Assembly (NCBI GenBank): GCA_041659045.1
Contig: JBAZZB010000001.1
Coordinates: forward strand, 518,234 to 582,233
DNA: 64,000 nt
Reading direction: 5' to 3'
From: Patescibacteria group bacterium
GTDB taxonomy: Bacteria > Patescibacteriota > Patescibacteriia > SG8-24 > DYFX01
The translations under genes were made by a program, and so were the position numbers. The notes beneath the pieces are model-generated. The model had not been told where the DNA came from. It saw only the letters and a program-made list of their open reading frames with translations, and did no database searches. Of this stretch, positions 1 through 64,000 are shown piece after piece (the first letter of the stretch is position 1; every line of letters starts with the position of its first letter).

Positions 1-33
1 TCCACGCACCCTCAGTTCAAAGTAACTCTGGAA

Positions 34-58
34 CCGACCATCGTCGGTTTTTTCTTTT
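34..58 (+). terminator. Rho-independent terminator for an upstream plus-strand gene outside the window
   Basis: Hairpin CCGAC-catc-GTCGG (34-47) followed by TTTTTTCTTTT. Confidence 0.45.
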
Positions 59-60
59 GC

Positions 61-90
61 TAATAAAAAACTCATCCTTCATTGGATGAG
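61..90 (-). terminator. Rho-independent terminator of the 72..737 gene
   Basis: On the minus strand: CTCATCC-aatgaa-GGATGAG followed by TTTTTTATTA; the stop codon lies in the stem. Confidence 0.4.
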
Positions 91-737
91 TCGATCCCGT
101 CATCACAGTTGACTTCGATTATCGCGGGGTCGTTGCTGGCAAGCAGCCGAACGCGACGCTCACGATACCAAGGCCCGACAAGATCTACCGTGAGCACAAC
201 CAGCATCGCCCACAGGAAGTAAAAACCCAGGAGCCCGATGATGTTGAGCGGCTCTTCGTACGCTCCGCTCGCAATGAACATGAACACGAGCGAGAGAAGC
301 GCACTCACAGCGTAATCGACGGGAAAGAGACTGAACGGCCACCAGCGGCCGGCGTGCCATTCAATGTGCTCCTTCGAGAACTTTTTCACGCCGTACGCCG
401 GATTCAGAACGAACCACAGGAAATCCCAGGTCGGACAAATCAGGAAGAAGAACGCCAACGTCTGGCATTCGTTCAACCAGGTGAGCGGAGTGCCTTGCGC
501 ATAGCAAAGATGCAGCGCTAGGAACTGCAGCGAGAACATGCAGAGGTGGTAACCCGTCATCGGACGCCCGCCCATGAGAAGCAGCTGCGCGGCTCTGAAG
601 GCGCGTCCCCCGCGCGCACGGCGCCACGTTGGCAGGCTTGTCGCCCATCCATGCGACCCCTCGATGTTGACCTCAAGCGCGGCGGAAAGAAACGCCCAGG
701 CAAAGAAGACGACCGCTTCGGGAAGTGGAAAGAGCAT
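72..737 (-). CDS. Hypothetical polytopic integral membrane protein (222 aa)
   Basis: Hydrophobic Trp/Phe-rich helices. ATG at 735-737 is preceded by an AAGGAG RBS. The ORF-track N-terminal S/T-rich extension (to 1037) is judged non-coding. Confidence 0.6.
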   Translation of the reverse strand: MLFPLPEAVVFFAWAFLSAALEVNIEGSHGWATSLPTWRRARGGRAFRAAQLLLMGGRPMTGYHLCMFSLQFLALHLCYAQGTPLTWLNECQTLAFFFLICPTWDFLWFVLNPAYGVKKFSKEHIEWHAGRWWPFSLFPVDYAVSALLSLVFMFIASGAYEEPLNIIGLLGFYFLWAMLVVLTVDLVGPWYRERRVRLLASNDPAIIEVNCDDGIDSSNEG

Positions 738-831
738 TGAAAACTCCTTGGCTGACGACCAAACATTCTCGGAAAAATGCCTTTTTGTCAATAAGAAAAG
801 AGGTACGCGAGTGCGTACCTCTCTGAGTGAG

Positions 832-2529
832 CTAGCGGTTTTGGAACTTGGCGTTGAACCACAGGTCGACCTGTCTTGCCTTGTTCTCATCCCGCTTGGG
901 ATGTCTGAGAAAGAGCTGGCAGTCTGCCCATTCATCTGCGTGACCAAGCGAGTGCTCGGCCGCGCAGAGGCAGTAGAGGTGCTCGGCGTCGAGGTGTTCG
1001 GCGTCGAGAGGCTTGAGGATCTCGATGGCGAGACCAAGTTTCAGCTTCTCGTACGCTTCGCAACCCTCATCGGCCGTGTGCGCGACGAGCGGTGCCACGG
1101 CGGCATCAGGCGATACCGACGTCGCAAGCGCTACGCCCGCGCGTTCCTCTTGCGTGTCCCGAGGACCCGCGTTCCATGGCGTGCGTCCAGTGACGTACAT
1201 CCAGGTGAACACCGCGCATCCGATCGCCGTCGTGAACATGAGCACCGTCCAGAGCCAGCTGAGCTTGGGCGTCTTCGCAAGCGCGGGCGTTTCCACCGGA
1301 ATCGGTGGAGGGACGCTCGGCACGCGCGGACGTTTCGCAGCAGCCGGAATCGGAGGTGGCACGCTCGGCGAGCGAGGGCGTTGAGGCGGCGGGGGCGTCG
1401 GTCGCGGCTTCACGGTGGTCGTCGCAATGAGCTGGCTGAACGTCAGCCTGTGACGCCCTGAGTTGGGCGTGATCGTCCGCGGCAGCACCGGGAGCGTCGT
1501 CGCCTTGGGTGGCGGCAACTTCTTCGGCGTGTCGCTGACTTTCTTCGTGAGCCCAGCTCTCATGACTCCTTGCAGTCGCACGAGCGCGAGCCGCATCTCG
1601 CTGGCCGTGGCGTACCGACTCTCCGGATTCTTCGACGTCGCCTTGCGGACGAGGTCGGCCAATCCGAGAGGAACCGGTCCGTGCGGCGAAACGATCGGCG
1701 GCAACGGCGCGTTGCACTGCTTCTGGAGGATCTCCATCGTTTGCTGTTGGATCTCCATCGCTGGATTTCCGGTAAACGGCGGTTGTCCTGTCAGGAGCTG
1801 GAACAGCACGATGCCGAGTGCGTAGAGATCCGACCGCTTGTCGATCTTGCCCGCGACGAGGCCGGTCTGTTCAGGCGCCATGTAGTACGGCGAACCGGCA
1901 AGCATGCCTGCTTGGGTCAGTTCGTTCGACTGCATGGTGTCCTTCACGAGACCGAAGTCCAGAATCTTCACGTGACCGTCGGGGGTCAACATGAGGTTTT
2001 GCGGCTTCAAGTCGCGATGGATCATACCCGCGGCATGGATCGCTTCGAGTCCTTGCAGGATCTCGATCGCGAGCCGAACCACTTGCTCAGGAGGAAGAGC
2101 CTTGTCGCCGTCGATCAGCTCGCGAAAGGTGCGGCCTCGGAGATACTCCATGACGAGCAGGTGCTTGCCTGCCATCTCGGAGAACTCGTAGACCGTCACA
2201 ACATTCGGATGCGTGACCTTGGCGGCAGCGCGCGCTTCGACTCGGAACCGCCTGATCGCAGTGAGCTTCGCGGCGGGATCCGTGAGCGGGAGGTTGATCA
2301 GCTTGACTGCGACCTCGCGTCCTAGGTCCGGGTCCGTGGCAAGGTAGACGTCCCCCATGCCACCGGATCCGAGCTTTCGACCGATGAGGTACTTTCCGAT
2401 CTTGAGACCGGTCGTCGGCGTGCGTTCTTCGGGCTTCGGACGTCCGCGATGCCGGAGCTTTTCTCTCAGCGCGCGGTCCGTGTCTGACGGTGTTGCCAAG
2501 GGAGACCTCCTCTTGAGGTTCGGGTGCAA
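832..2529 (-). CDS. Hanks-type Ser/Thr protein kinase with Pro-rich linker, TM helix and small Cys-containing extracellular domain
   Basis: GxGxxG (LGSGGMGDV), VAVK, HRDLKPQN, DFG and APE motifs. Pro-rich segment, then a hydrophobic helix (LSWLWTVLMFTTAIGCAVFTWMYV), then a ~120-aa C-terminal domain with 4 Cys and no PASTA repeats. TTG start at 2527-2529 immediately after an in-frame TGA. Confidence 0.85.
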   Translation of the reverse strand: MHPNLKRRSPLATPSDTDRALREKLRHRGRPKPEERTPTTGLKIGKYLIGRKLGSGGMGDVYLATDPDLGREVAVKLINLPLTDPAAKLTAIRRFRVEARAAAKVTHPNVVTVYEFSEMAGKHLLVMEYLRGRTFRELIDGDKALPPEQVVRLAIEILQGLEAIHAAGMIHRDLKPQNLMLTPDGHVKILDFGLVKDTMQSNELTQAGMLAGSPYYMAPEQTGLVAGKIDKRSDLYALGIVLFQLLTGQPPFTGNPAMEIQQQTMEILQKQCNAPLPPIVSPHGPVPLGLADLVRKATSKNPESRYATASEMRLALVRLQGVMRAGLTKKVSDTPKKLPPPKATTLPVLPRTITPNSGRHRLTFSQLIATTTVKPRPTPPPPQRPRSPSVPPPIPAAAKRPRVPSVPPPIPVETPALAKTPKLSWLWTVLMFTTAIGCAVFTWMYVTGRTPWNAGPRDTQEERAGVALATSVSPDAAVAPLVAHTADEGCEAYEKLKLGLAIEILKPLDAEHLDAEHLYCLCAAEHSLGHADEWADCQLFLRHPKRDENKARQVDLWFNAKFQNR

Positions 2530-2584
2530 TAGTGACTGAACTGGTCAAAGGACATTCCAAAGGCGAATGCCTAGGAAACGGCTG

Positions 2585-2613
2585 ACTTTAGCCCAAAAAG
2601 CCGATATTGTCAA
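2585..2613 (-). promoter_or_regulatory. Sigma70-like promoter for the Ser/Thr kinase gene
   Basis: Minus-strand read TTGACA-N17-TAAAGT. Adjacent perfect palindrome GGGGTATCCCC (2614-2624) lies between the murF stop and the -35 element. Confidence 0.45.
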
Positions 2614-2633
2614 GGGGTATCCCCTTTTTTCGC

Positions 2634-3911
2634 TTAGTTCAGCCAATCCTTGGATTGCCGCACAAGGAGCTCCTCAGCTCGTTCCGGTTCCGCCATCATT
2701 TCTTTAACGATTTTCTCGGTGCGAATGCCTTGCGATCCTTTGATCAAAATCAAGTCTCCAGCATGCGCTCGCTCCTGCAAAAACTGACCCGCTTCTTGCG
2801 AATTTTTGAAGTGAAACACTCGTTCATCAGCCATTCCAGCCTCTCGCGCGCCGCGACAAAGAACGGCGGAGGAAGGCCCAACACCGATCAACCACTCGAT
2901 ACCAGAGTTTGCCGCCAATTGACCCACACGGTAGTGAGCGTCTTCCGTTAGCGCGCCAAGTTCAAGCATGTCGCCAAGCACGGCAACGCGACGACCGTTG
3001 GAACGAAGTGGCAGTCGTTGAAAAGTTTTGAGAGCGAGTTCGGCCGCGCGCGGTGAAGAGTTGTAGGTGTCGTCAATCAGCATCGTGTCCTTAATACCGG
3101 GCAAGACACGCAAGCGCCCCGGCGGAGGTTGATACTCGGCGAGACCGTACGGGATGACGGCCGGATCGACATGGAATGCGAGCGCGACCGAAGCGGCCGC
3201 AAGCGCGGCGTAAACGTTACCGTCACCGAGCGCGTTTGGAAGATTCACCGGATAACGATGTCCATCAACGACCAAATCAAAGCGCGTGAAGACAGTACCG
3301 AGCGCGAGTTCCGGTTCAACGCGTTCCGCTCGCACATTCGCCCCCTCGCCAAAACCGAAGACGACCGCTCGCGGCGCGTCGGATACCAACGCCGCCACGC
3401 GCGAGTCATCACCGTTCAACACGGCAGTTCCATGTTCACGTAGCGCGCGCACGATCATGCCCTCTTCTTTTGCCACACCATCAAGATCACCAAGAAATTC
3501 CGTATGCTCCTCGGCGATGGCGGTCAACACAGAAACGTCGGGCGGCGCAATCGAGGCGAGATACTCCAAGTCGCCGGGGTGATCGGTTGCCATCTCGAGC
3601 ACCAACACGTTGGGGTACGCCTGCGTCGGACCAAAGGCAAGACGAAAACCGCGCCACAGAATCGCTGCCCACGCGAACGGAGAACGTCCTCCAGACTTTG
3701 GCTCGCCAAGAATGGTAAGCGGCACGCCGATTTCGTTGTTGTGATTTTTCACGCTCCCCCGCGTTGAAAACGAACGCGCGAGCGTCGCCGTAACGGCACG
3801 CGTTGTCGATGTTTTTCCTACCGAGCCGGCAACGGCCACAATTTTCGGCGCGTACCGCGAAAGCGTCGTACGCGCCAAAAACGCGAGAACAGCTTGAAGA
3901 TGTTTGATCAT
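2634..3911 (-). CDS. murF: UDP-N-acetylmuramoyl-tripeptide--D-alanyl-D-alanine ligase MurF
   Basis: Mur ligase P-loop AVAGSVGKTSTT and MurF-like C-terminal domain. ATG at 3909-3911, 1 nt after the ftsI stop. The longer ORF-track start (4031) would overlap ftsI and is rejected. Confidence 0.85.
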   Translation of the reverse strand: MIKHLQAVLAFLARTTLSRYAPKIVAVAGSVGKTSTTRAVTATLARSFSTRGSVKNHNNEIGVPLTILGEPKSGGRSPFAWAAILWRGFRLAFGPTQAYPNVLVLEMATDHPGDLEYLASIAPPDVSVLTAIAEEHTEFLGDLDGVAKEEGMIVRALREHGTAVLNGDDSRVAALVSDAPRAVVFGFGEGANVRAERVEPELALGTVFTRFDLVVDGHRYPVNLPNALGDGNVYAALAAASVALAFHVDPAVIPYGLAEYQPPPGRLRVLPGIKDTMLIDDTYNSSPRAAELALKTFQRLPLRSNGRRVAVLGDMLELGALTEDAHYRVGQLAANSGIEWLIGVGPSSAVLCRGAREAGMADERVFHFKNSQEAGQFLQERAHAGDLILIKGSQGIRTEKIVKEMMAEPERAEELLVRQSKDWLN

Positions 3912-3912
3912 A

Positions 3913-5616
3913 TTATTTGCGCGTCGGCGGAACCTGATAATAATCCAGCAGATACTTGGCGATGTCGCCGAAGAGCGGGGCGGCGGTCGACTCAGCGAAC
4001 TGAACGCCTTCCGGACGATCGATACGCACAACCATCACGAACTTCGGGTCGTCGACCGGTCCGAATCCGGCGAACGAACCGATCGTCTGGCCGACTTCAT
4101 ACCCACCACCATCTGCACGCGGAATCTGGGCGGTGCCGGTTTTTCCGGCAATCCAATACCCAGGGACGCCGGCACGAGTACCATGCCCCTTCTCAACGAC
4201 GGCGACAAGCATGCCCGAGAGCAGCTCTGCCGCGCGCTTCGAGATGACACTTCGAACCGTTTTGGGCGCGCGTTTCTCGACGGTGCCGTCGCCATGACGC
4301 ACCTCGTCAACAATGTAGGGTTTCATGAGTGTGCCGTCGTTGGCGATCGCGCCATAGGCCGCGGCAAGCTGCAAAACCGTGACGGTAATACCTTGGCCGA
4401 ACGAACCTGTCGCCGACCAGATATCACCCTTGCGTGATAACGGCTCAATGTTACCGGCGCCTTCGGACTGCAGTTCAATACCCGCTTTCTGACCAAAGCC
4501 AAAATCGCGCACGTAGTTCAAGAATTTCTGCGGGCCGAGCGTGTGCACGACGTCGACCATGCCTGTGTTGAGTGATTCGGCCAACACGGTCGTCATATCG
4601 ACGCGACCGTGCGCCTTCAAATCGGAGTTTCGAATGGTAAAGGGTCCGATCTTGATTTCACCCGGGTCATCAAAAATCGTCGACGGCGTTACTTTTCCAG
4701 AATCAAGGCCGCCAGCCATCGTGATCGCCTTGAAGACAGAACCGGATTCGTACGGCTCAAAAATCGCCGTATTGTTGTAGACGTCGACGTTTTCAATTTT
4801 TCCGTATTCGTTAGGGTCAAAAGTCGGGGCATTGCACATGGCGATCACCCCACCCGTGCGAGGATCAAGAATAACGACACTGCCTTTCAGCGCGTTGAAT
4901 TTCTTCACCCATTCTTCCAGTTTTTTGCAGGCGACATATTGCACCGTGCGATCGATCGTCAGCACGAGATCATCGCCATCCTTCGCGGGCTGTAGCGTAC
5001 GATTACCGACCGCGATGACGCGGCCGCGCGAATCCTTTTCGGATTCAAGATACCCCTGCTCCCCCGCAAGCTCCTTGTCGAACCAACCCTCAATACCGTA
5101 ACGCCCACTCTTTCCTTTATCACTTTCGCCGACGAAACCAAGCATCTGCCCGCCCGTCACACCCTCGGGATAAAAACGAAAATCCTCTTTCGTGAAACCA
5201 ATGCCTTCAAGTTTTAGCGCTTCAATTTTTTCGCGCGTCTCATCGTTCAATTTGCGCGAGAGCACGCGATAGCGCTCCGTAGGACTAGAAATCTTCTCTT
5301 TGAGCTCCGAAGCCTCAATGCCCAAAATCGGCGCCAGCGCCTCAGCGGTATTGATCGGATTCTTGATACGGAACGGTTCCGCAAAAAGGAGATTTAATGT
5401 GCGATTGGTCGCAAGAAGAAACGTTTGATCGCCGGACTGTCGATCGCGGGCATACACCTTCCCGCGTTCTGGAAAGAGGTGTTGAAAAAGATCGTGCTGT
5501 CCCTCAGCCAACGCGACGTAAAAATCGTGCGAGAGCACTTGAATCCGGAAAAGCTGCCCGATGAGAAGCAGCCCAACGACAAAAAAACCGATACGAAGTA
5601 GCCGCAGCCGGCTCAT
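3913..5616 (-). CDS. ftsI: Class B penicillin-binding protein (FtsI/PBP2-type D,D-transpeptidase)
   Basis: N-terminal TM helix and dimerisation domain. Transpeptidase motifs SVFK (SxxK), SLN-like and KTGTA (KTG). Immediately upstream of murF, as in dcw clusters. Confidence 0.8.
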   Translation of the reverse strand: MSRLRLLRIGFFVVGLLLIGQLFRIQVLSHDFYVALAEGQHDLFQHLFPERGKVYARDRQSGDQTFLLATNRTLNLLFAEPFRIKNPINTAEALAPILGIEASELKEKISSPTERYRVLSRKLNDETREKIEALKLEGIGFTKEDFRFYPEGVTGGQMLGFVGESDKGKSGRYGIEGWFDKELAGEQGYLESEKDSRGRVIAVGNRTLQPAKDGDDLVLTIDRTVQYVACKKLEEWVKKFNALKGSVVILDPRTGGVIAMCNAPTFDPNEYGKIENVDVYNNTAIFEPYESGSVFKAITMAGGLDSGKVTPSTIFDDPGEIKIGPFTIRNSDLKAHGRVDMTTVLAESLNTGMVDVVHTLGPQKFLNYVRDFGFGQKAGIELQSEGAGNIEPLSRKGDIWSATGSFGQGITVTVLQLAAAYGAIANDGTLMKPYIVDEVRHGDGTVEKRAPKTVRSVISKRAAELLSGMLVAVVEKGHGTRAGVPGYWIAGKTGTAQIPRADGGGYEVGQTIGSFAGFGPVDDPKFVMVVRIDRPEGVQFAESTAAPLFGDIAKYLLDYYQVPPTRK

Positions 5617-6788
5617 AGACCAAAGCCGAACAAGGGGCCGGGACCGAGCGGGTTCATTCCCTTATCGACTTCAAGGCCGTCAGCATACCCATCAGCGTCC
5701 GTATCGGGATTCCAGGCATCAACGCCATAGAAAGCCTCCTGTGCGTCAGAGAGCCCATCATTGTCGGTATCCGTATTCTGCGCGGCAACACCCGGAAGAG
5801 TCGGCAACGGGGTTTTTTTCTCTTCTTCGGAAGCAACCTGTGCAAGCGCGCGCGACCCAGACAAGCTCAAACGTTTTTCAAAAAGCGGACCAAGCACCTT
5901 GTCGAGATCTTCCGCTTCCGGCGCGTCGACGCGAACAGGTTTCCCTTCATTTGAGAAGACGAGCGTACCAGCAGCAGCACCTCCCTTGCCGTCCTGACCG
6001 AGCGAAGTGCCAAGCGTGATCTGTTTTACCTTGTGTGTTCTCGCGTCGATCCAGATTTCACCGACCGGACGGTTCCACTGCATCAACTCACCCGTCACAG
6101 CCAACACATCGTCGGACGTGATCTCGCGGCCAAGACTCAATTCGCGACTCTTGAGCATCAAGGCCGAAACGACTTCCATATTCAACTCGACGGCGTAATG
6201 AAAAGATTTTGCGCCACCGATCGTTTCCTTAGGAAGTTTTTCGACAACGGTAAAAAGGTCGACCGACCGCGCGCTTTGTTTCATTGTCTCGATAGCAGAC
6301 GCATCCAACGCGGGGTCTGGCGCGCCTGATGCGAGCAAAAGATCGATGAACGGCTGTCCGGCTTTCATCCATTTGCCCACAATACGACTCGCGTCGAGTC
6401 CCTGGACGCCTTCCACGCGCTGGAGGCGTACATAGTGCGTACCATCTTTGCGTCGAGCTTCACCCACCAGCTTCGCTTGTCCGCCGGAAGAGAGCCCTTG
6501 AGACAGTTCGAACATCGAAACCGAAGCCTGGCGCGTCGGATCGGTGCGATCAATATCCATGCGCACCACTATGTCGACTCCAGTTGCGCCCGCGACAACG
6601 CCATTCTCAAGCTCCTTCGGCAACCCGATGACTGTGGCGTTCAGATCAAGATGAAATGTTTTTTCTGCCAAAATATTCTTCGTCGCTTGGCGCAGGACCG
6701 CTTGCGGGTCGGGTTCACGCAAGAAAAAGAAAGCCGTCGCGACGGCGACAAGTCCGAATACTCCGAGAATGATGGCGCGTTTAGACAT
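5613..6788 (-). CDS. Membrane-anchored secreted protein with C-terminal thrombospondin type-3-like Ca-binding repeats
   Basis: N-terminal signal/TM (AIILGVFGLVAVATAFFFL). C-terminal DTDNDGLSDAQE and DTDADGYADGLE (DxDxDGxxDxxE). 4-nt overlap with the ftsI start. Confidence 0.55.
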   Translation of the reverse strand: MSKRAIILGVFGLVAVATAFFFLREPDPQAVLRQATKNILAEKTFHLDLNATVIGLPKELENGVVAGATGVDIVVRMDIDRTDPTRQASVSMFELSQGLSSGGQAKLVGEARRKDGTHYVRLQRVEGVQGLDASRIVGKWMKAGQPFIDLLLASGAPDPALDASAIETMKQSARSVDLFTVVEKLPKETIGGAKSFHYAVELNMEVVSALMLKSRELSLGREITSDDVLAVTGELMQWNRPVGEIWIDARTHKVKQITLGTSLGQDGKGGAAAGTLVFSNEGKPVRVDAPEAEDLDKVLGPLFEKRLSLSGSRALAQVASEEEKKTPLPTLPGVAAQNTDTDNDGLSDAQEAFYGVDAWNPDTDADGYADGLEVDKGMNPLGPGPLFGFGL

Positions 6789-8046
6789 CTTCGAGATACT
6801 TCCGCCCCTTGAGCGAGGCTGGTAGATACTCTTGTTCGACGGGTTCTTTGAAATCCGGGTTGTACTTGTACCCTTTGCCGTAGCCGACGTTCTTCATGAG
6901 TTTCGTTGAAGCGTTTCGCAAATGCAGCGGCACGCCTTCGTTGGGAAACTCGTGAATGTCGGATTGCACTTTTTGGTATCCGGTATAGAGCGCGTTTGAT
7001 TTCGGTGCGCGGGCGCAGTAGGCCACGGCTTGCGCCAAAATGACGTTGCACTCCGGCATGCCGAGCTGGTGGCAGGCTTGATAGCTGGCCACGCACTGGA
7101 GCAGCGCGTTCGGATCGGCAAGCCCGATATCTTCCGAAGCGAAGCGTACGACACGCCGCGCGACGTAGAGCGGATCCTCCCCCGCCTCGAGCATGCGCCC
7201 GAGCCAGTAGAGCGCGGCGTCCGCGTCCGAGCCGCGCATCGACTTATGCAGCGCCGAGATGATGTTGTAATGCTCCTCCCCCTGACGGTCGTACAGGAGG
7301 TGGTTCTTTTGAAGCGTCTTGGCAAGCGCTTCCTTCTTCAAGAATACCACGTTTCCCGCGTCCGGCCGAACGCTGCGCAGGCCGAGTTCCAAGCCGTTCA
7401 AAGCGGAGCGCGCGTCGCCGTTCGCGATGCTTGCCAAATATTTCGTAGCCTCTTTGTCGAGTTTGATTTTGTGCGGATACACGCCGCGTTCCTGTACCAG
7501 CGAGAGTGCGCGCTTCAGCACCGCTTCAATCGCTTCGACCGTCAGTGCCTTGAGTACGAAGACCCGGGAACGCGACAAAAGAGCGCTGTTCACTTCAATC
7601 GAGGGATTCTCGGTTGTGGCACCGATCAAGGTGACCGTACCGTCTTCAACATGCGGCAAGAAAGCGTCTTGCTGTGCCTTGTTCCAACGATGGATTTCAT
7701 CAATAAAGACGATTGTCTTGTCGCCGTGGAGCAAGCGGCGTTCGCGTGCTTCTTCGACAGAGCGCTTCAGATCGGCGATGCCGGAGCTGGTCGCCGAGAG
7801 CGAAACAAAACGCGATTTCGTCATGCCGGCGATAATACGCGCGAGCGTCGTCTTGCCGACGCCGGGCGGGCCCCAAAAAATCATCGAAGGCACCGCGTCC
7901 AATTCCAAAAGCGTACGCAGCGGCGAATCTTCGCCCACGAGTTCTTCTTGCCCGATAAGATCATCAAGCGTCCGAGGCCGCATCAGCTCCGCCAGGGGTG
8001 CCTGTGACTCCTTGGTTTTCTCAGCTTTGAGGTCGAAGAGGTCCAT
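6781..8046 (-). CDS. rarA: Replication-associated recombination protein A (RarA/MgsA, AAA+ ATPase)
   Basis: Walker A GPPGVGKTT, Walker B IVFIDEIHR and MgsA C-terminal helical/tetramerisation domain. Full-length similarity to RarA. Confidence 0.9.
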   Translation of the reverse strand: MDLFDLKAEKTKESQAPLAELMRPRTLDDLIGQEELVGEDSPLRTLLELDAVPSMIFWGPPGVGKTTLARIIAGMTKSRFVSLSATSSGIADLKRSVEEARERRLLHGDKTIVFIDEIHRWNKAQQDAFLPHVEDGTVTLIGATTENPSIEVNSALLSRSRVFVLKALTVEAIEAVLKRALSLVQERGVYPHKIKLDKEATKYLASIANGDARSALNGLELGLRSVRPDAGNVVFLKKEALAKTLQKNHLLYDRQGEEHYNIISALHKSMRGSDADAALYWLGRMLEAGEDPLYVARRVVRFASEDIGLADPNALLQCVASYQACHQLGMPECNVILAQAVAYCARAPKSNALYTGYQKVQSDIHEFPNEGVPLHLRNASTKLMKNVGYGKGYKYNPDFKEPVEQEYLPASLKGRKYLEDV

Positions 8047-8052
8047 AGTCGC

Positions 8053-8083
8053 ATTCTACACGAACGGAAGACGAACGGGTCAA
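8053..8083 (-). promoter_or_regulatory. Sigma70-like promoter with extended -10, probably producing a leaderless rarA mRNA
   Basis: Minus-strand read TTGACC-N17-TGTAGAAT. Only 6 nt lie between the -10 element and the rarA ATG. No Shine-Dalgarno sequence. Confidence 0.5.
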
Positions 8084-8101
8084 GGAACCCAGCGAATACG
8101 T

Positions 8102-8128
8102 AAAACACTCGGCGTAACCGAGTGTTTT
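8102..8128. terminator. Bidirectional hairpin terminator between tRNA-Pro and rarA
   Basis: AAAACACTCGG-cgtaa-CCGAGTGTTTT: perfect 8-bp stem flanked by A/T tracts on both strands. Confidence 0.5.
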
Positions 8129-8131
8129 CCA

Positions 8132-8206
8132 TGGTCGGAATGACAGGGATTGAACCTGCGGCCTCTCGCACCCGAAGCGAGCGCTCTACCGCTGAGCTAC
8201 ATTCCG
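8132..8206 (-). tRNA. tRNA-Pro (anticodon CGG)
   Basis: Manual fold: acceptor CGGAATG/CATTCCG, D-arm GCTC..GAGC, anticodon stem CTCGC/GCGAG with loop TTCGGGT, T-arm GCAGG-TTCAATC-CCTGT. Encoded 3' ACCA. Confidence 0.85.
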
Positions 8207-8324
8207 ACGGGGTGGCTGAACGTGGGTATCCTACATGCCCCAGGCTCTTTTGGCAAGACTTCCGCGTTGACATTCCCCTCCTCTTCACCTACGCTGGCCG
8301 CACCCAACACCACGGAGGTGCGTC

Positions 8325-8711
8325 TTGTCCCAGAAAACGCTGAAAATCGTCTCGATCGTTCTCGGCATCGTTTCTCTCTATGCCCTGCAGACAGGCTACT
8401 TCCTGATCGGAGGCATCGCCTTGGCGGCCAACGGCGTACTCGTAGCGGTTTCGCCCCAGAAGGTCTGGATGCGTATCACGGGCGTCCTCGTGATGGTCTA
8501 CGGCCTCTACATCGTCGCGGCCGTTCTCGGACTGTTCGTCTCCGGACTCCTCGCCTTCATCGATCCGCAGATCGCGCTCTACGTCGGCTGCTTCCTCTTG
8601 GTCGTCGGCTTGCAGATCGTGCGCCGGGCACCGAAGCACCGCAAGATCGGACTGCTCATCATGGCCATCGGCGCGATCCTCGTCGCCTACGGCTACGGCT
8701 TCCTCGGCTGA
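8325..8711 (+). CDS. Small hypothetical membrane protein (4 predicted TM helices)
   Basis: Hydrophobic 128-aa ORF. GGAGGTG RBS 7 nt upstream of a TTG start. Confidence 0.5.
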   Translation: MSQKTLKIVSIVLGIVSLYALQTGYFLIGGIALAANGVLVAVSPQKVWMRITGVLVMVYGLYIVAAVLGLFVSGLLAFIDPQIALYVGCFLLVVGLQIVRRAPKHRKIGLLIMAIGAILVAYGYGFLG

Positions 8712-8748
8712 CCTCACGGTCAGTTTTTTTCTTTACCAAAGACGATGC

Positions 8749-9315
8749 CTAGAAAGGCATCGTCAGGTTGATCGGATTGGGTTTTGCCGTCGGGATGTTC
8801 CAACTCACTTTGACCGCTTTCTTCGTGGTCGCACGGTCGAAATAGAAGATCTCTCCGTGCGCGCGACCGTAGTCGTAGACTTCTTTCGTGACTTTCACGT
8901 CCTGAAGACAATAGTCTCGCAGCTTGTCGAATTCTCCCTTGCGAAAGTACTCGAGCGCTTGAAGGCCGCTCCCGCTCTTGCCGATACCGAGCGTTGCGTG
9001 CGCAACAGAGTCCAACTTCAATCGGAAACCAAGGTTGGCCGTAATAACCTCGAGCAGATCCAAGCTGGGGAACGTAAGGAAATCGCCGGGATAATAACTG
9101 TTCATCACCGGGTAATCGAACCCTTTCGTGTTGTAGCCGATGATACGATCGGCGCGCTCGAGTCGCGGCCACAAGTTCGGCAGCTCGTGTTCGAGGTAGC
9201 TCGCGTATTCGTCTGTTTCGTAGTAGTAGACGCCGATCAGCGTGATCTTCGGCATGACGCCGCCCACGCCAATCAAGCCATCGGTCTCAATATCAAGTAC
9301 GACTTCCTTGGACAT
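8749..9315 (-). CDS. DnaQ-like 3'-5' exonuclease (DEDDy type, RNase H-like fold)
   Basis: Exo I LDIETDGL, Exo II YNTKGFDYPVM and Exo III YCLQD (Y-x3-D) motifs. Resembles PolB/YprB-type stand-alone exonuclease domains. Confidence 0.65.
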   Translation of the reverse strand: MSKEVVLDIETDGLIGVGGVMPKITLIGVYYYETDEYASYLEHELPNLWPRLERADRIIGYNTKGFDYPVMNSYYPGDFLTFPSLDLLEVITANLGFRLKLDSVAHATLGIGKSGSGLQALEYFRKGEFDKLRDYCLQDVKVTKEVYDYGRAHGEIFYFDRATTKKAVKVSWNIPTAKPNPINLTMPF

Positions 9316-9369
9316 ACGGTACAGCCAGTCGGTGTGGATAATTCCAAAAGATGCGGACAGTATAGCAGA

Positions 9370-10809
9370 TCAGTTTTTCTTACGTTTCCAGGAAATCGTC
9401 TGGTACTGATCGGTCGTCAGTGGGAAGCTCGGCGGCGGGCCGTACAAAAGGTTTCCATCGTAAATAATGTTACGCGTCTGATACCCCGTACCGTCCGTGT
9501 AGGCGTAGCCGTAACGTTCGTACGTACCGAGCATGCCGTAGAGCGTAATCGTGCTTCGTACGTGGTACGGCGAGCAGCGATTCTGCATCCAGGTGGGCGG
9601 TCGGTAGTAGTAGCGGCCGATGCGGCCGTTCTGCGCGACGAGCGCCGCATCAATACGCAGATCATCCGCACTGTGCAGTCCGGCGTTGATATTATCCTGC
9701 GCAACGAGTGCAATGACATCCTGCCCGTCGTAGTTCGTGTACAACAAGTCCTCGTTCACCGTGATACTCATGCGCTGCGAAGGGTTATCCGGAAAGCGCG
9801 CTGCCGCGACCGTCACGCGGGCGGTATTGATCTGACCCTCGACCCACGTATTATCTTCAAGAAAGATAATGCCGTTATTCGGCAACGCATAGTTCGCCAA
9901 AAACGTTTGCGTGTTGATACTCCACGTGCCCCAGTCCGTCTGACCAACGACGGACGTGCAGCCGTTCGGAACAGGGACAAGCGAGTTCACGCGATAGAGA
10001 TCGAACGTATCATCGGTTTTTAAGACGACGCGATATCCAAGACTGCCGGAAGCGGCGAAATATCTGCCGTCCGCCTGCGCGTCGGTTTTCATTGTCGCCA
10101 AATTGCCGGTCAAACCCGCAAAATCAATGGCAGGTACGCCAACCGAACGACCTGCCTCAAAGACATCAAGACGCGATGGAATAGCCGTCGGAGGGAGCGG
10201 ATCGGTCGGCGTAAGATGCGTATGCACCGCGTGCTCGTCTCCTCCGGAATGATCCGCATCGTTGTAGACAACTGCGGCGCTCGTCACGGTATTGTGCGCC
10301 AAACCGTCAAAATGAATACCACCGTTCGAATGAATCGGACCGAACACTTCCGTACCTTCACCGAAACGCATCGCATCGTTAGCCACGACGCTGAACTTGG
10401 CCAAGGACGGCTTACCCATCTTTACTTCAACAATTTCCTTCACGCCCGTCGCGGCGTCAATGCGTCCCGTTGAGGTGATCGTAACGACCGTAGAGCCGGA
10501 CGGCGGAGGTACAATTTCCAGCGAAAAATTTCCAACAACGTCGCCGGAGGCGTTCTTAAACGAGTGGACGTACGGTCCGGAAACACCGGTCCCGTCTTGG
10601 TAGTCTTCCGGCGCGTGCGCGAGATGCCAACGGTAATACTCGATGCCCGCCTCCGCGACCTGCACCGCCAGCTGACGATGCTGCGACGCGCGACCGGCCT
10701 TCAACATAATGAAGGTCCACTGCACGATGCCCGTCAAAACCGCAACACCGATGCCGGTGAATACCAGCGTCTGAACCAGCGCTTGCCCAGTTGGAATGCG
10801 TCGTTTCAT
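9370..10809 (-). CDS. Pilus-associated protein with N-terminal TM helix (PilX/TadG-like minor pilin candidate)
   Basis: N-terminal hydrophobic helix after a short basic leader (MKRRIPTGQALVQTLVFTGIGVAVLTG). Large extracellular domain. 4-nt overlap with the upstream pseudopilin gene. No canonical G|FTLxE motif. Confidence 0.4.
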   Translation of the reverse strand: MKRRIPTGQALVQTLVFTGIGVAVLTGIVQWTFIMLKAGRASQHRQLAVQVAEAGIEYYRWHLAHAPEDYQDGTGVSGPYVHSFKNASGDVVGNFSLEIVPPPSGSTVVTITSTGRIDAATGVKEIVEVKMGKPSLAKFSVVANDAMRFGEGTEVFGPIHSNGGIHFDGLAHNTVTSAAVVYNDADHSGGDEHAVHTHLTPTDPLPPTAIPSRLDVFEAGRSVGVPAIDFAGLTGNLATMKTDAQADGRYFAASGSLGYRVVLKTDDTFDLYRVNSLVPVPNGCTSVVGQTDWGTWSINTQTFLANYALPNNGIIFLEDNTWVEGQINTARVTVAAARFPDNPSQRMSITVNEDLLYTNYDGQDVIALVAQDNINAGLHSADDLRIDAALVAQNGRIGRYYYRPPTWMQNRCSPYHVRSTITLYGMLGTYERYGYAYTDGTGYQTRNIIYDGNLLYGPPPSFPLTTDQYQTISWKRKKN

Positions 10810-11414
10810 TGGTTGTCTTTCAAATTGCGGAGTGAAATCTGGGTCGTCACTTCGACGGGACCTGGCGGACGACTCGCGTTTCGATCAACACCGATCACAA
10901 TCTTAATCATGCGCACCATGCTCGTGCTCACCGGAGACGGCAGCGGTGCTGTTGAAGAAGCGGTGCCCGTGTACGAGCTATCGTAGTACTGAAAGATACT
11001 CGTGGCACTCGTGACAACATTCTGTATCTGATCGATAACCGTTTCGTTCCCCGCAACGTAGGTAAACGGCGCCCCCGTCGGCTCAATGACACCCTTTTGG
11101 ATTTTGGTTCCGGAAAGGAAATATCGTACGCGCTCGACGACTCCGTCGTCGTCGATATCACTGTAAAACGTCAACGTGTTCGTTGCCGCCGTAAGGATCG
11201 GGAACGCCCCCGTTTCCGCCGGCGACGCCGATCGAAGTTCGTGCGACCAAATGCTCAAGACTTTTAGCAAATCCGCTTGAGCAGAAAGACCATCGTACGT
11301 TGTTGTGTTAAACGATAAGACGTTCTTCGCCAACGACCAGCCGCCAGTAATCACGATAACCGTGATACTGGTCGCAATGAGCGCTTCAAGCAGTGTAAAA
11401 GCTGGTCTTCGCAT
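10806..11414 (-). CDS. Prepilin-type N-terminal cleavage/methylation domain protein (pseudopilin-like)
   Basis: MRRPAFTLLEALIATSITVIVI: class III signal with FTLLE and Glu+5. ATG at 11412-11414. The upstream ORF-track extension is rejected because it overlaps the preceding gene. Confidence 0.65.
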   Translation of the reverse strand: MRRPAFTLLEALIATSITVIVITGGWSLAKNVLSFNTTTYDGLSAQADLLKVLSIWSHELRSASPAETGAFPILTAATNTLTFYSDIDDDGVVERVRYFLSGTKIQKGVIEPTGAPFTYVAGNETVIDQIQNVVTSATSIFQYYDSSYTGTASSTAPLPSPVSTSMVRMIKIVIGVDRNASRPPGPVEVTTQISLRNLKDNQ

Positions 11415-11415
11415 A

Positions 11416-13197
11416 TCAGTTTGGAAGCAGCAAAATTTCTTTTTGCTGCCAGTTGCTGTCCATGTCAACCGTCCCGACGTAATCCTGGTAACCGGCGCGC
11501 GATGCCATAACGTCATACGTGCCGGCTCCCAGGTTCGTGAACAAAACCTGACCGGGCGGCGTACAGGCCGATGTGTAGGTAAAACTTACGTCTGAGACAT
11601 TCGGCGTCGAGCTAGCATCTTCCGTAGAAAGAAACGCCTTGTACCGCATATAGCGGTTTCCGCTGTGGCTCGCGTGAATATTTGTGTTCGATGCCGCGTA
11701 ATACGTGGAAGACGTGCCGTCCGGACCGGTAAAAAGCCACGTGGCGTTGTCGTTATTGCTTGCGAGCTGAAATCTGAGGCTGTTTACGCCCGCTGCTGGA
11801 GGCTGATCGTTCGGCAACCATTGCATCTGGTAGAAGTTGCTGGTTGATCCCGTGTCAAAACTCGACGACTCAAGTTCGCCCGCGGCAACATAGCCGCTAC
11901 CCGGATCCTTCAAATGAAGGTCGCCGTTGGGATTCTGCGTCTCGAGGAAACCATCACTCGAAAAATACGCTGTCGGGTCGATAAAATCGGTTTGTCCGCT
12001 CGTACCCGACCAATCCGTCTGACGCATGAAGCCTCGGTTCGTGATGAGCGTCACGTCCGTGCCACCTTGCACCAACTGCACGGTCGTATCGGTTAACGGC
12101 AATTGCGTTGAAGCATCTTTTACGGTCACGAGCACACTGCGTGGCGCTTTCGCACTGACGATCAGCTGGAAATTTTGGTTGGTGTTCGGAGCAAGTGCGA
12201 GCGGCAGAAGCGGCACGGCACCGGCCAGATCGTAGCCAGCGTCAGTCAAAGACGCCTGATAGCTGTCCCACTCAAGCGTCGGCAGCGTCAACAATCCGGT
12301 TCCGTCCGTGGAAAAGGTGTTGGAGTACTTCAGTTGATCCGGCGTTGTGCCGTCGAGTTTTGAACCGACAAGCGAAAAATCAATGTTAGGAACCGGCGTG
12401 CAGGTATCAGTAACACTCGCAACATTCAGAGCGCTAACGCGATCAATCGCGAAACTCATCGCGGTCACCGATTGAAGCGCGACCGTTCCGTGCGGCTTGG
12501 CCGGATTCACGATCACGCTGTTTGGTGCATACGTTCGATCGGTTGAATAGCCGTCCTTCGTCACCGTCACGTAATACTGGTTGATACCCGGCGGCACGTC
12601 GACAAGCTGCAACAGGCCGGCCGCGTTGGTCACATCGTTGATCGTAAAAGACGGCGTCGCCGAGGCGTTTGTGACTGTGACGTTCGCGTCAGAAACCGGT
12701 TGCCCGTTAGCGTCAAGCGCTTGAATGAAGAGCGCGCCGTTCGTTGAAGATGTTTCAAGACTTTTCGGAGCAATCGTCGTCGTGAACGTCGTGGGAGAAT
12801 ACCCGATGCACCCATCGCAACTTACGACGAGTTCATACAGTTTGTAGTCGGCTGGTGACGTGTCGTTTGGCGAGCCTCCAAGCGTTCCATCAAAGATATC
12901 ATCAACATTACGAACCGTGCTCGTCAGTAAAAATACAATGCCGCTGCGAGTAACCGTCTGCTGATATGGGATTTTTCCAGGGGGAAGACCGCCGAGAATA
13001 CCGACGTTCACGTAGCTCATGTTTCTCGCGAATTCAAACTGTTCATTGGCCACGGCGGCGGCCATGACCTGAATGCGAGAAAGGCGTACCGCACGGTACG
13101 CGGCCGTCATCGCTTGATACAACGCCACCGTCACAAGCAAAAACACGGCCGTGCCGACGATCGTTTCAACAAGCGTAATGCCTCGGGGATGTCTCAT
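11416..13197 (-). CDS. Large prepilin-type N-terminal domain protein (593 aa pseudopilin-like)
   Basis: MRHPRGITLVETIVGTAVFLLV (G|ITLVE) followed by a long S/T/N-rich beta-rich domain. 4-nt overlap with the ATPase-like gene. Confidence 0.65.
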   Translation of the reverse strand: MRHPRGITLVETIVGTAVFLLVTVALYQAMTAAYRAVRLSRIQVMAAAVANEQFEFARNMSYVNVGILGGLPPGKIPYQQTVTRSGIVFLLTSTVRNVDDIFDGTLGGSPNDTSPADYKLYELVVSCDGCIGYSPTTFTTTIAPKSLETSSTNGALFIQALDANGQPVSDANVTVTNASATPSFTINDVTNAAGLLQLVDVPPGINQYYVTVTKDGYSTDRTYAPNSVIVNPAKPHGTVALQSVTAMSFAIDRVSALNVASVTDTCTPVPNIDFSLVGSKLDGTTPDQLKYSNTFSTDGTGLLTLPTLEWDSYQASLTDAGYDLAGAVPLLPLALAPNTNQNFQLIVSAKAPRSVLVTVKDASTQLPLTDTTVQLVQGGTDVTLITNRGFMRQTDWSGTSGQTDFIDPTAYFSSDGFLETQNPNGDLHLKDPGSGYVAAGELESSSFDTGSTSNFYQMQWLPNDQPPAAGVNSLRFQLASNNDNATWLFTGPDGTSSTYYAASNTNIHASHSGNRYMRYKAFLSTEDASSTPNVSDVSFTYTSACTPPGQVLFTNLGAGTYDVMASRAGYQDYVGTVDMDSNWQQKEILLLPN

Positions 13198-14321
13198 AGA
13201 CGCATGAGTTCTTCCGGCGCGATCGCACCGGAGAGGACCTTCCGCACCCCATCATCAAGCAGGGTTGACGGACGACGTTCGGGCACGAGCAAGTCTCTCC
13301 ATTCGAATACGGCGAGCTGTCCACGATGCCCCGTGTACCGGCAGCGGGCACATTTCGTGCCGCGCTCAAACGTTTGCGTTCTGTTCTTTTCAAACACGCG
13401 ACGCACGAGCGCGCGCGGCCAAATGACCGCCGCCTCTTCTCCTGTCATGGTATCGCGTCGACGGCAATCGGGACAGACGCGCCGCACCAAACGCTGAAGC
13501 AGCACCCCCGACAGGACGCGCGCTAGCATTTTCGGCTCAACACGCAGTTCAAGAAGCCTGTTCAAAGCGCCAGAAAGAGTTTTACCTTCAACGACAACGA
13601 TCACAAGCCGGTGTTCCGCTGCGGAAACCGCAAGAGCGGCGGACGTTTCCTCGCGCAACGAACCAAGACCAATAACGCTTGCGCCGCGCGCGATAGCCGC
13701 TCGCAGCAAAGACGAGGTTGTACGCCCAGCAACAGGGTCGACCATTTCCTGATCAACGCCATGCAGCTCGGCGAGCGACACCGTCTCAATCAGAGAGGTC
13801 TGCCTACGAAAAACATCGACTTCTTCTAAAAGCGCGTAGAGCGTCGTTGTGAGACCTGATCGTCGCGGTCCCGCGAGCAGCAGGAGTCCGGATGTTTTTT
13901 TCAAGCAACGCTCAAGCCCACCCCGTTGCACAGAGGAAAGTCCCAGATCCGCCAAACTCGGTCGTGGCGTACGGAAACGTACGACGACTTTTTCTCCTTC
14001 AAGTACCGGAACGACGGAGAGACGACTCTCCACCTCAACGCTGTCAACGACGCGTCGTAACGGATTTTCCTGGCAAGAAAAATCGGCGTCTTCGCGCAAA
14101 CGCGCGAGTATCTTCAGATGACGCACGAATCGCACGTGCGACTCCCTCGCTTGATGGAACCATTCGTGCAGCAAACCGTCGCGCCGAACACGCACGACCG
14201 CATCCTTCGCTGAAGGCTCTAAAATGAGTTCGGTGGCTCCGGAATCCGCAGCGTCACGCAAAAGCAGATCGACGGCATTGTCGATCTCAGTTTCTTTCAA
14301 AATGTGATGTGGTATCGGCAC
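13194..14321 (-). CDS. PilB/GspE-family ATPase homolog with degenerate catalytic motifs (predicted pseudo-ATPase)
   Basis: Walker A reads GPRRSGLTTTLYA (canonical GPTGSGKTTTLY); Lys to Leu, codon CTC at ~13852-13854. Asp-box and Walker B are degenerate (VIGLGSLRE instead of IMVGEIRD). Tetracysteine Zn motif CPDC...CARC is retained. N-terminal GspE N domains are absent. Confidence 0.7.
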   Translation of the reverse strand: MPIPHHILKETEIDNAVDLLLRDAADSGATELILEPSAKDAVVRVRRDGLLHEWFHQARESHVRFVRHLKILARLREDADFSCQENPLRRVVDSVEVESRLSVVPVLEGEKVVVRFRTPRPSLADLGLSSVQRGGLERCLKKTSGLLLLAGPRRSGLTTTLYALLEEVDVFRRQTSLIETVSLAELHGVDQEMVDPVAGRTTSSLLRAAIARGASVIGLGSLREETSAALAVSAAEHRLVIVVVEGKTLSGALNRLLELRVEPKMLARVLSGVLLQRLVRRVCPDCRRRDTMTGEEAAVIWPRALVRRVFEKNRTQTFERGTKCARCRYTGHRGQLAVFEWRDLLVPERRPSTLLDDGVRKVLSGAIAPEELMRL

Positions 14322-14353
14322 AGGTCCTCCTTCCCGCGCGCCCGGTTATGGGC

Positions 14354-14728
14354 TTACGGTGCTCCGATCCGTTCCGTAACTTTTTTAAGAACGTCGTCCA
14401 ACGAGTAGTTCGCCTTCACAAGGAAATCGAACGTACCGAGCGCCATTGCTTCAGCGACCTTGTCGCCGGAGCTGAGGTTGGTAAGAATGATAACCGGCAC
14501 GGGACGCAGGCGATCATCGTCTTTCATTTGCCGCAAAACGGAAATACCGTCGATCTTCGGCATAATCAGATCGAGCAAGACAAGGTCGGGCACGACGGTT
14601 TTCAAAATCGTCACCGCTTCCTCACCATCAGAAGCTGCTTGCACGTCGTATCCGCCATGCTCGAGCTTGCTCTTGAGCGCCCGCTGCATGCTCGGCTCGT
14701 CCTCGACAATCAATACAGTTTTAGCCAT
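14354..14728 (-). CDS. Single-domain response regulator (CheY-like receiver)
   Basis: LIVEDE, phospho-acceptor Asp in LLDLIMP, and conserved T (ILT) and K (LVK) motifs. ATG at 14726-14728. Confidence 0.85.
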   Translation of the reverse strand: MAKTVLIVEDEPSMQRALKSKLEHGGYDVQAASDGEEAVTILKTVVPDLVLLDLIMPKIDGISVLRQMKDDDRLRPVPVIILTNLSSGDKVAEAMALGTFDFLVKANYSLDDVLKKVTERIGAP

Positions 14729-14788
14729 GGGAAAACGCAAGACTTATGCCGACATCGTACCTGAAACTGAGCTTCGGAACAAGCAGTC

Positions 14789-15928
14789 TTAGGTGGAAGC
14801 GCGGCGCGGTAACGAGACTGTAAAGATCGATCCCCCGCCATCTGCCGGTCGATAATGTAGAGAACCATCATGAGCCGCGACAATGAACTTGGCGATAAAG
14901 AGCCCGAGCCCTGAAGCGTTCGGATTCATCTCGATTGCCCTCTTCGAGCGATAAAACCGTTCAAACAGGCGCTCTCGATCTGAAGTCGTCATGCCGATGC
15001 CGGAATCGCGGAACTCAATTTCAACAGAATCCTTCGTCGAGTGGATTTCGATGCCAACCCGTCCGCCGTCCGGTGTGTATTTCACGGCATTGTCAAGCAA
15101 TCGGATAAACACTTTTTCCATGCGCGTCGGGTCGATAAAGAGCGGCGTCAGATTTTTGGGCGGATCGAAAACTAACGTCTGCCTACGCAGAGAAACGCTG
15201 CGAGAAAAATCGCGTACAACCTTACCGACAATGGCTGATACGTCCACCGACACTTTTTCCAAACGGAACGCTTGCTGCTCGATATCAACCGCCAGAAGCA
15301 TGTCGTCAATAATCGATAAGCTGACGATGAGGCTCTTATAGGCGTCGCGCAACAACTCTGCCGCCTCCTTCGGGATCTCGCCGGCGTCACCGGAAAGCAG
15401 CACGTCCAGATTCCAACGCATGACATTCATCGGCGTGCGCAGTTGATGCGAAACGACGGTCATGAATTTTGATTTCAGTTCATCAGCGTTGCGCTGACCG
15501 CTGTAGCGAATTTTGAGCTGCATGATTTCGCGCTCGTTTGTGATATCGCGAATCACCCACAAGCGACCGAGATAGGCGCCATCCCTGTATACGGGATTAC
15601 TTTTCACCTCAAGGACCGTGCGATCAGGTGCTGTAATCTCGACATCACGCAAAAATTGCGCGTCTCTATCCTGAAAAGGATGCGTCACCGTTTCGTGATA
15701 CGACAAGATATCAGAAAACTTTACGGACCACTCCGGTTCAAAGTCCTTCAACGTACGCCCAACAAGCTTTGATGGGTCAAAACCGAACATCTCTCCGAAC
15801 GCCCGGCTCACGACCTGTAGCGTGCCGTTTTCAAGCACGAACAGACAGGCATTCGGCGTGGCATCCAAAAGCTCTGGCAGCAAATTCACGCCGCCGAGCA
15901 CCTGCGAAATGGTCGCTTTGGTTTTCAT
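14789..15928 (-). CDS. Cytoplasmic sensor histidine kinase (PAS-HisKA-HATPase_c)
   Basis: PAS-like N-terminal domain. H-box SHQLRTPMN. N, G1 (DSGIGM) and G2 (GLGLFIA) boxes. No TM segment. ATG at 15926-15928. Confidence 0.85.
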   Translation of the reverse strand: MKTKATISQVLGGVNLLPELLDATPNACLFVLENGTLQVVSRAFGEMFGFDPSKLVGRTLKDFEPEWSVKFSDILSYHETVTHPFQDRDAQFLRDVEITAPDRTVLEVKSNPVYRDGAYLGRLWVIRDITNEREIMQLKIRYSGQRNADELKSKFMTVVSHQLRTPMNVMRWNLDVLLSGDAGEIPKEAAELLRDAYKSLIVSLSIIDDMLLAVDIEQQAFRLEKVSVDVSAIVGKVVRDFSRSVSLRRQTLVFDPPKNLTPLFIDPTRMEKVFIRLLDNAVKYTPDGGRVGIEIHSTKDSVEIEFRDSGIGMTTSDRERLFERFYRSKRAIEMNPNASGLGLFIAKFIVAAHDGSLHYRPADGGGSIFTVSLPRRAST

Positions 15929-15936
15929 GTGAAGCG

Positions 15937-16923
15937 TTATTTGTAAAAACGTTTCGCGGTTTCCCAAAGATCCGGGTGCCCTTGCTTGGAAACCCAGTAC
16001 CACCATTCGACACCCCAAAGATACACCTCAGAAGCCCCAGAAGCCGCCGCGAACCTGGCGTTCGCATCAAGCTTCTCAGGATTCATCTGCGTGAATTGCT
16101 CTTCTAACGGCGTGTCGGCCACCGCTTTATGAAACCACGGTTCGGCCTGCAGCTCGCTCACAAACACGTCATGCAGGAAAGGTTTCAAAAGCCGAATACG
16201 ATCTTCGTAGAACGTCGGCGCAACCGGCCAGTACAACGACCCGACGGTAGAATTCCAGACGAGCCGATACATACTAATGCCGAGAACATCCACCAACGGA
16301 CCCACGCGAAGCCAGGTCGACAACTCACCGCTGTCCGTCGCCATGATCGGACGCGTATCAAGTTCGCGCACGAGCGAAATTTCCTTTTTCAACATCTCGC
16401 GATCCGGCGGCGGACAGGTACCGAATCGAAACAACGGCTCATTCTCGACTTGCCAACGCTTTATAACGGACGCGTTTTTGAAGTGCTCGATTTCGGATGC
16501 TAAAAACTCAAGCACGCGCTCGTTTTGCTTTTCAGGCGAAAGCACCATCGCCCACTCCGGCACGTGACATTCAGGCCAACGCGGCGTTTTGCGCCCCACC
16601 GCCAAAATAACGCTTGCATCGCGCTTGGCAGCTTCCTCCAGCATCCAATCAACCTCCGACCAGTCCCTCACACCCTGCACGCTTTCAACCGTATTCCAGT
16701 ACACCGGAATACGAAAATGCCGCACACCAAGGTCGTCGAGCGTCGCGATAAACGCTTCTTTCCAATCGAGCCCTAGCTCTTTGGCGTAGAGCGTGGAAAA
16801 CGTGACGCCGTAAGCGACCTTATGCTCTTGCGCGGAAGAGACGCGATACCACAAGAAAAGTATCGACGTCGCGATGACGCCGATTACGAGCATGGCGATA
16901 AAGCGTCCGCGCGAACGAAGCAT
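15937..16923 (-). CDS. Membrane-anchored clan GH-A glycoside hydrolase (GH5/GH113-like)
   Basis: N-terminal TM helix. Conserved WQVENEP (NEP acid/base motif) and a (beta/alpha)8-like pattern. Confidence 0.5.
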   Translation of the reverse strand: MLRSRGRFIAMLVIGVIATSILFLWYRVSSAQEHKVAYGVTFSTLYAKELGLDWKEAFIATLDDLGVRHFRIPVYWNTVESVQGVRDWSEVDWMLEEAAKRDASVILAVGRKTPRWPECHVPEWAMVLSPEKQNERVLEFLASEIEHFKNASVIKRWQVENEPLFRFGTCPPPDREMLKKEISLVRELDTRPIMATDSGELSTWLRVGPLVDVLGISMYRLVWNSTVGSLYWPVAPTFYEDRIRLLKPFLHDVFVSELQAEPWFHKAVADTPLEEQFTQMNPEKLDANARFAAASGASEVYLWGVEWWYWVSKQGHPDLWETAKRFYK

Positions 16924-16924
16924 G

Positions 16925-18262
16925 CTAGATGATCAACGGTAATTGCGCGAGCTCGACCTCCATGCCCGTGATGATCTTCTCGATGCGGTAGGCGCCATGC
17001 GTTGGCGCTTCAATGAAGCCGTTCCAGGCCATGCGCGCCAAGCCACCGGACTCAACCCAGTCAAAAAGCCATTCGTTGGTATATTTCGGATCACCCTGCG
17101 GCGTACCTCCACCGACCGTACGCAACCAGTGTTCGTTGTATACTTCCTGAGAGCCGATCGGGGGCGCAACAATAATCGGAAGACCGACTCCCGTGTAAAA
17201 CGAAAGTTCACTTGGTTTGGTCCACAGGATGTCGGAGTGTCGCAAAAGCTGATCGAATTTACGGAAGTACGAAGCGCGATCGGCGTAATATTGCACGCGT
17301 ACACCTTCGCCAAGATCGCTGCCAAGACCGATCTCCGTCAGCCTCTTTTTGAAATACAGCGCGACGTCTTTTTTCGTACCCGCAACAAGATTGAGGATGA
17401 TCTTGCCGCGGCGAATTTTTTCACGCAGACTCTCGGCGACTTGAAGACCGAGCTCGCGCTGAGCGCCAGCGCCACCGACGCTGAACGTAAGCGTGAGCGG
17501 GTGGGTCGGCACTAACCGGCAATTTCCCGCACCAATCGCTGCGCGCAACGTCTCTTCATATTTCGCCAAAAAAATGCCGTTCGGATCGAGATGACAGAGG
17601 CGCTCGCCTAAATCTTTTCTGATCGTTTCCGCTGAAGGACCGCCGATCAGATCTTTCGACAACGGGAAGCCCGTCAGGAAAATATGATCCGACGGAACGC
17701 CATACAACTTCAAGCGCTCGACAACGCGGCCGTTTGAAGCGAAATATTTGACGCGGCTCCGTTTCGGATCCTTCGCAACCCAAGCGCGATTCACGTCAGC
17801 ATCCGTCGTGACGAGATAGATGTCTTCTGGATAATCAAAATAATCGGCGGCAAACGCTGGGAGCGGGAAGGTGCAGACGAGCGGGAGACTGCGTTTTTTA
17901 CGCAGCGTTGCGATGAGGTCTGAGCCGAGCCCCTTCTTTTCAATCAAGTAATACTGCTGCAACACCTGCAAGCTCGGCTTCGACAAATCGCGCCTCGGAT
18001 AGAAAGGCTCGATCTCTTGCATGTTGTCGAAAAGGCTCCAGGCGATCTCACCCAGGATCGGCACGGATTTGAAACGAGAGAACGCTTCGTACAGCAAACG
18101 TGTCGCGCGCCACAATTTCTTATCGCGTTCGGGAATGCCGGGGTAATTATTCGACACGATTGGATCTCCGTACGCCAAATCAGTGAGCGCGTGCGAAGCG
18201 CGTTCATGGCCGTAGCCCATGTCAGCCGTCACGACCCAAGCTTTTCGAAAATGACGTTCCAT
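16925..18262 (-). CDS. Putative GT-B fold glycosyltransferase (MGDG-synthase/UgtP/MurG-like N-terminal motif)
   Basis: N-terminal VVTADMGYGHERASHAL resembles the GxGH motif of GT28-type enzymes. Start set at ATG 18260-18262 to avoid overlapping the Smr gene. Confidence 0.4.
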   Translation of the reverse strand: MERHFRKAWVVTADMGYGHERASHALTDLAYGDPIVSNNYPGIPERDKKLWRATRLLYEAFSRFKSVPILGEIAWSLFDNMQEIEPFYPRRDLSKPSLQVLQQYYLIEKKGLGSDLIATLRKKRSLPLVCTFPLPAFAADYFDYPEDIYLVTTDADVNRAWVAKDPKRSRVKYFASNGRVVERLKLYGVPSDHIFLTGFPLSKDLIGGPSAETIRKDLGERLCHLDPNGIFLAKYEETLRAAIGAGNCRLVPTHPLTLTFSVGGAGAQRELGLQVAESLREKIRRGKIILNLVAGTKKDVALYFKKRLTEIGLGSDLGEGVRVQYYADRASYFRKFDQLLRHSDILWTKPSELSFYTGVGLPIIVAPPIGSQEVYNEHWLRTVGGGTPQGDPKYTNEWLFDWVESGGLARMAWNGFIEAPTHGAYRIEKIITGMEVELAQLPLII

Positions 18263-18266
18263 AGAG

Positions 18267-18563
18267 TCAACGTTCGACGAGTAGTATGACCGTCGCTCCC
18301 CCACCGGAAGATTCCCGATAGCGGTCTACGAGCGGATGACTGATTAGCACGCGATGTAGCGCCTCGCGCAGACGTCCTTCTCCCTTGCCGTGAATGACGC
18401 GCACGACACGCTCGCCTCGCACGAACGAAGCGTTGAGCAGCCGTTCGGCGGCTTCAAGCGCTTGATCTGGATACAGGCCGTGGAGGTCAGTTTCAGGCAC
18501 GTCTCCCCCGGCTTCCGCCAGGAACAAAAGCGCTTCGGGGTCCTCAGAACTCTTCATGTCCAC
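18267..18563 (-). CDS. Smr (small MutS-related) domain protein
   Basis: DLHGL...IHGKGEG.L Smr motifs, 98 aa. Confidence 0.7.
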   Translation of the reverse strand: MDMKSSEDPEALLFLAEAGGDVPETDLHGLYPDQALEAAERLLNASFVRGERVVRVIHGKGEGRLREALHRVLISHPLVDRYRESSGGGATVILLVER

Positions 18564-18619
18564 AGTATAACAAAAAAACGCGCCGTCGTGTGACGAGGGC
18601 GCGACCGGAGACGAGATTG

Positions 18620-19768
18620 TCAGTCGGTGACAAAGATCTCGTCGACGGATTTGGCGTGGGGCGACAGATTCGGGATCGAGTCTGGCGCCATGTTGAGGAT
18701 TCTGAGGACGGTCGGGACGGTGTCGTACAGCAACATCGTTGCTGCGACGCTCGTCTTTCCGTTACGGGGACGCTTGATGGGTGGTAGGTCGGTGCGACCT
18801 TCGATTTCGTAGTCCCGCTTGATGCCGGGACCGACTGCGACCCACGGCACGAGCCGGTTGTCGTCGTCGTTCGCGCTGTGTCCTTTCTTGAGGCCGGGCG
18901 TGCCACCGTGGTCGGCGGTCACGATCAACGTGGTCGAGAGACCATCGCGCGCGTCCGCTTCGGTGATGCAGGTACGTACCTGCCCAAGCTTGGCGTCGAT
19001 GATCTTCGCTTCCTTGTACTGCTCGGGGGTGAGCCATCCCACTTCGTGTCCGGCGCCGTCGATCATCTTGAAGTGCAAGACGATCAAGCCGACGGACGCA
19101 TCCTTGAAGGCGTTGCAGTCGTGCAGCGCGGCCTTGTCGATGCTGTTCTTCGAGATGATACCCTTCTCCGTACCGTCGGCGCGCAGAAGACCGACAAGCT
19201 TGCCTTTCTCCACGTAGCCGAGCACGCCTCGTCCGGTTTTCTCCACGGCCGTGAAGATTGTTTCTTCCACGAGCAGTGGTTTCCATCGGAACGCGACGCC
19301 GTGGACGCGAGGATCGTTGCCGATCGCTTCGTCCTTCCTTGGTTCGGTCGTGACGCCGTTCACCTCGGGATCCGTTCCCGTGAAGAGCGCCGCGTGAGAC
19401 ACGGCCGTGGTTGCGGCAGTCGGCACGCGATTCTTCAGGGTGTGAGAACCCTCCTTGAACAACTCCTTCATGTTCGGCATCTCGTCGACGAGCGCCGCGT
19501 GCATGCCGTCGAGACTGACGAGCACGACGCGCGCCGTTCCTTCGGAATGCGCGACATGCCGCGCCTCAGCTTCCGCTTCGGTGCTAGGAGCGGCATCAGG
19601 AGCGTCGTCTGGCGCAGTGTCGGCGGAGGCGCTCGGCACGAACGCGGAGAGCGTTTCGGACCCAGGCGTAGCCTTCTGCGGCTTCTTCACGAGGACGATC
19701 GAGACGTAGGCGATGACGATCGCCGCGAGCACGAACGGTATCGGGTTCGTCGAGGATTCTTTCGGCAT
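18620..19768 (-). CDS. Alkaline-phosphatase superfamily enzyme (nucleotide pyrophosphatase/phosphodiesterase-like), membrane anchored
   Basis: N-terminal TM helix. VLVSLDGM metal-binding motif and TADHGG. AGGAG RBS before ATG 19766-19768. Confidence 0.65.
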   Translation of the reverse strand: MPKESSTNPIPFVLAAIVIAYVSIVLVKKPQKATPGSETLSAFVPSASADTAPDDAPDAAPSTEAEAEARHVAHSEGTARVVLVSLDGMHAALVDEMPNMKELFKEGSHTLKNRVPTAATTAVSHAALFTGTDPEVNGVTTEPRKDEAIGNDPRVHGVAFRWKPLLVEETIFTAVEKTGRGVLGYVEKGKLVGLLRADGTEKGIISKNSIDKAALHDCNAFKDASVGLIVLHFKMIDGAGHEVGWLTPEQYKEAKIIDAKLGQVRTCITEADARDGLSTTLIVTADHGGTPGLKKGHSANDDDNRLVPWVAVGPGIKRDYEIEGRTDLPPIKRPRNGKTSVAATMLLYDTVPTVLRILNMAPDSIPNLSPHAKSVDEIFVTD

Positions 19769-19826
19769 GACACTCCTAAAGAGCAGGCGATGGCTGATGC
19801 TCCGGCAGAATTGCCGGAACCGAGGT

Positions 19827-19855
19827 AGTCTAGCGTAAAATAGGGGTTTTGTCAA
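19827..19855 (-). promoter_or_regulatory. Sigma70-like promoter for the phosphodiesterase gene
   Basis: Minus-strand read TTGACA-N17-TAGACT. Confidence 0.45.
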
Positions 19856-19865
19856 CCCTTTGGCG

Positions 19866-19896
19866 CAAAAGAAAAACCCTCTCAAGGAGAGGGTTC
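19866..19896 (-). terminator. Rho-independent terminator after the class A PBP gene
   Basis: Minus strand: CCCTCTC-ctt-GAGAGGG followed by TTTTTCTTTTG. Confidence 0.5.
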
Positions 19897-22800
19897 AGTC
19901 GAAGGCGCCTTCGCCGAAGTCGGCGTTGGGCGCGTCCAGATAGGCTTCCGGCGTCTTCCCCCGCTGGAACGGAAGGAGACCGGTACGGCCGTTGTCGGTC
20001 GTACCGCGGCGAAGGAGCGTCACGTCGTCCGGGATCGGGAAATCCCGAGGCGGCGTCGAGAACGGCTGCCCGTCAGGAGGAACAGGAAACGCCGATTCCA
20101 TGAAGGCGATCCAGATCGGGAGCGCCACGACACCACCCGTCGCCTCTCTGGCGATCGGTGTGGGCGTCTTGCGTCCAACCCAGGTACCAACGACGAGATC
20201 GGACGTGCCGCCCATGAACCAGGCGTCCCAGAAGTTGTTCGTCGTGCCGGTTTTACCGACAACGGGTCGACGCAGCTTCTTGGCGCGCGTACCGGTTCCG
20301 AACTCGACGACACCGCGCAAGAGTTCCGTCATGGCGTAGGCGTCACCCGAAGGTACTGCCTGCGTCTTCGGACGCTCAGGAGCCATGTAGATGGTGCGCA
20401 ATTCAGAATGACCGGACGAGTTCCGGACGAAGGACTTGACCGACTTCACGAAGATGCCGGGCGCGTAGCCTTCTTTCTGCGTTGCCATCATACGTCCGTT
20501 CGAAAGAATCGTGGCGTAGCCAGCGGTATGTTCCCACAGCGTGAGCTCGGGAGTACCGACGGCCAAGGGGAAGACCCGAACGATCGGCGAGCGAATGCCG
20601 AGCGCGCGCATCGTGCCAATCGCCTTGTCGAGCCCGACTTCAACGAGAAGTCGAACAGACACGGAGTTGAGCGACTTCGCCAGCGCCGTGACCAGGTCAA
20701 CAGTGCCGTAGAAGACGCGCGTCGTTTTGGGACCGGAGTAGTTGGTCGGACACCACGGACCGGACGCGGTCGAAAGACAGATAGGCGCGTCGAGCTCCGT
20801 GGAGACAACGGTCTTTCCGTTTACGAGCGCCGTCAGGTAGACGTACGGCTTGATCGACGAACCCGTTTGGCGCCGCGCTTGCGTGGCGTTATTGAACTGG
20901 TTCTCGTTCCAATCGTAGCCGCCAACAAGTGCTCGGAGTTCTCCACTTTGTGGGTCGATGGCGACGATCGCGGCTTGAAGCGCTTCGGGATGATCCTTCC
21001 CACCCGTGCGGCGAGCGGTCAATGCGAAACGTTCGGATGTGCCGTCGTCGTTCGTTCTTGTTTCGATGCGCACCGTCAGCAGGTCGCCGACGATGAGCTT
21101 GCGTCCCGACTTGGCTCGTTCCCACTTCGCAACGCGATCCACGTCATCCGCATCGAGCGGAAACGCGTAGCCACGCACGCACAATGTGATCGAAGAGCGT
21201 TCGCGCGCGATGACACGGGCGTTCGCTTCGAGTGCACCGTCGGCGACCCAGCCTGAAGGATTCTCACAGACGGCGTCCGCGTCCTTGTCGTGTCCTTCCG
21301 GACCGGCAAAGCCGAGACGTCGTTCGAGATCGAGCAGACCGAATCGTTCGGCAGCCTGCGCCTTGCGCTGGAGCGTGAGATCGAACGTCGTATCAATGAT
21401 CAGACCCTGTTTGTAGACCGCGTCATAGCCGAACGTGCGTTCGACGAACTTGCGGGTTTCCTCGCAGGCGTACGGCGCGGTTGCCATATTGAAGGCGTGC
21501 GCGCGCTTGATGAGCACGATTGGCGCACGAAGCGCTTCCTCGTGCTGCGCCTTCGTGATCGCGCCCGTCTCGAGCATGCGCCCGAGCACGTAGCGCTGAC
21601 GCACCTTGGCGCGGTCGAAATGCCCGTCAGGCGAATCGAGCGAAGGCGCCTTAGGCAAGCCAGCCAGGATCGCCGCTTCAGCCACGGTGAGATTCTGTAC
21701 GGACTTTCCGAAATACGTCTCTGACGCGGCTTCGACGCCGTACGCGTTTTTGCCGAGGTAGACGTGATTCAGATAGACCTCGAGGATCTTTTGTTTGGCC
21801 TTGTGACGTCCGTGCTTCGAGGCCAACTCGCGTTCGAGCCGAACAGCCAGGAAGAACTGCTTGAGCTTGCGTTCGATCGTCGGACTCGAATCCTTGAGCA
21901 CCACCTGCTTGATCACCTGCGCGGTGATCGTCGAGGCGCCCTGTCGCGCTTCCCCATGGTTGAGGTTATGCAGACCGGCGCGAATGATGCCTTGCGGATC
22001 GAGTCCATCATGTTCCCAGAAGGTCTTGTCTTCCGAGGCGATGAAAGCTTCTTGCACGTGACGCGGGATGTTTTCGAGGTCGGCCCACGTCCGATTCTCG
22101 AGGGAGAAGCTGCACATCACCTGGTGATTGCGATCGAAGACGACCGACGAAACGACCGGTTGATAGCTTTCCACACTCGAAAGATCGTCCGACATGTCGT
22201 CGACAAACGCTTCAGCGAAGTGCGTGGCGATCGCGCACGTCAGAAAGGTTCCGAACGCGAATCCCGTGCAGAGCATCCGCAGGAAGACGAAACGTTCGCC
22301 CGCCTCGCCGACGCGTCCGTCCGGAGCCGTGAACTCCACACACTTTGGCACGCGCTCGATGGTGTACATCGGGATCGTTCCAGAGAACCGCTTGAAGTCC
22401 AAAAGGAGCTCGGGTGGAACCTTGCGAATCGTCAGCACTTTGCGCGGCGCGGCGCGGCGCAAATACGGAGGACGCGCGAGGAGCGCGAAGATCGTGAACA
22501 CGATTGGTGGAAGAATCGCGAGCGTGAGCGGGCGTTGGAGCGGCGCGAGAATGAAATCAAGCGCCCACGGCAAACCCTCAAACCACGACTCAGGAAACGA
22601 CAACCAATTGCGCCACAGCAAACTTTCGACCATGGCGTAGAGCCAGAGATCGATGACCAGAATGCCGAGGAACCACAGGACGATGCGAACAACATTGAAC
22701 ACGCCGGTATAGCCGGGCGACACTCTCCAGGTCCGCAAGCGCGCGATGACGCGCTCTGGCGGATTCGAGAGGAACATCGCTCCGAGAACACCGAGGATAC

Positions 22801-23161
22801 CAATCGCTTCAGAACCAAGCCCCAGCCAGACAAGCTTGCCGGAACGCAGGATGTTCCAAAGCGCGATACCTACGGCGAGTATGACCGAAAGCCCGAAGGT
22901 GATACGACGGAACAGACGAAACTTCCAGAGGAAGATCGCCAACCGAGCGACCCAACTTCCCACGCGCTTCAACGACCTCCAGAGCGTATACAGCACCGGG
23001 AGGACGGCAAAAGCGAGAAGGAAAGCGATCCACAACGGCGTGCCGAGACGATCCGAGGTGACCAGGAGGGCCAGCGGAATCGCCAAGAGAACGACGTAGC
23101 CGATCATGACCTTGAACAGGAACACGCCACGCTCGAACTGCCGCTTGAGCCATTGCAACAT
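19895..23161 (-). CDS. Class A penicillin-binding protein (GT51 transglycosylase + transpeptidase) with a ~330-aa polytopic N-terminal membrane domain
   Basis: GT51 motifs EDKTFWEHDG and GASTITAQ. Transpeptidase motifs SSIK (SxxK), SLN and KTGTT. Multiple hydrophobic helices in residues 1-330 before the GT51 domain. Confidence 0.85.
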   Translation of the reverse strand: MLQWLKRQFERGVFLFKVMIGYVVLLAIPLALLVTSDRLGTPLWIAFLLAFAVLPVLYTLWRSLKRVGSWVARLAIFLWKFRLFRRITFGLSVILAVGIALWNILRSGKLVWLGLGSEAIGILGVLGAMFLSNPPERVIARLRTWRVSPGYTGVFNVVRIVLWFLGILVIDLWLYAMVESLLWRNWLSFPESWFEGLPWALDFILAPLQRPLTLAILPPIVFTIFALLARPPYLRRAAPRKVLTIRKVPPELLLDFKRFSGTIPMYTIERVPKCVEFTAPDGRVGEAGERFVFLRMLCTGFAFGTFLTCAIATHFAEAFVDDMSDDLSSVESYQPVVSSVVFDRNHQVMCSFSLENRTWADLENIPRHVQEAFIASEDKTFWEHDGLDPQGIIRAGLHNLNHGEARQGASTITAQVIKQVVLKDSSPTIERKLKQFFLAVRLERELASKHGRHKAKQKILEVYLNHVYLGKNAYGVEAASETYFGKSVQNLTVAEAAILAGLPKAPSLDSPDGHFDRAKVRQRYVLGRMLETGAITKAQHEEALRAPIVLIKRAHAFNMATAPYACEETRKFVERTFGYDAVYKQGLIIDTTFDLTLQRKAQAAERFGLLDLERRLGFAGPEGHDKDADAVCENPSGWVADGALEANARVIARERSSITLCVRGYAFPLDADDVDRVAKWERAKSGRKLIVGDLLTVRIETRTNDDGTSERFALTARRTGGKDHPEALQAAIVAIDPQSGELRALVGGYDWNENQFNNATQARRQTGSSIKPYVYLTALVNGKTVVSTELDAPICLSTASGPWCPTNYSGPKTTRVFYGTVDLVTALAKSLNSVSVRLLVEVGLDKAIGTMRALGIRSPIVRVFPLAVGTPELTLWEHTAGYATILSNGRMMATQKEGYAPGIFVKSVKSFVRNSSGHSELRTIYMAPERPKTQAVPSGDAYAMTELLRGVVEFGTGTRAKKLRRPVVGKTGTTNNFWDAWFMGGTSDLVVGTWVGRKTPTPIAREATGGVVALPIWIAFMESAFPVPPDGQPFSTPPRDFPIPDDVTLLRRGTTDNGRTGLLPFQRGKTPEAYLDAPNADFGEGAFD

Positions 23162-23233
23162 CTGGTGCCCCCTCTGCTGAAGGACGCGTTTGCCTACGAT
23201 TTTCCGGAAACACGTGTCCCCGGAATAAACCTC

Positions 23234-23263
23234 TTATATACGCCCGGGAACCCCCTCTGTCAA
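23234..23263 (-). promoter_or_regulatory. Sigma70-like promoter for the class A PBP gene
   Basis: Minus-strand read TTGACA-N17-TATATA. GAGGGGG RBS 7 nt before the ATG. Confidence 0.5.
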
Positions 23264-23266
23264 TGT

Positions 23267-23297
23267 AAAAAGACCCCTGTCGAGTCGACAGAGGCCG
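23267..23297 (-). terminator. Rho-independent terminator after the TPR lipoprotein gene
   Basis: Minus strand: CCTCTGTCGA-ctc-GACAGGGG followed by TCTTTTT. Confidence 0.5.
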
Positions 23298-23300
23298 TAT

Positions 23301-25427
23301 TCATTGGAGTTGGACGCGGTAGATGAGTCCTTCATCAATCACGAATGTCCGGACGTTCGTACCGAGGCATTCCACCTTGGCCGACTTGGCGACATGGCAC
23401 AGGCGATGCTCGCCGATTGGAGTTGAAAACTGCGGCAGCGCCCCCGTACCCACTCGCGGCGGTACAGAAGGCTCGAGCGCGCGACCGTCGAGCACGAGCA
23501 CGATTTCTTCCTTCGAGAGATTCTCGACGAAGAACGTGACGTTGTCGACCGCGTCGTTTGGCACGACCGGCGAGATACCAGAGTTGTCGCGCTTGGGCGG
23601 CTCAGGCATCGTTACGTACCGCTTGTCGTTCCGCTCGCGGATCTCTTCGATCTTTGCCATGCCGATCATCTGCGGATCGAGCGTGCAATCGTATTCGACA
23701 AGCATGCGCTTGAAGGTGCCGTCGTACGCCGTTCGCATCTCACGGTAGTCGCGCAAGGATTTCTGCTCGTAGAGCAGGAGGTCTTCGGCGAGCGCGAGTT
23801 CGTCGGGCGTCAGGAGCAGTCCCCAATCATCCTTCAACAAGGTATGAATGGCGTCGACGCGCTTTTGCAGCTCTCTGCCGTGCGCTTCGTGCTCGGTACC
23901 GCGCTCGCGCGCGAGGAGATAGTCGCTTCCGGCCAGGCCGTCGGCGCACGCTCCTTCTTTCTCGTGCGTGAGGAGCCAGGTGCCATCGTTGACGGCTTCT
24001 TGAAACTCCGCACGTTTGACTTCCATACGATCGCGCATCGCGTCCGTGACGAGGATGCCGGCGGCGAACTTGCCAGTACCGTCATCCTCAGCCGCTTTGC
24101 GAATCTTGCGAAGCTTGGCGTCGTTCGGAAACCGGGAAAGGCCGAGGTCGTAGGCAGCGAAGGCTTCGGCCGAGTGACCGAGTGCCCGTTCGCAGGCGGC
24201 GAGCAGGTAGAGCGCGTCGAGATTCTCCGGCTCGGCCGAAATGATCACGCGCAATTCGATCACAGCATCGGCGTAGCGACGTTCGCTGGCGTACAAGCCG
24301 ATCAGCGCCCGACGCGTATCGAGGTTGTCGGGATCGAACGTGCGGCTCATCTCATACCGAGCGATCGCGTCGTTCACTCGACCAAGCTTGGCATACGCCT
24401 CGCCGAGCCAATAGTGGATGAGCGGATCTTCGGGACGGAGCGCCGCGGCCGTTTCGAGGCTCGCGCGCGCCGAATCATACTGTCCCGTACCGATCTCGAC
24501 GCGACCGTACGCGACCAGAGCGCGGACGTCATGAGGATCGTCCTTGAGTGCTTCTTGGTAGTGCATGCGCGCCTTCTCGGGACGATCGATCTGCCAGAGC
24601 AGCCAGGCATAGAGACGCCGTGCGATCTGATAGCGCGGCCAAATTCTGACAGCGTTCTCCGCGTAGGCCAATGCCGACTTCATCGACTCTTCCTCGTTGC
24701 CGAGGAGCAGCGCTCGATAGCTGCGAGAAAGGTTGATGAAGGAAACAATGTCCGGCGTCTGTGGATGCGAAAGCGCTTGCACGTGCGCGTCAGGCAGGCG
24801 AATACCTGCCTTGGCGAACGTCTTCGCGATTCCGCTTCCGAGCATGACGTGCACCGTGTCACCCTGCACGCCTGGGCGTTCGGGCTTTGGCACGTCTCGC
24901 GAAGAAGCATAGATCATCTTCTCTTCCGTGACGCGATCGATCTCGCGCAAGCGGTCGGTTTCAACTTCGAACAACACGACGCTCAGAGACCAGCGCTCGA
25001 CGCGACCGCTGTAGTAGCCGGTCAGCACGTGCGTGGCACCCGCGCGTTTCGCCGCCGCATGAATGGCGGCGAGCGAAATATCGTTCGGCTTTTCCGCGAC
25101 AAGCTTGGCCGATTCTTCGGGCAGCACGTGCGGCCCAACGACGACGTCGAGCGCGTACCCCTCGTCAGCCAACGCTTTCACAGCATCAGCGTTCTGGGAG
25201 AGCTCTTCGAGTCGCGCGTTCGCGAACAGCGCCAAACCAAGCGAGAAGTAGTCCATCCCCTTCTGATCGACGTCGGAGAACGGAGCCACAAACACGCGCA
25301 CCGTCTTGAGCGCCGGCGGCGCGGTAACGGGCAGGACCGTCGTCTTCTCGACAACGACCTTGGCAGAACTCTTCGAGCCACAGGCGATGGATACGAAACA
25401 CAGCCAAGCCAAAAAGAGCGTTTTCAT
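23301..25427 (-). CDS. TPR-repeat lipoprotein/secreted protein (708 aa)
   Basis: N-terminal signal with Cys (LCFVSIAC). Multiple TPR-like helical repeats in the central region. GGGAGGT RBS. Confidence 0.65.
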   Translation of the reverse strand: MKTLFLAWLCFVSIACGSKSSAKVVVEKTTVLPVTAPPALKTVRVFVAPFSDVDQKGMDYFSLGLALFANARLEELSQNADAVKALADEGYALDVVVGPHVLPEESAKLVAEKPNDISLAAIHAAAKRAGATHVLTGYYSGRVERWSLSVVLFEVETDRLREIDRVTEEKMIYASSRDVPKPERPGVQGDTVHVMLGSGIAKTFAKAGIRLPDAHVQALSHPQTPDIVSFINLSRSYRALLLGNEEESMKSALAYAENAVRIWPRYQIARRLYAWLLWQIDRPEKARMHYQEALKDDPHDVRALVAYGRVEIGTGQYDSARASLETAAALRPEDPLIHYWLGEAYAKLGRVNDAIARYEMSRTFDPDNLDTRRALIGLYASERRYADAVIELRVIISAEPENLDALYLLAACERALGHSAEAFAAYDLGLSRFPNDAKLRKIRKAAEDDGTGKFAAGILVTDAMRDRMEVKRAEFQEAVNDGTWLLTHEKEGACADGLAGSDYLLARERGTEHEAHGRELQKRVDAIHTLLKDDWGLLLTPDELALAEDLLLYEQKSLRDYREMRTAYDGTFKRMLVEYDCTLDPQMIGMAKIEEIRERNDKRYVTMPEPPKRDNSGISPVVPNDAVDNVTFFVENLSKEEIVLVLDGRALEPSVPPRVGTGALPQFSTPIGEHRLCHVAKSAKVECLGTNVRTFVIDEGLIYRVQLQ

Positions 25428-25460
25428 CGAATACCTCCCGTCAAAGGTCTACGCTAAAAA

Positions 25461-25490
25461 CCTGTTTTCGTCAATATAAAAAACCGACGA
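25461..25490 (-). terminator. Rho-independent terminator after the 25492..26352 gene
   Basis: Minus strand: GACGA-ctagc-TCGTC followed by GGTTTTTTATATT. Confidence 0.45.
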
Positions 25491-25491
25491 G

Positions 25492-26352
25492 CTAGTCGTC
25501 AGCTTGGTTGTCAACGCGCGTCCTGCACACATCGAGAAGCGGGAGCGCCGCGCGACCGATGAAGTGCGCACTGCACACGCGCAGCGTCGCCGGGTTCTTC
25601 GCGTTGTCTTCGTATTCGCAATGAGCGATCACATCCCCTTCTGCATCGTGCCAGTAGCGCGACTCGCCTGTTGGAGGCCGACCCCCAGCCTTGCCGAATC
25701 GCGACACGGTCAGACGACACTCTGCGAGCATCGCGCGCGCCTCATGGAACGTCGGCTTCAGTGCAAGCTTCTTGGCCGCAAGCCACTCATTCTTCAACGC
25801 GCGCACGAGGAGTGCCTCGGTTTCCGCGTCGAGTTGGCCTTGCAACTGCCCCAGGAGTGCCGTGGCATGCCGCGACATACCGTCGCGTTCCTCGCGAGTA
25901 CGATCGCGTCGTGCTCGCAGCGCGAGGTACGGCGAGAGGAGCAGGAGCACGGGAGATGCGAACAGCACGACACCGATCGCACCAGAACCGTGGCGTCCTC
26001 GGCCAAGGAACGGAATACCCGCCCCGTCGTTGTAGAGACGCATGTTCTCCAGGTTGATGTGCAGCTTCTCGTCGTGCCACTTCGGAGTCTCAGCCCCGTC
26101 GCTCCACTGCAGGTACAGCGTCTTGAGCGGCGGACGAACACGGGGCTCGTACCCCGGGCGGTCCCACATCTCCACGATACCCGCCGCACGCTTCTCTTCG
26201 GCCCAGGTCGCCGCGCGTCGCCGCACCTCCTCAGCCTTCCGCTCACCGTCACGATCAACGCGCACCGCTCCGCTCGACGGCGGATCGGATACGAGGTGAA
26301 TAGCGGCTCTGACGATGTCGAAATAGTTGAATCCGTCCTTCTCTTTGGGCAT
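25492..26352 (-). CDS. Hypothetical protein with a central TM segment
   Basis: High GC3 coding bias. AGGAGG RBS. No recognisable domain. Confidence 0.5.
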   Translation of the reverse strand: MPKEKDGFNYFDIVRAAIHLVSDPPSSGAVRVDRDGERKAEEVRRRAATWAEEKRAAGIVEMWDRPGYEPRVRPPLKTLYLQWSDGAETPKWHDEKLHINLENMRLYNDGAGIPFLGRGRHGSGAIGVVLFASPVLLLLSPYLALRARRDRTREERDGMSRHATALLGQLQGQLDAETEALLVRALKNEWLAAKKLALKPTFHEARAMLAECRLTVSRFGKAGGRPPTGESRYWHDAEGDVIAHCEYEDNAKNPATLRVCSAHFIGRAALPLLDVCRTRVDNQADD

Positions 26353-26441
26353 ACGCCCTCCTCTGGTCGATCACGACCGTGATTTGAACCTAGACGTTTT
26401 TGCGCTTCACGTCAACGCCCCAATGCGCTAGGCTTCTCAAT

Positions 26442-27233
26442 ATGCAACGTCGCAAACCTTTTTCACGAAAACCACAGGGCCCAAAAACTAGCTGGGAAGG
26501 CGTTTCTCGCTGGTACGGCTCCTATTTGGATAAGGAAGACACCGTCCAAGAAGCCGTCGTTTTTCCCGGCACCGAACGTCTGCTCTCCCCCGCTACCGGC
26601 AAGCGCTATCTCGATATCGCCTGCGGCGAAGGAGCGTTTACGCGCCTCATTGCCCGCAAGCCCGCCGTGCATGTTGCCGGTTTCGACGCGGCCCCGTCGC
26701 TCATCGAACGCGCCAAAACCCGCGCACCAAAGAACGCCGAATACGTCGTCGCCGATGCACGTGAATTCGCTTCGCGTTACCCCGCCGCTTCTTTCGATGG
26801 CGCGAGTTGCATCTTGGCGATTCAAAACATCGACGATATTTTTCCGGTTTTTCGCGATGCTTCAAAAGTTTTGAAATCCGGCGCTCGTTTCGTGATTGTC
26901 ATGAACCATCCAGCCTTCCGTCAGTTGCGCCAAAGCGGTTGGGGCTGGGATGAAGGACGCAAACTCCAATACCGCCGCGTCGACAAATACCTCGGCGCCT
27001 ACGACGTTCCGGTGCAAGCACACCCGGGCTCGAAACCAGGGATCGTCACCCATTCCTATCACCGTCCGCTTGAAACGTATGTCCACGCGCTCGCAAAGCA
27101 CGGTTTCGTGATTGAAAACTTGGAAGAGTGGACCTCGCACAAAACCAGCGACTCCGGACCGAAAGCCAAAGCCGAAAATATCGCGCGGAACGAGATTCCG
27201 ATGTTCCTGGCGTTAGTTGCTCTCAAAAAATAA
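26442..27233 (+). CDS. Class I SAM-dependent methyltransferase
   Basis: Motif I LDIACGEG, motif II FDGASC and post-I acidic residue. Start position uncertain (26400 or 26442). Confidence 0.7.
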   Translation: MQRRKPFSRKPQGPKTSWEGVSRWYGSYLDKEDTVQEAVVFPGTERLLSPATGKRYLDIACGEGAFTRLIARKPAVHVAGFDAAPSLIERAKTRAPKNAEYVVADAREFASRYPAASFDGASCILAIQNIDDIFPVFRDASKVLKSGARFVIVMNHPAFRQLRQSGWGWDEGRKLQYRRVDKYLGAYDVPVQAHPGSKPGIVTHSYHRPLETYVHALAKHGFVIENLEEWTSHKTSDSGPKAKAENIARNEIPMFLALVALKK

Positions 27234-27270
27234 CAAAAACGAGTCGCGTTGCAGCGACTCGTTTTTTTAC
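27233..27270. terminator. Bidirectional Rho-independent terminator between convergent genes
   Basis: AAAAAC-GAGTCGC-gttgca-GCGACTC-GTTTTTTT, a perfect hairpin with A/T tracts on both sides. Confidence 0.6.
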
Positions 27271-27854
27271 ACCGACCCCGTTGTTTCTAAAAACACTACG
27301 ATTTTGGCATGCGCTTCTTCGGGTGACTGCGTACCATCAACCTCGAGCGGATTCGTGAACTGCGATTTTCGCGTTTCGTACGCGGCAGCCAAGGCCATAA
27401 GCCAGTCTGGATTCATTGCAACCTCATCAACCTGTTCGTGCAGTGTGGCGCGATGGCGCTCAAGCGACACTTCTGGCGCAAGCCGCATAACGACAACGGC
27501 CGTAGCCAAACGAGCAAAACGTCCGAAGCAGCCGACGAGCGCGTCAGACTCTTCCTCAGTCACGACTTTCATCGCCCGATATACGTCCGCCCAGACGGCG
27601 ACGTCGCTCCAGCCACGGTCGATAATCATAACGTCGGCCTTGTCCTTATACGTATAGTAGGAATCGAGCAGCTGGCCGTAATAAGAGAGCGCGAAGGCCA
27701 AGGATTCCTGAGGCGGCACGGCCAGGCGCGCCATGTGCTCGCGGTCAGTCAAAAGCAGCACGGACTTTCCGCGCGTTTCGAGTTCCTTCTTCAACAATTC
27801 GGCTTGCGTGGACTTGCCACTCCTTGGCATGCCGACAAATTCGATAAGCTTCAT
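27267..27854 (-). CDS. P-loop nucleotide kinase, thymidylate-kinase-like
   Basis: GMPRSGKSTQAELL P-loop and a DRG..D lid-like motif (IIDRGWSDVAVWA). Confidence 0.5.
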   Translation of the reverse strand: MKLIEFVGMPRSGKSTQAELLKKELETRGKSVLLLTDREHMARLAVPPQESLAFALSYYGQLLDSYYTYKDKADVMIIDRGWSDVAVWADVYRAMKVVTEEESDALVGCFGRFARLATAVVVMRLAPEVSLERHRATLHEQVDEVAMNPDWLMALAAAYETRKSQFTNPLEVDGTQSPEEAHAKIVVFLETTGSV

Positions 27855-28369
27855 TTTTTCTCGTTGTCGTCGAAGAGTTTAAGGAGGCGCTCGGTCAGGC
27901 CGTCGCGTACAACACGGGCGCGGCGGGCGCGGTCGAGCTGGAGGCGATCGACGCCGCGCATATCGAATTCGTGATCGTATGTTTGTGCCAACGCGTCGAC
28001 GCGCTCATGGCGCTCATGTGGCGGCAGTGCGTCGAACACCGCCGCGCCAAGTTCGGCGCGCAAATCGCGTTCCGCCAAACGGATCGCCAGCTCGTCCCAA
28101 AAGACACAATCGTCGTAGTCGGCAACATACCCGGCCAGAGCCAGACGCGCCATCAAGGCTTCGGACGGTTTCAAACTCCCCGTCTCTTCCTCCGTGGAAA
28201 CGAGGTACCCCAAACCCTCCTCTTCGGCGAGCGCGAGAAGTTTCTGGAGCGAGGCGTCATGCGTTGCCGCGCGCTCTTCTAACGGACGATGGCCGTTGAT
28301 CAGCCATTCACCGAGAGCAGCGAGCTCAAGCAGACGCTCCAATTCCGATCGGTTGAGTTCAAGTGACAT
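27851..28369 (-). CDS. Hypothetical acidic protein
   Basis: Coding bias only. 4-nt overlap with the downstream gene. Confidence 0.45.
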   Translation of the reverse strand: MSLELNRSELERLLELAALGEWLINGHRPLEERAATHDASLQKLLALAEEEGLGYLVSTEEETGSLKPSEALMARLALAGYVADYDDCVFWDELAIRLAERDLRAELGAAVFDALPPHERHERVDALAQTYDHEFDMRGVDRLQLDRARRARVVRDGLTERLLKLFDDNEKK

Positions 28370-28374
28370 AGGCG

Positions 28375-29082
28375 TTACCAACCGACGCTCTGCACGTCGA
28401 TTTCTTTCGGAACATTTTTAATCCATTGAATCGGCGCCTCTCCTTTCGAAAGCAGATACGCGTTCGTTTTGCTAAAGTGCTTGCAGCCGAAGAAGCCGTT
28501 ATGTGCCGAGAGTGGCGAGGGATGCGTCGCCTCGAGAACCAGATGTCTTTCGCGATCGATGTGCATCCCCTTCTTTTGAGCGTAGGCACCCCAGAGGAGA
28601 AAAACGAGCCCCGTTCGGTGTGCGTTTAGTTTCTTAATAATCGCGTCCGTATATTCCTCCCAACCTTTTCTCTGGTGCGAACCGGCTTGTCCGTCAACGA
28701 CCGTGAGCGTCGCGTTGAGCAGAAGCACGCCTTGATCGGCCCAGTGCTGTAGATTCCCCTCCGTTGGGATCGGCAGCTCAAGATCGCTTTTGATTTCCTT
28801 GAAGATGTTTTGGAGCGAGGGCGGTTTTGGCACGCCGTCCGGCACCGAGAAGCACAGGCCGTGCGCTTGGCCGGGACCGTGATACGGATCCTGCCCAAGT
28901 ACGACGACGCGCACGTTTTCAAACGGCACCGATTCAAGCGCGGCGAAGATACGCTTCGGCAATGGGTAGACGGTCTTCGTGAGATATTCTTGTCGCACGA
29001 AATCAGCGAGGCTCTTGAAGTACGGCTTCTCGAACTCCTCTTTCATCTGTTCTTTCCAAGAGGGTTCAAGCCGCACGTTCAT
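28375..29082 (-). CDS. ung: Uracil-DNA glycosylase, family 1
   Basis: Water-activating loop GQDPYH. LLLN and HPSPLS motifs. Confidence 0.9.
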   Translation of the reverse strand: MNVRLEPSWKEQMKEEFEKPYFKSLADFVRQEYLTKTVYPLPKRIFAALESVPFENVRVVVLGQDPYHGPGQAHGLCFSVPDGVPKPPSLQNIFKEIKSDLELPIPTEGNLQHWADQGVLLLNATLTVVDGQAGSHQRKGWEEYTDAIIKKLNAHRTGLVFLLWGAYAQKKGMHIDRERHLVLEATHPSPLSAHNGFFGCKHFSKTNAYLLSKGEAPIQWIKNVPKEIDVQSVGW

Positions 29083-29091
29083 ACGTCTCCA

Positions 29092-29742
29092 TTACAAAGG
29101 AAAATAGAGCCTCGCGTCAAGCCACGGACCCATCTCTGTCTTGGATTGGACGTAGCCGCGCACAGTAACATCCGTGCCTTCGTGGAGGCCGAGATGCAGA
29201 TGTTTCCTCTCCCCATCGGTTTCCGCACTAGAGCCTTTGCCAAGCACACCAAGCGGATCGCCGCGCTTCAGGACATCCCCGACACTCGCAGTGATGCTTG
29301 CGAATCGTAGGTGACCGTAGACGACCGTGACGGGTCTCTTCTCAAGCAGACACTGCTGCACCGCCACGCCACCATAACCGTCTGAAACTTTTTTAAGCAC
29401 CAACGTTCCGTCGCAGACGGCAAGCACGACAACGTCCCGATCCTGCTCATCTTCAAACGTCTCGAAATCGACGCCGACGTGATACCCGCTGAAGCGTTCG
29501 GGACTGACGGGTGATGTTTTCGGTGTCACGTACAAACCGAACGGTTTCTTGGTAACGCGTTCCTGCGCGCGATCAAGCGGGAACCCAAGCAACGCTGTGA
29601 TTTCGACAGGTTCAACTCCACGCGCCTTCGTTGTCGAAACAGACGTTGCAGATTCGTACGGAGCATCCCTTTGCGACGACGCGCTCATGCATCCAGCGCC
29701 AGCCAGAAGGAGCGTACAGAGCGCTGCAAGAATCTTTTTCAT
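29092..29742 (-). CDS. M23 family metallopeptidase lipoprotein
   Basis: Lipoprotein signal MKKILAALCTLLLAGAGC. HxxxD (HVGVD) and HxH (HLHLGLH) motifs. Confidence 0.8.
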   Translation of the reverse strand: MKKILAALCTLLLAGAGCMSASSQRDAPYESATSVSTTKARGVEPVEITALLGFPLDRAQERVTKKPFGLYVTPKTSPVSPERFSGYHVGVDFETFEDEQDRDVVVLAVCDGTLVLKKVSDGYGGVAVQQCLLEKRPVTVVYGHLRFASITASVGDVLKRGDPLGVLGKGSSAETDGERKHLHLGLHEGTDVTVRGYVQSKTEMGPWLDARLYFPL

Positions 29743-29759
29743 ATCTCTACGCTAACAAA

Positions 29760-29790
29760 AAACGCGCCTTGATGAAAGCGCGGAATACTG
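29760..29790 (-). terminator. Rho-independent terminator after the GNAT gene
   Basis: Minus strand: CGCGC-tttcatcaag-GCGCG followed by TTTTTTG. Confidence 0.45.
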
Positions 29791-29793
29791 CAG

Positions 29794-30225
29794 TTAGAGG
29801 CGCATGCCGAACACATTCGTATCGTACTGGCTGAAACCGAGCGAAGCGTACAAACGTCTTGCTGACGCGCGACGCGGACTGCTCGTGAGGAGCAGTGACT
29901 TCAAACCAAGTTCACGCGCGTGATCGATCAGCGCCCGCATAAGCAAAGCACCTCCTCCTTGCCCGCGGAACGCTTCATCTACGACGACATCTTCGACCAA
30001 ACCTTCGCGTCCCATGAGCTTGCAGCAGATCGCGAGAGTGGCCATGCCGCGAAGCGTGTACGCGTCGTCGCGCAAGAGAAAGAGCTCTGCGTTTGCCGCA
30101 ACGTCCAGAACATCATCGATTGAAACACGGGGTGCGCGCTCGGAAAGCTGCGCAAGCAGACGGTTGATCGCTTCGATGTCGGCCGCCGTGATACTGACGC
30201 CCGAACCCATGTGCTGAATCTGCAT
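29794..30225 (-). CDS. GNAT family N-acetyltransferase
   Basis: Motif A RGQGGGALLMRAL and an acetyl-CoA binding fold pattern. Confidence 0.8.
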   Translation of the reverse strand: MQIQHMGSGVSITAADIEAINRLLAQLSERAPRVSIDDVLDVAANAELFLLRDDAYTLRGMATLAICCKLMGREGLVEDVVVDEAFRGQGGGALLMRALIDHARELGLKSLLLTSSPRRASARRLYASLGFSQYDTNVFGMRL

Positions 30226-30226
30226 G

Positions 30227-30991
30227 TTACCTCCGGAGCAGGAGTTTCCAAGGCAAGATCATCGCTTCAAAAACAATCGATCGACTGATCTTCGACCGGC
30301 CTTTGCGACGGTCGCGGAAGACGATCGGTACTTCAACAGGCACATGCCCGCCGAGCGCGGCGAACAGTTTCGTCTCGATCTGAAAGGCGTAGCCGTTGCT
30401 TCCCGGCCGCCGCGCAAGCACTTTCTCAAGCACGTCACGGCGCCAGGCCACAAAGCCCGCGGTGGCATCATGTACCGAAAATTTCGAAAAACGCAAGCCT
30501 AGCACCACGCGCGCGTAGACGTTCGCGTAATGACTGAGCCACCGGCGACGCCACGGCCAATCGGGGCAATCCCCTCCCGGCACGTACCGCGAGCCAACCG
30601 AAACGCCAGCCGCACGTGAAGCACGCACCAACTCCGGCACCTTAGCCGGCTCGTGCGAAAAATCAGCGTCCATTTCAAGAAGCACGTCATAGTGCGGCGC
30701 GTTCTCGAGCAACCAACCGAAGGCGTCGACGTATGCCGTGCCAAGGCCGAGCTTGCCAGAGCGCTTCATGAGCCACACACGCGTCGTCGCCTTCCGAGCC
30801 GCCTCACGGATACGCTCAGCCGTGCCATCCGGACTGGCATCATCCACAAAAAAGATATCGGTTTGCGTGCGACCGATCGCTTCGATCAACTCATTGATGT
30901 TGTCGCTCTCGTTGTATGTCGGAATAACCGCCACCGCCGCGCCGGCAGGGCAATCGTTGAGCGACTCGATACTCAGCACACGCGCGTTCAT
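30227..30991 (-). CDS. GT2 polyprenol-phosphate sugar synthase (Dpm1/Ppm1/ArnC-like)
   Basis: VIPTYNE, VDDASPDGT and EMDADFSH (DxD-type) motifs. ATGA 4-nt overlap with the upstream GT-C gene. Confidence 0.8.
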   Translation of the reverse strand: MNARVLSIESLNDCPAGAAVAVIPTYNESDNINELIEAIGRTQTDIFFVDDASPDGTAERIREAARKATTRVWLMKRSGKLGLGTAYVDAFGWLLENAPHYDVLLEMDADFSHEPAKVPELVRASRAAGVSVGSRYVPGGDCPDWPWRRRWLSHYANVYARVVLGLRFSKFSVHDATAGFVAWRRDVLEKVLARRPGSNGYAFQIETKLFAALGGHVPVEVPIVFRDRRKGRSKISRSIVFEAMILPWKLLLRR

Positions 30992-32382
30992 TGCTTCGGC
31001 TTTCGCGCTTTCCAAGCTTCGTACCAGCGCCACATGCAAGACGCCGCCATGAGTGCCAGAATCGAATCGAACGGTATGCGATATTTCGTGCCCGGAACCG
31101 TGAGAACATACGTTATCGTGAACGCGATCGCGAGACCGACGAACAGCCACGTGCGCTTGCGGTCTTCTTTTGAAGAGAAGGCCCACTCAAGCACGCCGAA
31201 GACGAGGAGAAATCCATAACTCAACGCGTACCCCCAGTTCATGAAGGCCGCTGAAAGAATAACCGATCCGGTGCCACCAACGGCATCCTTTGGCGTCCAC
31301 ATCCATGGGCGCCACAGAAGGTTGAATTTCATCGCCATGAGACCGACAGTCTCTCCTGGATTCGCGCGAATCCACTCCCACGCCTTCTTCTGGTAATAAC
31401 TCTGGCTCTCCAGTTCGGTGTACCCCTTCATGAAGCCGCAACCTGTTTTGTGTACACCTGTCATCGGCGTCGGGCGCGCGTCGACAGGATCCGGTGTCGC
31501 GTCCACCCACAAACCGTGCAGCATCATCTGCATCGCGAGCGGATGATAGGCCTTGTAGAAAACGCGGCCTCCGTCCGTCGTGAACGGCACGAACGCGTGG
31601 TGGACTTTCCAGTTACGAATAACCCAAGGCGTCATAACCAAGAGTGCCATCGCGGCCATGAGAGCGACGCGTTTCGCGGTTAACGCCAGCGATCCCCAGC
31701 GCCATAGGAGCCAAAGAGAAGCGATCGGTGCGATGAAGATCATGGGCCCGCTTGTCGCCAAAAGCGCGAAGCCAATAGCCAAGCCGGTGAGCGCCGCTGT
31801 TTTAACGCTCTTGGTACGCTCAAGCTTCAGGAAGCCGAGCACCGCAAGCAACATGAAGAACGTAAACAGGAACGTAATGTAGAACTGGATGTCGTGATAG
31901 AGATTGTAGGGATAGATCGCCATGAAGAACGCGCCAAGAAGCCCAGCGCGTTTTGAACGCCATTCAACACCAACGCGATACACCAAATACACGTTCACGA
32001 CGCTAAAGATCACTTGCGTCAGGCCGAGCGGCCAAGCGTAGCCAGCGTCGCCGAATAGGACGTAGAACGGGATAAGGAAAAAGATATACAACGGCGCTCG
32101 GTAGGACGTCGGGCAGTCCGACGCGATCCCCATGCCGTGCCCGATAGAAACGTTCCATGCCTGATTGGAGAAACCTTTCTCGTCGCGCGAATAGAGGTCG
32201 TTGTGGTAGACGACCAGCATGCCGAGTCTCAAAACCAGCGCGAGCAGAAGAACAACAAAAAGCAGGGCGCTGGCATTGCGCTCAACCCGCTCAGAAAGCG
32301 TGCCATTTCCCTTGAAAATGTCGCGAAACGCATCACGAATCTGAAGCGCTTTTTGCACCCACATAGTAGCTGCATGGTACAT
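30988..32382 (-). CDS. GT-C fold membrane glycosyltransferase (PMT/ArnT-like; families GT39/GT83)
   Basis: ~12 TM helices. Conserved DE motif in the first extracytoplasmic loop (YSRDEKGF). Translationally coupled to the Dpm1-like gene. Confidence 0.7.
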   Translation of the reverse strand: MYHAATMWVQKALQIRDAFRDIFKGNGTLSERVERNASALLFVVLLLALVLRLGMLVVYHNDLYSRDEKGFSNQAWNVSIGHGMGIASDCPTSYRAPLYIFFLIPFYVLFGDAGYAWPLGLTQVIFSVVNVYLVYRVGVEWRSKRAGLLGAFFMAIYPYNLYHDIQFYITFLFTFFMLLAVLGFLKLERTKSVKTAALTGLAIGFALLATSGPMIFIAPIASLWLLWRWGSLALTAKRVALMAAMALLVMTPWVIRNWKVHHAFVPFTTDGGRVFYKAYHPLAMQMMLHGLWVDATPDPVDARPTPMTGVHKTGCGFMKGYTELESQSYYQKKAWEWIRANPGETVGLMAMKFNLLWRPWMWTPKDAVGGTGSVILSAAFMNWGYALSYGFLLVFGVLEWAFSSKEDRKRTWLFVGLAIAFTITYVLTVPGTKYRIPFDSILALMAASCMWRWYEAWKARKPKQ

Positions 32383-32413
32383 GGCGACATGGCACTAGGC
32401 AACCCGCCAATGC

Positions 32414-33298
32414 TTGGTAGAATGGCTGTCTATGGCCCCTTCCTGCCCCGTCTGCACTGACACCGCTGTCGCCTACGCCAAGAAAAACGGCTTTGAATTT
32501 TGGCGCTCCCCCGCTTGTGGCCTCCTGTTCGTGTGGCCGTTTCTTAAAACGGCCCCGCAAGAGATCTACGAGGAAGACTACTTCGCCGGCGCGAAAGGCG
32601 GTTTCGGATATACCGACTACGACGCGGACAAATCGGTACTTGAAGGTTTCTTTAGAAAGTTTTTAAAACAGCTCGCGACCACGAGCCCAACGAAGGGAAA
32701 ACTGCTCGATGTCGGAGCCGCAACCGGCCACTTTGTCGGACTGGCGCAAGCGGAGGGCTGGCAAGCGGAGGGTATCGACATCTCGGCGCACAGCGTTGCC
32801 CTCGGCAAAGCCAAAGGTTTGAAGATGGAGCGCGCGACACTCGACAATTTTTCCGCGTCGCCCGAGAGCTTTGATGCGCTCACACTCTGGGACGTGCTCG
32901 AACACGTACCCGACCCGCTCGCCGCTCTCGACCACTGCAAAACGCTTCTCAAAAACGATGGACTCCTCGTCATCAATACACCGGACGGCGAAAGCGGCTG
33001 GGCGCGACTCATGGGCCCGCGTTGGCACGCGCTCGTACCGCCGGAGCACGTCTGCATCTTCAACCAACGCGCCTTGGAGCGCATCTTGAAAGCGCGCGGA
33101 TTCGAAGTGCTGCGCGTCGAACATCCCGTTAAAGTCTTCACGCTCCCCTACATCCTTAGCACTTTCTCGCGCTGGATCGGTTTTGCGCTGCTGCGCAGCA
33201 TTAAAAAAATCCTCGCCTGGAGGATTTTCTCGATTGTCGGAATTCCGCTGCCGCTCAAAGACAACATTCTGATCGTTGCCAAAAAAACGCAAAAATGA
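32414..33298 (+). CDS. Class I SAM methyltransferase with N-terminal Cys4 zinc ribbon
   Basis: CPVC...SPAC zinc ribbon. Motif I LLDVGAATG. DALTLWDVLEH post-II motif. Confidence 0.7.
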   Translation: MVEWLSMAPSCPVCTDTAVAYAKKNGFEFWRSPACGLLFVWPFLKTAPQEIYEEDYFAGAKGGFGYTDYDADKSVLEGFFRKFLKQLATTSPTKGKLLDVGAATGHFVGLAQAEGWQAEGIDISAHSVALGKAKGLKMERATLDNFSASPESFDALTLWDVLEHVPDPLAALDHCKTLLKNDGLLVINTPDGESGWARLMGPRWHALVPPEHVCIFNQRALERILKARGFEVLRVEHPVKVFTLPYILSTFSRWIGFALLRSIKKILAWRIFSIVGIPLPLKDNILIVAKKTQK

Positions 33299-33323
33299 TA
33301 GCCTAACGTTGATCAAAAACCAC

Positions 33324-33397
33324 GGGGGCGTGGTGAAATGGTATCACAAGGGTCTCCAAAACCCTTGTCGTAGGTTCGATTCCTACCGCCCCTGCCA
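33324..33397 (+). tRNA. tRNA-Trp (anticodon CCA)
   Basis: Manual fold: acceptor GGGGGCG/CGCCCCT (G1-U72), anticodon stem AGGGT/ACCCT with loop CTCCAAA, T-arm GTAGG-TTCGATT-CCTAC. 3' end ...CCCCUGCCA, like E. coli tRNA-Trp. Confidence 0.85.
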
Positions 33398-33552
33398 GCA
33401 AGAACTTCGCTAAGTATAGCGGAGTTTTTGCTATGGGACTCATGGAATCGAACTGCGTCTCCATCCCACATGTATCGCTTGACATAACGCCCCCCCCATC
33501 CAGCATGCTTGCGATGGCTCACCAACCAACCCGAGCCATTGGAGAGAGAAAA

Positions 33553-34395
33553 ATGCAGAAACACGGTTCCTTCCATCTCTTGACACTGATACTGTTTCTA
33601 GGGGGCTGTACGGCTGACACCAGCAACGATGATTCATCAACGGATACGCCTACCGTTTCCGTTGATGGACGCGGGAACAGGCTCGGCAACCTCGCGATTG
33701 CCGTCGATGACGACGGTACCGCTTCCGAAGTCATCCTGAATATCGATTCCGGCAGTGACAATCTTCATGTGGTACTGCGTGACGGCAAAGGAGCGACGGC
33801 TCTTTCAGCGGAAAAACGCGCCGGCCTCATTGTCGTGGAACCTTTCCGGGCCGTTGCCAGCGAGACCTTGTCGGCGCTCGACGTGTACGTCAACGGAGAA
33901 ATCTTCGGTGTATTGGATGTCTACGTGCAGGAAGATCTCCCTTCTGTGCCAGATCACTATGTTCATTTGATACAGACGCAAGGCGAGGGATACTTCATCA
34001 TCGACATGATGGGGCTCTCGAACGCGATGCGGACCTCACAAACTCCAAGTGAAGGTTCCGAGGGGACCGTGACTCAAGCACTCTCTTGTGGAAACGGAAC
34101 ATCGGGTCCCGGCATTGCCGATTTTTGGAGCGGCAGCCCTGGTAGTGGCGGTCAAGGATTCTCCTTCATGCCCGAATGGACCAACACCCTATTCTGGGCT
34201 CTCAATGGAGAACTCACTGCTGACGGCATTTACCGCTCATCTTGGGGCTGCGGAACAGCATTGAAGATCCCGAACAACTGTAGTGTCTACGTCAAGCAGG
34301 ATGCATCTCTCCAAAACTGCTGTGGCTTTCCGTGGTTCCAGCCCTCGTGGATTAACACGTACAGCGATTCGTACTTTCCAGATTGCCCGCTGTAG
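33553..34395 (+). CDS. Hypothetical lipoprotein with Cys-rich C-terminus (in a lower-GC islet)
   Basis: Lipobox LILFLGGC. Atypical codon usage (low GC3). GAGAGAG RBS. Confidence 0.5.
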   Translation: MQKHGSFHLLTLILFLGGCTADTSNDDSSTDTPTVSVDGRGNRLGNLAIAVDDDGTASEVILNIDSGSDNLHVVLRDGKGATALSAEKRAGLIVVEPFRAVASETLSALDVYVNGEIFGVLDVYVQEDLPSVPDHYVHLIQTQGEGYFIIDMMGLSNAMRTSQTPSEGSEGTVTQALSCGNGTSGPGIADFWSGSPGSGGQGFSFMPEWTNTLFWALNGELTADGIYRSSWGCGTALKIPNNCSVYVKQDASLQNCCGFPWFQPSWINTYSDSYFPDCPL

Positions 34396-34487
34396 GTCTT
34401 GACCGAAGGCGTGTAGCGCTTGAGGATAGGGCCGCCATATTCTACAATTATGGTGGCTTTTTATTTTTTACCACTATATTCTCCTAT

Positions 34488-34868
34488 ATGTATTTAATGC
34501 TTCTGCGATCTATTGTTGGAGTAGTGGCGGCGTTGATGGCCGTTGCCGCCGGTTTATATCTCCGTACTCGATATGTTGGGTTTGAACCGATTCCTGCAGC
34601 CATATTTTTTGTGGTAGTGTGCGTGTTGGGATTTGTCATCCTGTATGCCCTTCGAACACAGCCGCGTCCTGCCATCACAATCGCGTTGCTCGCTGGGGTC
34701 GCTTGTTTGCTCACTGTGGAAGTCTACCCGCTCATACAGGAAAAAAAGATCATTGCCCAATACGGTATGAATTGCGATAGAACCCAACCTCAGATTGCGC
34801 GTGAAGGTTTTTTCTGGATGCACTCCATTGCATGCGGTGAAGACGGACGCTGGGTGGGCGCTGAATAG
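34488..34868 (+). CDS. Hypothetical small membrane protein (lower-GC islet)
   Basis: Hydrophobic helices. Very AT-rich 5' region. Start uncertain. Confidence 0.4.
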   Translation: MYLMLLRSIVGVVAALMAVAAGLYLRTRYVGFEPIPAAIFFVVVCVLGFVILYALRTQPRPAITIALLAGVACLLTVEVYPLIQEKKIIAQYGMNCDRTQPQIAREGFFWMHSIACGEDGRWVGAE

Positions 34869-35103
34869 TGGCAACCACCTACGCCGCACAGTAGAGCGTT
34901 CGAACAACGTCTACGATCCCCTGTCAAGAGGACTCCAATACGCTTGGGGTCTTTTTGATTGGGGTACTCGCTTACGACCGTTGATGAATACAATATCCAT
35001 CTCGTCACCTAAACAAAAAAACACTCGGGGAACACCTCGTGGGTATCCTACCAAGTGCTGCGCTCCCAACTCGCTTCACCCCTGCATGGTGCGTGCAATC
35101 GAG

Positions 35104-35517
35104 TCAGGAGCTGGAGATGATCACGGGCGGGTGGAAGTGAGGCGAGACGTAGACGAGCATCTTGTGGCTCTTCCGCACCTGGCCGCCCCACTCCTCGAGT
35201 CGATCGTACGTGCCGATACAGTCGGACTGACCGGGTTTTCCTGCGAGCTCCGCATGGACCTGGCCGTTCTGGGTCCAGACCAGTGTATGGCCGAGGACCT
35301 GCGCGCCGCGCGGGATTTTAGTGCCTTCCCACACGAGGAAGAAGACGCGCCCGCCTTTCGCTCGCAAAGCGCGCTGGATGGAACTCACGGCCAGCTCGGC
35401 GAGTGCGGCAGAGAAGTTGTGCTCGCCGCCGAGGTTGATGGGGTTCGGACTGTTCGTCGTCACGAGCATGCCTCGCTCGACGGTCACTTCCTGCACGATG
35501 ACGGGCGGATGAGACAT
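35104..35517 (-). CDS. Hypothetical protein
   Basis: Strong GC3 bias on the minus strand. No recognisable domain. Confidence 0.5.
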   Translation of the reverse strand: MSHPPVIVQEVTVERGMLVTTNSPNPINLGGEHNFSAALAELAVSSIQRALRAKGGRVFFLVWEGTKIPRGAQVLGHTLVWTQNGQVHAELAGKPGQSDCIGTYDRLEEWGGQVRKSHKMLVYVSPHFHPPVIISSS

Positions 35518-35637
35518 GAGCCTCTTCTCCTCTTGCGGCCGCATAGGCCGTACTTCGCGAACGATTCTCGATTCCGCACGATGCGGGTTCAAGCACCGAA
35601 CACGAGAGGATAGTACGTTTTCTTATGCTTGTCAATC

Positions 35638-35823
35638 CTATTCGGCTTCCCACTTCTCCTCAAAAATCTTCTCAATCTCCTCATCGTCCAACCCAAAATG
35701 GTGACCAATCTCATGGATGAGCGTTTGGCGGATGACTTCGAACAGTTTGAGTCCGGAGCTTTCCGCTACTTCTTCTAAGATTGACAAGATGGTTCGATTT
35801 TGTAATTCTTTGCGCAACGCCAA
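35638..35823 (-). CDS. Truncated COG3824-like zinc metallopeptidase (HExxH) fragment, possible gene remnant
   Basis: LIHEIGHHFGLDDEEI matches the C-terminal HExxH region of ~120-aa COG3824 proteins. The N-terminal half is absent. Low GC3. Confidence 0.35.
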   Translation of the reverse strand: MALRKELQNRTILSILEEVAESSGLKLFEVIRQTLIHEIGHHFGLDDEEIEKIFEEKWEAE

Positions 35824-35843
35824 CAGGACGGGAGAATACGTCG

Positions 35844-36080
35844 ATGATGAGGTTCATGGATCCGAGTCACGTGACACGCATGATGGAGCTCGCCCGGGGC
35901 TCGTACCGGCCGAAACTGATCCTCGATCTCAAGCGGCAGATCGAAGGCGAAAAGCGTGCCGCCGAGCTGCAAGCAACCGTTTCTGGCAAGGTCGACGAAG
36001 ACCGCGTGCGCCACATCGTCGGACTCATGCTCGAGCTCGACGGCCTATACGCGGCCTGGGCGGAAGGAAGGATCTCCTAG
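35844..36080 (+). CDS. Hypothetical small protein (78 aa)
   Basis: High GC3. GGGAG RBS 7 nt upstream of ATG. Followed by a bidirectional terminator. Confidence 0.5.
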   Translation: MMRFMDPSHVTRMMELARGSYRPKLILDLKRQIEGEKRAAELQATVSGKVDEDRVRHIVGLMLELDGLYAAWAEGRIS

Positions 36081-36150
36081 GGCTTTAGAATCGGTCACGT
36101 GCCGGCAATAACATTATTGCCGGCTATTTTATTAGCCCTAACTTCTCTGA

Positions 36151-36180
36151 GATGCAAAAACGCCCCTTTCGGGGCGGTTT
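36151..36180. terminator. Bidirectional Rho-independent terminator (shared by the 35844..36080 gene and rpmG)
   Basis: AAAAAC-GCCCC-tttc-GGGGC-GGTTTTT. Confidence 0.6.
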
Positions 36181-36336
36181 TTACTTGGTCTCCTTGTGGA
36201 CCGTGTGCTTTTTGCACCACTCGCAGTGCTTCTTGAGCTCAATACGAGCCTTCAGCTTCTTCTTGTTCTTGTGGGAGTGGTAGTTGGCCCGCTTGCACTC
36301 GGTGCACTCGAGCTTGATGAGGTTGTCCTGTGGCAT
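36181..36336 (-). CDS. rpmG: 50S ribosomal protein L33
   Basis: [51 protein letters not shown]: Cys4 zinc ribbon, 51 aa. Confidence 0.9.
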
Positions 36337-36422
36337 AGCGACTGCGGTGAATGATGGGGAAAGAATACGCTTAAACCGTTCCGGCGTCAAGGGTGCTCGC
36401 CACCCGAAGCCTCGGCGACGGG

Positions 36423-36498
36423 TGGAGCCACCTCTGGGACTCGAACCCAGGACCGTCAGTTTACAAAACTGGTGCTCTACCAACTGAGCTAAGGTGGC
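36423..36498 (-). tRNA. tRNA-Thr (anticodon TGT)
   Basis: Manual fold: acceptor GCCACCT/AGGTGGC, D-arm GCTC-AGTTGGTA-GAGC, anticodon loop TTTGTAA, T-arm CTGGG-TTCGAGT-CCCAG, 3' CCA. Confidence 0.85.
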
Positions 36499-36559
36499 GC
36501 AAACTTTTGCTGGATTTTCGTGCAGGACGCAGCGCTCCACTCCCGTGAAACGCTATGCC

Positions 36560-36646
36560 CTGGTGGGCAGTCAAGGATTCGAACCTTGGAAGGCACAAGG
36601 CCAGCAGATTTACAGTCTGCCCTCGTTGACCGCTTGAGTAACTGCC
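36560..36646 (-). tRNA. tRNA-Tyr (anticodon GTA)
   Basis: Manual fold: acceptor GGGCAGT/ACTGCCC, long variable arm, anticodon stem GCAGA/TCTGC with loop CTGTAAA, T-arm CAAGG-TTCGAAT-CCTTG, 3' ACCA. Confidence 0.85.
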
Positions 36647-36647
36647 C

Positions 36648-36723
<76 letters not shown>

Positions 36724-36733
36724 CGCTGGATTT

Positions 36734-37633
36734 TCACGATTTTCCGGACATTTCAGAGATCCGTACCCGGAACTCCTCGAGCTTCGCGTTTCCGGGGTTC
36801 ACCTCTTCCAAGGCGGAAAGGGCTTCCCGAGCCGCATCTGCGTCGCCTACGAGTATACTCGCCTCCAAAAAATAATCAAGGTACTTCGGATTGTGCGGTT
36901 CTGCCTGGAGCGCTGTGCGGAACTGATCGACCGCTTTGCGGCCATCCCCTTGGGTCAGGTAAACCCTCCCCAACTCGGCCCGATAGACCGTCGCGTTGGC
37001 GGAAAGCTCGATCGACCGGAGGTAGCGCGCTTCGGCCTCTTCGAAGTTTCCACGGTTGGCCTCGATCTGACCCAGACGCCCCAGAGCGCGATCATCGTCG
37101 CTCTGCAGACGCAGGAGAAATTCGAGGATCTCAGCTGCCTGATCCGGCTGTTTTTGCGCCAGATACAACTCCGCCAACCCACGGTAGGCCTCGACGTTCT
37201 TGGCATCGGCTTTCAATGCCTCGATGTAGAGCTTCTCAGCCTCTTCGTAGCGTTCCTCAAGGCGGGCATGCTCAGCCTGATCCAAAAGAGCCGGCAGGCG
37301 CTCCACCGCCTTGGCGTGCTCAGCGGCGGTCGTTGGACGGCGTACGTGACCGTCCATGCGCGCTTCCATGCCCTTCAGCTTGTCCTGCGTGCGCTCAAAC
37401 CAGTTTTTGACACGAGAAGACGCGGCACCAACCGCTTCGTTGGTCTTGCCCTGGATCTTGCCGAGCGAGCGCTCAAAACGATCCTGCATGATGCGCTTTT
37501 TGACCGCCTCGTGCCGTTCTTTGGCGAGTGTCGAAAGATCAATCAGCTTGAGCTGAGGAAATTTCTTCACGAGCACGCCGTAGATCAGCGCGACACCCGC
37601 GAGCACGAGCAAAATGCCGATGAAAGTCCACAT
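36734..37633 (-). CDS. TPR-repeat protein with N-terminal TM anchor
   Basis: N-terminal hydrophobic helix. C-terminal half made of TPR-like repeats (AEARYLRSIEL..., AELGRVYLTQGD...). Confidence 0.65.
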   Translation of the reverse strand: MWTFIGILLVLAGVALIYGVLVKKFPQLKLIDLSTLAKERHEAVKKRIMQDRFERSLGKIQGKTNEAVGAASSRVKNWFERTQDKLKGMEARMDGHVRRPTTAAEHAKAVERLPALLDQAEHARLEERYEEAEKLYIEALKADAKNVEAYRGLAELYLAQKQPDQAAEILEFLLRLQSDDDRALGRLGQIEANRGNFEEAEARYLRSIELSANATVYRAELGRVYLTQGDGRKAVDQFRTALQAEPHNPKYLDYFLEASILVGDADAAREALSALEEVNPGNAKLEEFRVRISEMSGKS

Positions 37634-37635
37634 AC

Positions 37636-38364
37636 TTATTTGGCCAAAAGTTCAAACATCGCGCGTACGTCCTCTGCTCGCGTACTCGCCCCGCCGATCA
37701 ACACACCGTCGACGTTCGGCACTGCGAGGTACTCCATGAGGTTGGATGGATCAACGGAGCCACCGTACAAGATGCGGGCCGAGAGCGTGCGTGCATCGAG
37801 CTCTCTGCGGATGAACGCATGCATCACAGCGACGTCGGCCGGATTGCAGGGTCGACCCGTACCGATCGCCCAGCGCGGCTCGTAAGCCACGACCAACGGC
37901 TTCTCTGGCGCCCAGGAGGCAATGACCGCTTCGAGCTGTGTGCGCACCACCTGCTCCTGCGTGGAAGCGTCGCGCTCTTGGGCCGTTTCACCAACGCAAA
38001 GAACGGGCGTCATACCGTCCGCGGCAACCGCGGCAGCTTTCTGGACGACAAGCTCGTCGGTTTCACCGATCGCACGGCGCTCCGAATGACCAACGATCAC
38101 ATAGCTCGCGCCGGCTGCGGCAAGCTGTTTCGGTGTGACTTCCCCCGTATGCGCGCCTTCATCATTCCAAAAAGCGTCTTGGGCGCCCAAAGCGACCGCT
38201 GAGCCTCTCACGAGATGCGCAATGCTTTCGAGGGCCGTAAAACTCGGAGCGATCGCAAGATCGATCGAAGAAGTCGTGGAACGTTCCACGTACAGGCGTG
38301 TCAGCGTTTCCGCCTCCGCGTCGCTCAGATAGGTTTTCCAATTCGCGAAAAACAGCTTGCGCAT
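37636..38364 (-). CDS. tpiA: Triosephosphate isomerase
   Basis: ANWK, catalytic GHSERR, AYEPRWAIGTG and YGGSV motifs. Confidence 0.9.
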   Translation of the reverse strand: MRKLFFANWKTYLSDAEAETLTRLYVERSTTSSIDLAIAPSFTALESIAHLVRGSAVALGAQDAFWNDEGAHTGEVTPKQLAAAGASYVIVGHSERRAIGETDELVVQKAAAVAADGMTPVLCVGETAQERDASTQEQVVRTQLEAVIASWAPEKPLVVAYEPRWAIGTGRPCNPADVAVMHAFIRRELDARTLSARILYGGSVDPSNLMEYLAVPNVDGVLIGGASTRAEDVRAMFELLAK

Positions 38365-38367
38365 ACG

Positions 38368-39648
38368 CTATCGCGTCGGAATCTTTAGAAGCTTCATGAA
38401 GCGCGCCTTGTCCTTGAAGGGGCCGATCAGCGAGGCTGAGAGACCGGACGTGCGGAAGACGCGCTTCGCAACCGCGTGAACGTCTTCACGTGTCACTTTG
38501 TCGATGCGTGCCAAACGCATTTCCGGCGTTTGGATTCTTTTTTGCAGAAGTTCTTGCTTGGCGAAAAATTCGGCGAGTGCGCTTGACTCTTCGAGTCCAA
38601 GAACCGTTTTCCCTTTGATGTATTCTTTGGCGCGCGTGAGCTCTTCAGCCGTAACGCCTTTTTGTGCCGCCTTGCCGAGCTCTTTGAGGATCACGGTGAT
38701 ACCTTCATCAAGCTTGGCTTTCATGAGGCCAGCCTGAATCGCAATGTTGCCGACGTCCTGATACGGGCTCAGGCTCGCGCGAACGGAATAGGCCAAGCCG
38801 CGGCGCTCACGCACTTCCGTAAAGAGGCGCGACGACATACCGCCGCCAAGAATCGTAGTGAGAACCGAAAGCGCCGCCATGTCCTTGTGGCCGTACGGAA
38901 AGCCCGGAAAGCCCAAAGCGAACTGCACCTGTTCCGTCTCCTTATATTGTAGCGCAAGACGCGCCCCACCGCTTCTGAGGCGGGAGGCGGGATAGGTTTT
39001 AAGCTTCTTTTTCGGCTCTTTGACCGTACCGAAGGTTTTTTCGAGAAGGTCGACAACCGACGGTTCAAATTTACCGGCGACGGCGATGATCATGCGTGAA
39101 GGCGTGTAGGCCGCATCGCGCCAGCTCACGAGTTCAGCACGATCGATGCCATCCATCGTGGCGTGCGTGCCGGCGATCGGACGAGCGAGTGTGCCTTCAA
39201 AAATCAATTCTTCAAGAAGCTCTTCGGCGCGCATGATCGGATTGTCGTCGTACATGTTGATCTCTTCCTTGATGACGCCACGCTCGCGGCCGATTTCGTC
39301 GGCGCGATAGGTGGAATGGAAAAGCATGTCGTGCAGCATGTCGACGGCCAACTCAATTTTTGAAGCGTTGAGCTTCACGTAGTAGCCGGTGTAATCCTTG
39401 CCGGTAAAAGCGTTGTAGTCGGCACCGACGGAGTCGAGGTCGCGGCTGATATCCATCGTGGTTGGGCGGCGTTCGGTGCCCTTGAACATCATGTGCTCAA
39501 CAAAATGGGAGGCGCCGGCAAGCTTCGCGCTCTCATAGCGGCTGCCGACCTCGAACAACACCAACACCGTGGCGGCTTGCGTATCGCGCGACGGCACGAG
39601 AATGACCCGCGTGCCGTTTTTCAATTTCGCCGTTTGAAAGAGTGACAT
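38368..39648 (-). CDS. M16 family (pitrilysin-like) zinc peptidase
   Basis: Inverted zinc motif HFVEHMMFKGT (HxxEH) and M16 N/C domains. Confidence 0.8.
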   Translation of the reverse strand: MSLFQTAKLKNGTRVILVPSRDTQAATVLVLFEVGSRYESAKLAGASHFVEHMMFKGTERRPTTMDISRDLDSVGADYNAFTGKDYTGYYVKLNASKIELAVDMLHDMLFHSTYRADEIGRERGVIKEEINMYDDNPIMRAEELLEELIFEGTLARPIAGTHATMDGIDRAELVSWRDAAYTPSRMIIAVAGKFEPSVVDLLEKTFGTVKEPKKKLKTYPASRLRSGGARLALQYKETEQVQFALGFPGFPYGHKDMAALSVLTTILGGGMSSRLFTEVRERRGLAYSVRASLSPYQDVGNIAIQAGLMKAKLDEGITVILKELGKAAQKGVTAEELTRAKEYIKGKTVLGLEESSALAEFFAKQELLQKRIQTPEMRLARIDKVTREDVHAVAKRVFRTSGLSASLIGPFKDKARFMKLLKIPTR

Positions 39649-39649
39649 G

Positions 39650-40972
39650 CTAGAAACCGAGCTTCGACGAAAGGTAGCTTTCGAGCTCGTCGATCTTCAC
39701 GCGTTCTTGCTGCATCGTATCGCGATCGCGCACGGTAACAGACTGGTCGTTCAAGGTGTCAAAGTCGTAGGTGACGCAATAGGGCGTGCCGATTTCGTCC
39801 TGGCGGCGGTAGCGCTTGCCGATGGATTGCGTTTCGTCGTAGTCGGTCGTCCAACGCTGACGGAGCTTGGCCGCGAGCGCGCGGGCTGGAACCGAAAGTT
39901 CCTCTTTTTTGGAAAGCGGCAGCATGGCGATCTTGAAGGGTGCGAGCGCTTTCGGGAAACGCATGACGACGCGCAGATCCGTCTCCCCTTCTTCGGCCGT
40001 ACGAGCTTGTTCTTCGTGATAGGCCTCGAGCATGACCACCAGCACCGTGCGATCGACACCGAGTGACGGCTCGATGACATGCGGCAGGTATTTTTCGTTT
40101 GTTTCCGGATCGGTGTAGCGCAAATCAACGCCGCTCTTTTCCTGGTGGCAGGTGAGGTCGTAGTCGCCGCGGTACGCGAGACCGTAGAGCTCCTTCAAAC
40201 CGAAGGGGTACTGGTACTCGACGTCGACGGTGCGCTTCGAATAGTGTGCGCGCTCGCCATCTTCGATTTCATGGAAGACGAGGTGCTTAGGATCGACTCC
40301 GCAGAAATCGAGCCAAGATTTCATTTCCACGAGCCACGATTCAAAATGCTTTTCCCATTCGGATTCCTTCACGAAGTACTCGACTTCCATCTGCTCGAAT
40401 TCGCGCGTGCGGAAGATGAAGTTGCCCGGCGTAATTTCGTTGCGGAAAGCCTTGCCGACCTGAGCGATACCGAACGGCACGCGCTTGCGGCTCGTTTCCT
40501 GCACCTGTTTGAAATCGGCAAACATCGCCTGCGCGGTTTCAGGACGGAAATAGACAACCGCCGCGGCGTCCTCTTTGGCGCCGAGGAAGGTTTTGAGCAT
40601 CATGTTGAACTGCGCCGGTTCCGTGAACGTGCCTTTCCTTCCACAAGTGGGGCAAGCGGCCGTGAGGTCGATTTGGTCGGCGCGGAAACGCGAATGGCAG
40701 CCGGTGCACTCCGTGAGCGGATCGGTGAAGTGGGCGAGATGGCCGGAGGCCTCCCAAACCTTCGGATTCATGATGAGCGCGGCATCAATGCCGACCATGT
40801 CTTCACGCGACGTCACGAAGCGCTTCCACCATGCGTCCTTAATGTTTTTCTTGAGCTCGGAACCGAGCGGACCGTAATCCCAGGAGTTGGCCAAGCCACC
40901 GTAAATGTCGGATCCAGGGAAAATGAAACCGCGTCGTTTTGCCAGGGAAACCAGTTTTTCCATTTCGATCAT
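39650..40972 (-). CDS. glyQS: Glycine--tRNA ligase, dimeric alpha2 type
   Basis: Class II aaRS motifs and N-terminal RRGFIFPGSDIYGGLANSWDYGPLG. C-terminal anticodon-binding domain. Start at ATG 40972 or 40963. Confidence 0.9.
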   Translation of the reverse strand: MIEMEKLVSLAKRRGFIFPGSDIYGGLANSWDYGPLGSELKKNIKDAWWKRFVTSREDMVGIDAALIMNPKVWEASGHLAHFTDPLTECTGCHSRFRADQIDLTAACPTCGRKGTFTEPAQFNMMLKTFLGAKEDAAAVVYFRPETAQAMFADFKQVQETSRKRVPFGIAQVGKAFRNEITPGNFIFRTREFEQMEVEYFVKESEWEKHFESWLVEMKSWLDFCGVDPKHLVFHEIEDGERAHYSKRTVDVEYQYPFGLKELYGLAYRGDYDLTCHQEKSGVDLRYTDPETNEKYLPHVIEPSLGVDRTVLVVMLEAYHEEQARTAEEGETDLRVVMRFPKALAPFKIAMLPLSKKEELSVPARALAAKLRQRWTTDYDETQSIGKRYRRQDEIGTPYCVTYDFDTLNDQSVTVRDRDTMQQERVKIDELESYLSSKLGF

Positions 40973-40985
40973 ATGCCGCAGCCTA

Positions 40986-43900
40986 TCATGAGGCAGTTTT
41001 GAGTTCAATATCGTCAGCAATGAAGACGGGCTCTTTCTCGTGGGTGAAATCAATCTCTTTCGTGCGTGCCGCTTGGTATCCCGCGCGATCAGCCGTCAGG
41101 AAATAGCGGTTCTGACCGGCCAGGAAGGCGTAGCGTCCGCGTGCATCGGTCACCTGGGCTTCAAGCACTTTCTTGTACGCGGATTCGACAATACGAACGA
41201 CCACTTGCTTCACGGGCTTCTTCTGCTCATCGGAAACCGTTCCCCAGCTCTTAGGACGCCGCCCTCTGGCCAGGCGCATGAAGAGAAGCATGAAGGCGAG
41301 CTGTGTCATGAGTGCAATCACCTGCTCCCAACGAGGCGTTGCGGCATAGCTTGCAAGCGCAAGTCCGGGACCGATCGACGCGACGGCCCATTGCACGCGC
41401 AAGCGCGAGGAAGCCGCGAGAATGTCGATGTCCGTGCGCGTTTCACCCACAGGTTCGAGCGGCACGTTTTTGGCGATCATACCTTCCGGAGTTTCGATCG
41501 GGCCACCAAGGTGCAGGTCAGAGAAGGGGCCGTCGGCCACGCCGCTGATCGTTCGGTTCGGAGGAAAGGCAAAACCGGGCTTCTGTACTTCAAGCAGGTA
41601 GCTGCCGGGCTGTGGCAAGAAAAGATAGCGACCATACCGATCGGTGACGCGCGTTGAAACCGTTTTTTGCGTGACAGGGTCGACAAGACGGACGACAGCA
41701 AGATCCACCGGCAGCTTCGTGCCGACGTTATAGATGGTGCCGTAAGCCTTGCGACGGCGACGATCGAGCAGCGCGAGCGGTTGCGTAAAGAGGAACATCG
41801 CGTATCGCGCGTAGCCGGCAAAGCCCACAGCCGAAGTCGTCGCGACTGCGACCGCCGCAGTTGTAGCTGGGGTCACGACAACGTCGTTCGTTGTTTGCGC
41901 CACTGCGCTTCCGCGAATGGCTTTCATATTGTCGCGTACCGATCGCGCGATAGCGCCGATGACAGGCGTGTTCTGTGTCGCCTCCGCGAGACGATCAAGA
42001 ATCGGCGTTGCCGTAACGGCGTTCAATGGTCGCGCGATCCATTCAAGCAACGTCAGTCTTGTCTCTGTTCCGCTCGTCGTCCCGCTTCCAGACGTCGGTA
42101 CCGTTGGCGGTGTCGTTCCGGTCGTCGGACGTTCGGGATCGGTTCCGACAGGTGTCGGTTGCTCGGTTGTCGGTGGCACCGTAGGCTCTGACGATACTGG
42201 AGGTGCCGGTGTCGTTCCTGGTGTGGGGGCTGTACTTGGCTCAACAGGTGCCGTCGGCTGAGCAACTACCGGAGGAACGGTCGGTACCGTCGGTGGCAGC
42301 GTAACGATCGGTTCCACAGGCGTTACGGGAAGTTGTACAACATCCGTCGTCTGTTCAGAAATCGTCGTCGAGAGCCCATCCGCGGTGATGACGGCGCGAT
42401 TAAAAAGCGACCTCGCGCCGGGTAACACCCGCACGTGCACGCTGACATACCGGCGCATGCTTGCGGCAAGAGAACCAAGATTGTATGTCGCGGTACGCGT
42501 CAACGAATCAAAAGCGGCGTCATCTGTATCGGCGAGGTCCGTCAGAATCACACCATCAATCGACAAAGATGATCCAACGTATGACGTGCCGGGTGGAATT
42601 GTTTCTGCTACCACAACATTTCGCGCGGTCTGGCCGCCGACGTTCGACACGTCAATACGATAGGTAACGATATCACCAGTCTTCGGTTCGGGCGTACCGC
42701 TCGAAAATTCCAAAGAAGACACGTTCACGCCGACGCGCACCTCAGCCAGTACAGCAGCATCCTCTGGCACAGTCGTAGGGGGTACAACGGGCGGCGTCGA
42801 TGTTGTTGAGCCCGGCGCTCCTGATCCGCTTTGCGCTATTGTGAACGAAGCATCGCTCACGTCCGTCGCCAAAATCGTGTCACCTCCAGCGAGGGCTTCA
42901 GCGCGAATGCGCGCGGAATCAGCGGCCACGCTCGGCACCATCCAGGCGTAGACGCCCGCGGAAGGACTCACATTCGAAGCAATCACCGCGTACGTACTCC
43001 CGTTATCTACGGAGTACGAGAGTCGGACGTTCTGCACCTGAATACCCTGCGTCGTGAAAAATACGTTATATGTCGATCCACCCGCGAGCAGTTCGCTGCC
43101 GTTCGGCTGGCCAACCACAATGGAAGGCGTCGGGTTACCACCGCCTCCGCCTCCTCCCCCACCACCTCCGCCTGAAGCCGTAATCGAAAAGTCTGCGTTC
43201 GCGGTATCGCTCGCAAGTGTTACGTTGTTCGCGTCTTGTGCCTCGATTTTGATGCGCGCTGTGGTCGTCGTGATGTTGTTGACCGTCCAGGAATACGGCG
43301 ATGCTGCGTCGGATGCAGTAACAAGCGTCGGGAACGTGGAGCCCGAGTCCGTAGAAAGCGTGATGCGGTAGTGATCAACCAAACCAGCATTCGTCCACGT
43401 GATCGACGAAGAATCGCCGCCCGTCAAACTTCCTCCGCCATTCGGTGCCGTCACGGTTACTGTCGCCGCACCGTCAGAATCGGCGATCATTTGCACGCGT
43501 GTTTGTGAAACCGTGTTGACGGACTGGAAAGCCGTCACAATACCAGCGTCACCATTGGAGACAGCCGTCGGAATATCTTCAGCAAAACCGGCGCGAGCCG
43601 CAACAACGATTCCGTTTGCGGTCCACATCGCCGTGCCAGTTGAGTTCAGACGTTGTGCGTACACGTCGCCACCAGCCTCCGTTCTTTCATCCTTCCAAGC
43701 CGCTACAACACCGGCGCTATTGTCTGTTGCAATACTGAATTGCGCCCCTTGGTTATCAGCAGCATTGCTCACGACCTCGCCGTTCGCTGTCCACTGCGCG
43801 ACGCCGGAAGCATCGAGTCGTTGCGCGTACAGATCGCTCGTGACGCCTCCGCGCATATCTTTCCACACCACGATCGACCCGGTATCCGAAGCGATGACTT

Positions 43901-46277
43901 TCGGCACGGTTTGATTATCTGCTGCAGTCACAACATCAACTCCGCCCGCAGTCCATTGCACGTCGCCGGCTTCGTTATACATTTGTGCCTTGACGTTGGC
44001 GTTTCCAAGACTGCCGGGATCCGCGCTCCAGGCGACGACGACTCCGCCCGAGACGGCCGTAAGAGCTGTTTCGATGGCGGTGTTTTCTGTCGTGATGACT
44101 TCGCCGTACGTTGTCCAACCGGAAACAACCGCTCCGTTTGCCGCTGCTAGGCGCACGACGCGTAAGTCGGGATCGGTCACGTCGTTATCGATGTGCTGCC
44201 AAGCGAGATACGCGCCGCTTGCGCCGTCAGAAGCGATCGCGCCATATTCATGAGCGACCGTACCGGAAGGCAGCGGATCAGATGCTTCAACTCCTGTTGC
44301 GCCCCACGGAACACCGGCCGCAGATGTCACGCGCACGCCATACATCCTGTTATTCACCTCATACATCACAATGGCGCCACCCGCTCCGTCCGTGACGGTA
44401 CCCCAGACATCGACCGTCGAGCCGGACGGTGAAATACTCAATCCTGATGCCGACCAGCCGCCGACCACGACCCCCGAAGAATCAAAACGTTTGATTTTCA
44501 AAACCTCGGAACCCATATAATCCTTCCAGATGACGTATACGCCACCTGAACCATCGCCTAACAAGCCAAGCACCTCTTGCCCGATACCGATCGCAATCGC
44601 CACGCCGCTCGCTGTCCACTGTGAGACACCTGAGGAGTTCACTTTTTGCAAAAAAACTCTCGTTCCGTTATGGCGGTTATCATTCCAAGCAAGAAAATAA
44701 TTTCCTGAACCATCGGCCGCCACGCGCGGCACGAGCTGCTCTGCCGTAACGGAGCCTGGTCCATCTGGAAGCGTGAAGCCGCGCGTACCGTTAAATTGCG
44801 GAGCGCCAGTCGCGTCATCAAGTAACTGGCCAACCGCGTCATCCTCAAAGCTCGCTTGGATCTGTGCCGCAATCACGAAGTCGCCTGCCGTTGTCGTGAC
44901 AGCATACGGCATCGTAATCGGGAAAAAGTTCGTGGCCGTATCCGCATCAATCGCGAGCACGCCACCGGACGTCCAAGCCACGGTACCGTCAGAATTGACG
45001 CGCTGGGCAATCACGTCGCGTGTGCTTGCACCCGAATATTGGCGCATAATGGCGATGAGCACGTCACCCGAACCATCACCCGCCGTCACCGCGATCGTAG
45101 GATAATCTTCACGATCGGCAGTACTCGTCAGCGCCAAACCAGAGCCGGAAAACTGGGCGACACCAGAGCTATTGAGTTTTTGTACGTACAAATACGGGTT
45201 GGCGTAGTAGAAGACCATCGCGTCGGTTCCACTCATCGCAACCTTGGGATTTGCATTGGCGTTTGCCGTGCTGACCTGGACACCATTCGCAGTCCAAACC
45301 TGGTCACCGGCACTATCGATCTGTTGGGCGTAAACACCGTTAGCGCCTGAACGACTATCTTCCCAAACCGCGACAAGGCCTCCGGAACCGTCCGGTACGG
45401 CCTGCGTCATGCGATCCTGTGCGTCGGCAGCCGACGTGATTGCTTTTCCGTTCGCTGTCCACTGCACCGTACCAGCGCTGTTAATACGTTGCGCGTATAA
45501 ATCTTCATCCGCGCCGCGGAGATCCTCCCACGCGATGATCGCGCCGCCGGAGCCGTCCGTAACGATGAGCGGATCGCGCTGGTTATTGGCGGCCGCGCTA
45601 ATGACCACACCGGTCGCAGTCCACTGTTTGGCGCCTAAACCATCCAAGCGCTGCGCGCGCACGTCGCCGCCGATCACGTACGCAACGATAATACCGTCGG
45701 AGCCGTCAGGAAGAGCGACCCCTGACGTTTCGGAACTCGCGCCAACATCAGCAACCGCCAACCCGCCCGCCGCCCATTGCACGGCGCCGGAAGAATCGAG
45801 TCTTTGCGCGTAAATGTCGTTGGCACCATTCGAAATACCGTAGAGCACAATGACGCCGCCTGAGGTATCTGCGACTACTCGCACGCGCTGATCACCGAGA
45901 CCACTTGCTCCATCGTAGACCGTGATGCCTCCGCCCCATTGCGCCGCGCCGGTGTCATCAACTTTTTGAGCGTAGATGCCGCCCCCGACCGCGTTCGTGA
46001 ACACGAAGACGCTATACCCATCGCTCGTGCGAACGACAGGGCCACTGGTTGATTGTTCAAAAATAACTGACTCTTGGTCGCCCGCAAGGAAACCGTTTGT
46101 GGCAGCAGCAGCAACAACACCGTTTGCCGTCCAACTTGCAGAGCCGCTCGCCAAAGCCGTTGAGACAACGTTACCGAAAACAATCGCCGTGATCAGAACC
46201 GTCACGGACGCAAAAACAAACCGAGCGCGCGCCCAAGCTTTTACCGCAATCCAAAGACGGTTTATTCGATACTTCAC
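40986..46277 (-). CDS. Giant cell-surface protein A (~1760 aa)
   Basis: Architecture from N- to C-terminus: signal peptide; ~13 tandem ~50-aa W/YAQR beta-propeller-like repeats; DUF11-like domain; two ~90-aa Ig-like (Kre9/KNH-like) domains; Gly12 tract; Pro/Thr-rich linker; C-terminal TM plus prealbumin/CarboxypepD_reg-like anchor module shared with gene B. Start uncertain (GTG ~46277); the ORF-track start at 46556 would overlap the upstream gene. Confidence 0.7.
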   Translation of the reverse strand: MKYRINRLWIAVKAWARARFVFASVTVLITAIVFGNVVSTALASGSASWTANGVVAAAATNGFLAGDQESVIFEQSTSGPVVRTSDGYSVFVFTNAVGGGIYAQKVDDTGAAQWGGGITVYDGASGLGDQRVRVVADTSGGVIVLYGISNGANDIYAQRLDSSGAVQWAAGGLAVADVGASSETSGVALPDGSDGIIVAYVIGGDVRAQRLDGLGAKQWTATGVVISAAANNQRDPLIVTDGSGGAIIAWEDLRGADEDLYAQRINSAGTVQWTANGKAITSAADAQDRMTQAVPDGSGGLVAVWEDSRSGANGVYAQQIDSAGDQVWTANGVQVSTANANANPKVAMSGTDAMVFYYANPYLYVQKLNSSGVAQFSGSGLALTSTADREDYPTIAVTAGDGSGDVLIAIMRQYSGASTRDVIAQRVNSDGTVAWTSGGVLAIDADTATNFFPITMPYAVTTTAGDFVIAAQIQASFEDDAVGQLLDDATGAPQFNGTRGFTLPDGPGSVTAEQLVPRVAADGSGNYFLAWNDNRHNGTRVFLQKVNSSGVSQWTASGVAIAIGIGQEVLGLLGDGSGGVYVIWKDYMGSEVLKIKRFDSSGVVVGGWSASGLSISPSGSTVDVWGTVTDGAGGAIVMYEVNNRMYGVRVTSAAGVPWGATGVEASDPLPSGTVAHEYGAIASDGASGAYLAWQHIDNDVTDPDLRVVRLAAANGAVVSGWTTYGEVITTENTAIETALTAVSGGVVVAWSADPGSLGNANVKAQMYNEAGDVQWTAGGVDVVTAADNQTVPKVIASDTGSIVVWKDMRGGVTSDLYAQRLDASGVAQWTANGEVVSNAADNQGAQFSIATDNSAGVVAAWKDERTEAGGDVYAQRLNSTGTAMWTANGIVVAARAGFAEDIPTAVSNGDAGIVTAFQSVNTVSQTRVQMIADSDGAATVTVTAPNGGGSLTGGDSSSITWTNAGLVDHYRITLSTDSGSTFPTLVTASDAASPYSWTVNNITTTTARIKIEAQDANNVTLASDTANADFSITASGGGGGGGGGGGGNPTPSIVVGQPNGSELLAGGSTYNVFFTTQGIQVQNVRLSYSVDNGSTYAVIASNVSPSAGVYAWMVPSVAADSARIRAEALAGGDTILATDVSDASFTIAQSGSGAPGSTTSTPPVVPPTTVPEDAAVLAEVRVGVNVSSLEFSSGTPEPKTGDIVTYRIDVSNVGGQTARNVVVAETIPPGTSYVGSSLSIDGVILTDLADTDDAAFDSLTRTATYNLGSLAASMRRYVSVHVRVLPGARSLFNRAVITADGLSTTISEQTTDVVQLPVTPVEPIVTLPPTVPTVPPVVAQPTAPVEPSTAPTPGTTPAPPVSSEPTVPPTTEQPTPVGTDPERPTTGTTPPTVPTSGSGTTSGTETRLTLLEWIARPLNAVTATPILDRLAEATQNTPVIGAIARSVRDNMKAIRGSAVAQTTNDVVVTPATTAAVAVATTSAVGFAGYARYAMFLFTQPLALLDRRRRKAYGTIYNVGTKLPVDLAVVRLVDPVTQKTVSTRVTDRYGRYLFLPQPGSYLLEVQKPGFAFPPNRTISGVADGPFSDLHLGGPIETPEGMIAKNVPLEPVGETRTDIDILAASSRLRVQWAVASIGPGLALASYAATPRWEQVIALMTQLAFMLLFMRLARGRRPKSWGTVSDEQKKPVKQVVVRIVESAYKKVLEAQVTDARGRYAFLAGQNRYFLTADRAGYQAARTKEIDFTHEKEPVFIADDIELKTAS
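43137..43172 (-). repeat. GGN trinucleotide tract encoding 12 consecutive Gly
   Basis: Protein GGGGGGGGGGGG between an Ig-like domain and the next domain; DNA is imperfect GGN repeats. Confidence 0.7.
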
Positions 46278-46347
46278 GCGTGTATACAGAGGTCTCTTCA
46301 CAGCATGCAGTGTACCACTTTTAGGCAAATCCTTCTTGTTCGAACCT

Positions 46348-47823
46348 CTACACCGACACCACCGTTTTAAGGGTGATATCTCGAGCAATAAAAGCCGGAT
46401 CCTTTGAACGGCTGAAATCCACCGTTTCTGTCCTGGCTGCCTGATGCCCCGCCCCCTCAGCCGTGACGAAGTATCGATTCTGTCCGACCAAGAAGGCATA
46501 GCGACCCGAAGCGTCCGTGACCTGAGCTTCCAACACCTTATTGTAGGCATCTTCAATCACGCGCACGACGGCTTGTCGCACGGGCTGCCCTTGCGCGTCG
46601 CGTACGACGCCCCACCCCTTCGGCTTTCGCTTGTTGGCGATGCGAGAGAAAATAACGGTCAGCGCCAGCTGAAGCGCCAGAGCACCTACCTGTTCCCAAC
46701 GCGGCGTAACGACATAACTTGCCACCGCGAAACCGGGGCCAAATGCCGTAAACGCCCATTGCAAACGGAGACGCCCTGCCGCGGCGATAATTTTGGAATT
46801 GGTACGCGAGTCCTCTTTCGGTTCAAGTGGGATGTTTTTCGCGATAACACCATCCGAAGCAACGACGCTTCCCCCAACATGCAGGTCCGCGTACGGACCA
46901 TCGGCCACACCAGAGATCGTACGCACTGGAGGGAAGACGAATCCGGACTTCTGCACTTCGATCTGGTACGCACCGGGAGGCGCGAGGAAGAGATACCGTC
47001 CGAGACGGTCCGTGACGCGCGTCGCGATTACTTTTTGTCCCGTCGCATCAAGAAGCCGAACCGTCGCAAGATCAACAGGGAGTTTGGTCCCGACGTTGTA
47101 GACAGTGCCGTATGCTTTTCTACGGCGACGATCGAGCAGAGCAAGCGGCTGCGTCACAAGGAACATCGCGTAACTGGCGAAACCCGTGAAACCAACTGCG
47201 GACGTTGTCGCGACAGCAGCCGCCCCAGCGACGGCCGGTGTCAGTACGACTGTGTTGGTTGTTTGCACCGTTTCATTCGTACGCAAAGCCTTCACGACTT
47301 CGCGTGTCGCCTGAACAACCTCACGCACAATAGGAATATTTTTTGTGACGTTTGCCGCGATGTCCAGAAGCGGCGTCTCTTCAAGAGGTGCTTCTTCGCG
47401 CACAAACCACTCAATCAACGAAAACGAAGCGATCTCCTGAGCCGGTGACGGCACGGAAATTTCGCCTTGCGGAGACGGCTCGACAGATCCGCCTCCAGAC
47501 GATCCACTTGCGCCGCTTCCTTGCCCACCACCACTTGATGCTGGTGGTTCCGTATCTATAGACGTAACCGGACGTTCCGGAGTCGGGCGCGGGGTCGGTT
47601 TCGTTACCGGCGGTTCTTCTTCCGCTTCATCGATCGGTGTTTCTGTCGAGGCTGGAGGCTCAACGACCGGTTCTTCTGGCGTTACCGGTTCAGATGGAGT
47701 TTCAGGAGGCGTTTCAATAGGCGGCGTTGGTTCGACAGGCACTGTTGGGTCCGGAGTTTCAACGGGCGGTTCGGTTGGTGGCAGCACCGGCGGCTCAACA
47801 CCTGTACCAACAATCGTAAACAC
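46348..47823 (-). CDS. C-terminal portion of giant surface protein B
   Basis: Pro-rich linker, TM and CarboxypepD_reg-like anchor module. Reading frame is separated from the upstream portion by a frameshift. Homologous residue-for-residue to the C-terminus of protein A. No signal peptide and no RBS of its own; its reading frame continues upstream to ~47925. Confidence 0.7.
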   Translation of the reverse strand: MFTIVGTGVEPPVLPPTEPPVETPDPTVPVEPTPPIETPPETPSEPVTPEEPVVEPPASTETPIDEAEEEPPVTKPTPRPTPERPVTSIDTEPPASSGGGQGSGASGSSGGGSVEPSPQGEISVPSPAQEIASFSLIEWFVREEAPLEETPLLDIAANVTKNIPIVREVVQATREVVKALRTNETVQTTNTVVLTPAVAGAAAVATTSAVGFTGFASYAMFLVTQPLALLDRRRRKAYGTVYNVGTKLPVDLATVRLLDATGQKVIATRVTDRLGRYLFLAPPGAYQIEVQKSGFVFPPVRTISGVADGPYADLHVGGSVVASDGVIAKNIPLEPKEDSRTNSKIIAAAGRLRLQWAFTAFGPGFAVASYVVTPRWEQVGALALQLALTVIFSRIANKRKPKGWGVVRDAQGQPVRQAVVRVIEDAYNKVLEAQVTDASGRYAFLVGQNRYFVTAEGAGHQAARTETVDFSRSKDPAFIARDITLKTVVSV

Positions 47824-47843
47824 ACTGTCACTTACGTCCGTTG

Positions 47844-50800
47844 CTAAAATACTATCTCCACCGCCAAGCCCCTCCGCTTTGAAAAGCGCGTTGGTTGAAG
47901 AAACGTTCGGAACTGTCCAAGCGTAAAACCCGCAGACGGACTTCCTGAAGACGTGACGACGTTATAGGCAGATCCTCCATCGGCGGAATACGACAAGCGA
48001 ATGTTGTGGATCTGTGTGCCTTGCGACGACCAGAAGACGTTATACGTTTCGTTGGCGTGCAGTTGCTCTCCCCCATTTGGACGACTCAACGCAATTGCGG
48101 GCGAAGGATTGGAGCCTGAACCGCCTGTCGATGGTGCCGTCGTCGTAATAGAAAAGTCGGCGTCAGAAGTATCGCTTGTCAAAACGGAATTGCCGCTATC
48201 AAGCGCCTCGACCTTGATACGAGCAAGCGACGTCGTTACGGAACTCACGGTCCAAGAATACGGGCTACCCGCGAGGTTGCTCGTCAAAACGGTCGGGAAC
48301 GTGGAGCCCGAGTCGGTGGAAAGCGAGACGCGGTAGTGATCAGCTGGCCCCGCGGACGTGAAGGTGACGGAATAGGGATCACCACCGGTGAGCGATTGGC
48401 CGCCGTTCGGAGCCGTTACCGCAACGATCGAAGTGGCAATAGAAAAGTCCGCGTTCGAGGTATCGCTCGCCAAGACGACGTTGCCACTATCGAGCGCTTC
48501 AACTTTAACGCGCGCCGTCGAGGTGTTGAGACTGTTCACCGTCCACGAATACGGACTGCCCGCCGTGCTGCTCGTGATACTTGTTGGAAACGTGGATCCA
48601 GAATCGGTCGAGAGCGAGATTCGATAATGATCGACGCTGCCTACGCCCGTGAACATGATTGAAGACGACGCGCCTCCAGTAAGGCTTTCGCCGCCGTTCG
48701 GCGACGTAACCGTCACGGTTGGAGGATTGTTGTAGCCATACACCGTTCCGGCGCTACCCGCGACCGCCGCACCCGTACCACCTTTCGCGCCGCCCGTGGC
48801 CGTGGAAGTTCCGGAGCCCGTGAGCGTCACGAAGTAGGCCGCGATGCGTCCACCACCACCGCCGCCGCCGCCGTTCGCAGTCGTGCCAGCACCCGTACCG
48901 CCATTGGCCGTGACGTTTGCGTTCAAAATAGCGTGGGTGACGTCATACCAAATCGAGCCGCCGGAGCCGCCGCCGCCAAGATCCGTGGTTCCAAGGCCGT
49001 TCGTACCGTTCGCCGAAAGCGTGCCATCTACAGTGAGCGTATCGGTCAAAACAATCTTGATCGCGCCGCCACCCGGCCCGCCTTCGGCAACCGCCGCACT
49101 CGTCGTATCGGTTCCACCCGCAGAACCGAGGTCGACAGGGGAAGTACTACTGCCGTACGTCGCACTGCCGCCTGCGGCGCCAGAAGACGAAGCGCCGCCC
49201 GCACCGCCATAGCCTCCGCCGCCGCCACCTGTCCCGTTATCCGTTCCTTGCGCGTATCCTTCGCTGCTGGAAAAACCTTTTCCAACAACACTCACGGAAC
49301 CGCCGGCTTGAATATCCAAACTCCCCGCCGAAATATTCAGCGAGGTGTGGTGTGCCGACGTGTTTGTCGCGCTGGTCACAAGGCCGCCAGAACGCACGGT
49401 AATCGTTCCAGACACCGTCAAACTTGTGGTCGATGAAGAGCTGACGTAGGAACCTCCAGCATCAACAACAAGCGAAGCGAGACCAGCCGTGAAGTTTGTG
49501 TTGCTCGATGTAAAAGATGCGTTCTTGATCGTCAGCGCGGTTGTCACGTCGAAAAGTCCAGAATGCACGACATTGAGACCATCGATGGTTTGCGTCGCAC
49601 GACCATTCAGCGTACCGCCGCTTTGAATCGTGAGTGATGGCATAACGGAACCTCCACCCAAGATCGTCGTGCCGCTCGCAAGCGTGAGCGAGGCGCCGGT
49701 AGGAATGCTGTAGTGCGCGCCGTTCTTGATCGTGATCGCATCAAAGGAAAGGCTGGACGCGGCTATTTGGGTTGTAAAAGCCGTGGATGCCTGGCTGCCG
49801 TTATCAACGACAAGGCTGCCATTTGTTTGCGCAGTCGACTTCGTGTAGACCGTGCCGGCGCCACCGACTTGTCCGCTATTCGCCTTCGCTCCACCTTGCG
49901 AAGTCTTCGTGATCGTCGAAGAATCCGTCGTGTAGTAGATAGCGATGCGGCCACCGCCGCCTCCGGCGCACGTACAGCTCGCATACGCGTTACCTCCATT
50001 GGCCGTGATCGTACCGTTACCAGAAAGCGTGTCGGCTTGCAGCCAGACCGAACCTCCGGCCGCGCCGCCACTGCTCACGGTCGCGCTCGTACCGTTCGCA
50101 CTCATCGTACCGGAATGAGACAGAGTTCCGGCTGTAACGATTCTCAACGCGCCGCCACCGTTGACCGTGGACCCCGTAGCGCCGGAACCAAGATCAGTCG
50201 GCTGTGTCACGGAACCATATGTACCGCCAGCGGTACCGCTGAAGGCAAGACCACCGTTACCGCCATAACCCGCGCCCGTCGATGTTGATCCACCACCAGG
50301 CGCGCCACTGCCGCTACTGGTACCATAACCCTTTCTACTGACATCAACCGATGCTCCTGAGGCAATCGTCACGGTTCCTGTTGCTGAAATATCGGCAATA
50401 TATGCGCGCGTCGCCGCGGTGTTCGTAGCATGCGTAATGACAGCGCCAGAGTTCGCTGTCAACGTGTTCAGATAGAAAACACCGAGGCCTCGCTGTTCGT
50501 ATTTGCTGCCGCTGCCAAACGTGAAATCTTCCGCACGTCCCGCTGTACCGCTCGAAAAGACAGCGCCTTCGGGATACGGAGCGTACATCGCGTTCACGAA
50601 CGTCGCAGTCGTCAACGTGCGCACATCGCCGTAGTGAACAAGGTTCAGCGCACTGAAGGCAAAGCTCGAACTCTGGAAGACGAACAAGCCGTCAACTGTG
50701 AGCGTGCCGGCCACCGTCCCGCCGCCGCCGGAAATCGATCCTGTAGAGGTCGCGTACGACAAATTCATTCCGGCGCTCACGCGGTAATTTCCTCCACCTT

Positions 50801-52814
50801 TCAGAACGATGGAATCGTAGACCTGCGGCCAAGCTGCCGATTGACTGCTTGCCGCGCCCGCGACGTTATTATTATCGAGCGTCAAATCGCCGAACGACTG
50901 GGCGTCGGATTTCATGTAGATCGTGCCGGCGCCGCCTTTTTCGTAGCCGCGGACGTTACTGCCGCGCGCTTGGCGCGTGAACGTCGGGGTTGTGCCTGCG
51001 TACTGCACGGCGATCATGCCACCGCCGCCGGAACCGGTGAGAGCCGAACTCGGAGCGCCACCATTCGCCGTAATTGTACCGCTACCGTTCACGGTACTGC
51101 CGGAAGCGTTGATCCAAACCGAGCCGCCCGCTCCACCAGCACCGTCCGTGCCGGTCGTAGGCACGTCACGAGCATCAGCACTGATTGTGCCGTCGACCAT
51201 GATCGTACCGCCTGAGTTCACGGAAAGCTTGATCGCTCCGCCGCCATACCCCGTTGGAGTGGCGCTCGTACCTGTTACATCTCCTCCACCCGAGCCGAGT
51301 TCAACTGGGCGTGTAACAGAGTCGTACGCGCGACCGCCGGTATATCCGGCATACGTCGGATCTCCAGATCCGCCGTCGCCGCCGTGCGCGCCGCCCCCAC
51401 CAATGCCGTCTGAACCCTTGCCCGGACCTTGCTTAGCCACGTATCCGCGTTCGGAGGCCGTAATGACGCCGCCGCTGCTCAGCGTGATCGTGCTCGTGGC
51501 GCTCACGTCAAAATGATGAAGCTTGCCACTTGCCGTCGTCGCGCTCGTGTTGGTCGCGTGCGTGATCGTACCACCGGAACTCACTGTCAGCGTATTCACG
51601 AACAATGTCGGAAGATTCTGGGTGACCAACCAACCGCCGGAACCGATCGTCAGGTCGTCGACACGATTACCCGCGCCGGAGGTGAACGTCGCCGTCGTCG
51701 TGTTCAGGGTGTACACGCCGTTTATAACCGTCACGTCCACCGTCGTTCCAATCGCACCTTCGTGCGTTACATTGATCCCGTTAAACGTGACCGCAGCCGT
51801 AGGACCGTTGAACGTGCCGTTGATAATCAAAACGGGTTGCGCACTACCGCCAGTTGTTATCGTGCCGGCTGCTGCGACGCTGAGCGTGTACCCTGCTGGA
51901 ATCACATACTCTGAACCCTTCCAAATCGTTACGTTGTCGTACGTCTGGCTCGCTGTTGTGACCTGCTGTGTATAGGCAACGTTAGACGATGTGTTGTTGT
52001 TATCAACGATCAAATCACCATTTGTCGCAGATGCCTGCTTGCGATAAATCGTACCGGCTCCGCCGTTTTCGCCTGTCACACCGTTCGTGCCGCCGTAGGC
52101 TTGAACGGGGCCTGTTGCCGAAAACGTCGTGTAGTAAAGAGCAACACGTCCACCACCACCGGAACCGGAAGACGTCACGTGGCTGTTTCCGCCATTTGCC
52201 GAAATCGTGCCGCCGCCCGTGATGGTCGCAGCATCAATCCAAATTGAACCACCCGCTCCACCGCCTGCCGAAGCAGAGCTGGCGGTATTTCCTCCAGCCG
52301 AAATGGTTCCGGCCACAACGACCGTGCCACCAGTCGCCACAAGCTTGATCGCGCCGCCTCCGGCCACGCCACCCAACGCACCGACACCATTTCCGCCACC
52401 GGAACCCAAGGTGACTGGAGCTGTCACTGAACCATAGGCCGTTCCGCCGAGCTGTCCCGTGGATGAGCTGCCGCCATTGCCGCCATGCCCACCACCAGCA
52501 AAACTTGCGCCAGCACCCGTACCAGCCGCCGCGCCGTATCCTTGACCCGTCGCCGTGAGGGTACCGTCGATGCGAAAATGATCAGCGTTGATAATGACTC
52601 CGGCACCACTACTGCTTTGTGCCGTCACCGTCACGCCGGGGTTCACCGTCAGCGTGCCGCCGAATGTATACGTACCGGCAGCGAATTCGCAGCTTACGGT
52701 CAAGACAACGTCCGTACCGCTTGAGGTGCACGCAGCCGCGTGCGCATGTTTCGGAAACGCGCTCGTGATTACGATCAGCGAAATCAAACCGATGACAAGC
52801 GGGCGCGTTTCCAT
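47844..52814 (-). CDS. N-terminal portion of giant surface protein B
   Basis: Signal peptide (AFPKHAHA|AAC). About six ~230-aa repeats with GGAI-type motifs (GGGAIKL, GGALRIV), suggesting a parallel beta-helix. Three Ig-like ~90-aa domains homologous to those of protein A. The frame ends 28 codons after the SPSAG position, where the paralog continues. Confidence 0.7.
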   Translation of the reverse strand: METRPLVIGLISLIVITSAFPKHAHAAACTSSGTDVVLTVSCEFAAGTYTFGGTLTVNPGVTVTAQSSSGAGVIINADHFRIDGTLTATGQGYGAAAGTGAGASFAGGGHGGNGGSSSTGQLGGTAYGSVTAPVTLGSGGGNGVGALGGVAGGGAIKLVATGGTVVVAGTISAGGNTASSASAGGGAGGSIWIDAATITGGGTISANGGNSHVTSSGSGGGGRVALYYTTFSATGPVQAYGGTNGVTGENGGAGTIYRKQASATNGDLIVDNNNTSSNVAYTQQVTTASQTYDNVTIWKGSEYVIPAGYTLSVAAAGTITTGGSAQPVLIINGTFNGPTAAVTFNGINVTHEGAIGTTVDVTVINGVYTLNTTTATFTSGAGNRVDDLTIGSGGWLVTQNLPTLFVNTLTVSSGGTITHATNTSATTASGKLHHFDVSATSTITLSSGGVITASERGYVAKQGPGKGSDGIGGGGAHGGDGGSGDPTYAGYTGGRAYDSVTRPVELGSGGGDVTGTSATPTGYGGGAIKLSVNSGGTIMVDGTISADARDVPTTGTDGAGGAGGSVWINASGSTVNGSGTITANGGAPSSALTGSGGGGMIAVQYAGTTPTFTRQARGSNVRGYEKGGAGTIYMKSDAQSFGDLTLDNNNVAGAASSQSAAWPQVYDSIVLKGGGNYRVSAGMNLSYATSTGSISGGGGTVAGTLTVDGLFVFQSSSFAFSALNLVHYGDVRTLTTATFVNAMYAPYPEGAVFSSGTAGRAEDFTFGSGSKYEQRGLGVFYLNTLTANSGAVITHATNTAATRAYIADISATGTVTIASGASVDVSRKGYGTSSGSGAPGGGSTSTGAGYGGNGGLAFSGTAGGTYGSVTQPTDLGSGATGSTVNGGGALRIVTAGTLSHSGTMSANGTSATVSSGGAAGGSVWLQADTLSGNGTITANGGNAYASCTCAGGGGGRIAIYYTTDSSTITKTSQGGAKANSGQVGGAGTVYTKSTAQTNGSLVVDNGSQASTAFTTQIAASSLSFDAITIKNGAHYSIPTGASLTLASGTTILGGGSVMPSLTIQSGGTLNGRATQTIDGLNVVHSGLFDVTTALTIKNASFTSSNTNFTAGLASLVVDAGGSYVSSSSTTSLTVSGTITVRSGGLVTSATNTSAHHTSLNISAGSLDIQAGGSVSVVGKGFSSSEGYAQGTDNGTGGGGGGYGGAGGASSSGAAGGSATYGSSTSPVDLGSAGGTDTTSAAVAEGGPGGGAIKIVLTDTLTVDGTLSANGTNGLGTTDLGGGGSGGSIWYDVTHAILNANVTANGGTGAGTTANGGGGGGGGRIAAYFVTLTGSGTSTATGGAKGGTGAAVAGSAGTVYGYNNPPTVTVTSPNGGESLTGGASSSIMFTGVGSVDHYRISLSTDSGSTFPTSITSSTAGSPYSWTVNSLNTSTARVKVEALDSGNVVLASDTSNADFSIATSIVAVTAPNGGQSLTGGDPYSVTFTSAGPADHYRVSLSTDSGSTFPTVLTSNLAGSPYSWTVSSVTTSLARIKVEALDSGNSVLTSDTSDADFSITTTAPSTGGSGSNPSPAIALSRPNGGEQLHANETYNVFWSSQGTQIHNIRLSYSADGGSAYNVVTSSGSPSAGFTLGQFRTFLQPTRFSKRRGLAVEIVF
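48080..48660 (-). repeat. Tandem ~270-nt DNA repeats encoding Ig-like domains
   Basis: Opposite-strand ORF translations at 48001-48336 and 48388-48627 are near-identical (...TVQEYGLPA.LLV..VGNVEPESVESE.R). A third copy lies in gene A at ~43200-43370. Confidence 0.6.
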
Positions 52815-52937
52815 TCTACGTACGGCTTTTTTAACTGAAGAAAAATAGCGCCGTGCCAGGCGTTTCAGAAGCCGAATTCGGTTGTTAACAAAAAGAGTGG
52901 ACAGAGAATTCCTTTGTAGAAAGTATACAACAAAAAA

Positions 52938-52966
52938 ACCCGCGGTTCAACGCGGATTTCTCGCCA
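52938..52966 (-). terminator. Rho-independent terminator after frr
   Basis: Minus strand: CCGCG-ttgaa-CCGCGGG followed by TTTTTTTG. Confidence 0.5.
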
Positions 52967-52975
52967 TGTGCAGCC

Positions 52976-53530
52976 TTAAATCGTCATGATTTCTTCCTCT
53001 TTTTCAGCGGCCATGTCGCGCACCTTGTCGTTCCAGAGTTTCACCGCTGCTTCGAGTGCTTCCTGAAGGCGGAAGCGATCGTCTTCAGAGATCTCTTTGG
53101 CCTTCTCCAAACGATTCAATTCATCCTTGATCGTTTCGCGCACGGCGCGCAAACCGATGTGAGCCTCTTCCGCTTTTTTACCGACGATCTTCGTCAGTTC
53201 GCGGCGGCTTTCTTCAGTAAGAGGCGGCAACGTGACGCGCACGCGTGTGCCGTCGACAACAGGGTTCACGCCGATCGGCGCCTGGCGAATCGCCTTTTCA
53301 ATATCCTTGGTGAGTGCTTTGTCCCACGGCTCGATCATGATCGTTTTCGCGTCGGGCACAAGCACAGAGGCGACGCCTTTGACGTTCATTGTTCCGCCGT
53401 AGGCCTCGACCAAAATATCTTCAACCAACGCGGCGTGCGCGCGGCCGGTACGAAGGCTGCTCAAGTCGGCTCTCAAAAATTCAAGCACGTGCTCAAACTC
53501 GGGTCTGTATTCATCAATCAGTGTTTTCAT
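52976..53530 (-). CDS. frr: Ribosome recycling factor
   Basis: Full-length RRF similarity, 184 aa. Confidence 0.9.
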   Translation of the reverse strand: MKTLIDEYRPEFEHVLEFLRADLSSLRTGRAHAALVEDILVEAYGGTMNVKGVASVLVPDAKTIMIEPWDKALTKDIEKAIRQAPIGVNPVVDGTRVRVTLPPLTEESRRELTKIVGKKAEEAHIGLRAVRETIKDELNRLEKAKEISEDDRFRLQEALEAAVKLWNDKVRDMAAEKEEEIMTI

Positions 53531-53540
53531 ACCATCAAGA

Positions 53541-54611
53541 TCAGAAGCCGGTGTTTTGTTTAAACAGGGTTGTTCCCATGAAGATCGTCGAATCGTTTGT
53601 CGGATCGATCAAGAGATTCGTCGCCGCGCGCGTTGTCGGAAGTTTGGACGTGGTCCATTTGCCGCCGCCGTCGACCGTGCGATAGAGCGTGTTGATCGTG
53701 CCGTACGCGATGAAGTTCGAATCTTTCGGGCTGACCGCCAACGAATAGATCACGGTTGAGCCGGTAGGCGTCAGAAGCGTAATCGGCTTCCAGGTCGCGC
53801 CGCCGTCGGTCGAGCGCAGAAGTCCGTAGTTCGAGGCCACAAGAACGCTGTTTCCGCGGGCCACGTCCTCGGCAATAATCACGTTATCGAGCGCGCCGGC
53901 ATACTCCCCCATTCCGGGACTCAAGTCAACCCAGGTCGCGCCGCCGTCGGTTGTTTTCCAGACTCCCTTGTTGCGGGTGCCGACATACATGACGCGGGAA
54001 TCTGACGCTGTCGCGAGGATCTGTCGCACCTCATTTTCAAAGCGGTGAATCGGTGTCCACGAACCACCAGCGTCGCCACTCTTCAAAAGATCGCCTTGGC
54101 TTGTGGCGGCGTAGATATTCATCGGGTTGAAACGATCGATCAAGACAGCATTCACTCTCGTTTCAGCGCGTGAATCAAAGTAGACGTTCTCCCACGTGCG
54201 AGAGCAATCCGTCGTGCGCATGACGCGGTTACCGGTTGAAACGTATACCGTGCACTTGTCGGCCTGGCTCACCGCCGCCGAAAGCACGCGCACTGCGCCG
54301 AGGCCGGGGGCACCCTGCCACGATTCGCCGGCGTCATAGGAATAGAACAAACCGCCTTCCGTGCCGGCGTAGATCGCTTTCTTGTCGGTCGGGTCAAAAG
54401 CCAGCGCCGTCACGTTCGCGTTCGCGAAGTTGCGCGCCTGGCCAACCGTGGCAATCGACGATTTCAAAACCCATTTTGAACCGCGATCCGTGGAACGAAA
54501 CACCCCTCCGTCCGTACCGGCGCTGCCGCCCGTACCGGTGATTTGGATGCAGCCCGCGCCAAGCAACAGCACGACGGACGCAGCGACGAGGAAACGTGAT
54601 GGCATTCTCAT
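53541..54611 (-). CDS. BNR/Asp-box repeat beta-propeller lipoprotein (Ycf48/sialidase-like)
   Basis: Lipoprotein signal LLLGAGC. Seven SxDxGxxW repeats (STDRGSKW, SYDAGESW, TTDCSRTW, SGDAGGSW, TTDGGATW, STDGGATW, TVDGGGKW). Confidence 0.75.
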   Translation of the reverse strand: MRMPSRFLVAASVVLLLGAGCIQITGTGGSAGTDGGVFRSTDRGSKWVLKSSIATVGQARNFANANVTALAFDPTDKKAIYAGTEGGLFYSYDAGESWQGAPGLGAVRVLSAAVSQADKCTVYVSTGNRVMRTTDCSRTWENVYFDSRAETRVNAVLIDRFNPMNIYAATSQGDLLKSGDAGGSWTPIHRFENEVRQILATASDSRVMYVGTRNKGVWKTTDGGATWVDLSPGMGEYAGALDNVIIAEDVARGNSVLVASNYGLLRSTDGGATWKPITLLTPTGSTVIYSLAVSPKDSNFIAYGTINTLYRTVDGGGKWTTSKLPTTRAATNLLIDPTNDSTIFMGTTLFKQNTGF

Positions 54612-55518
54612 AACAACGATCCAAAGTAAGAGCGAATTTTTCGAGTAAAAGTCTAGGTTGAACGTTTGCCGTCAAGGAGCCGCGCAATGCGATGATGCCG
54701 CGCAAGTTGGCAGCGGCATTCGGCTCCCCCGCCTTGAGTTCGCGACGCAATGCGCCCTGCCACACGTCTAAGACGTCACGCAGTCGCTCAATCGTTTCTT
54801 CACGATCGGCACGGGCGGGTGCCAAGGCCGCACATTCGGCCAACCGACGATGGAGCGGAGCGCCGCGAAGCGAGCGCCAGCGGCGCTCTTCCGTCTCATA
54901 CCAGTTTACCATATCATCCTGCTCCATGAAGCCGCGCGCGAGTCCCGGACGACCATCGGCTCGGGCGGCAAGTTTCGCAGCTTCAAACGAAGCGACGCCA
55001 AGCGCCTTCAATGCTTCAGTAACCGTCGCGTCGGGTACGCGATCAAGCCCGATCGAAGCGCAGCGACTCACGATCGTTTTCGGTAAACGCATTTTCTCTT
55101 CGACGGACAAGAGGACATACGCGCGCTTCGTCGGTTCTTCAAGCGTTTTCAAAAGCGCGTTCGCAGCTTCTTCACTCAAGTGCTCGGCGCCATCGATCAC
55201 GGCAACTTTTGCGCCGCCCAAAAAAGAACTCATCCGAAGATGCTGCTGAAGTTCGCGAATGCTTTCGATCGGGATCGCTTTCTTGAGCTTGTCAGTTTTT
55301 TCGTCACGCGGACGTTCAACAAGTCGAAAATCGGGGTGCGTCGAAGCCTTCTCGACACCAAGAAGCGCGGCCGCGAGCGCGGAGACCATCGTCATTTTTC
55401 CAACGTGACGCGCGCCGTGAAAAATGATGGCGTGCGGCACCGTCTCGTTTGCCACGATCGTGCGCAAGCGACGCACGACGCGTTCGTGGCCGATCAGGCC
55501 GGAAAAGGCGTCGGTCAT
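54394..55518 (-). CDS. holB: DNA polymerase III subunit delta'
   Basis: AAA+ clamp-loader fold; HAIIFHGARHVGKMT P-loop-like and SRC (SRCASIG) motifs. The 3' end is uncertain: the reading frame runs ~70 codons of low-quality sequence into the BNR gene. ATGA overlap with the upstream GT4 gene. Confidence 0.7.
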   Translation of the reverse strand: MTDAFSGLIGHERVVRRLRTIVANETVPHAIIFHGARHVGKMTMVSALAAALLGVEKASTHPDFRLVERPRDEKTDKLKKAIPIESIRELQQHLRMSSFLGGAKVAVIDGAEHLSEEAANALLKTLEEPTKRAYVLLSVEEKMRLPKTIVSRCASIGLDRVPDATVTEALKALGVASFEAAKLAARADGRPGLARGFMEQDDMVNWYETEERRWRSLRGAPLHRRLAECAALAPARADREETIERLRDVLDVWQGALRRELKAGEPNAAANLRGIIALRGSLTANVQPRLLLEKFALTLDRCYENAITFPRRCVRRAVAWRGLHPNHRYGRQRRYGRRGVSFHGSRFKMGFEIVDCHGWPGAQLRERERDGAGF

Positions 55519-56660
55519 AGCTGATGTTGAATACCAAGCACTTCGAGCAGCACATTCATGGTGCGGCGCGCGGTTTCGTCCCACGAGTAGCGCTTGGCGT
55601 TTTCAAAACCAAGGGCGCGTCGGCGCTCCCACTCGGACGATTCATCCATCAGAGTTTTCATGCAGCGCGCGATATCCTCTGGCTCGTCTGGACGCGCGTA
55701 CAACGCGGCGTCGCCCCCGACTTCCGGCATGGAGGCAGCGCGCGAAGCGATGACGGGCGTGCCGCACGCCTGCCCTTGCAGGATCGGCAAACCGAATCCT
55801 TCATACCACGAAGGCAGGAGCAGAATTTTCGCGGCGGCAACAAGCGTGGGCATATCGGCCTCCGGCACGTAGCCCGGCATGAGCACCGACGATTCGAGCT
55901 TGCGCGCGGCAATTTCTTTTTTGACGCGTTCAAAACCGAAGCCCGGCGTTCCCACGAGAAGCAGCTTTACCGGATCGCCAACGCCACGCACGCTTTTAAA
56001 AATAGAAAAGGCATGCACGAGATTGACGATGTTTTTCTTTTCTTCGATGCGTCCGGCGTAAATGAAGTACGGACGTGACAAACGATACTTCATCAGAACC
56101 GCGTCTTTTTCCTCGTCGGAAATATCAGGACGATAACGATTCGTGTCGACGGCGAGCGGGGTCGCGATCACGCGTTCAGGCGGGAGCTTGTACCGATCAA
56201 TAATTTCTTGGCGGGAAAATTCCGATACCGTCAGGATGCGGTTGGCACGGCTGACCGCAAGCTGTGCGGAGTATCGGTGATAGCGCAATTCAGCCGGACG
56301 ATACAGCTTTGGCAAGCGTTCGAACCCGATGTCGTGCAACGTCGTCACGACGCGTTTCGGCGTAAAGAGCGGCAGGGTGTGCGTCGGCTGAAAAAAAACG
56401 TCCACCGGATGACGCCAGAGCTCCCACGACAAACGGAACTGATTCCAAAAACGCTGCGTACGCCAATACAGAATCTTGCCGTTCCAACCCGAAGGAAACT
56501 GCTCAAGTCCGTCATGGAGGAACTTTTTCGAGTACAGCAAAAATTCCAGACCGGGTACCTGGGTCTTCTTCAGAGCTTGAATCAGCTCGTAGGAGTACCA
56601 TTCCGTACCGGTACGTTCATGCGCGTTTGCCCGTGAGGCGTCGATGCCGATGAGTGCCAT
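55515..56660 (-). CDS. GT4 family (GT-B) glycosyltransferase
   Basis: EGFGLPILQGQACGTPVIAS (EX7E-type) motif. Confidence 0.8.
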   Translation of the reverse strand: MALIGIDASRANAHERTGTEWYSYELIQALKKTQVPGLEFLLYSKKFLHDGLEQFPSGWNGKILYWRTQRFWNQFRLSWELWRHPVDVFFQPTHTLPLFTPKRVVTTLHDIGFERLPKLYRPAELRYHRYSAQLAVSRANRILTVSEFSRQEIIDRYKLPPERVIATPLAVDTNRYRPDISDEEKDAVLMKYRLSRPYFIYAGRIEEKKNIVNLVHAFSIFKSVRGVGDPVKLLLVGTPGFGFERVKKEIAARKLESSVLMPGYVPEADMPTLVAAAKILLLPSWYEGFGLPILQGQACGTPVIASRAASMPEVGGDAALYARPDEPEDIARCMKTLMDESSEWERRRALGFENAKRYSWDETARRTMNVLLEVLGIQHQL

Positions 56661-56672
56661 ACGGCCGCCAGC

Positions 56673-57653
56673 TTACCGCTTTTGTTCCCCCTTATGCCAG
56701 TGGCCGTAGATCAGGAACAGGAAAAGCGCCGCTTTGACCGGCAAATGCCCAAGCAGTTCCTTAAAGCCAAAGAAATAGATAGAAATCAGGAAGAGCAGGA
56801 GACCGACGGCCACAGCGGGTCGGAAGGCCGCGCGCATCAGAATACAGAGGGCGACGACCGTTTCGACAACAGCGGCAATAAACACAAAGTGCGCATCACT
56901 CGCTCCGAGAGCCGAAAGGAAATTGAGGTGATACTCGCTGACAAGCGAAATCGCAAACTCCGGATGCAGCCATTTGACTCCTGAAAGAACGAGGAAGTTG
57001 AGACCGACAAGAACGCGGAACGCGTGGTACCCGAGACGCTGCGTTTCGGGGTTGAGCAGCGGCTTCCATGTCGTACGTTCGGAAGGCGTCGTGAGGAAGA
57101 AAATACCGGCGCCGAGTATGAAGAGCTCTTCCATCAAGTCCCAAAACGGCAGCACGGGCAAGCCAGCGAGGAAGAGAACCGCCAGGAGCACTCCAAGTTC
57201 TGAATAGGCGGGTTCAAGAAACAGGAAGAGCGACCCGAGCGCGATCTGAATCATGGCCAACGCGACGCTCCACGGATCGCCGCCGAGGACGAGGCTTGGA
57301 GAAAAAAAAGTTCCTTGAAGACCGGCGCCCATGAGCGAAACGCCGATCGCCACACCGAGCACCGTGCGCGGATTGAATTTGTAGGAGACGAGTTTTAGGT
57401 CGAGCCAGCGCGCCGCCGCGGAACCGTCAAAGCGCCGATCAAGCCAAACGACTCCAAGAAAAACTGTCGCCGCAAGCGCGATGATCGCCGCCGCGAAAAC
57501 AGGACTCACGTACGAAAACACCGACCGCGAAAATTCGACACCCTGATGATCGACATACCATTTCTCGTGTGCGAGCGTGGGCGACGCGGCGGCCGCGAAC
57601 GCGAACACGGCCAACGGCCAGCGTTTCCAATTCCAGCGGAGTTTCATATGCAT
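56673..57653 (-). CDS. Hypothetical polytopic membrane protein (DoxX-like?)
   Basis: Signal/TM followed by multiple hydrophobic helices. Start ATG 57651-57653 or TTG 57680. Confidence 0.45.
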   Translation of the reverse strand: MHMKLRWNWKRWPLAVFAFAAAASPTLAHEKWYVDHQGVEFSRSVFSYVSPVFAAAIIALAATVFLGVVWLDRRFDGSAAARWLDLKLVSYKFNPRTVLGVAIGVSLMGAGLQGTFFSPSLVLGGDPWSVALAMIQIALGSLFLFLEPAYSELGVLLAVLFLAGLPVLPFWDLMEELFILGAGIFFLTTPSERTTWKPLLNPETQRLGYHAFRVLVGLNFLVLSGVKWLHPEFAISLVSEYHLNFLSALGASDAHFVFIAAVVETVVALCILMRAAFRPAVAVGLLLFLISIYFFGFKELLGHLPVKAALFLFLIYGHWHKGEQKR

Positions 57654-57695
57654 GAAGTGTATCACGGGAGTCGTCTTCAAAAGAAAAAACCCGGG

Positions 57696-57926
57696 CTACG
57701 GCACGGGTTTGCAGTGCTTGCAGGGACGCATCCCTGAGGCGATCGCATCTTCCCAATGATGGAAAAACACGCGATTCTTCTTCATGGCGCGCTTGCCGCT
57801 CCAGCAATCGAGCCGACCGAAGATCTTTTGCGTCACGATACCGGCGTACTTACCGGGTTTCTTCGATGCGATGAACTTGCCGTTTTTCCAGATCTTGTAG
57901 CGTCTGATCTTTTTCTTTTCCGACAC
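57696..57926 (-). CDS. Small Ada-like zinc-binding domain protein (76 aa)
   Basis: C-terminal FFHHWEDAIASGMRPCKHCKP matches the Ada N-terminal metal-binding motif (F..EA.AAGFRPCKRC.P). GGAGG RBS 4 nt before a GTG start. Confidence 0.55.
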   Translation of the reverse strand: MSEKKKIRRYKIWKNGKFIASKKPGKYAGIVTQKIFGRLDCWSGKRAMKKNRVFFHHWEDAIASGMRPCKHCKPVP

Positions 57927-57939
57927 GACACCTCCCAAA

Positions 57940-58947
<1,008 letters not shown>

Positions 58948-58957
58948 TCGCGGGAAA

Positions 58958-60949
58958 TTACTTCAGGCCAACAGAGAACTGCCGGTCGGTGCGGAGGTCT
59001 GTGGATAAACGATAGTGCGAATCGCCCCATTGACTCGCGCTTTCCGGGGGCGTCGCGCGCGCTACGTTCTTACCAAAATCGAGGTCGAGCGTCAAACCGT
59101 GTCTGAGCGTGCCTAACTGCTTTTGTGCGTCAAGAACATACGTCCCTGAGCGGATCTGTTTCGCAACCGCCTCCGAAACACGATACTCCATCGTAAGCGT
59201 ACGCGTCTCCCCCGGTTCGATGGAAATAAAGGTGCCGAACACCGTATGCCCGAGTTCTTGCGTGACGTCGATCGTTCCCGGTCGGCGTTTTGGATCGTTC
59301 AATTTGTCGTCGATCATCATCCCTTCACCTTTGATGAGCGTGCTGCCGATCGGCGTATAGAAGCGCGCGTAGGTGCGGTACCGCGTCGTCTTCCAGTTAA
59401 AGCGTCCGTTGTTCTTATACGTGATGCTGGCGCGTGCGACCCACGAATCACCGTCGGGTTTAAGCGTGTAGGAAATATTCCTGTCCAAAACAGCGTCCGT
59501 TTTGAGCGAGGCCAGGTTCGCGTCGATGATTGCTAAGCGATCACCAGGTGCGGAACGGAAGCGTCCCGTCCAACCGCTCGTGTCGGCAAACGCTTGAATC
59601 GTCGAATCGTGAAAGTACGTCATCAAGTGTTTTTCCTTGATGGACTCCTGCGCCACGTCAGCGAGTTGCGAAAGCTGGGAAAGTTTCGTGCTGAGCAAGC
59701 GCTTGATGAGTTCTTGTCCGAGTTTGCCGACGACGTCTTTGCGTTGGGCTTGCGGCGTGCCGTCCGTCCAAAACGCGACCTCGACGCGATACTCGAGTTC
59801 GTCAACAACGTTTTCGGACGTGAAGGTCGAGCCGTCGATGGTAATCGGCCCCGTGATGGCGAGGAGTTTTGAAATAACCGTCGGCGTAATGCCGATCACG
59901 CCATCAAGCGCTTCTTTACCGCCTTCGAGCCGATAAAACTTCTCGACGTTCATGGCGGACACGGCAAAATCCGGCGACCAGTTGGAATCGCGCATGAACC
60001 AGCTCGGCACGCGCAGATATTTCTTGAGAGGCTCGGGCGCCTCTTCGTTCAGATACGCCTCCGAAGGACCGTCGAGCGCGTAAATATCGTCGGTGAAAAA
60101 CTTTGTGATCTCCGCATCAGCAAAATCGAGAATGCCGTAGGTGCCAATAAAACCGCCGCCGGGGCGAAGCTCCGTGTTGTTGAGCATGAGAAAAAGATAC
60201 GTCTTCGGTTCCGGATACCCGAGAATCGACGGCAGCATCGCAAGCGGCGAAAGATCGTGCGTCATGAGATCGCGCATCGTTCGAAGCTGTATCTTGTACG
60301 GTTCGATCGAATCGAGAACACCTTCCGTGAACGGCGTTTTTTCGACGCGATCCCAAGCCGCGAGCGCGCGATCAAGCGACGTGCGCGCGACCGCTAGACG
60401 ATCGGGCGCTTGCGACAGATTCTGCAACAACACGCGCCGCTCATCTCGTGTCAATGAGGAAACGGGTCGCGCGTCAGAGGAAAGGTCGGGCACACCCCCG
60501 AGCGTGGCCCCTCCAGTTTTGAGGACGGCGACCAAATCGGCGCCAACATCAATCGCCTCTTTCAAAGCCAAAGACGCTTCGCGCCCGCCTTCGAGCAAAT
60601 CATAAATACCTTGCAGGTCTTTTTTCAAAAACGGCAGTGCCTTGAACGGTTTGAGTTTTTGCTCCGCGCGCTGCGCGGCTCCGAAACGCTGTGCAGCTTC
60701 TTCCAAACGACCAGAGGCGACGCTGAAGTCGAGCTGTTCCGCCGCCTCCTTGGCGCTAAACAGCGCGTCACGTCCAGCCACCGCTTGGGCGTACACCTCG
60801 CGGGCCGTCAAAAGTGCCGGTACCGCAATAGCAGTGCCAACAACGATCACGAACGCCAAAAGACCCAGCGCGCCATAGAGGACGTATTTCCAAATGTTCC
60901 GCTTCGTTTTTTCTTCGGATCCGAGCAAATTATGGGCGTGCGATTCCAT
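58958..60949 (-). CDS. DUF4012 domain membrane-anchored protein
   Basis: N-terminal TM helix followed by LFLMLNNTELRPGGGFIGTYGIL (the DUF4012 signature). Start at ATG 60947-60949. Confidence 0.65.
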   Translation of the reverse strand: MESHAHNLLGSEEKTKRNIWKYVLYGALGLLAFVIVVGTAIAVPALLTAREVYAQAVAGRDALFSAKEAAEQLDFSVASGRLEEAAQRFGAAQRAEQKLKPFKALPFLKKDLQGIYDLLEGGREASLALKEAIDVGADLVAVLKTGGATLGGVPDLSSDARPVSSLTRDERRVLLQNLSQAPDRLAVARTSLDRALAAWDRVEKTPFTEGVLDSIEPYKIQLRTMRDLMTHDLSPLAMLPSILGYPEPKTYLFLMLNNTELRPGGGFIGTYGILDFADAEITKFFTDDIYALDGPSEAYLNEEAPEPLKKYLRVPSWFMRDSNWSPDFAVSAMNVEKFYRLEGGKEALDGVIGITPTVISKLLAITGPITIDGSTFTSENVVDELEYRVEVAFWTDGTPQAQRKDVVGKLGQELIKRLLSTKLSQLSQLADVAQESIKEKHLMTYFHDSTIQAFADTSGWTGRFRSAPGDRLAIIDANLASLKTDAVLDRNISYTLKPDGDSWVARASITYKNNGRFNWKTTRYRTYARFYTPIGSTLIKGEGMMIDDKLNDPKRRPGTIDVTQELGHTVFGTFISIEPGETRTLTMEYRVSEAVAKQIRSGTYVLDAQKQLGTLRHGLTLDLDFGKNVARATPPESASQWGDSHYRLSTDLRTDRQFSVGLK

Positions 60950-61028
60950 AGAGTCAGTATAACACGCGCACCTTGACAGGAGGCCATGTTCGTGGTCATC
61001 TGATGCCGGACAAACACATGGAGGAACC

Positions 61029-61439
61029 GTGTCCACAAAAAGAAAAGTGCACGAGAGACGATTTCGCAGGAAACAGGCGGCAGCGGCGAAGAAGGCCCGG
61101 CCCTGGTACATCGCCTGTACGATCCTGACTGTTCTGCTGTTCGTTGCCACTATCGGCTTCGCTCCCGCCTGCAAGAAGCGAGAGGAGTACAAGCCTCTCA
61201 CGCCGGAAGAGGAGCGTTCACAGCTCGAAGCGCGTCGGGAACACTTCAACGCGATCAGCTCCGACATCACGTATTTCCGAGAAGCGCGCAGCAACCTCTG
61301 CTTCGCCTACATCTTCCGAACATTCGGCCTTAGCCAATACGCGGTCGGCGGCCCGGCAATGGCATCCGTCGACTGTGCCAAGGTCGAACACCTGCTCATC
61401 AACAGCGCACCGCGCGCCGAATCCCCAACCGCTCCCTGA
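61029..61439 (+). CDS. Hypothetical protein with one TM helix (only plus-strand gene in this cluster)
   Basis: GGAGGA RBS followed by a GTG start. Strong GC3 bias. Basic N-terminus, then a TM helix. Confidence 0.5.
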   Translation: MSTKRKVHERRFRRKQAAAAKKARPWYIACTILTVLLFVATIGFAPACKKREEYKPLTPEEERSQLEARREHFNAISSDITYFREARSNLCFAYIFRTFGLSQYAVGGPAMASVDCAKVEHLLINSAPRAESPTAP

Positions 61440-61440
61440 C

Positions 61441-62265
61441 TCAGGAAGCGGTTTTTTCTTTTCTCGGGAGCGATTGTCCTTTCCACTTCCTGAAATACTT
61501 GATCGCGCTCTGGATATGAATGCGCGAAACTTTGTTCGTAAACGGCGCGAGAAACCAAAGCGTGTCGGCCGATTCTCGCCGATGGTAGTGAATGATTTCG
61601 ATCAGCGGATGATAAACAACTTTCCAACCGCTCGCCCAAAAACGCCGGCACCAGTCTGTGTCTTCAAAGTAGACGAAGAAACGCTCGTCGAAGAAACCCA
61701 CTTCGTCCACTGCCGATCGGCGCACGAACATCGCGGCGCCTTCCACCCAGTCGACATCCGTCGGAGTCACCATGTCCAGATCGCGCAAAAAATAGCGATC
61801 AATTTCATGCTTCGCCTTTGCGGTTTTGCCGAGCGGCGTGCGGCGATAGATGGGAATCCACGGCGACGGAAAACGATGCGCGGATTCTTGGCGCTTGCCG
61901 TCGGGATGCGCAAGTTTCGGGCCGAGCACGCCGACGTCGGAGTGGGCTTCCATGTACGCGAACATCGCTTCGATCGAACCTTCGTTCACCAGCGCGTCGG
62001 GGTTCAACACAAACACATATTTCCCCTTGGCCTTGCGTATCGCAGCGTTATTCCCTGCTGCGAAGCCAACGTTGCGATCGAAAGCGATAAGACGCGCCTC
62101 CGGAAATTCCGCGCGTACCAATTCCGGCAAGCCGTCCTGCGAGGCGTTATCCACGACAAAAACTTCGTAGTTCAAACGGATGCGCGCCAAACGCAAACTT
62201 TTCAAGCCTTGCTTGACCATGCCGCGCGTCTTGTAATTCACGATCACGATGGAAACATCGACCAT
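61441..62265 (-). CDS. GT2 family glycosyltransferase
   Basis: VSIVIVNYKT, VVDNASQDG, DxD-like motifs. Confidence 0.8.
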   Translation of the reverse strand: MVDVSIVIVNYKTRGMVKQGLKSLRLARIRLNYEVFVVDNASQDGLPELVRAEFPEARLIAFDRNVGFAAGNNAAIRKAKGKYVFVLNPDALVNEGSIEAMFAYMEAHSDVGVLGPKLAHPDGKRQESAHRFPSPWIPIYRRTPLGKTAKAKHEIDRYFLRDLDMVTPTDVDWVEGAAMFVRRSAVDEVGFFDERFFVYFEDTDWCRRFWASGWKVVYHPLIEIIHYHRRESADTLWFLAPFTNKVSRIHIQSAIKYFRKWKGQSLPRKEKTAS

Positions 62266-62266
62266 A

Positions 62267-63322
62267 TCAGCGGAACCATTTTCGCATTTCTTTTGCCGTG
62301 GCCTTGCGACGCTTGCGCAATGAGGCGCGTTTCTTCCACATTTTTGGAACGAGACCGAGTGCCTCGAAATACGCACCCAAGGCACGCGGCGCAAAGAAGA
62401 TCGTCGAGAGGAGCTTACCGATCTCGTGCGCGAGAATCCACGGCAGATGAAGAAGTTGATTCAAGCGATCATCATCTTTGACGAGCAGCAGCACATGATT
62501 GCGCGTGGAGAGACGATTCACGAGCGGTGAACGCCCGCGTCGACGCTTGAAAAGCTCAAGCAGCCCCACCTTTTCAGAACCGCCCGTACCGCGATAGTGA
62601 TAGGCCGTTGCTGAGGGAATGTAAAGTGACTTCCAACCGAGCAATCGCAGGCGCCAGGCCGCGTCGACATCTTCCTTGTACGCGAAAAAATCTTCATCGT
62701 AGAATTCGCCATCCGCTTCACGCAGCGATTCAATGGCTTCCGCGCGATACAACGCCAGCGCACCCGACGGACCAAATATTTCTGTCGGCTCGGCGTACGC
62801 AGGGCCGTCAGTCTCCCCTGCCCCGCGATCCGCCGCTCGACGATCGCGGCGCATGCGAAGCCCGGCAGAGTCCAAAACGTCAGAGCGTCGCGGATCACCT
62901 TCCTCTTCGAGACGCGGGTAGACTTTCAAAAGTTTTCCGCAGGCGCTCCCGATTTCGTAACGTCCGTCGATACCTCGCACGAGGTTCTCCAAAAAATCCG
63001 GCTGCAAGATGATATCTGGATTCATCACGAGCGCGTAGCGATCGATCGAGCTGCGTCCTTTTTTATCGTCATCGGACCAACGATTGCGCGCGAGCTCGAC
63101 TGCTTGATTGTGCGCATGGCTGAATCCAAGGTTTTTAAAATTGCGCAAAATGGTCGCTTCCGGAAATCCAGAACGCACAACATCAACCGAACCGTCCGTC
63201 GAAGCATTATCAACGACGGTGAGCGTGAAATCCTTAAATGTTTGCGCGCGAAGCGAATCAACCGCATCTCGGAGCACGCGCGCGTGGTTCCAAGAGACGA
63301 TGTGCACCGAGATTCTTGCCAT
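62267..63322 (-). CDS. GT2 family glycosyltransferase (rhamnosyltransferase-like)
   Basis: ISVHIVSWN, VVDNASTDGS, DEDF motifs. Confidence 0.8.
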   Translation of the reverse strand: MARISVHIVSWNHARVLRDAVDSLRAQTFKDFTLTVVDNASTDGSVDVVRSGFPEATILRNFKNLGFSHAHNQAVELARNRWSDDDKKGRSSIDRYALVMNPDIILQPDFLENLVRGIDGRYEIGSACGKLLKVYPRLEEEGDPRRSDVLDSAGLRMRRDRRAADRGAGETDGPAYAEPTEIFGPSGALALYRAEAIESLREADGEFYDEDFFAYKEDVDAAWRLRLLGWKSLYIPSATAYHYRGTGGSEKVGLLELFKRRRGRSPLVNRLSTRNHVLLLVKDDDRLNQLLHLPWILAHEIGKLLSTIFFAPRALGAYFEALGLVPKMWKKRASLRKRRKATAKEMRKWFR

Positions 63323-63323
63323 A

Positions 63324-64000
63324 TCAGGAATTCTTCTTCTCAAGCACCGTCTTCGGCGTCACCCAAAACCCGAGACGCTTACCCAAAAGCAAACGCGTCT
63401 GCGCGTCGATCGCGGGAACGGAGCCGAAGATGATAAAGGTAAACGGCAAGAGCATCCACTGAAGCAGCATCACGACGTGGAGATATTTGCGCTTATGTTC
63501 CGGACGGCTTGGCAAGAGCGGCAGCGAGAGCACCGCGGAGGCGAAGACGCCAAGCATGGCGCACGTCATGATCCACTGCAACGTGATCGGCGCGTTCTGA
63601 AAGACGATCTCCGGCCGACCCGTAAGACGAGCGATGTTGAAAGGCAGCCAACCGAGCAAGAAGATGAGAAGTGGTGCCGTCGCCCAGGTATACATGCCCT
63701 CCGTGAGCACCCACAGCTTCGCCAAACGCTTGCCGAGCGGAATCGTGGCCGCCTTGGCTTTGAAATTGATGACGAGATACGGAAGATGCTCAGCCCCCCA
63801 AGCCCAGCGTCGCTGCTGCTTATAGAGGTTCACCAAACTGCCGATCCACTTCGGCGCCATGACCGCGTCCATCGAGACCGGCACATAGAGCGGCACGACG
63901 CGGTACTCACCGTCGTAGCGAAGGAAACACTGCAAGAAAATGCGTGAATCTTCAGAGACGACGTCGCGCTGCCAGAAACCGACGTCGACCAGCGCCTTAA
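63324..64000 (-). CDS. Processive GT2 (cellulose/chitin-synthase-like) membrane glycosyltransferase, 5'-partial (continues beyond the window)
   Basis: QQRRWAWG (QxxRW processivity motif) followed by several C-terminal TM helices. The reading frame is open to the window end. Confidence 0.7.
   Translation of the reverse strand, partial: KALVDVGFWQRDVVSEDSRIFLQCFLRYDGEYRVVPLYVPVSMDAVMAPKWIGSLVNLYKQQRRWAWGAEHLPYLVINFKAKAATIPLGKRLAKLWVLTEGMYTWATAPLLIFLLGWLPFNIARLTGRPEIVFQNAPITLQWIMTCAMLGVFASAVLSLPLLPSRPEHKRKYLHVVMLLQWMLLPFTFIIFGSVPAIDAQTRLLLGKRLGFWVTPKTVLEKKNS

Follow-up and report, generated by a model that had tools for sequence, protein, structure and literature searches.

A lineage-wide C-terminal cassette that probably anchors giant exported proteins in the cytoplasmic membrane of Patescibacteria

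The window, a stretch of 64,000 nucleotides from the genome of a Patescibacteria group bacterium (contig JBAZZB010000001.1), encodes two giant proteins, A and B, from tandem genes on the minus strand. As the sequence-only reading had proposed, the two share a C-terminal module (~330–360 aa). The two copies are 61% identical over 359 aa (BLASTP, 55% over 451 aa), and within the window the module is present only in these two genes. The passengers that precede it are unrelated to each other by sequence comparison. A and B are probably Sec-exported surface proteins of Patescibacteria (CPR), and the conserved module, which recurs across the lineage, probably serves as the cassette that anchors them in the cytoplasmic membrane. 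The best reading of the sequences is that this cassette is a lineage-wide variant of C-terminal membrane anchoring that is undescribed as a unit; a search of family libraries and literature returned no description of the cassette as such. The domain architecture, the size and spread of the family, the variety of passengers, the asymmetry of charge and the lack of known sorting signals are direct observations; from them we infer how the cassette lies in the membrane, that it acts as an anchor, and whatever mechanical or docking function it may have.

Protein A starts at ~46301 or at 46277, which is the JGI start (1763 aa); position 46556, given by the ORF lister, was rejected as the start. The features of A are listed by their positions in the window.

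40986..46301, minus strand: protein A, 1771 aa from GTG 46301, stop codon at 40986-40988
46143..46301, minus strand: N-terminal signal peptide with a basic n-region, hydrophobic FVFASVTVLITAIVFGNVVSTALA and the end ...ALASG (read from sequence)
43464..46151, minus strand: ~15 blade repeats of ~55 aa, DGSGGxIVAWxD...YAQRxxxxGxxQWTANGV (HMM repeat census)
42825..43466, minus strand: two Ig-like domains with a poly-Gly stretch between them, homologous to the Ig-like domains of B (sub-cut-off Kre9_KNH and Big_7 matches)
42378..42698, minus strand: DUF11 domain (PF01345, E 3.6e-10; TIGR01451, E 2.9e-13)
42063..42332, minus strand: Pro/Thr-rich linker, presumed wall-spanning stalk (read from sequence)
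41886..42062, minus strand: helical juxtamembrane region, start of the module (AF2 helices at low to moderate pLDDT; family alignment)
41766..41882, minus strand: hydrophobic segment 1, VVVTPATTAAVAVATTSAVGFAGYARYAMFLFTQPLALL, putative single membrane crossing (36 uncharged profile columns; flank charges)
41745-41765, minus strand: basic cluster DRRRRK, after hydrophobic segment 1
41451..41744, minus strand: CarboxypepD_reg beta-sandwich 1 (PF13620; AF2 pLDDT 85-92; Foldseek matches of the prealbumin/CnaB type)
41268..41432, minus strand: helix-turn-helix hydrophobic hairpin with the turn TPR (AF2 helices H212-242 and H246-266)
41250-41267, minus strand: basic cluster RGRRPK, after the hairpin
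40989..41246, minus strand: CarboxypepD_reg beta-sandwich 2 (best stretch of the PF13620 match; AF2 pLDDT 84-95)

The passenger of A is a beta-propeller according to the predicted model. AF2 returned the repeat region as an all-beta structure (pTM 0.81) with ~4 strands per 54-aa repeat, and the best 50 Foldseek matches in the PDB are all beta-propellers, including CylK, the CV39L lectin, TolB, prolyl oligopeptidases and neuraminidases. The initial description of ~13 beta-propeller-like YAQR repeats was therefore right about the fold and short on the count, since the HMM repeat census counted 14 complete ~55-aa repeats as well as partial copies. The passenger has 1922 homologs, many of which are Bacteroidota proteins that end in a T9SS C-terminal domain. 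The family-consensus repeat matches PF03640 (Lipoprotein_15, 'secreted repeat of unknown function') with 35.1 versus 24.4 bits, and protein A itself has no match to it at E≤0.1. PDB sequence searches with the passengers of A and B gave nothing useful. The DUF11 domain that had been assigned to A was recovered at residues 1202–1308, which pass the cut-offs of both PF01345 (40.6 versus 24.6 bits) and TIGR01451 (49.6 versus 24 bits). N-terminal to the module lie a Pro/Thr-rich linker and Ig-like domains, as described, but the Kre9/KNH label given to the domains is borderline: the three Ig-like domains of B together reach 25.9 versus 24.6 bits for Kre9_KNH (PF10342), a marginal match, and those of A reach ~16–19 bits, below the cut-off.

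Each of the modules of A and B contains a pair of uncharged 36-residue segments and a pair of CarboxypepD_reg beta-sandwiches. All four motifs quoted for the module in the sequence-only reading are present in the sequence, and the two CarboxypepD_reg motifs among its claims correspond to a PF13620 match on the A module in two stretches (53.3 bits versus a gathering cut-off of 32.3, E 3.5e-14). The homologs P0007, P0015 and P0022 match PF13620 in the same way. AF2 predicts two confident beta-sandwiches and a helical hairpin. Both sandwiches of the A module have the prealbumin/transthyretin-like fold (pLDDT ~84–95), and Foldseek aligns them with the transthyretin-like domain of carboxypeptidase D (5aq0) and the SusC N-terminal extension (9hfj) at target-normalized TM-scores of 0.7–0.8. 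Foldseek matches to the module domains also include SdrD, SpaA and SlaB (8qox_B). Neither Foldseek nor the PDB profile searches matched the whole module; they returned single prealbumin-type domains. Hydrophobic segment 1 is predicted with low confidence (pLDDT 39–48). In the family profile the central Pro of the hairpin is 96% conserved, and both flanks of the hairpin are basic. The conserved GRYAFL and VTD motifs of the module may reflect only the fold. The C-terminal tails of family members are disordered, with many P, A, E and K residues, and those checked contain no extra TM segments after the module. Many members carry short conserved motifs in these tails (K[IV]PWE[LV]Q.L, DAEHAHP and MHEDYYDLDSL).

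Protein B had been read as one protein, but it consists of two ORFs in different frames that are joined only by a -1 shift.

47844..52814, minus strand: upstream ORF of B, 1656 aa, with signal peptide, Gly-rich passenger and Ig-like domains; ends 24 codons past the frameshift site
52737-52814, minus strand: signal peptide
48729-52733, minus strand: Gly-rich passenger, three full repeats and one partial repeat of ~365 aa
47925..47931, minus strand: frameshift site G_GGT_TTT (context gcG GGT TTT acg), inside the third Ig-like domain
46348..47823, minus strand: downstream ORF of B, 491 aa, identical to P0002; starts with the end of Ig-like domain 3
47425-47799, minus strand: Pro-rich linker
47254-47424, minus strand: juxtamembrane helices
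47134-47250, minus strand: hydrophobic segment 1
46819-47112, minus strand: sandwich 1
46636-46800, minus strand: hairpin
46351-46614, minus strand: sandwich 2

The passenger of B differs from its first description as ~6 GGAI repeats of ~230 aa with a likeness to chlamydial Pmp/autotransporter passengers. There are ~3.6 repeats of ~365 aa with 38–44% identity, and GGAI/GGAL occurs only four times, at residues 153, 525, 887 and 1249. The 1656-aa ORF matches no Pfam family even at E≤1 and full-length B matches none at E≤0.1, PF03797 and PF02415 included, so the autotransporter likeness lacks support. Only 35 homologs of this passenger were found.

In the present assembly, a single-base frameshift interrupts the reading frame of B. 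Only a -1 shift, or one restored T, at 47925-47931 rejoins the two ORFs, and the product reads ...SPSAGF|YAWTVPNV..., matching SPSAGVYAWMVPSV of A. The site is a perfect X_XXY_YYZ slippery heptamer in the zero frame, at which a -1 slip gives the conserved ...GFYAWTVP... exactly and the zero-frame product stops 24 codons on. A programmed -1 ribosomal frameshift at G_GGT_TTT would yield a released B of 1656 aa and an anchored B of 2155 aa. We regard this explanation as very improbable. The loss of one T from GGT TTT TAC accounts for the site equally well, and the B ortholog in L008 (76% identity, complete genome) continues in one frame through the site as an uninterrupted ORF that reads ..SSGYYAWAVP.. 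there. Folding of 82 nt downstream gave no significant stimulatory RNA structure (z -0.80), and another 'split' family member proved to be a scaffold gap. Near-identical strains were sought for comparison at this site; an exact-pattern scan of metagenome contigs gave none, and a protein-based scan gave only a relative with 35% identity.

A profile search for the module identified 2761 cluster representatives at E≤1e-30. The best 150 of the 2761 score >415 bits, and in these the whole module is matched and is nearly always C-terminal; the exceptions are the tandem CarboxypepD_reg arrays P0025 and P0034. The module was recovered from 78 genome loci in Magasanik-, Uhr-, Falkow-, Doudna- and Parcubacteria and Minisyncoccota. 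Where a module record names its organism, it is nearly always one of the Patescibacteria, and a few records are labeled as non-CPR taxa. The explanation of the A/B likeness as a mere local duplication was rejected because the family is far too large and widespread. Module-bearing proteins range from ~550 to 3700 aa; the host ORFs are 548–2736 aa long (median 1330) with the module at the C terminus, and among the 64 complete family ORFs, 57 carry a hydrophobic (signal) segment at the N terminus. Their passengers carry fn3, DUF11, Big_13, NHL, FG-GAP, BNR and Kelch domains. Genomes often hold several divergent paralogs of the module. No conserved partner gene lies beside it; its neighbors are housekeeping genes that differ between lineages. 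Of the proteins that seemed to consist of the module alone, only P0020 was verified; it lacks a signal peptide and has a 22-aa N-terminal tail and a lone hydrophobic stretch of ~17 aa. P0007, which follows a 1928-aa protein, is truly a gene of its own and encodes its own signal peptide. P0008 could be read either way, the gap to its upstream ORF at a contig end being 16 nt, and the apparent independence of P0015 arises from a scaffold gap of 100 N.

One slot in the gene order GT4-holB-BNR-RRF-giant gene-aaRS-M16-TIM-TPR carries a B-type passenger in L008, A-like repeats in L006 and a third type in L007. The 3' cassette is conserved, so that different passengers can apparently be recombined onto it, as seen at this one locus across relatives with the same gene order. 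The 78 loci, the ~2,700 representatives and the passengers swapped in this slot support the proposed scheme in which exchangeable passengers share one C-terminal membrane anchor.

The most likely topology, judged from the sequences, places the passenger outside with one membrane crossing and keeps both beta-sandwiches and the helical hairpin on the cytoplasmic side. We favor this arrangement because the flank charges fit the positive-inside rule. In 236 module sequences the net charge around hydrophobic segment 1 averages -1.25 before and +4.52 after the segment, the latter being positive in 100% of the modules. Segment 2 is flanked by +3.45 before (99% positive) and +4.06 after (100%), and its 5-residue turn has a net charge of +0.2. 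P0020 has a single hydrophobic stretch and no signal peptide, so the cytoplasm is the only plausible place for its domains. The prealbumin-like domains had been taken for surface or wall elements, but the charge asymmetry probably places them in the cytoplasm. This placement is unusual because CarboxypepD_reg domains are typically extracytoplasmic. The single crossing is likely rather than proven because segment 1 has 36 residues with internal Asn, Gln and Pro.

The same cassette could instead lie entirely outside, with both hydrophobic stretches forming re-entrant hairpins and the sandwiches and basic clusters facing the wall. There they would bind peptidoglycan or anionic wall polymers and form a wall-and-membrane anchor, which is essentially the original picture. 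Domains of the CarboxypepD_reg, SdrD_B and SpaA type are as a rule extracellular, as in the Foldseek matches to SdrD, SpaA and SlaB; the source organism makes peptidoglycan, and the 36-residue length and central helix-breakers of both hydrophobic stretches suit re-entrant hairpins. We nevertheless consider this arrangement unlikely. It would translocate three polybasic flanks (+3.5 to +4.5, in 99–100% of the 236 modules) and leave the uncharged turns in the cytoplasm, the inverse of the positive-inside rule. The second half of segment 1 (YLxFLFTQPLLLL, ~13–16 aa) is not long enough for a second crossing, and the lone hydrophobic stretch of P0020 also argues against it.

A different reading makes the module a cleavable sorting or secretion signal, like the T9SS C-terminal domain, LPXTG/sortase or PGF-CTERM/archaeosortase, which a dedicated enzyme would recognize and remove while passing the passenger to a lipid or wall acceptor. 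The module resembles the LPXTG/sortase signal in its C-terminal position on many unrelated passengers; that signal also ends diverse secreted adhesins, follows a Pro/Thr-rich wall-spanning stalk, and has a hydrophobic segment leading directly into an Arg/Lys cluster (stop-transfer/retention). The A/B module differs in running ~250 residues past the basic cluster, a stretch that includes two folded domains plus another membrane hairpin, and it bears no sign of cleavage or covalent wall attachment. Neither LP.[TSA]G nor NP.TG occurs anywhere in A or B, and there is no NCBIfam match of the TIGR01167 type. PEP-CTERM, PGF-CTERM and GlyGly-CTERM signals (exosortase, archaeosortase and rhombosortase) have no NCBIfam match at E≤0.1, and PEP or PGF strings occur only inside folded domains. 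The T9SS C-terminal domain of Bacteroidota (Por_Secre_tail, PF18962/TIGR04183) is likewise a beta-sandwich cassette at the C terminus of many unrelated passengers, and in many Bacteroidota proteins it is fused to a YAQR-type propeller as in protein A. Sandwich 1 of B alone matches TIGR04183 weakly, with 16.5 bits against a cut-off of 23 bits (E 0.006), and PF18962 has no match. The T9SS domain is without TM segments, is cleaved and needs an outer membrane, whereas the A/B module includes about three membrane helices and is found in Patescibacteria, which are generally regarded as having no outer membrane. Known signals of the TM-plus-basic type are all far smaller than the module, which comprises ~330 aa, two folded domains and three helices, and no processing enzyme is a conserved neighbor. 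These data make a cleavable signal quite doubtful. As the sequence-only reading had expected, Pfam, NCBIfam, PDB-profile and motif checks did not identify the module as a well-characterized sorting domain.

Two known anchors resemble the module in part. Sulfolobus SlaB and the haloarchaeal S-layer glycoprotein likewise contain beta-sandwiches and tether a large extracellular structure through a membrane anchor at the C terminus, but their sandwiches are extracellular and they have a single TM, whereas the sandwiches of the A/B module follow the first crossing and flank the hairpin. The best PDB sequence-profile match of the module is NOMO of the BOS complex (9c7v_B, E 1e-3), and a Pfam NOMO1-like family also matches. 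NOMO is a chain of prealbumin-like domains tethered, as in the module, by a C-terminal TM. The likeness is at the level of single domains, and the NOMO domains are lumenal and lack the hairpin and polybasic belts.

With the passenger outside and the sandwiches inside, a signal peptide would drive export of the passenger, a beta-propeller in A and a Gly-rich repeat array in B, followed by the Ig-like spacers and the Pro/Thr-rich stalk. Translocation would halt at the first hydrophobic segment and the RRKRK cluster. The last ~250 residues would remain in the cytoplasm and fold into two prealbumin-like (CarboxypepD_reg) beta-sandwiches, which the helix-turn-helix hairpin and two more basic belts would pin to the inner membrane face. 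The outcome would be a three-helix anchor with two folded cytoplasmic 'buttons' that resists being pulled out of the membrane. These buttons could also dock a cytoplasmic partner, although none of the neighboring genes is conserved in a way that would suggest one. A more speculative and rather improbable extension is that the sandwiches and tail motifs form an integrin-like docking platform that links giant adhesins to a cytoskeletal, motor or signaling protein and organizes host attachment in episymbiotic Patescibacteria. An adhesin role fits better than that of a lattice (S-layer) protein because of the several divergent paralogs per genome.

Patescibacteria account for a large part of the diversity of bacteria. 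To our knowledge all cultivated members live attached to other cells, and we know of essentially no account of what keeps their surface proteins attached. Some two to three thousand protein clusters bear the cassette, and a single genome often encodes several copies. It is so widespread that it offers a simple sequence handle for cataloguing the surface adhesins of Patescibacteria, and it gives a concrete hypothesis for their topology and anchoring. If the domains are truly cytoplasmic, they would be a candidate link from host contact outside to machinery inside, and the exchange of passengers at one locus probably offers a way for host range to vary.

Proteins A and B are encoded by tandem minus strand genes, and B, which the sequence-only reading took as a single open reading frame (ORF), is divided between two ORFs in different frames. 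The window lies on a 646-kb contig of JGI metagenome 3300037810, and both the module's relatives and the gene order conserved around it place the organism in the Patescibacteria/CPR.

Genes for proteins A and B
GTG 46301 (JGI start 46277) to stop 40986, minus strand: protein A, 1771 aa
47844-52814, minus strand: B upstream ORF, 1656 aa, terminating 24 codons past ...SPSAGF
46348-47823, minus strand, -1 frame: B downstream ORF, 491 aa, identical to the database protein P0002

The two proteins have a common C-terminal module with 61% identity across the final 359 residues (55% over 451 aa by BLASTP), and all of the motifs quoted for it in the sequence-only reading are present. Pfam identifies two CarboxypepD_reg domains (PF13620, E 3.5e-14, above cut-off) that are genuine members at the domain level. 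An AF2 model built from a 22-sequence alignment has two confident beta-sandwiches (pLDDT 85-95) separated by a helix-turn-helix (residues 212-242 and 246-266), and the region upstream of sandwich 1 is helical, hydrophobic, and poorly resolved. Structural (Foldseek) and profile searches of the PDB found nothing beyond matches to single prealbumin/CnaB/transthyretin-type domains (SdrD B, TIE, carboxypeptidase D, SpaA, NOMO, and SlaB), and neither search matched the whole module. None of the NCBIfam sorting-domain models scored above cut-off, the best being Por_Secre_tail at 16.5 bits versus a cut-off of 23, and no LPXTG, PEP, or PGF motifs were found. We found no Pfam or NCBIfam model, solved structure, or paper for the TM-sandwich-hairpin-sandwich unit.

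The passengers, the N-terminal parts of the proteins, begin with a signal peptide in both A and B. In A, residues 51-946 then comprise repeats of ~55 aa, of which 14 are full and a few partial; after these come two Ig-like domains, a DUF11 domain, and a Pro/Thr linker. Residues 51-514 were modeled by AF2 with a 40-homolog alignment (pTM 0.81) as ~4 strands per repeat, and the top Foldseek hits were all beta-propellers. With 1922 hits at E<=1e-5, this is a very large repeat family, whose typical fusion partner in Bacteroidota and other phyla is a T9SS C-terminal domain or a FlgD-type Ig domain. The repeat consensus matches PF03640 weakly, and protein A itself gives no match. B has Gly-rich repeats of ~365 aa, three full and one partial (38-44% identity), with GGAI/GGAL at residues 153, 525, 887, and 1249, followed by three Ig-like domains and a Pro-rich linker. 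These counts replace the ~13 repeats in A and ~6 repeats of ~230 aa in B proposed from sequence. The B repeat had no match in Pfam or the PDB and only 35 homologs, all unnamed; the suggested analogy to Pmp/autotransporter passengers finds no support, and the repeat may be a beta-helix.

The B ORFs can be rejoined only by a -1 shift at gcG GGT TTT acg (47925-47931, minus strand), in the middle of an Ig-like domain. The rejoined protein is 2155 aa, and its junction ...SPSAGF|YAWTVPNV... parallels ...SPSAGVYAWMVPSV... of A. Translation in the zero frame would yield a 1656-aa product without the anchor, and the heptamer G_GGT_TTT is a perfect X_XXY_YYZ, formally a -1 slippery site. However, the sequence downstream shows no striking stimulatory RNA structure (z -0.80), and the shift lacks conservation. 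In locus L008 (complete Patescibacteria genome CP129476.1), where the genes are ordered as in the window, the B counterpart is a single 2105-aa ORF (76% identity over 1572 aa) that reads in frame across the site (...SSGYYAWAVP...). Removal of one T from GGT TTT TAC gives the window sequence. Other window genes that could be compared with same-gene-order relatives are intact, and a search for a near-identical strain to decide the matter found none. We read the split as a one-base deletion, either real or assembly-derived, and consider programmed frameshifting very improbable.

When 1.84 billion representatives were searched exhaustively with the module profile, 10,710 hits reached E<=1e-3 and 2,761 reached E<=1e-30; the second figure is an upper estimate because P0025 and P0034 are tandem CarboxypepD_reg arrays. 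The best 150 hits (>415 bits) matched the whole module in all but these two, nearly always at the C terminus of proteins of 300-4000 aa. With one genome scanned per species, 78 loci were located in Magasanikbacteria, Uhrbacteria, Falkowbacteria, Doudnabacteria, Parcubacteria, Minisyncoccota, and unclassified Patescibacteria, with two or more copies in several genomes. Many further records (loci L006, L007, and ~30 others) bear the title 'uncultured Gammaproteobacteria'; because L006 and L007 have the Patescibacteria-type gene order of the window, these titles appear to be unreliable placeholders. A few records are labelled Binatia, Methylococcales, or Alphaproteobacteria. Complete ORFs were available for 64 members, and in these the module forms the C terminus of proteins of 548-2736 aa (median 1330); an N-terminal hydrophobic signal is present in 57. 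The passenger domains, found in 36 such proteins, include fn3, DUF11, Big_13, NHL, FG-GAP, BNR, Kelch, and lactonase-type domains. Giant genes occupy a conserved slot, GT4-holB-BNR-RRF-(giant gene)-aaRS-M16 peptidase-TIM-TPR. L008 has a B-type gene there, L006 an A-like repeat gene, and L007 a third type, and the window carries A and B together. We take the slot contents as direct evidence that passengers are exchanged on a constant 3' cassette. The proposal of a common anchor with exchangeable passengers was right and is strongly supported by these comparative data.

The BNR gene of the slot encodes a BNR/Sortilin-type beta-propeller protein (53541-54611, minus strand) two genes upstream of B, with RRF between, and is conserved at the same position in L006-L008. 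P0016 has a prepilin-type N terminus (GFTLIELLLVV) ahead of the module, a pilin-like passenger on the same anchor. Elsewhere in the window (11416-13197, minus strand), a 593-aa protein that combines a prepilin-type N terminus (MRHPRG|ITLVETIVG...) with a CarboxypepD_reg domain resembles a type IV pilin, and the ORFs beside it (~9.3-18.3 kb) may be a pilus cluster.

The module can also be encoded separately. In Uhrbacteria GCA_016187515.1 (locus L002, 1893-9293), it is a 430-aa protein (P0007) that carries a signal peptide of its own along with a Cys-flanked DNDGD motif and is encoded 322 nt downstream of the gene for a 1928-aa protein; thus, anchor and giant protein can be separate genes. The apparent split of P0015 from its giant gene (locus L086, ~5856-5955) is a 100-N run in an EEPII-repeat linker, not a frameshift, and warns against taking database 'stand-alone' module proteins at face value. 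A tail of 50-284 aa follows the module in 70 of 241 members (for example L051, L049, L061, P0029, P0133, and P0010). The tails are disordered, with an abundance of P, A, E, and K, and have no additional TM; the motifs K[IV]PWE[LV]Q.L, (L/I)QDAEHAHP, and MHEDYYDLDSL recur across lineages in some members.

Alignment of 236 modules to the profile revealed two uninterrupted runs of 36 columns with essentially no charge; a central Pro occurs in the second run in 96% of sequences. The five-residue turn in the middle of segment 2 has a charge of +0.2.

Net charge per 15-residue flank, and sequences with a net positive flank
Before hydrophobic segment 1: -1.25, 10%
After hydrophobic segment 1 (RRKRKxWG): +4.52, 100%
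Before hydrophobic segment 2: +3.45, 99%
After hydrophobic segment 2 (RRLAxxKPKSWG): +4.06, 100%

By the positive-inside rule, these charges predict an external passenger, one crossing, sandwich 1 inside, a hairpin whose minimal turn would lie outside, and sandwich 2 inside. The inverse topology, with everything outside, would expose all of the basic belts externally and leave the uncharged turns on the inner side, and the second half of segment 1 (YLxFLFTQPLLLL) is too short for a re-crossing. CarboxypepD_reg domains are normally extracytoplasmic, which counts against cytoplasmic sandwiches, as does the uncertainty of AF2 about segment 1. P0020 (locus L085, 4001-4924) is a verified stand-alone 307-aa protein with TM, sandwich, hairpin, and sandwich and no passenger; its gene has an in-frame stop 39 nt upstream of the start. 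It has a 22-aa N-tail, a single hydrophobic stretch of ~17 aa, and no signal peptide, and its domains can only plausibly be cytoplasmic. Its neighbors (DHODH, class I aldolase, FGGY kinase, and bestrophin-like) are not typical-looking for CPR, and P0020 may be an ancestral or non-CPR form of the cassette. On balance, cytoplasmic sandwiches are quite probable, and the earlier 'prealbumin-like anchor' most likely faces the cell interior.

In the mechanism we propose, the passenger would be exported by Sec, and segment 1 with its polybasic clamp would act as a stop-transfer signal, leaving the C-terminal ~250 residues inside as two beta-sandwiches. The helical hairpin and basic belts, expected to bind anionic lipids, would staple the sandwiches to the inner leaflet. 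These folded domains would resist pull-out from the membrane and could dock a partner. Outside, a helical juxtamembrane segment, the Pro/Thr stalk, and Ig-like spacers would keep the binding domain clear of the wall. Of these elements, the analysis shows the architecture, the distribution, and the charge pattern, and infers the topology, the anchoring role, and any mechanical or docking function. Peptidoglycan genes are present in the window, so the organism makes such a wall.

Peptidoglycan genes in the window
3913-5616, minus strand: PBP2-like
19895-23161, minus strand: PBP1A-like (transglycosylase and transpeptidase)
2634-4031, minus strand: Mur ligase
57940-58947, minus strand: MreB

In both A and B, it is the Pro/Thr stalk that would have to span this wall. 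The cassette resembles the membrane-retention half of an LPXTG signal in its order of stalk, hydrophobic segment, and basic cluster, and it shares with the T9SS C-terminal domain its place at the C terminus of many different passengers. However, the tests that define these two systems place it outside both, as do those for PEP/PGF-CTERM signals and autotransporters. We classify the cassette as a form of C-terminal membrane anchoring of surface proteins, relevant to CPR cell biology.

Follow-up and report, generated by a model that had tools for sequence, protein, structure and literature searches.

Why does the gene for a giant surface protein appear here as two consecutive open reading frames (ORFs), and does the split belong to the cells or to the assembly? 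The locus lies in a 64,000-nt stretch of DNA (the window) of an uncultured Patescibacteria bacterium from the 2017 metagenome JGI 3300037810 of the Southern Ontario landfill groundwater well GW1 (sample SRS12485771). The 1656-aa and 491-aa ORFs are two parts of one 2155-aa minus-strand gene, laid out as follows.

47844..52814, minus strand: upstream ORF, 1656 aa plus TAG stop (the same 1656-aa gene is called by JGI)
46348..47823, minus strand: downstream ORF, 491 aa, with GTG at 47823, starting inside an Ig-like domain
47925..47931, minus strand: frameshift site, coding strand GGGTTTT (plus strand AAAACCC), one base fewer than in the orthologs
47844..47924, minus strand: out-of-frame tail after Gly-1629, 26 of the 27 non-homologous codons plus TAG
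46348..47928, minus strand: the gene continued in the -1 frame (rest of the third Ig-like domain, PT-rich linker, membrane anchor)
52734..52814, minus strand: signal peptide METRPLVIGLISLIVITSAFPKHAHAAAC at the N-terminus, its hydrophobic core spanning aa 3-24 (hydropathy scan)
48726..52733, minus strand: passenger, approximately four Gly-rich repeats of ~370 aa (internal repeat comparison)
47809..48725, minus strand: three Kre9_KNH/Big_7-type Ig-like domains (Pfam PF10342, PF17957)
47422..47808, minus strand: Pro/Thr/Glu-rich low-complexity linker, aa 1670-1798 (dN/dS against the relative L002, 0.33)
46348..47421, minus strand: C-terminal anchor module (Pfam PF13620/PF17210, hydropathy, 13-sequence alignment, AF2, Foldseek)
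40986..46277, minus strand: neighbouring gene, 1763 aa, directly downstream of the split gene

The coding strand reads tct gcg ggt ttt acg ctt across the junction, and the 1-nt deficit falls at GCG GG·TTT TAC, within the third Ig-like domain (window 47925-47931, corresponding to approximately 566158-566164 of Ga0376277_0000066). In the 0 frame, the upstream ORF runs to ...SSGSPSAG and then through 27 unrelated codons (FTLGQFRTFLQPTRFSKRRGLAVEIVF) to the TAG at 47846-47844, the first of these codons (Phe, TTT) sitting inside the shift site at 47925-47927. The original prediction was right about the SPSAG ending and the break in frame, and one too high in counting 28 non-homologous codons. The upstream ORF runs from the signal peptide through the passenger and Ig-like domains 1 and 2 into domain 3, of which it covers the first ~60%, and ends with the 27 out-of-frame codons. 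The -1 frame is open 5' of the annotated GTG at 47823 and from 47927 reads FYAWTVPNVSSTNALFKAEGLGGGDSILATDVSDSVFTIVG..., and the residues past the shift align with the same part of the gene's two earlier Ig-like repeats (SPYSWTV... versus GFYAWTV...).

Comparison with relatives gave the same picture. The repaired protein was collinear with one ORF of the complete genome CP129476.1 (L005), with 76% identity over aa 1-1556 and 63% over the rest; this single 2105-aa ORF passes the site as ...SSGYYAWAVP... (codons AGC GGT TAC TAT GCG TGG). L002, from a different metagenome and ~82% identical at the nucleotide level, was also in one frame across the site (...SPSAGFYTWTVPNISS..., codons GCT GGA TTT TAT ACG TGG), and the 41 residues directly past the shift were 83% identical to it; the L002 ORF has a break of its own, which is a run of N. 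CP129476.1 also shares the gene order (GT4, pol III delta', BNR, RRF, the gene, then GlyRS, M16, TIM and TPR), all syntenic neighbours corresponding gene for gene. The anchors of the three genes cluster together at 80-88% identity, and we therefore regard the genes as true orthologs. Joint collinear homology to single proteins thus upholds the claim that the two ORFs together make up one gene, divided by a 1-nt deficit in a short G3T4 stretch. Since the two related Patescibacteria genomes are in frame at the site, the split is lineage-specific and does not reflect a conserved two-ORF design; orthologs divided into two ORFs in the same way, which would have spoken against a broken gene, were looked for, and both informative ones were in frame.

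Which base is missing can be narrowed to a few candidates: T5 may have become T4, G4 may have become G3, or the non-repeat third base of the Gly codon may have been lost. The homologous codons are GGA TTT TAT in L002, GGT TAC TAT in CP129476.1 and GGC GTC TAC in the neighbouring paralog, so the missing base need not be T, and the TTTTT previously said to be needed is only one among several repairs. Against L002, dN/dS was 0.079 upstream of the shift and 0.071 downstream (dS ~0.9), and no extra stops in the 1578 nt past the shift, secondary lesions or relaxed constraint were found. The equal dN/dS on both sides and the lack of further stops indicate that the lesion, if real, is young relative to a dS of ~0.9. 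The gene is under constraint in the relatives (omega ~0.07-0.10), its synonymous divergence is far above that of the flanking GlyRS gene, and the copy number of the Ig-like repeats varies among relatives.

By its layout of signal peptide, repetitive passenger with Ig-like domains and anchor, the gene is predicted to encode an anchored giant surface (adhesin-like) protein, the N-terminal signal being presumably a Sec signal. The passenger measures ~1340-1360 aa, its repeats being 38-46% identical at ~370-aa offsets, and it had no Pfam or PDB sequence match. Its AF2 model was all-beta and of low confidence (pLDDT 64, pTM 0.72), and the top fold matches, which lay below significance, were Ag43 and tailspike beta-helices (best Ag43 E=0.087); the passenger is probably a beta-solenoid on this modelling. 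The Ig-like domains span aa 1364-1461, 1462-1568 and 1569-1669, the third being broken by the frameshift. The anchor module opens with hydrophobic helices and RRRRK, continues with a beta-sandwich of transthyretin-like type (CarboxypepD_reg/SdrD_B) and a helical hairpin, and closes with KRKPK followed by another beta-sandwich. Its AF2 model had a pLDDT of 73 overall, with mostly 80-94 in the sandwich domains, and Foldseek matched it to TTL domains of carboxypeptidase D and to SdrD B (SdrD E=1e-7). The shift uncouples a passenger with a signal peptide from its C-terminal transmembrane anchor, as the original prediction proposed.

The neighbouring giant gene, inserted only in this lineage and not present at the equivalent position in L002 or L005, has homologous Ig-like domains and linker, a DUF11 domain and a B-type anchor. 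Over 354 aa, its C-terminal part and the repaired protein shared 62% identity (E=7e-135); its passenger is different, with the repeat motif '...YAQR(L/I)(D/N)S.G..QWTA.G'. The description of the split gene as a paralog of this neighbour consequently holds for the C-terminal third (Ig-like domains, PT linker and anchor) and fails for the ~1360-aa passengers, which are unrelated; nor is the match residue for residue, identity in that stretch being ~62%. The related anchor of the neighbour may possibly make loss of the split gene's anchor tolerable, a redundancy that is speculative, given two unrelated passengers.

What, then, caused the split? Most likely it is a recent mutation of the ordinary kind, or else an error of assembly, rather than a designed switch; between the first two the context favours a real, recent mutation. 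We give a probability of roughly 0.55 to a real, very recent 1-nt deletion that left an anchorless secreted passenger. An ancestral GCG GGN TTT TAC in the third Ig-like domain would have lost one nucleotide in this lineage only; translation would then proceed for 27 codons out of frame and stop, giving a 1656-aa secreted passenger without an anchor, and the region coding for linker and anchor would be left without a natural start of its own. We infer that the cells really lack the base and that the product is secreted and unanchored, in which case the lesion would represent an incipient pseudogene or a truncated allele of the genotype dominating the sampled population. Less probable, yet to be taken seriously, is that the cells hold an intact 2155-aa gene and that the consensus lost one base in the G3T4/T5 stretch. 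The intact orthologs agree with such an artefact, and the lack of downstream decay together with strong purifying selection in relatives is also exactly what it would produce; moreover, a search turned up no second assembly of this population, the NCBI MAG being the same 646,312-bp contig as that of JGI. However, the pipeline was a short-read one (bbduk, sickle, SPAdes -meta, Bowtie2), of Illumina type as judged for the 2017 GW1 sample from the workflow descriptions in the papers (its 2016 sister series was sequenced on Illumina HiSeq, 2x150), and consensus indels are rare at 4-5-nt runs in such data. Approximately 33 other genes of the window had full-length Pfam domain matches, and no further frameshift was evident among them in the 64 kb. 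The window holds 457 homopolymer runs of 4 nt, 187 of 5, 41 of 6, 13 of 7 and 3 of 8, and none of the 244 runs of 5-8 nt was visibly affected by an indel; the 57 runs of at least 6 nt (16 of them 7-8 nt), the likeliest targets of error, lie in or beside seemingly intact genes.

The remaining explanations make the split functional, and each is far less probable. In other bacteria, genes of this class, coding for giant surface proteins, frequently show phase variation, and a lesion within short homopolymers followed by a fully preserved downstream part would suit a slipped-strand on/off or anchor-uncoupling switch, as the original prediction had offered. The tracts of established contingency loci usually measure at least 7-8 nt; here the tract is just G3T4, one among the 701 runs of at least 4 nt in the window, and its 4-nt run, one of 457 such, is not hypermutable. 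The tract is also not conserved in the orthologs (GGATTTTAT in L002 and GGTTACTAT in L005), and TRF found no tandem repeats in 40900-53000, so that phase variation at this homopolymer is very unlikely. That passenger and anchor are genuinely two genes, the second initiating on its own at GTG 47823, is the most improbable reading of all and is contradicted by the in-frame orthologs. The records of JGI and NCBI list two genes, the GTG follows the upstream stop at a distance of 20 nt (termination-reinitiation would be conceivable), and the anchor module is known on shorter 400-650-aa proteins with other N-termini; but homology in the -1 frame to the orthologs, the paralog and the gene's own Ig-like repeats extends 35 codons upstream of the GTG to the shift, the break is within an Ig-like domain, and the orthologs are single ORFs. 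An observation absent from the original prediction is that the site in the 0 frame, G_GGT_TTT at 47931-47925, is a canonical X_XXY_YYZ -1 slippery heptamer exactly at the junction, which is probably incidental. Were ribosomes to slip there at G_GGU_UUU, translation would give ...SAGFYAWTV..., the same as the repaired protein (peptide spanning the junction, ...SPSAGFYAWTVPNVSSTNALFK), with an anchorless main product and smaller amounts of the full-length anchored protein. In-frame heptamers of this type are rare (1.4 per 1000 codons; two in the 1656-aa ORF), and AGGAAG precedes the heptamer by 9 nt, a distance close to that of the SD-like stimulator in dnaX. Such translational rescue is nevertheless improbable, to about the same degree as phase variation. 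No downstream stimulatory structure was found (folding z-scores 0.02, 0.20, -0.61 and +0.88), the sole nearby hairpin (-6 kcal/mol) directly adjoins the heptamer with no spacer, and the two-frame arrangement is not conserved, L002 (T_GGA_TTT) and L005 being in frame. Furthermore, the heptamer is the expected by-product of an indel in adjoining G and T runs coding Ala-Gly-Phe, and AGGAAG codes a conserved Ser-Gly-Ser (GGGAAG in L002), SD motifs being mostly lacking in the genes examined. 'Savior' frameshifting of indels is a recognised concept (PMC5009743), and in E. coli heptamers without a stimulator reach just 2-10x over a background of 0.055% (PMC4066793). Scarcely more probable is dual decoding of a gene in which the deletion created or retained this well-placed heptamer: a released 1656-aa passenger would be accompanied, through an occasional -1 slip or a T4/T5 subpopulation, by a 2155-aa membrane-anchored form. 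If true, this would let an episymbiotic Patescibacteria cell adjust how much of the surface protein is shed and how much stays anchored.

For annotation, the two 'genes' of 1656 and 491 aa listed by JGI and NCBI are best treated as a single frameshifted gene, the 491-aa 'carboxypeptidase regulatory-like' entry being no independent protein. If the lesion is real, the locus offers a snapshot of a strongly conserved giant surface protein that was inactivated or truncated very recently in an ultra-small, host-dependent bacterium; this would fit the fast turnover of the locus seen in the second giant gene found only here, the Ig-like copy number and the synonymous divergence.

Among known systems, the locus resembles frameshift-disrupted genes (incipient pseudogenes) of bacteria, above all those for large surface proteins or adhesins, in which a single-base indel in a short homopolymer leaves two ORFs collinear with one ortholog that is intact in relatives. 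Unlike older frameshift pseudogenes, it is without downstream decay (dN/dS 0.071), and the lesion is thus either very young or not real. The canonical heptamer at the junction and perhaps the SD-like AGGAAG ~9 nt upstream recall -1 frameshifting in dnaX and the IS3 family; however, no hairpin or pseudoknot above chance lies downstream, the site is not conserved, and a slip here would repair a lesion, in contrast with the conserved two-product design of those systems. Similarly, the contingency loci of Neisseria, Haemophilus and Campylobacter include surface protein genes broken at a mononucleotide run, but the present tract has 3+4 nt compared with at least 7-8, is not conserved and is indistinct from hundreds of others. 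The protein itself, with its signal peptide, repetitive all-beta passenger, Ig-like domains, low-complexity linker and transthyretin/CnaB-like beta-sandwiches, is most reminiscent of Gram-positive-type CnaB/SdrD-B/transthyretin-like stalk proteins and of beta-helix adhesins such as Ag43. It differs in having neither an LPXTG sortase signal nor an autotransporter beta-barrel. Anchoring apparently proceeds via an unusual module, in which TM helices alternate with two transthyretin-like beta-sandwiches. This module, which is common to proteins bearing many different passengers, may merit attention as a Patescibacteria surface-anchoring device.

The two ORFs proved to be halves of a single gene (the A-type gene below), as the original prediction had proposed, with the frames as it gave them. 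The elements of the split are as follows (window coordinates).

47844..52814, minus strand: upstream ORF, 1656 aa
46348..47823, minus strand: second ORF, 491 aa, GTG start, in the -1 frame relative to the 1656-aa ORF
47931-47925, minus strand: G3T4 stretch

The upstream frame ends with ...VVTSSGSPSAG, followed by 27 unrelated codons and TAG, so that the predicted out-of-frame tail exists, at 27 rather than 28 codons. The frame of the 491-aa ORF stays open 5' of its annotated GTG and reads FYAWTVPNVSSTNALFKAEGLGGGDSILATDVSDSVFTIVG... from window position 47927. On the coding strand the junction is tct gcg ggt ttt acg ctt, and one base added at the G3T4 stretch (giving GGGTTTTT, GGGGTTTT or GGGNTTTT, the 8-nt, one-base-longer forms of the GGGTTTT site) restores a single ORF of 2155 aa. 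The full-length protein would span the junction with SPSAGFYAWTVPNVSSTNALFK, and the tail of the truncated product would be ...SPSAGFTLGQFR. The frameshift interrupts the third Ig-like domain at ~60% of its length, and the split protein's two preceding Ig-like repeats can be aligned to what the -1 frame encodes beyond it (AGSPYSWTVNSLNTSTARVKVEALDSGN... versus SAGFYAWTVPNVSSTNALFKAEGLGGGD...), which shows independently that this frame is the authentic one. A Shine–Dalgarno (SD) test of whether the 491-aa ORF has a start of its own was uninformative, as most of 18 gene starts in the window have no such motif within 25 nt (the few that do include T2SSE with GGAAGGAGG, TPR708 with GGGAGG and PBP1 with GAGGGGG); start prediction based on ribosome-binding sites is therefore weak in this genome.

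Pfam, hydropathy, structure modelling and Foldseek all supported the anchor layout of the repaired protein.

Domain layout of the repaired 2155-aa protein
Residues 3-24: N-terminal signal-type hydrophobic segment (hydropathy)
Residues ~28-1363: Gly-rich passenger, approximately four repeats of ~370 aa with 38-46% mutual identity
Residues 1364-1669: three Kre9_KNH/Big_7-type Ig-like domains
Residues 1670-1798: Pro/Thr/Glu-rich linker
Residues 1799-2155: C-terminal anchor module

The passenger had no Pfam match, and PDB sequence searches with both halves of the split gene, passenger included, gave no hits. Its AlphaFold model was all-beta at low confidence (pLDDT 64), and a fold search returned nothing significant, the best matches being beta-helix proteins such as Ag43 (E=0.087). 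The anchor consists, in order, of hydrophobic helices, RRRRK, a transthyretin-like CarboxypepD_reg/SdrD_B domain, a helical hairpin, KRKPK and a second such domain. Its model had a pLDDT of 73 overall, with the beta-sandwich domains mostly at 80-94, and matched SdrD (E=1e-7) and the carboxypeptidase D transthyretin-like domain (E about 1e-5) in Foldseek. The same module terminates proteins of 400-650 aa with quite different N-termini on other Patescibacteria-like contigs. Elsewhere in the window (11416-14321, minus strand), a 593-aa CarboxypepD_reg protein is encoded directly 3' of a T2SSE/PilB-type secretion ATPase gene.

The site was then compared with related genomes. Hits to the widespread KNH Ig-like domain dominated a homolog search whose query spanned the junction; an anchor-only query gave 12 hits, among which only P0122, on contig L002 (JGI 3300045502, ~82% nucleotide identity), was informative at the site. 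The related genomes covering it are L002 and L005 (CP129476.1, a complete 1.17-Mb Patescibacteria genome). L002 reads ...SYSADGGSAYNVVTSSGSPSAGFYTWTVPNISSSNALFKAEGLGGGESVLATDVSDGVFTIIG... in one frame (TCC GCT GGA TTT TAT ACG TGG). Its own two-ORF appearance was considered as a conserved split and rejected, the break lying further downstream at ten N, a scaffold gap. L005 carries one 2105-aa ORF, which reads TCG AGC GGT TAC TAT GCG TGG at the site and shows 76% identity to aa 1-1556 of the repaired protein and 63% to the remainder, in the same neighbourhood as in the window (GT4, pol III delta', a BNR protein and RRF upstream; GlyRS, M16 peptidase, TIM and a TPR protein downstream). Two further anchor-bearing contigs, L003 and L004, were set aside as evidence at the site, as they start downstream of it at contig ends and are of the paralog (B) type. 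The anchors fell into two clusters, the target with L002 and L005 (80-88% identity) and the paralog with L003 and L004 (68-76%), and L002 and L005 are thus true orthologs of the split gene. Since both read the site in one frame, the two-ORF state is lineage-specific, and the refuting case named with the original prediction, orthologs that share the separate ORFs, was not seen in either. Relative to them, the window lacks either the Gly codon's third base or one T. The missing base need not be a T, as had been claimed; judged from the sequences, the change may have been T5 to T4, G4 to G3 or the loss of a base outside the runs. The split is present in the sequence, and its kind is ordinary: a single-base frameshift, confined to this lineage, in the gene of a giant surface protein.

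An exact look-up of the 1656-aa product in the protein collection found no record. No hit in that collection exceeded ~1400 aa, and the 1763-aa paralog was absent from the homolog hits, although both proteins are called on the contig. The searchable index thus seems to leave out giant proteins, biasing searches toward fragments, and intact giant orthologs would be invisible to it.

The neighbouring 1763-aa B-type gene (40986..46277, minus strand) has only the Ig-like domains, linker and anchor in common with the split gene; its passenger is unrelated. The shared region is 62% identical with the repaired protein over 354 aa (E=7e-135), and in the stretch said to match residue for residue identity is likewise only ~62%. 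This gene, with its B-type anchor, different passenger and DUF11 domain, stands between the split gene and GlyRS in the window genome only; in L002 and in L005 (3759-11412) GlyRS comes straight after the A-type gene. The L002 downstream gene, examined as a possible paralog, was identified as GlyRS, and between the stop codon and the start of GlyRS, L002 has almost the same sequence as the window has 3' of its B-type gene. An imperfect (GGN)12 run (43137-43172, minus strand) encodes twelve consecutive glycines in a linker between Ig-like domains of the B-type protein, where the split gene has STGGSGSNPSP.

The GlyRS fragment (window 40511-40972, minus strand, versus L002:4695-5156) is 100% identical in amino acids and 95% in nucleotides, differing exclusively at third codon positions (86% identical), whereas the adjacent giant gene (window 46348-51412 versus L002:4-4659) shows ~82% nucleotide identity, pS ~0.5 and dS 0.84-0.93. 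Divergence in the surface gene thus far exceeds that in the housekeeping gene, synonymous sites included, a hint that alleles have been replaced or have recombined here. The number of stalk domains varies too, the split gene having one KNH-type Ig-like repeat (~100 aa; 48111-48725, minus strand) more than its counterpart in L002.

If the lesion is real, the sequence predicts an exported 1656-aa passenger with a broken Ig-like end and a 27-residue basic tail, without the anchor; the linker and anchor region would probably be silent, or weakly expressed by reinitiation at GTG 47823, 20 nt past the stop. A second giant gene in the lineage may have relaxed selection on the A-type gene, a speculative idea since the A-type and B-type passengers differ.

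The interpretation offered originally is supported in part: error and recent pseudogenisation remain live, and the phase switch is unsupported, the tract being short and non-conserved. On indirect evidence we favour a real recent deletion, fixed or polymorphic, at slightly better than even odds (about 0.55). That a base was merely lost from the consensus of an intact gene is rather unlikely, although such an artefact would yield the pattern seen: dN/dS versus L002 is the same on both sides of the shift (0.079 in the passenger and 0.071 in the anchor downstream, with pS about 0.5 in both), and no second lesion was found in 1578 nt. The same pattern also fits a mutation much younger than a dS of ~0.9. 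The source contig Ga0376277_0000066 (646,312 bp; JGI metagenome 3300037810, also deposited as a Patescibacteria-group MAG) comes from groundwater well GW1 (2017; SRA sample SRS12485771) at a Southern Ontario landfill, and the frameshift site falls at ~566158-566164 of this contig. GW1 2017 was sequenced under a JGI grant and passed through bbduk, sickle, SPAdes -meta and Bowtie2, a short-read workflow (10.1101/2024.05.30.596742); for the site's 2016 series (GW1: SRS2844136) the platform was Illumina HiSeq 2x150 (PMC9723747). The exact library was thus probably of short-read Illumina type, which speaks against an artefact. A homopolymer-weak platform would strike long runs first; of the window's homopolymers, 457 are 4 nt long, 187 are 5, 41 are 6, 13 are 7 and 3 are 8, yet the sole lesion lies at a 3+4-nt stretch. 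Domain matches are full-length in all of the ~33 genes with recognisable domains, and the syntenic neighbours correspond one to one with those in CP129476.1. Protein look-ups, homolog searches and metagenome contig scans (protein patterns, and exact DNA around the site with 0 or 1 extra base permitted) did not turn up a second, independent assembly of this population.

The junction could also be read as a programmed -1 frameshift site. The 0-frame G_GGT_TTT is a canonical X_XXY_YYZ slippery heptamer, a type that is rare in frame here (1.4 per 1000 codons, two in the 1656-aa ORF), and a -1 slip there would give ...SAGFYAWTV..., exactly the repaired protein. However, an indel in neighbouring G and T runs that code Ala-Gly-Phe would be expected to leave such a heptamer behind, downstream RNA structure did not exceed shuffled controls (z +0.88 to -0.61), the sole local hairpin (-6 kcal/mol) has no spacer and both orthologs lack the arrangement. 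An SD-like AGGAAG lies 9 nt upstream, but it codes a conserved Ser-Gly-Ser, and SD motifs are missing from most of the 18 starts. E. coli heptamers without a stimulator yield only 2-10 times the 0.055% background (PMC4066793), and this low yield further argues against programming, which we regard as very improbable; a leaky 'rescue' far below 1% is conceivable. There is also little likelihood that dual decoding or population heterogeneity generates shed and anchored forms. Phase variation at the homopolymer is equally hard to credit: the proposed switch is unsupported, as the tract is not conserved in the orthologs, G3T4 is not set apart from hundreds of like tracts in the window, and TRF found no tandem repeats in the locus. 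Just past tRNA-Trp lies a C8 tract (33490-33497, plus strand), the longest G/C homopolymer in the window, ~55 nt 5' of where a gene of unknown function probably starts (MQKHGSFHLLTLILFLGGC, lipobox-like), and this tract is a better candidate than the G3T4 site for slippage-dependent expression. Known contingency tracts are far longer than G3T4.
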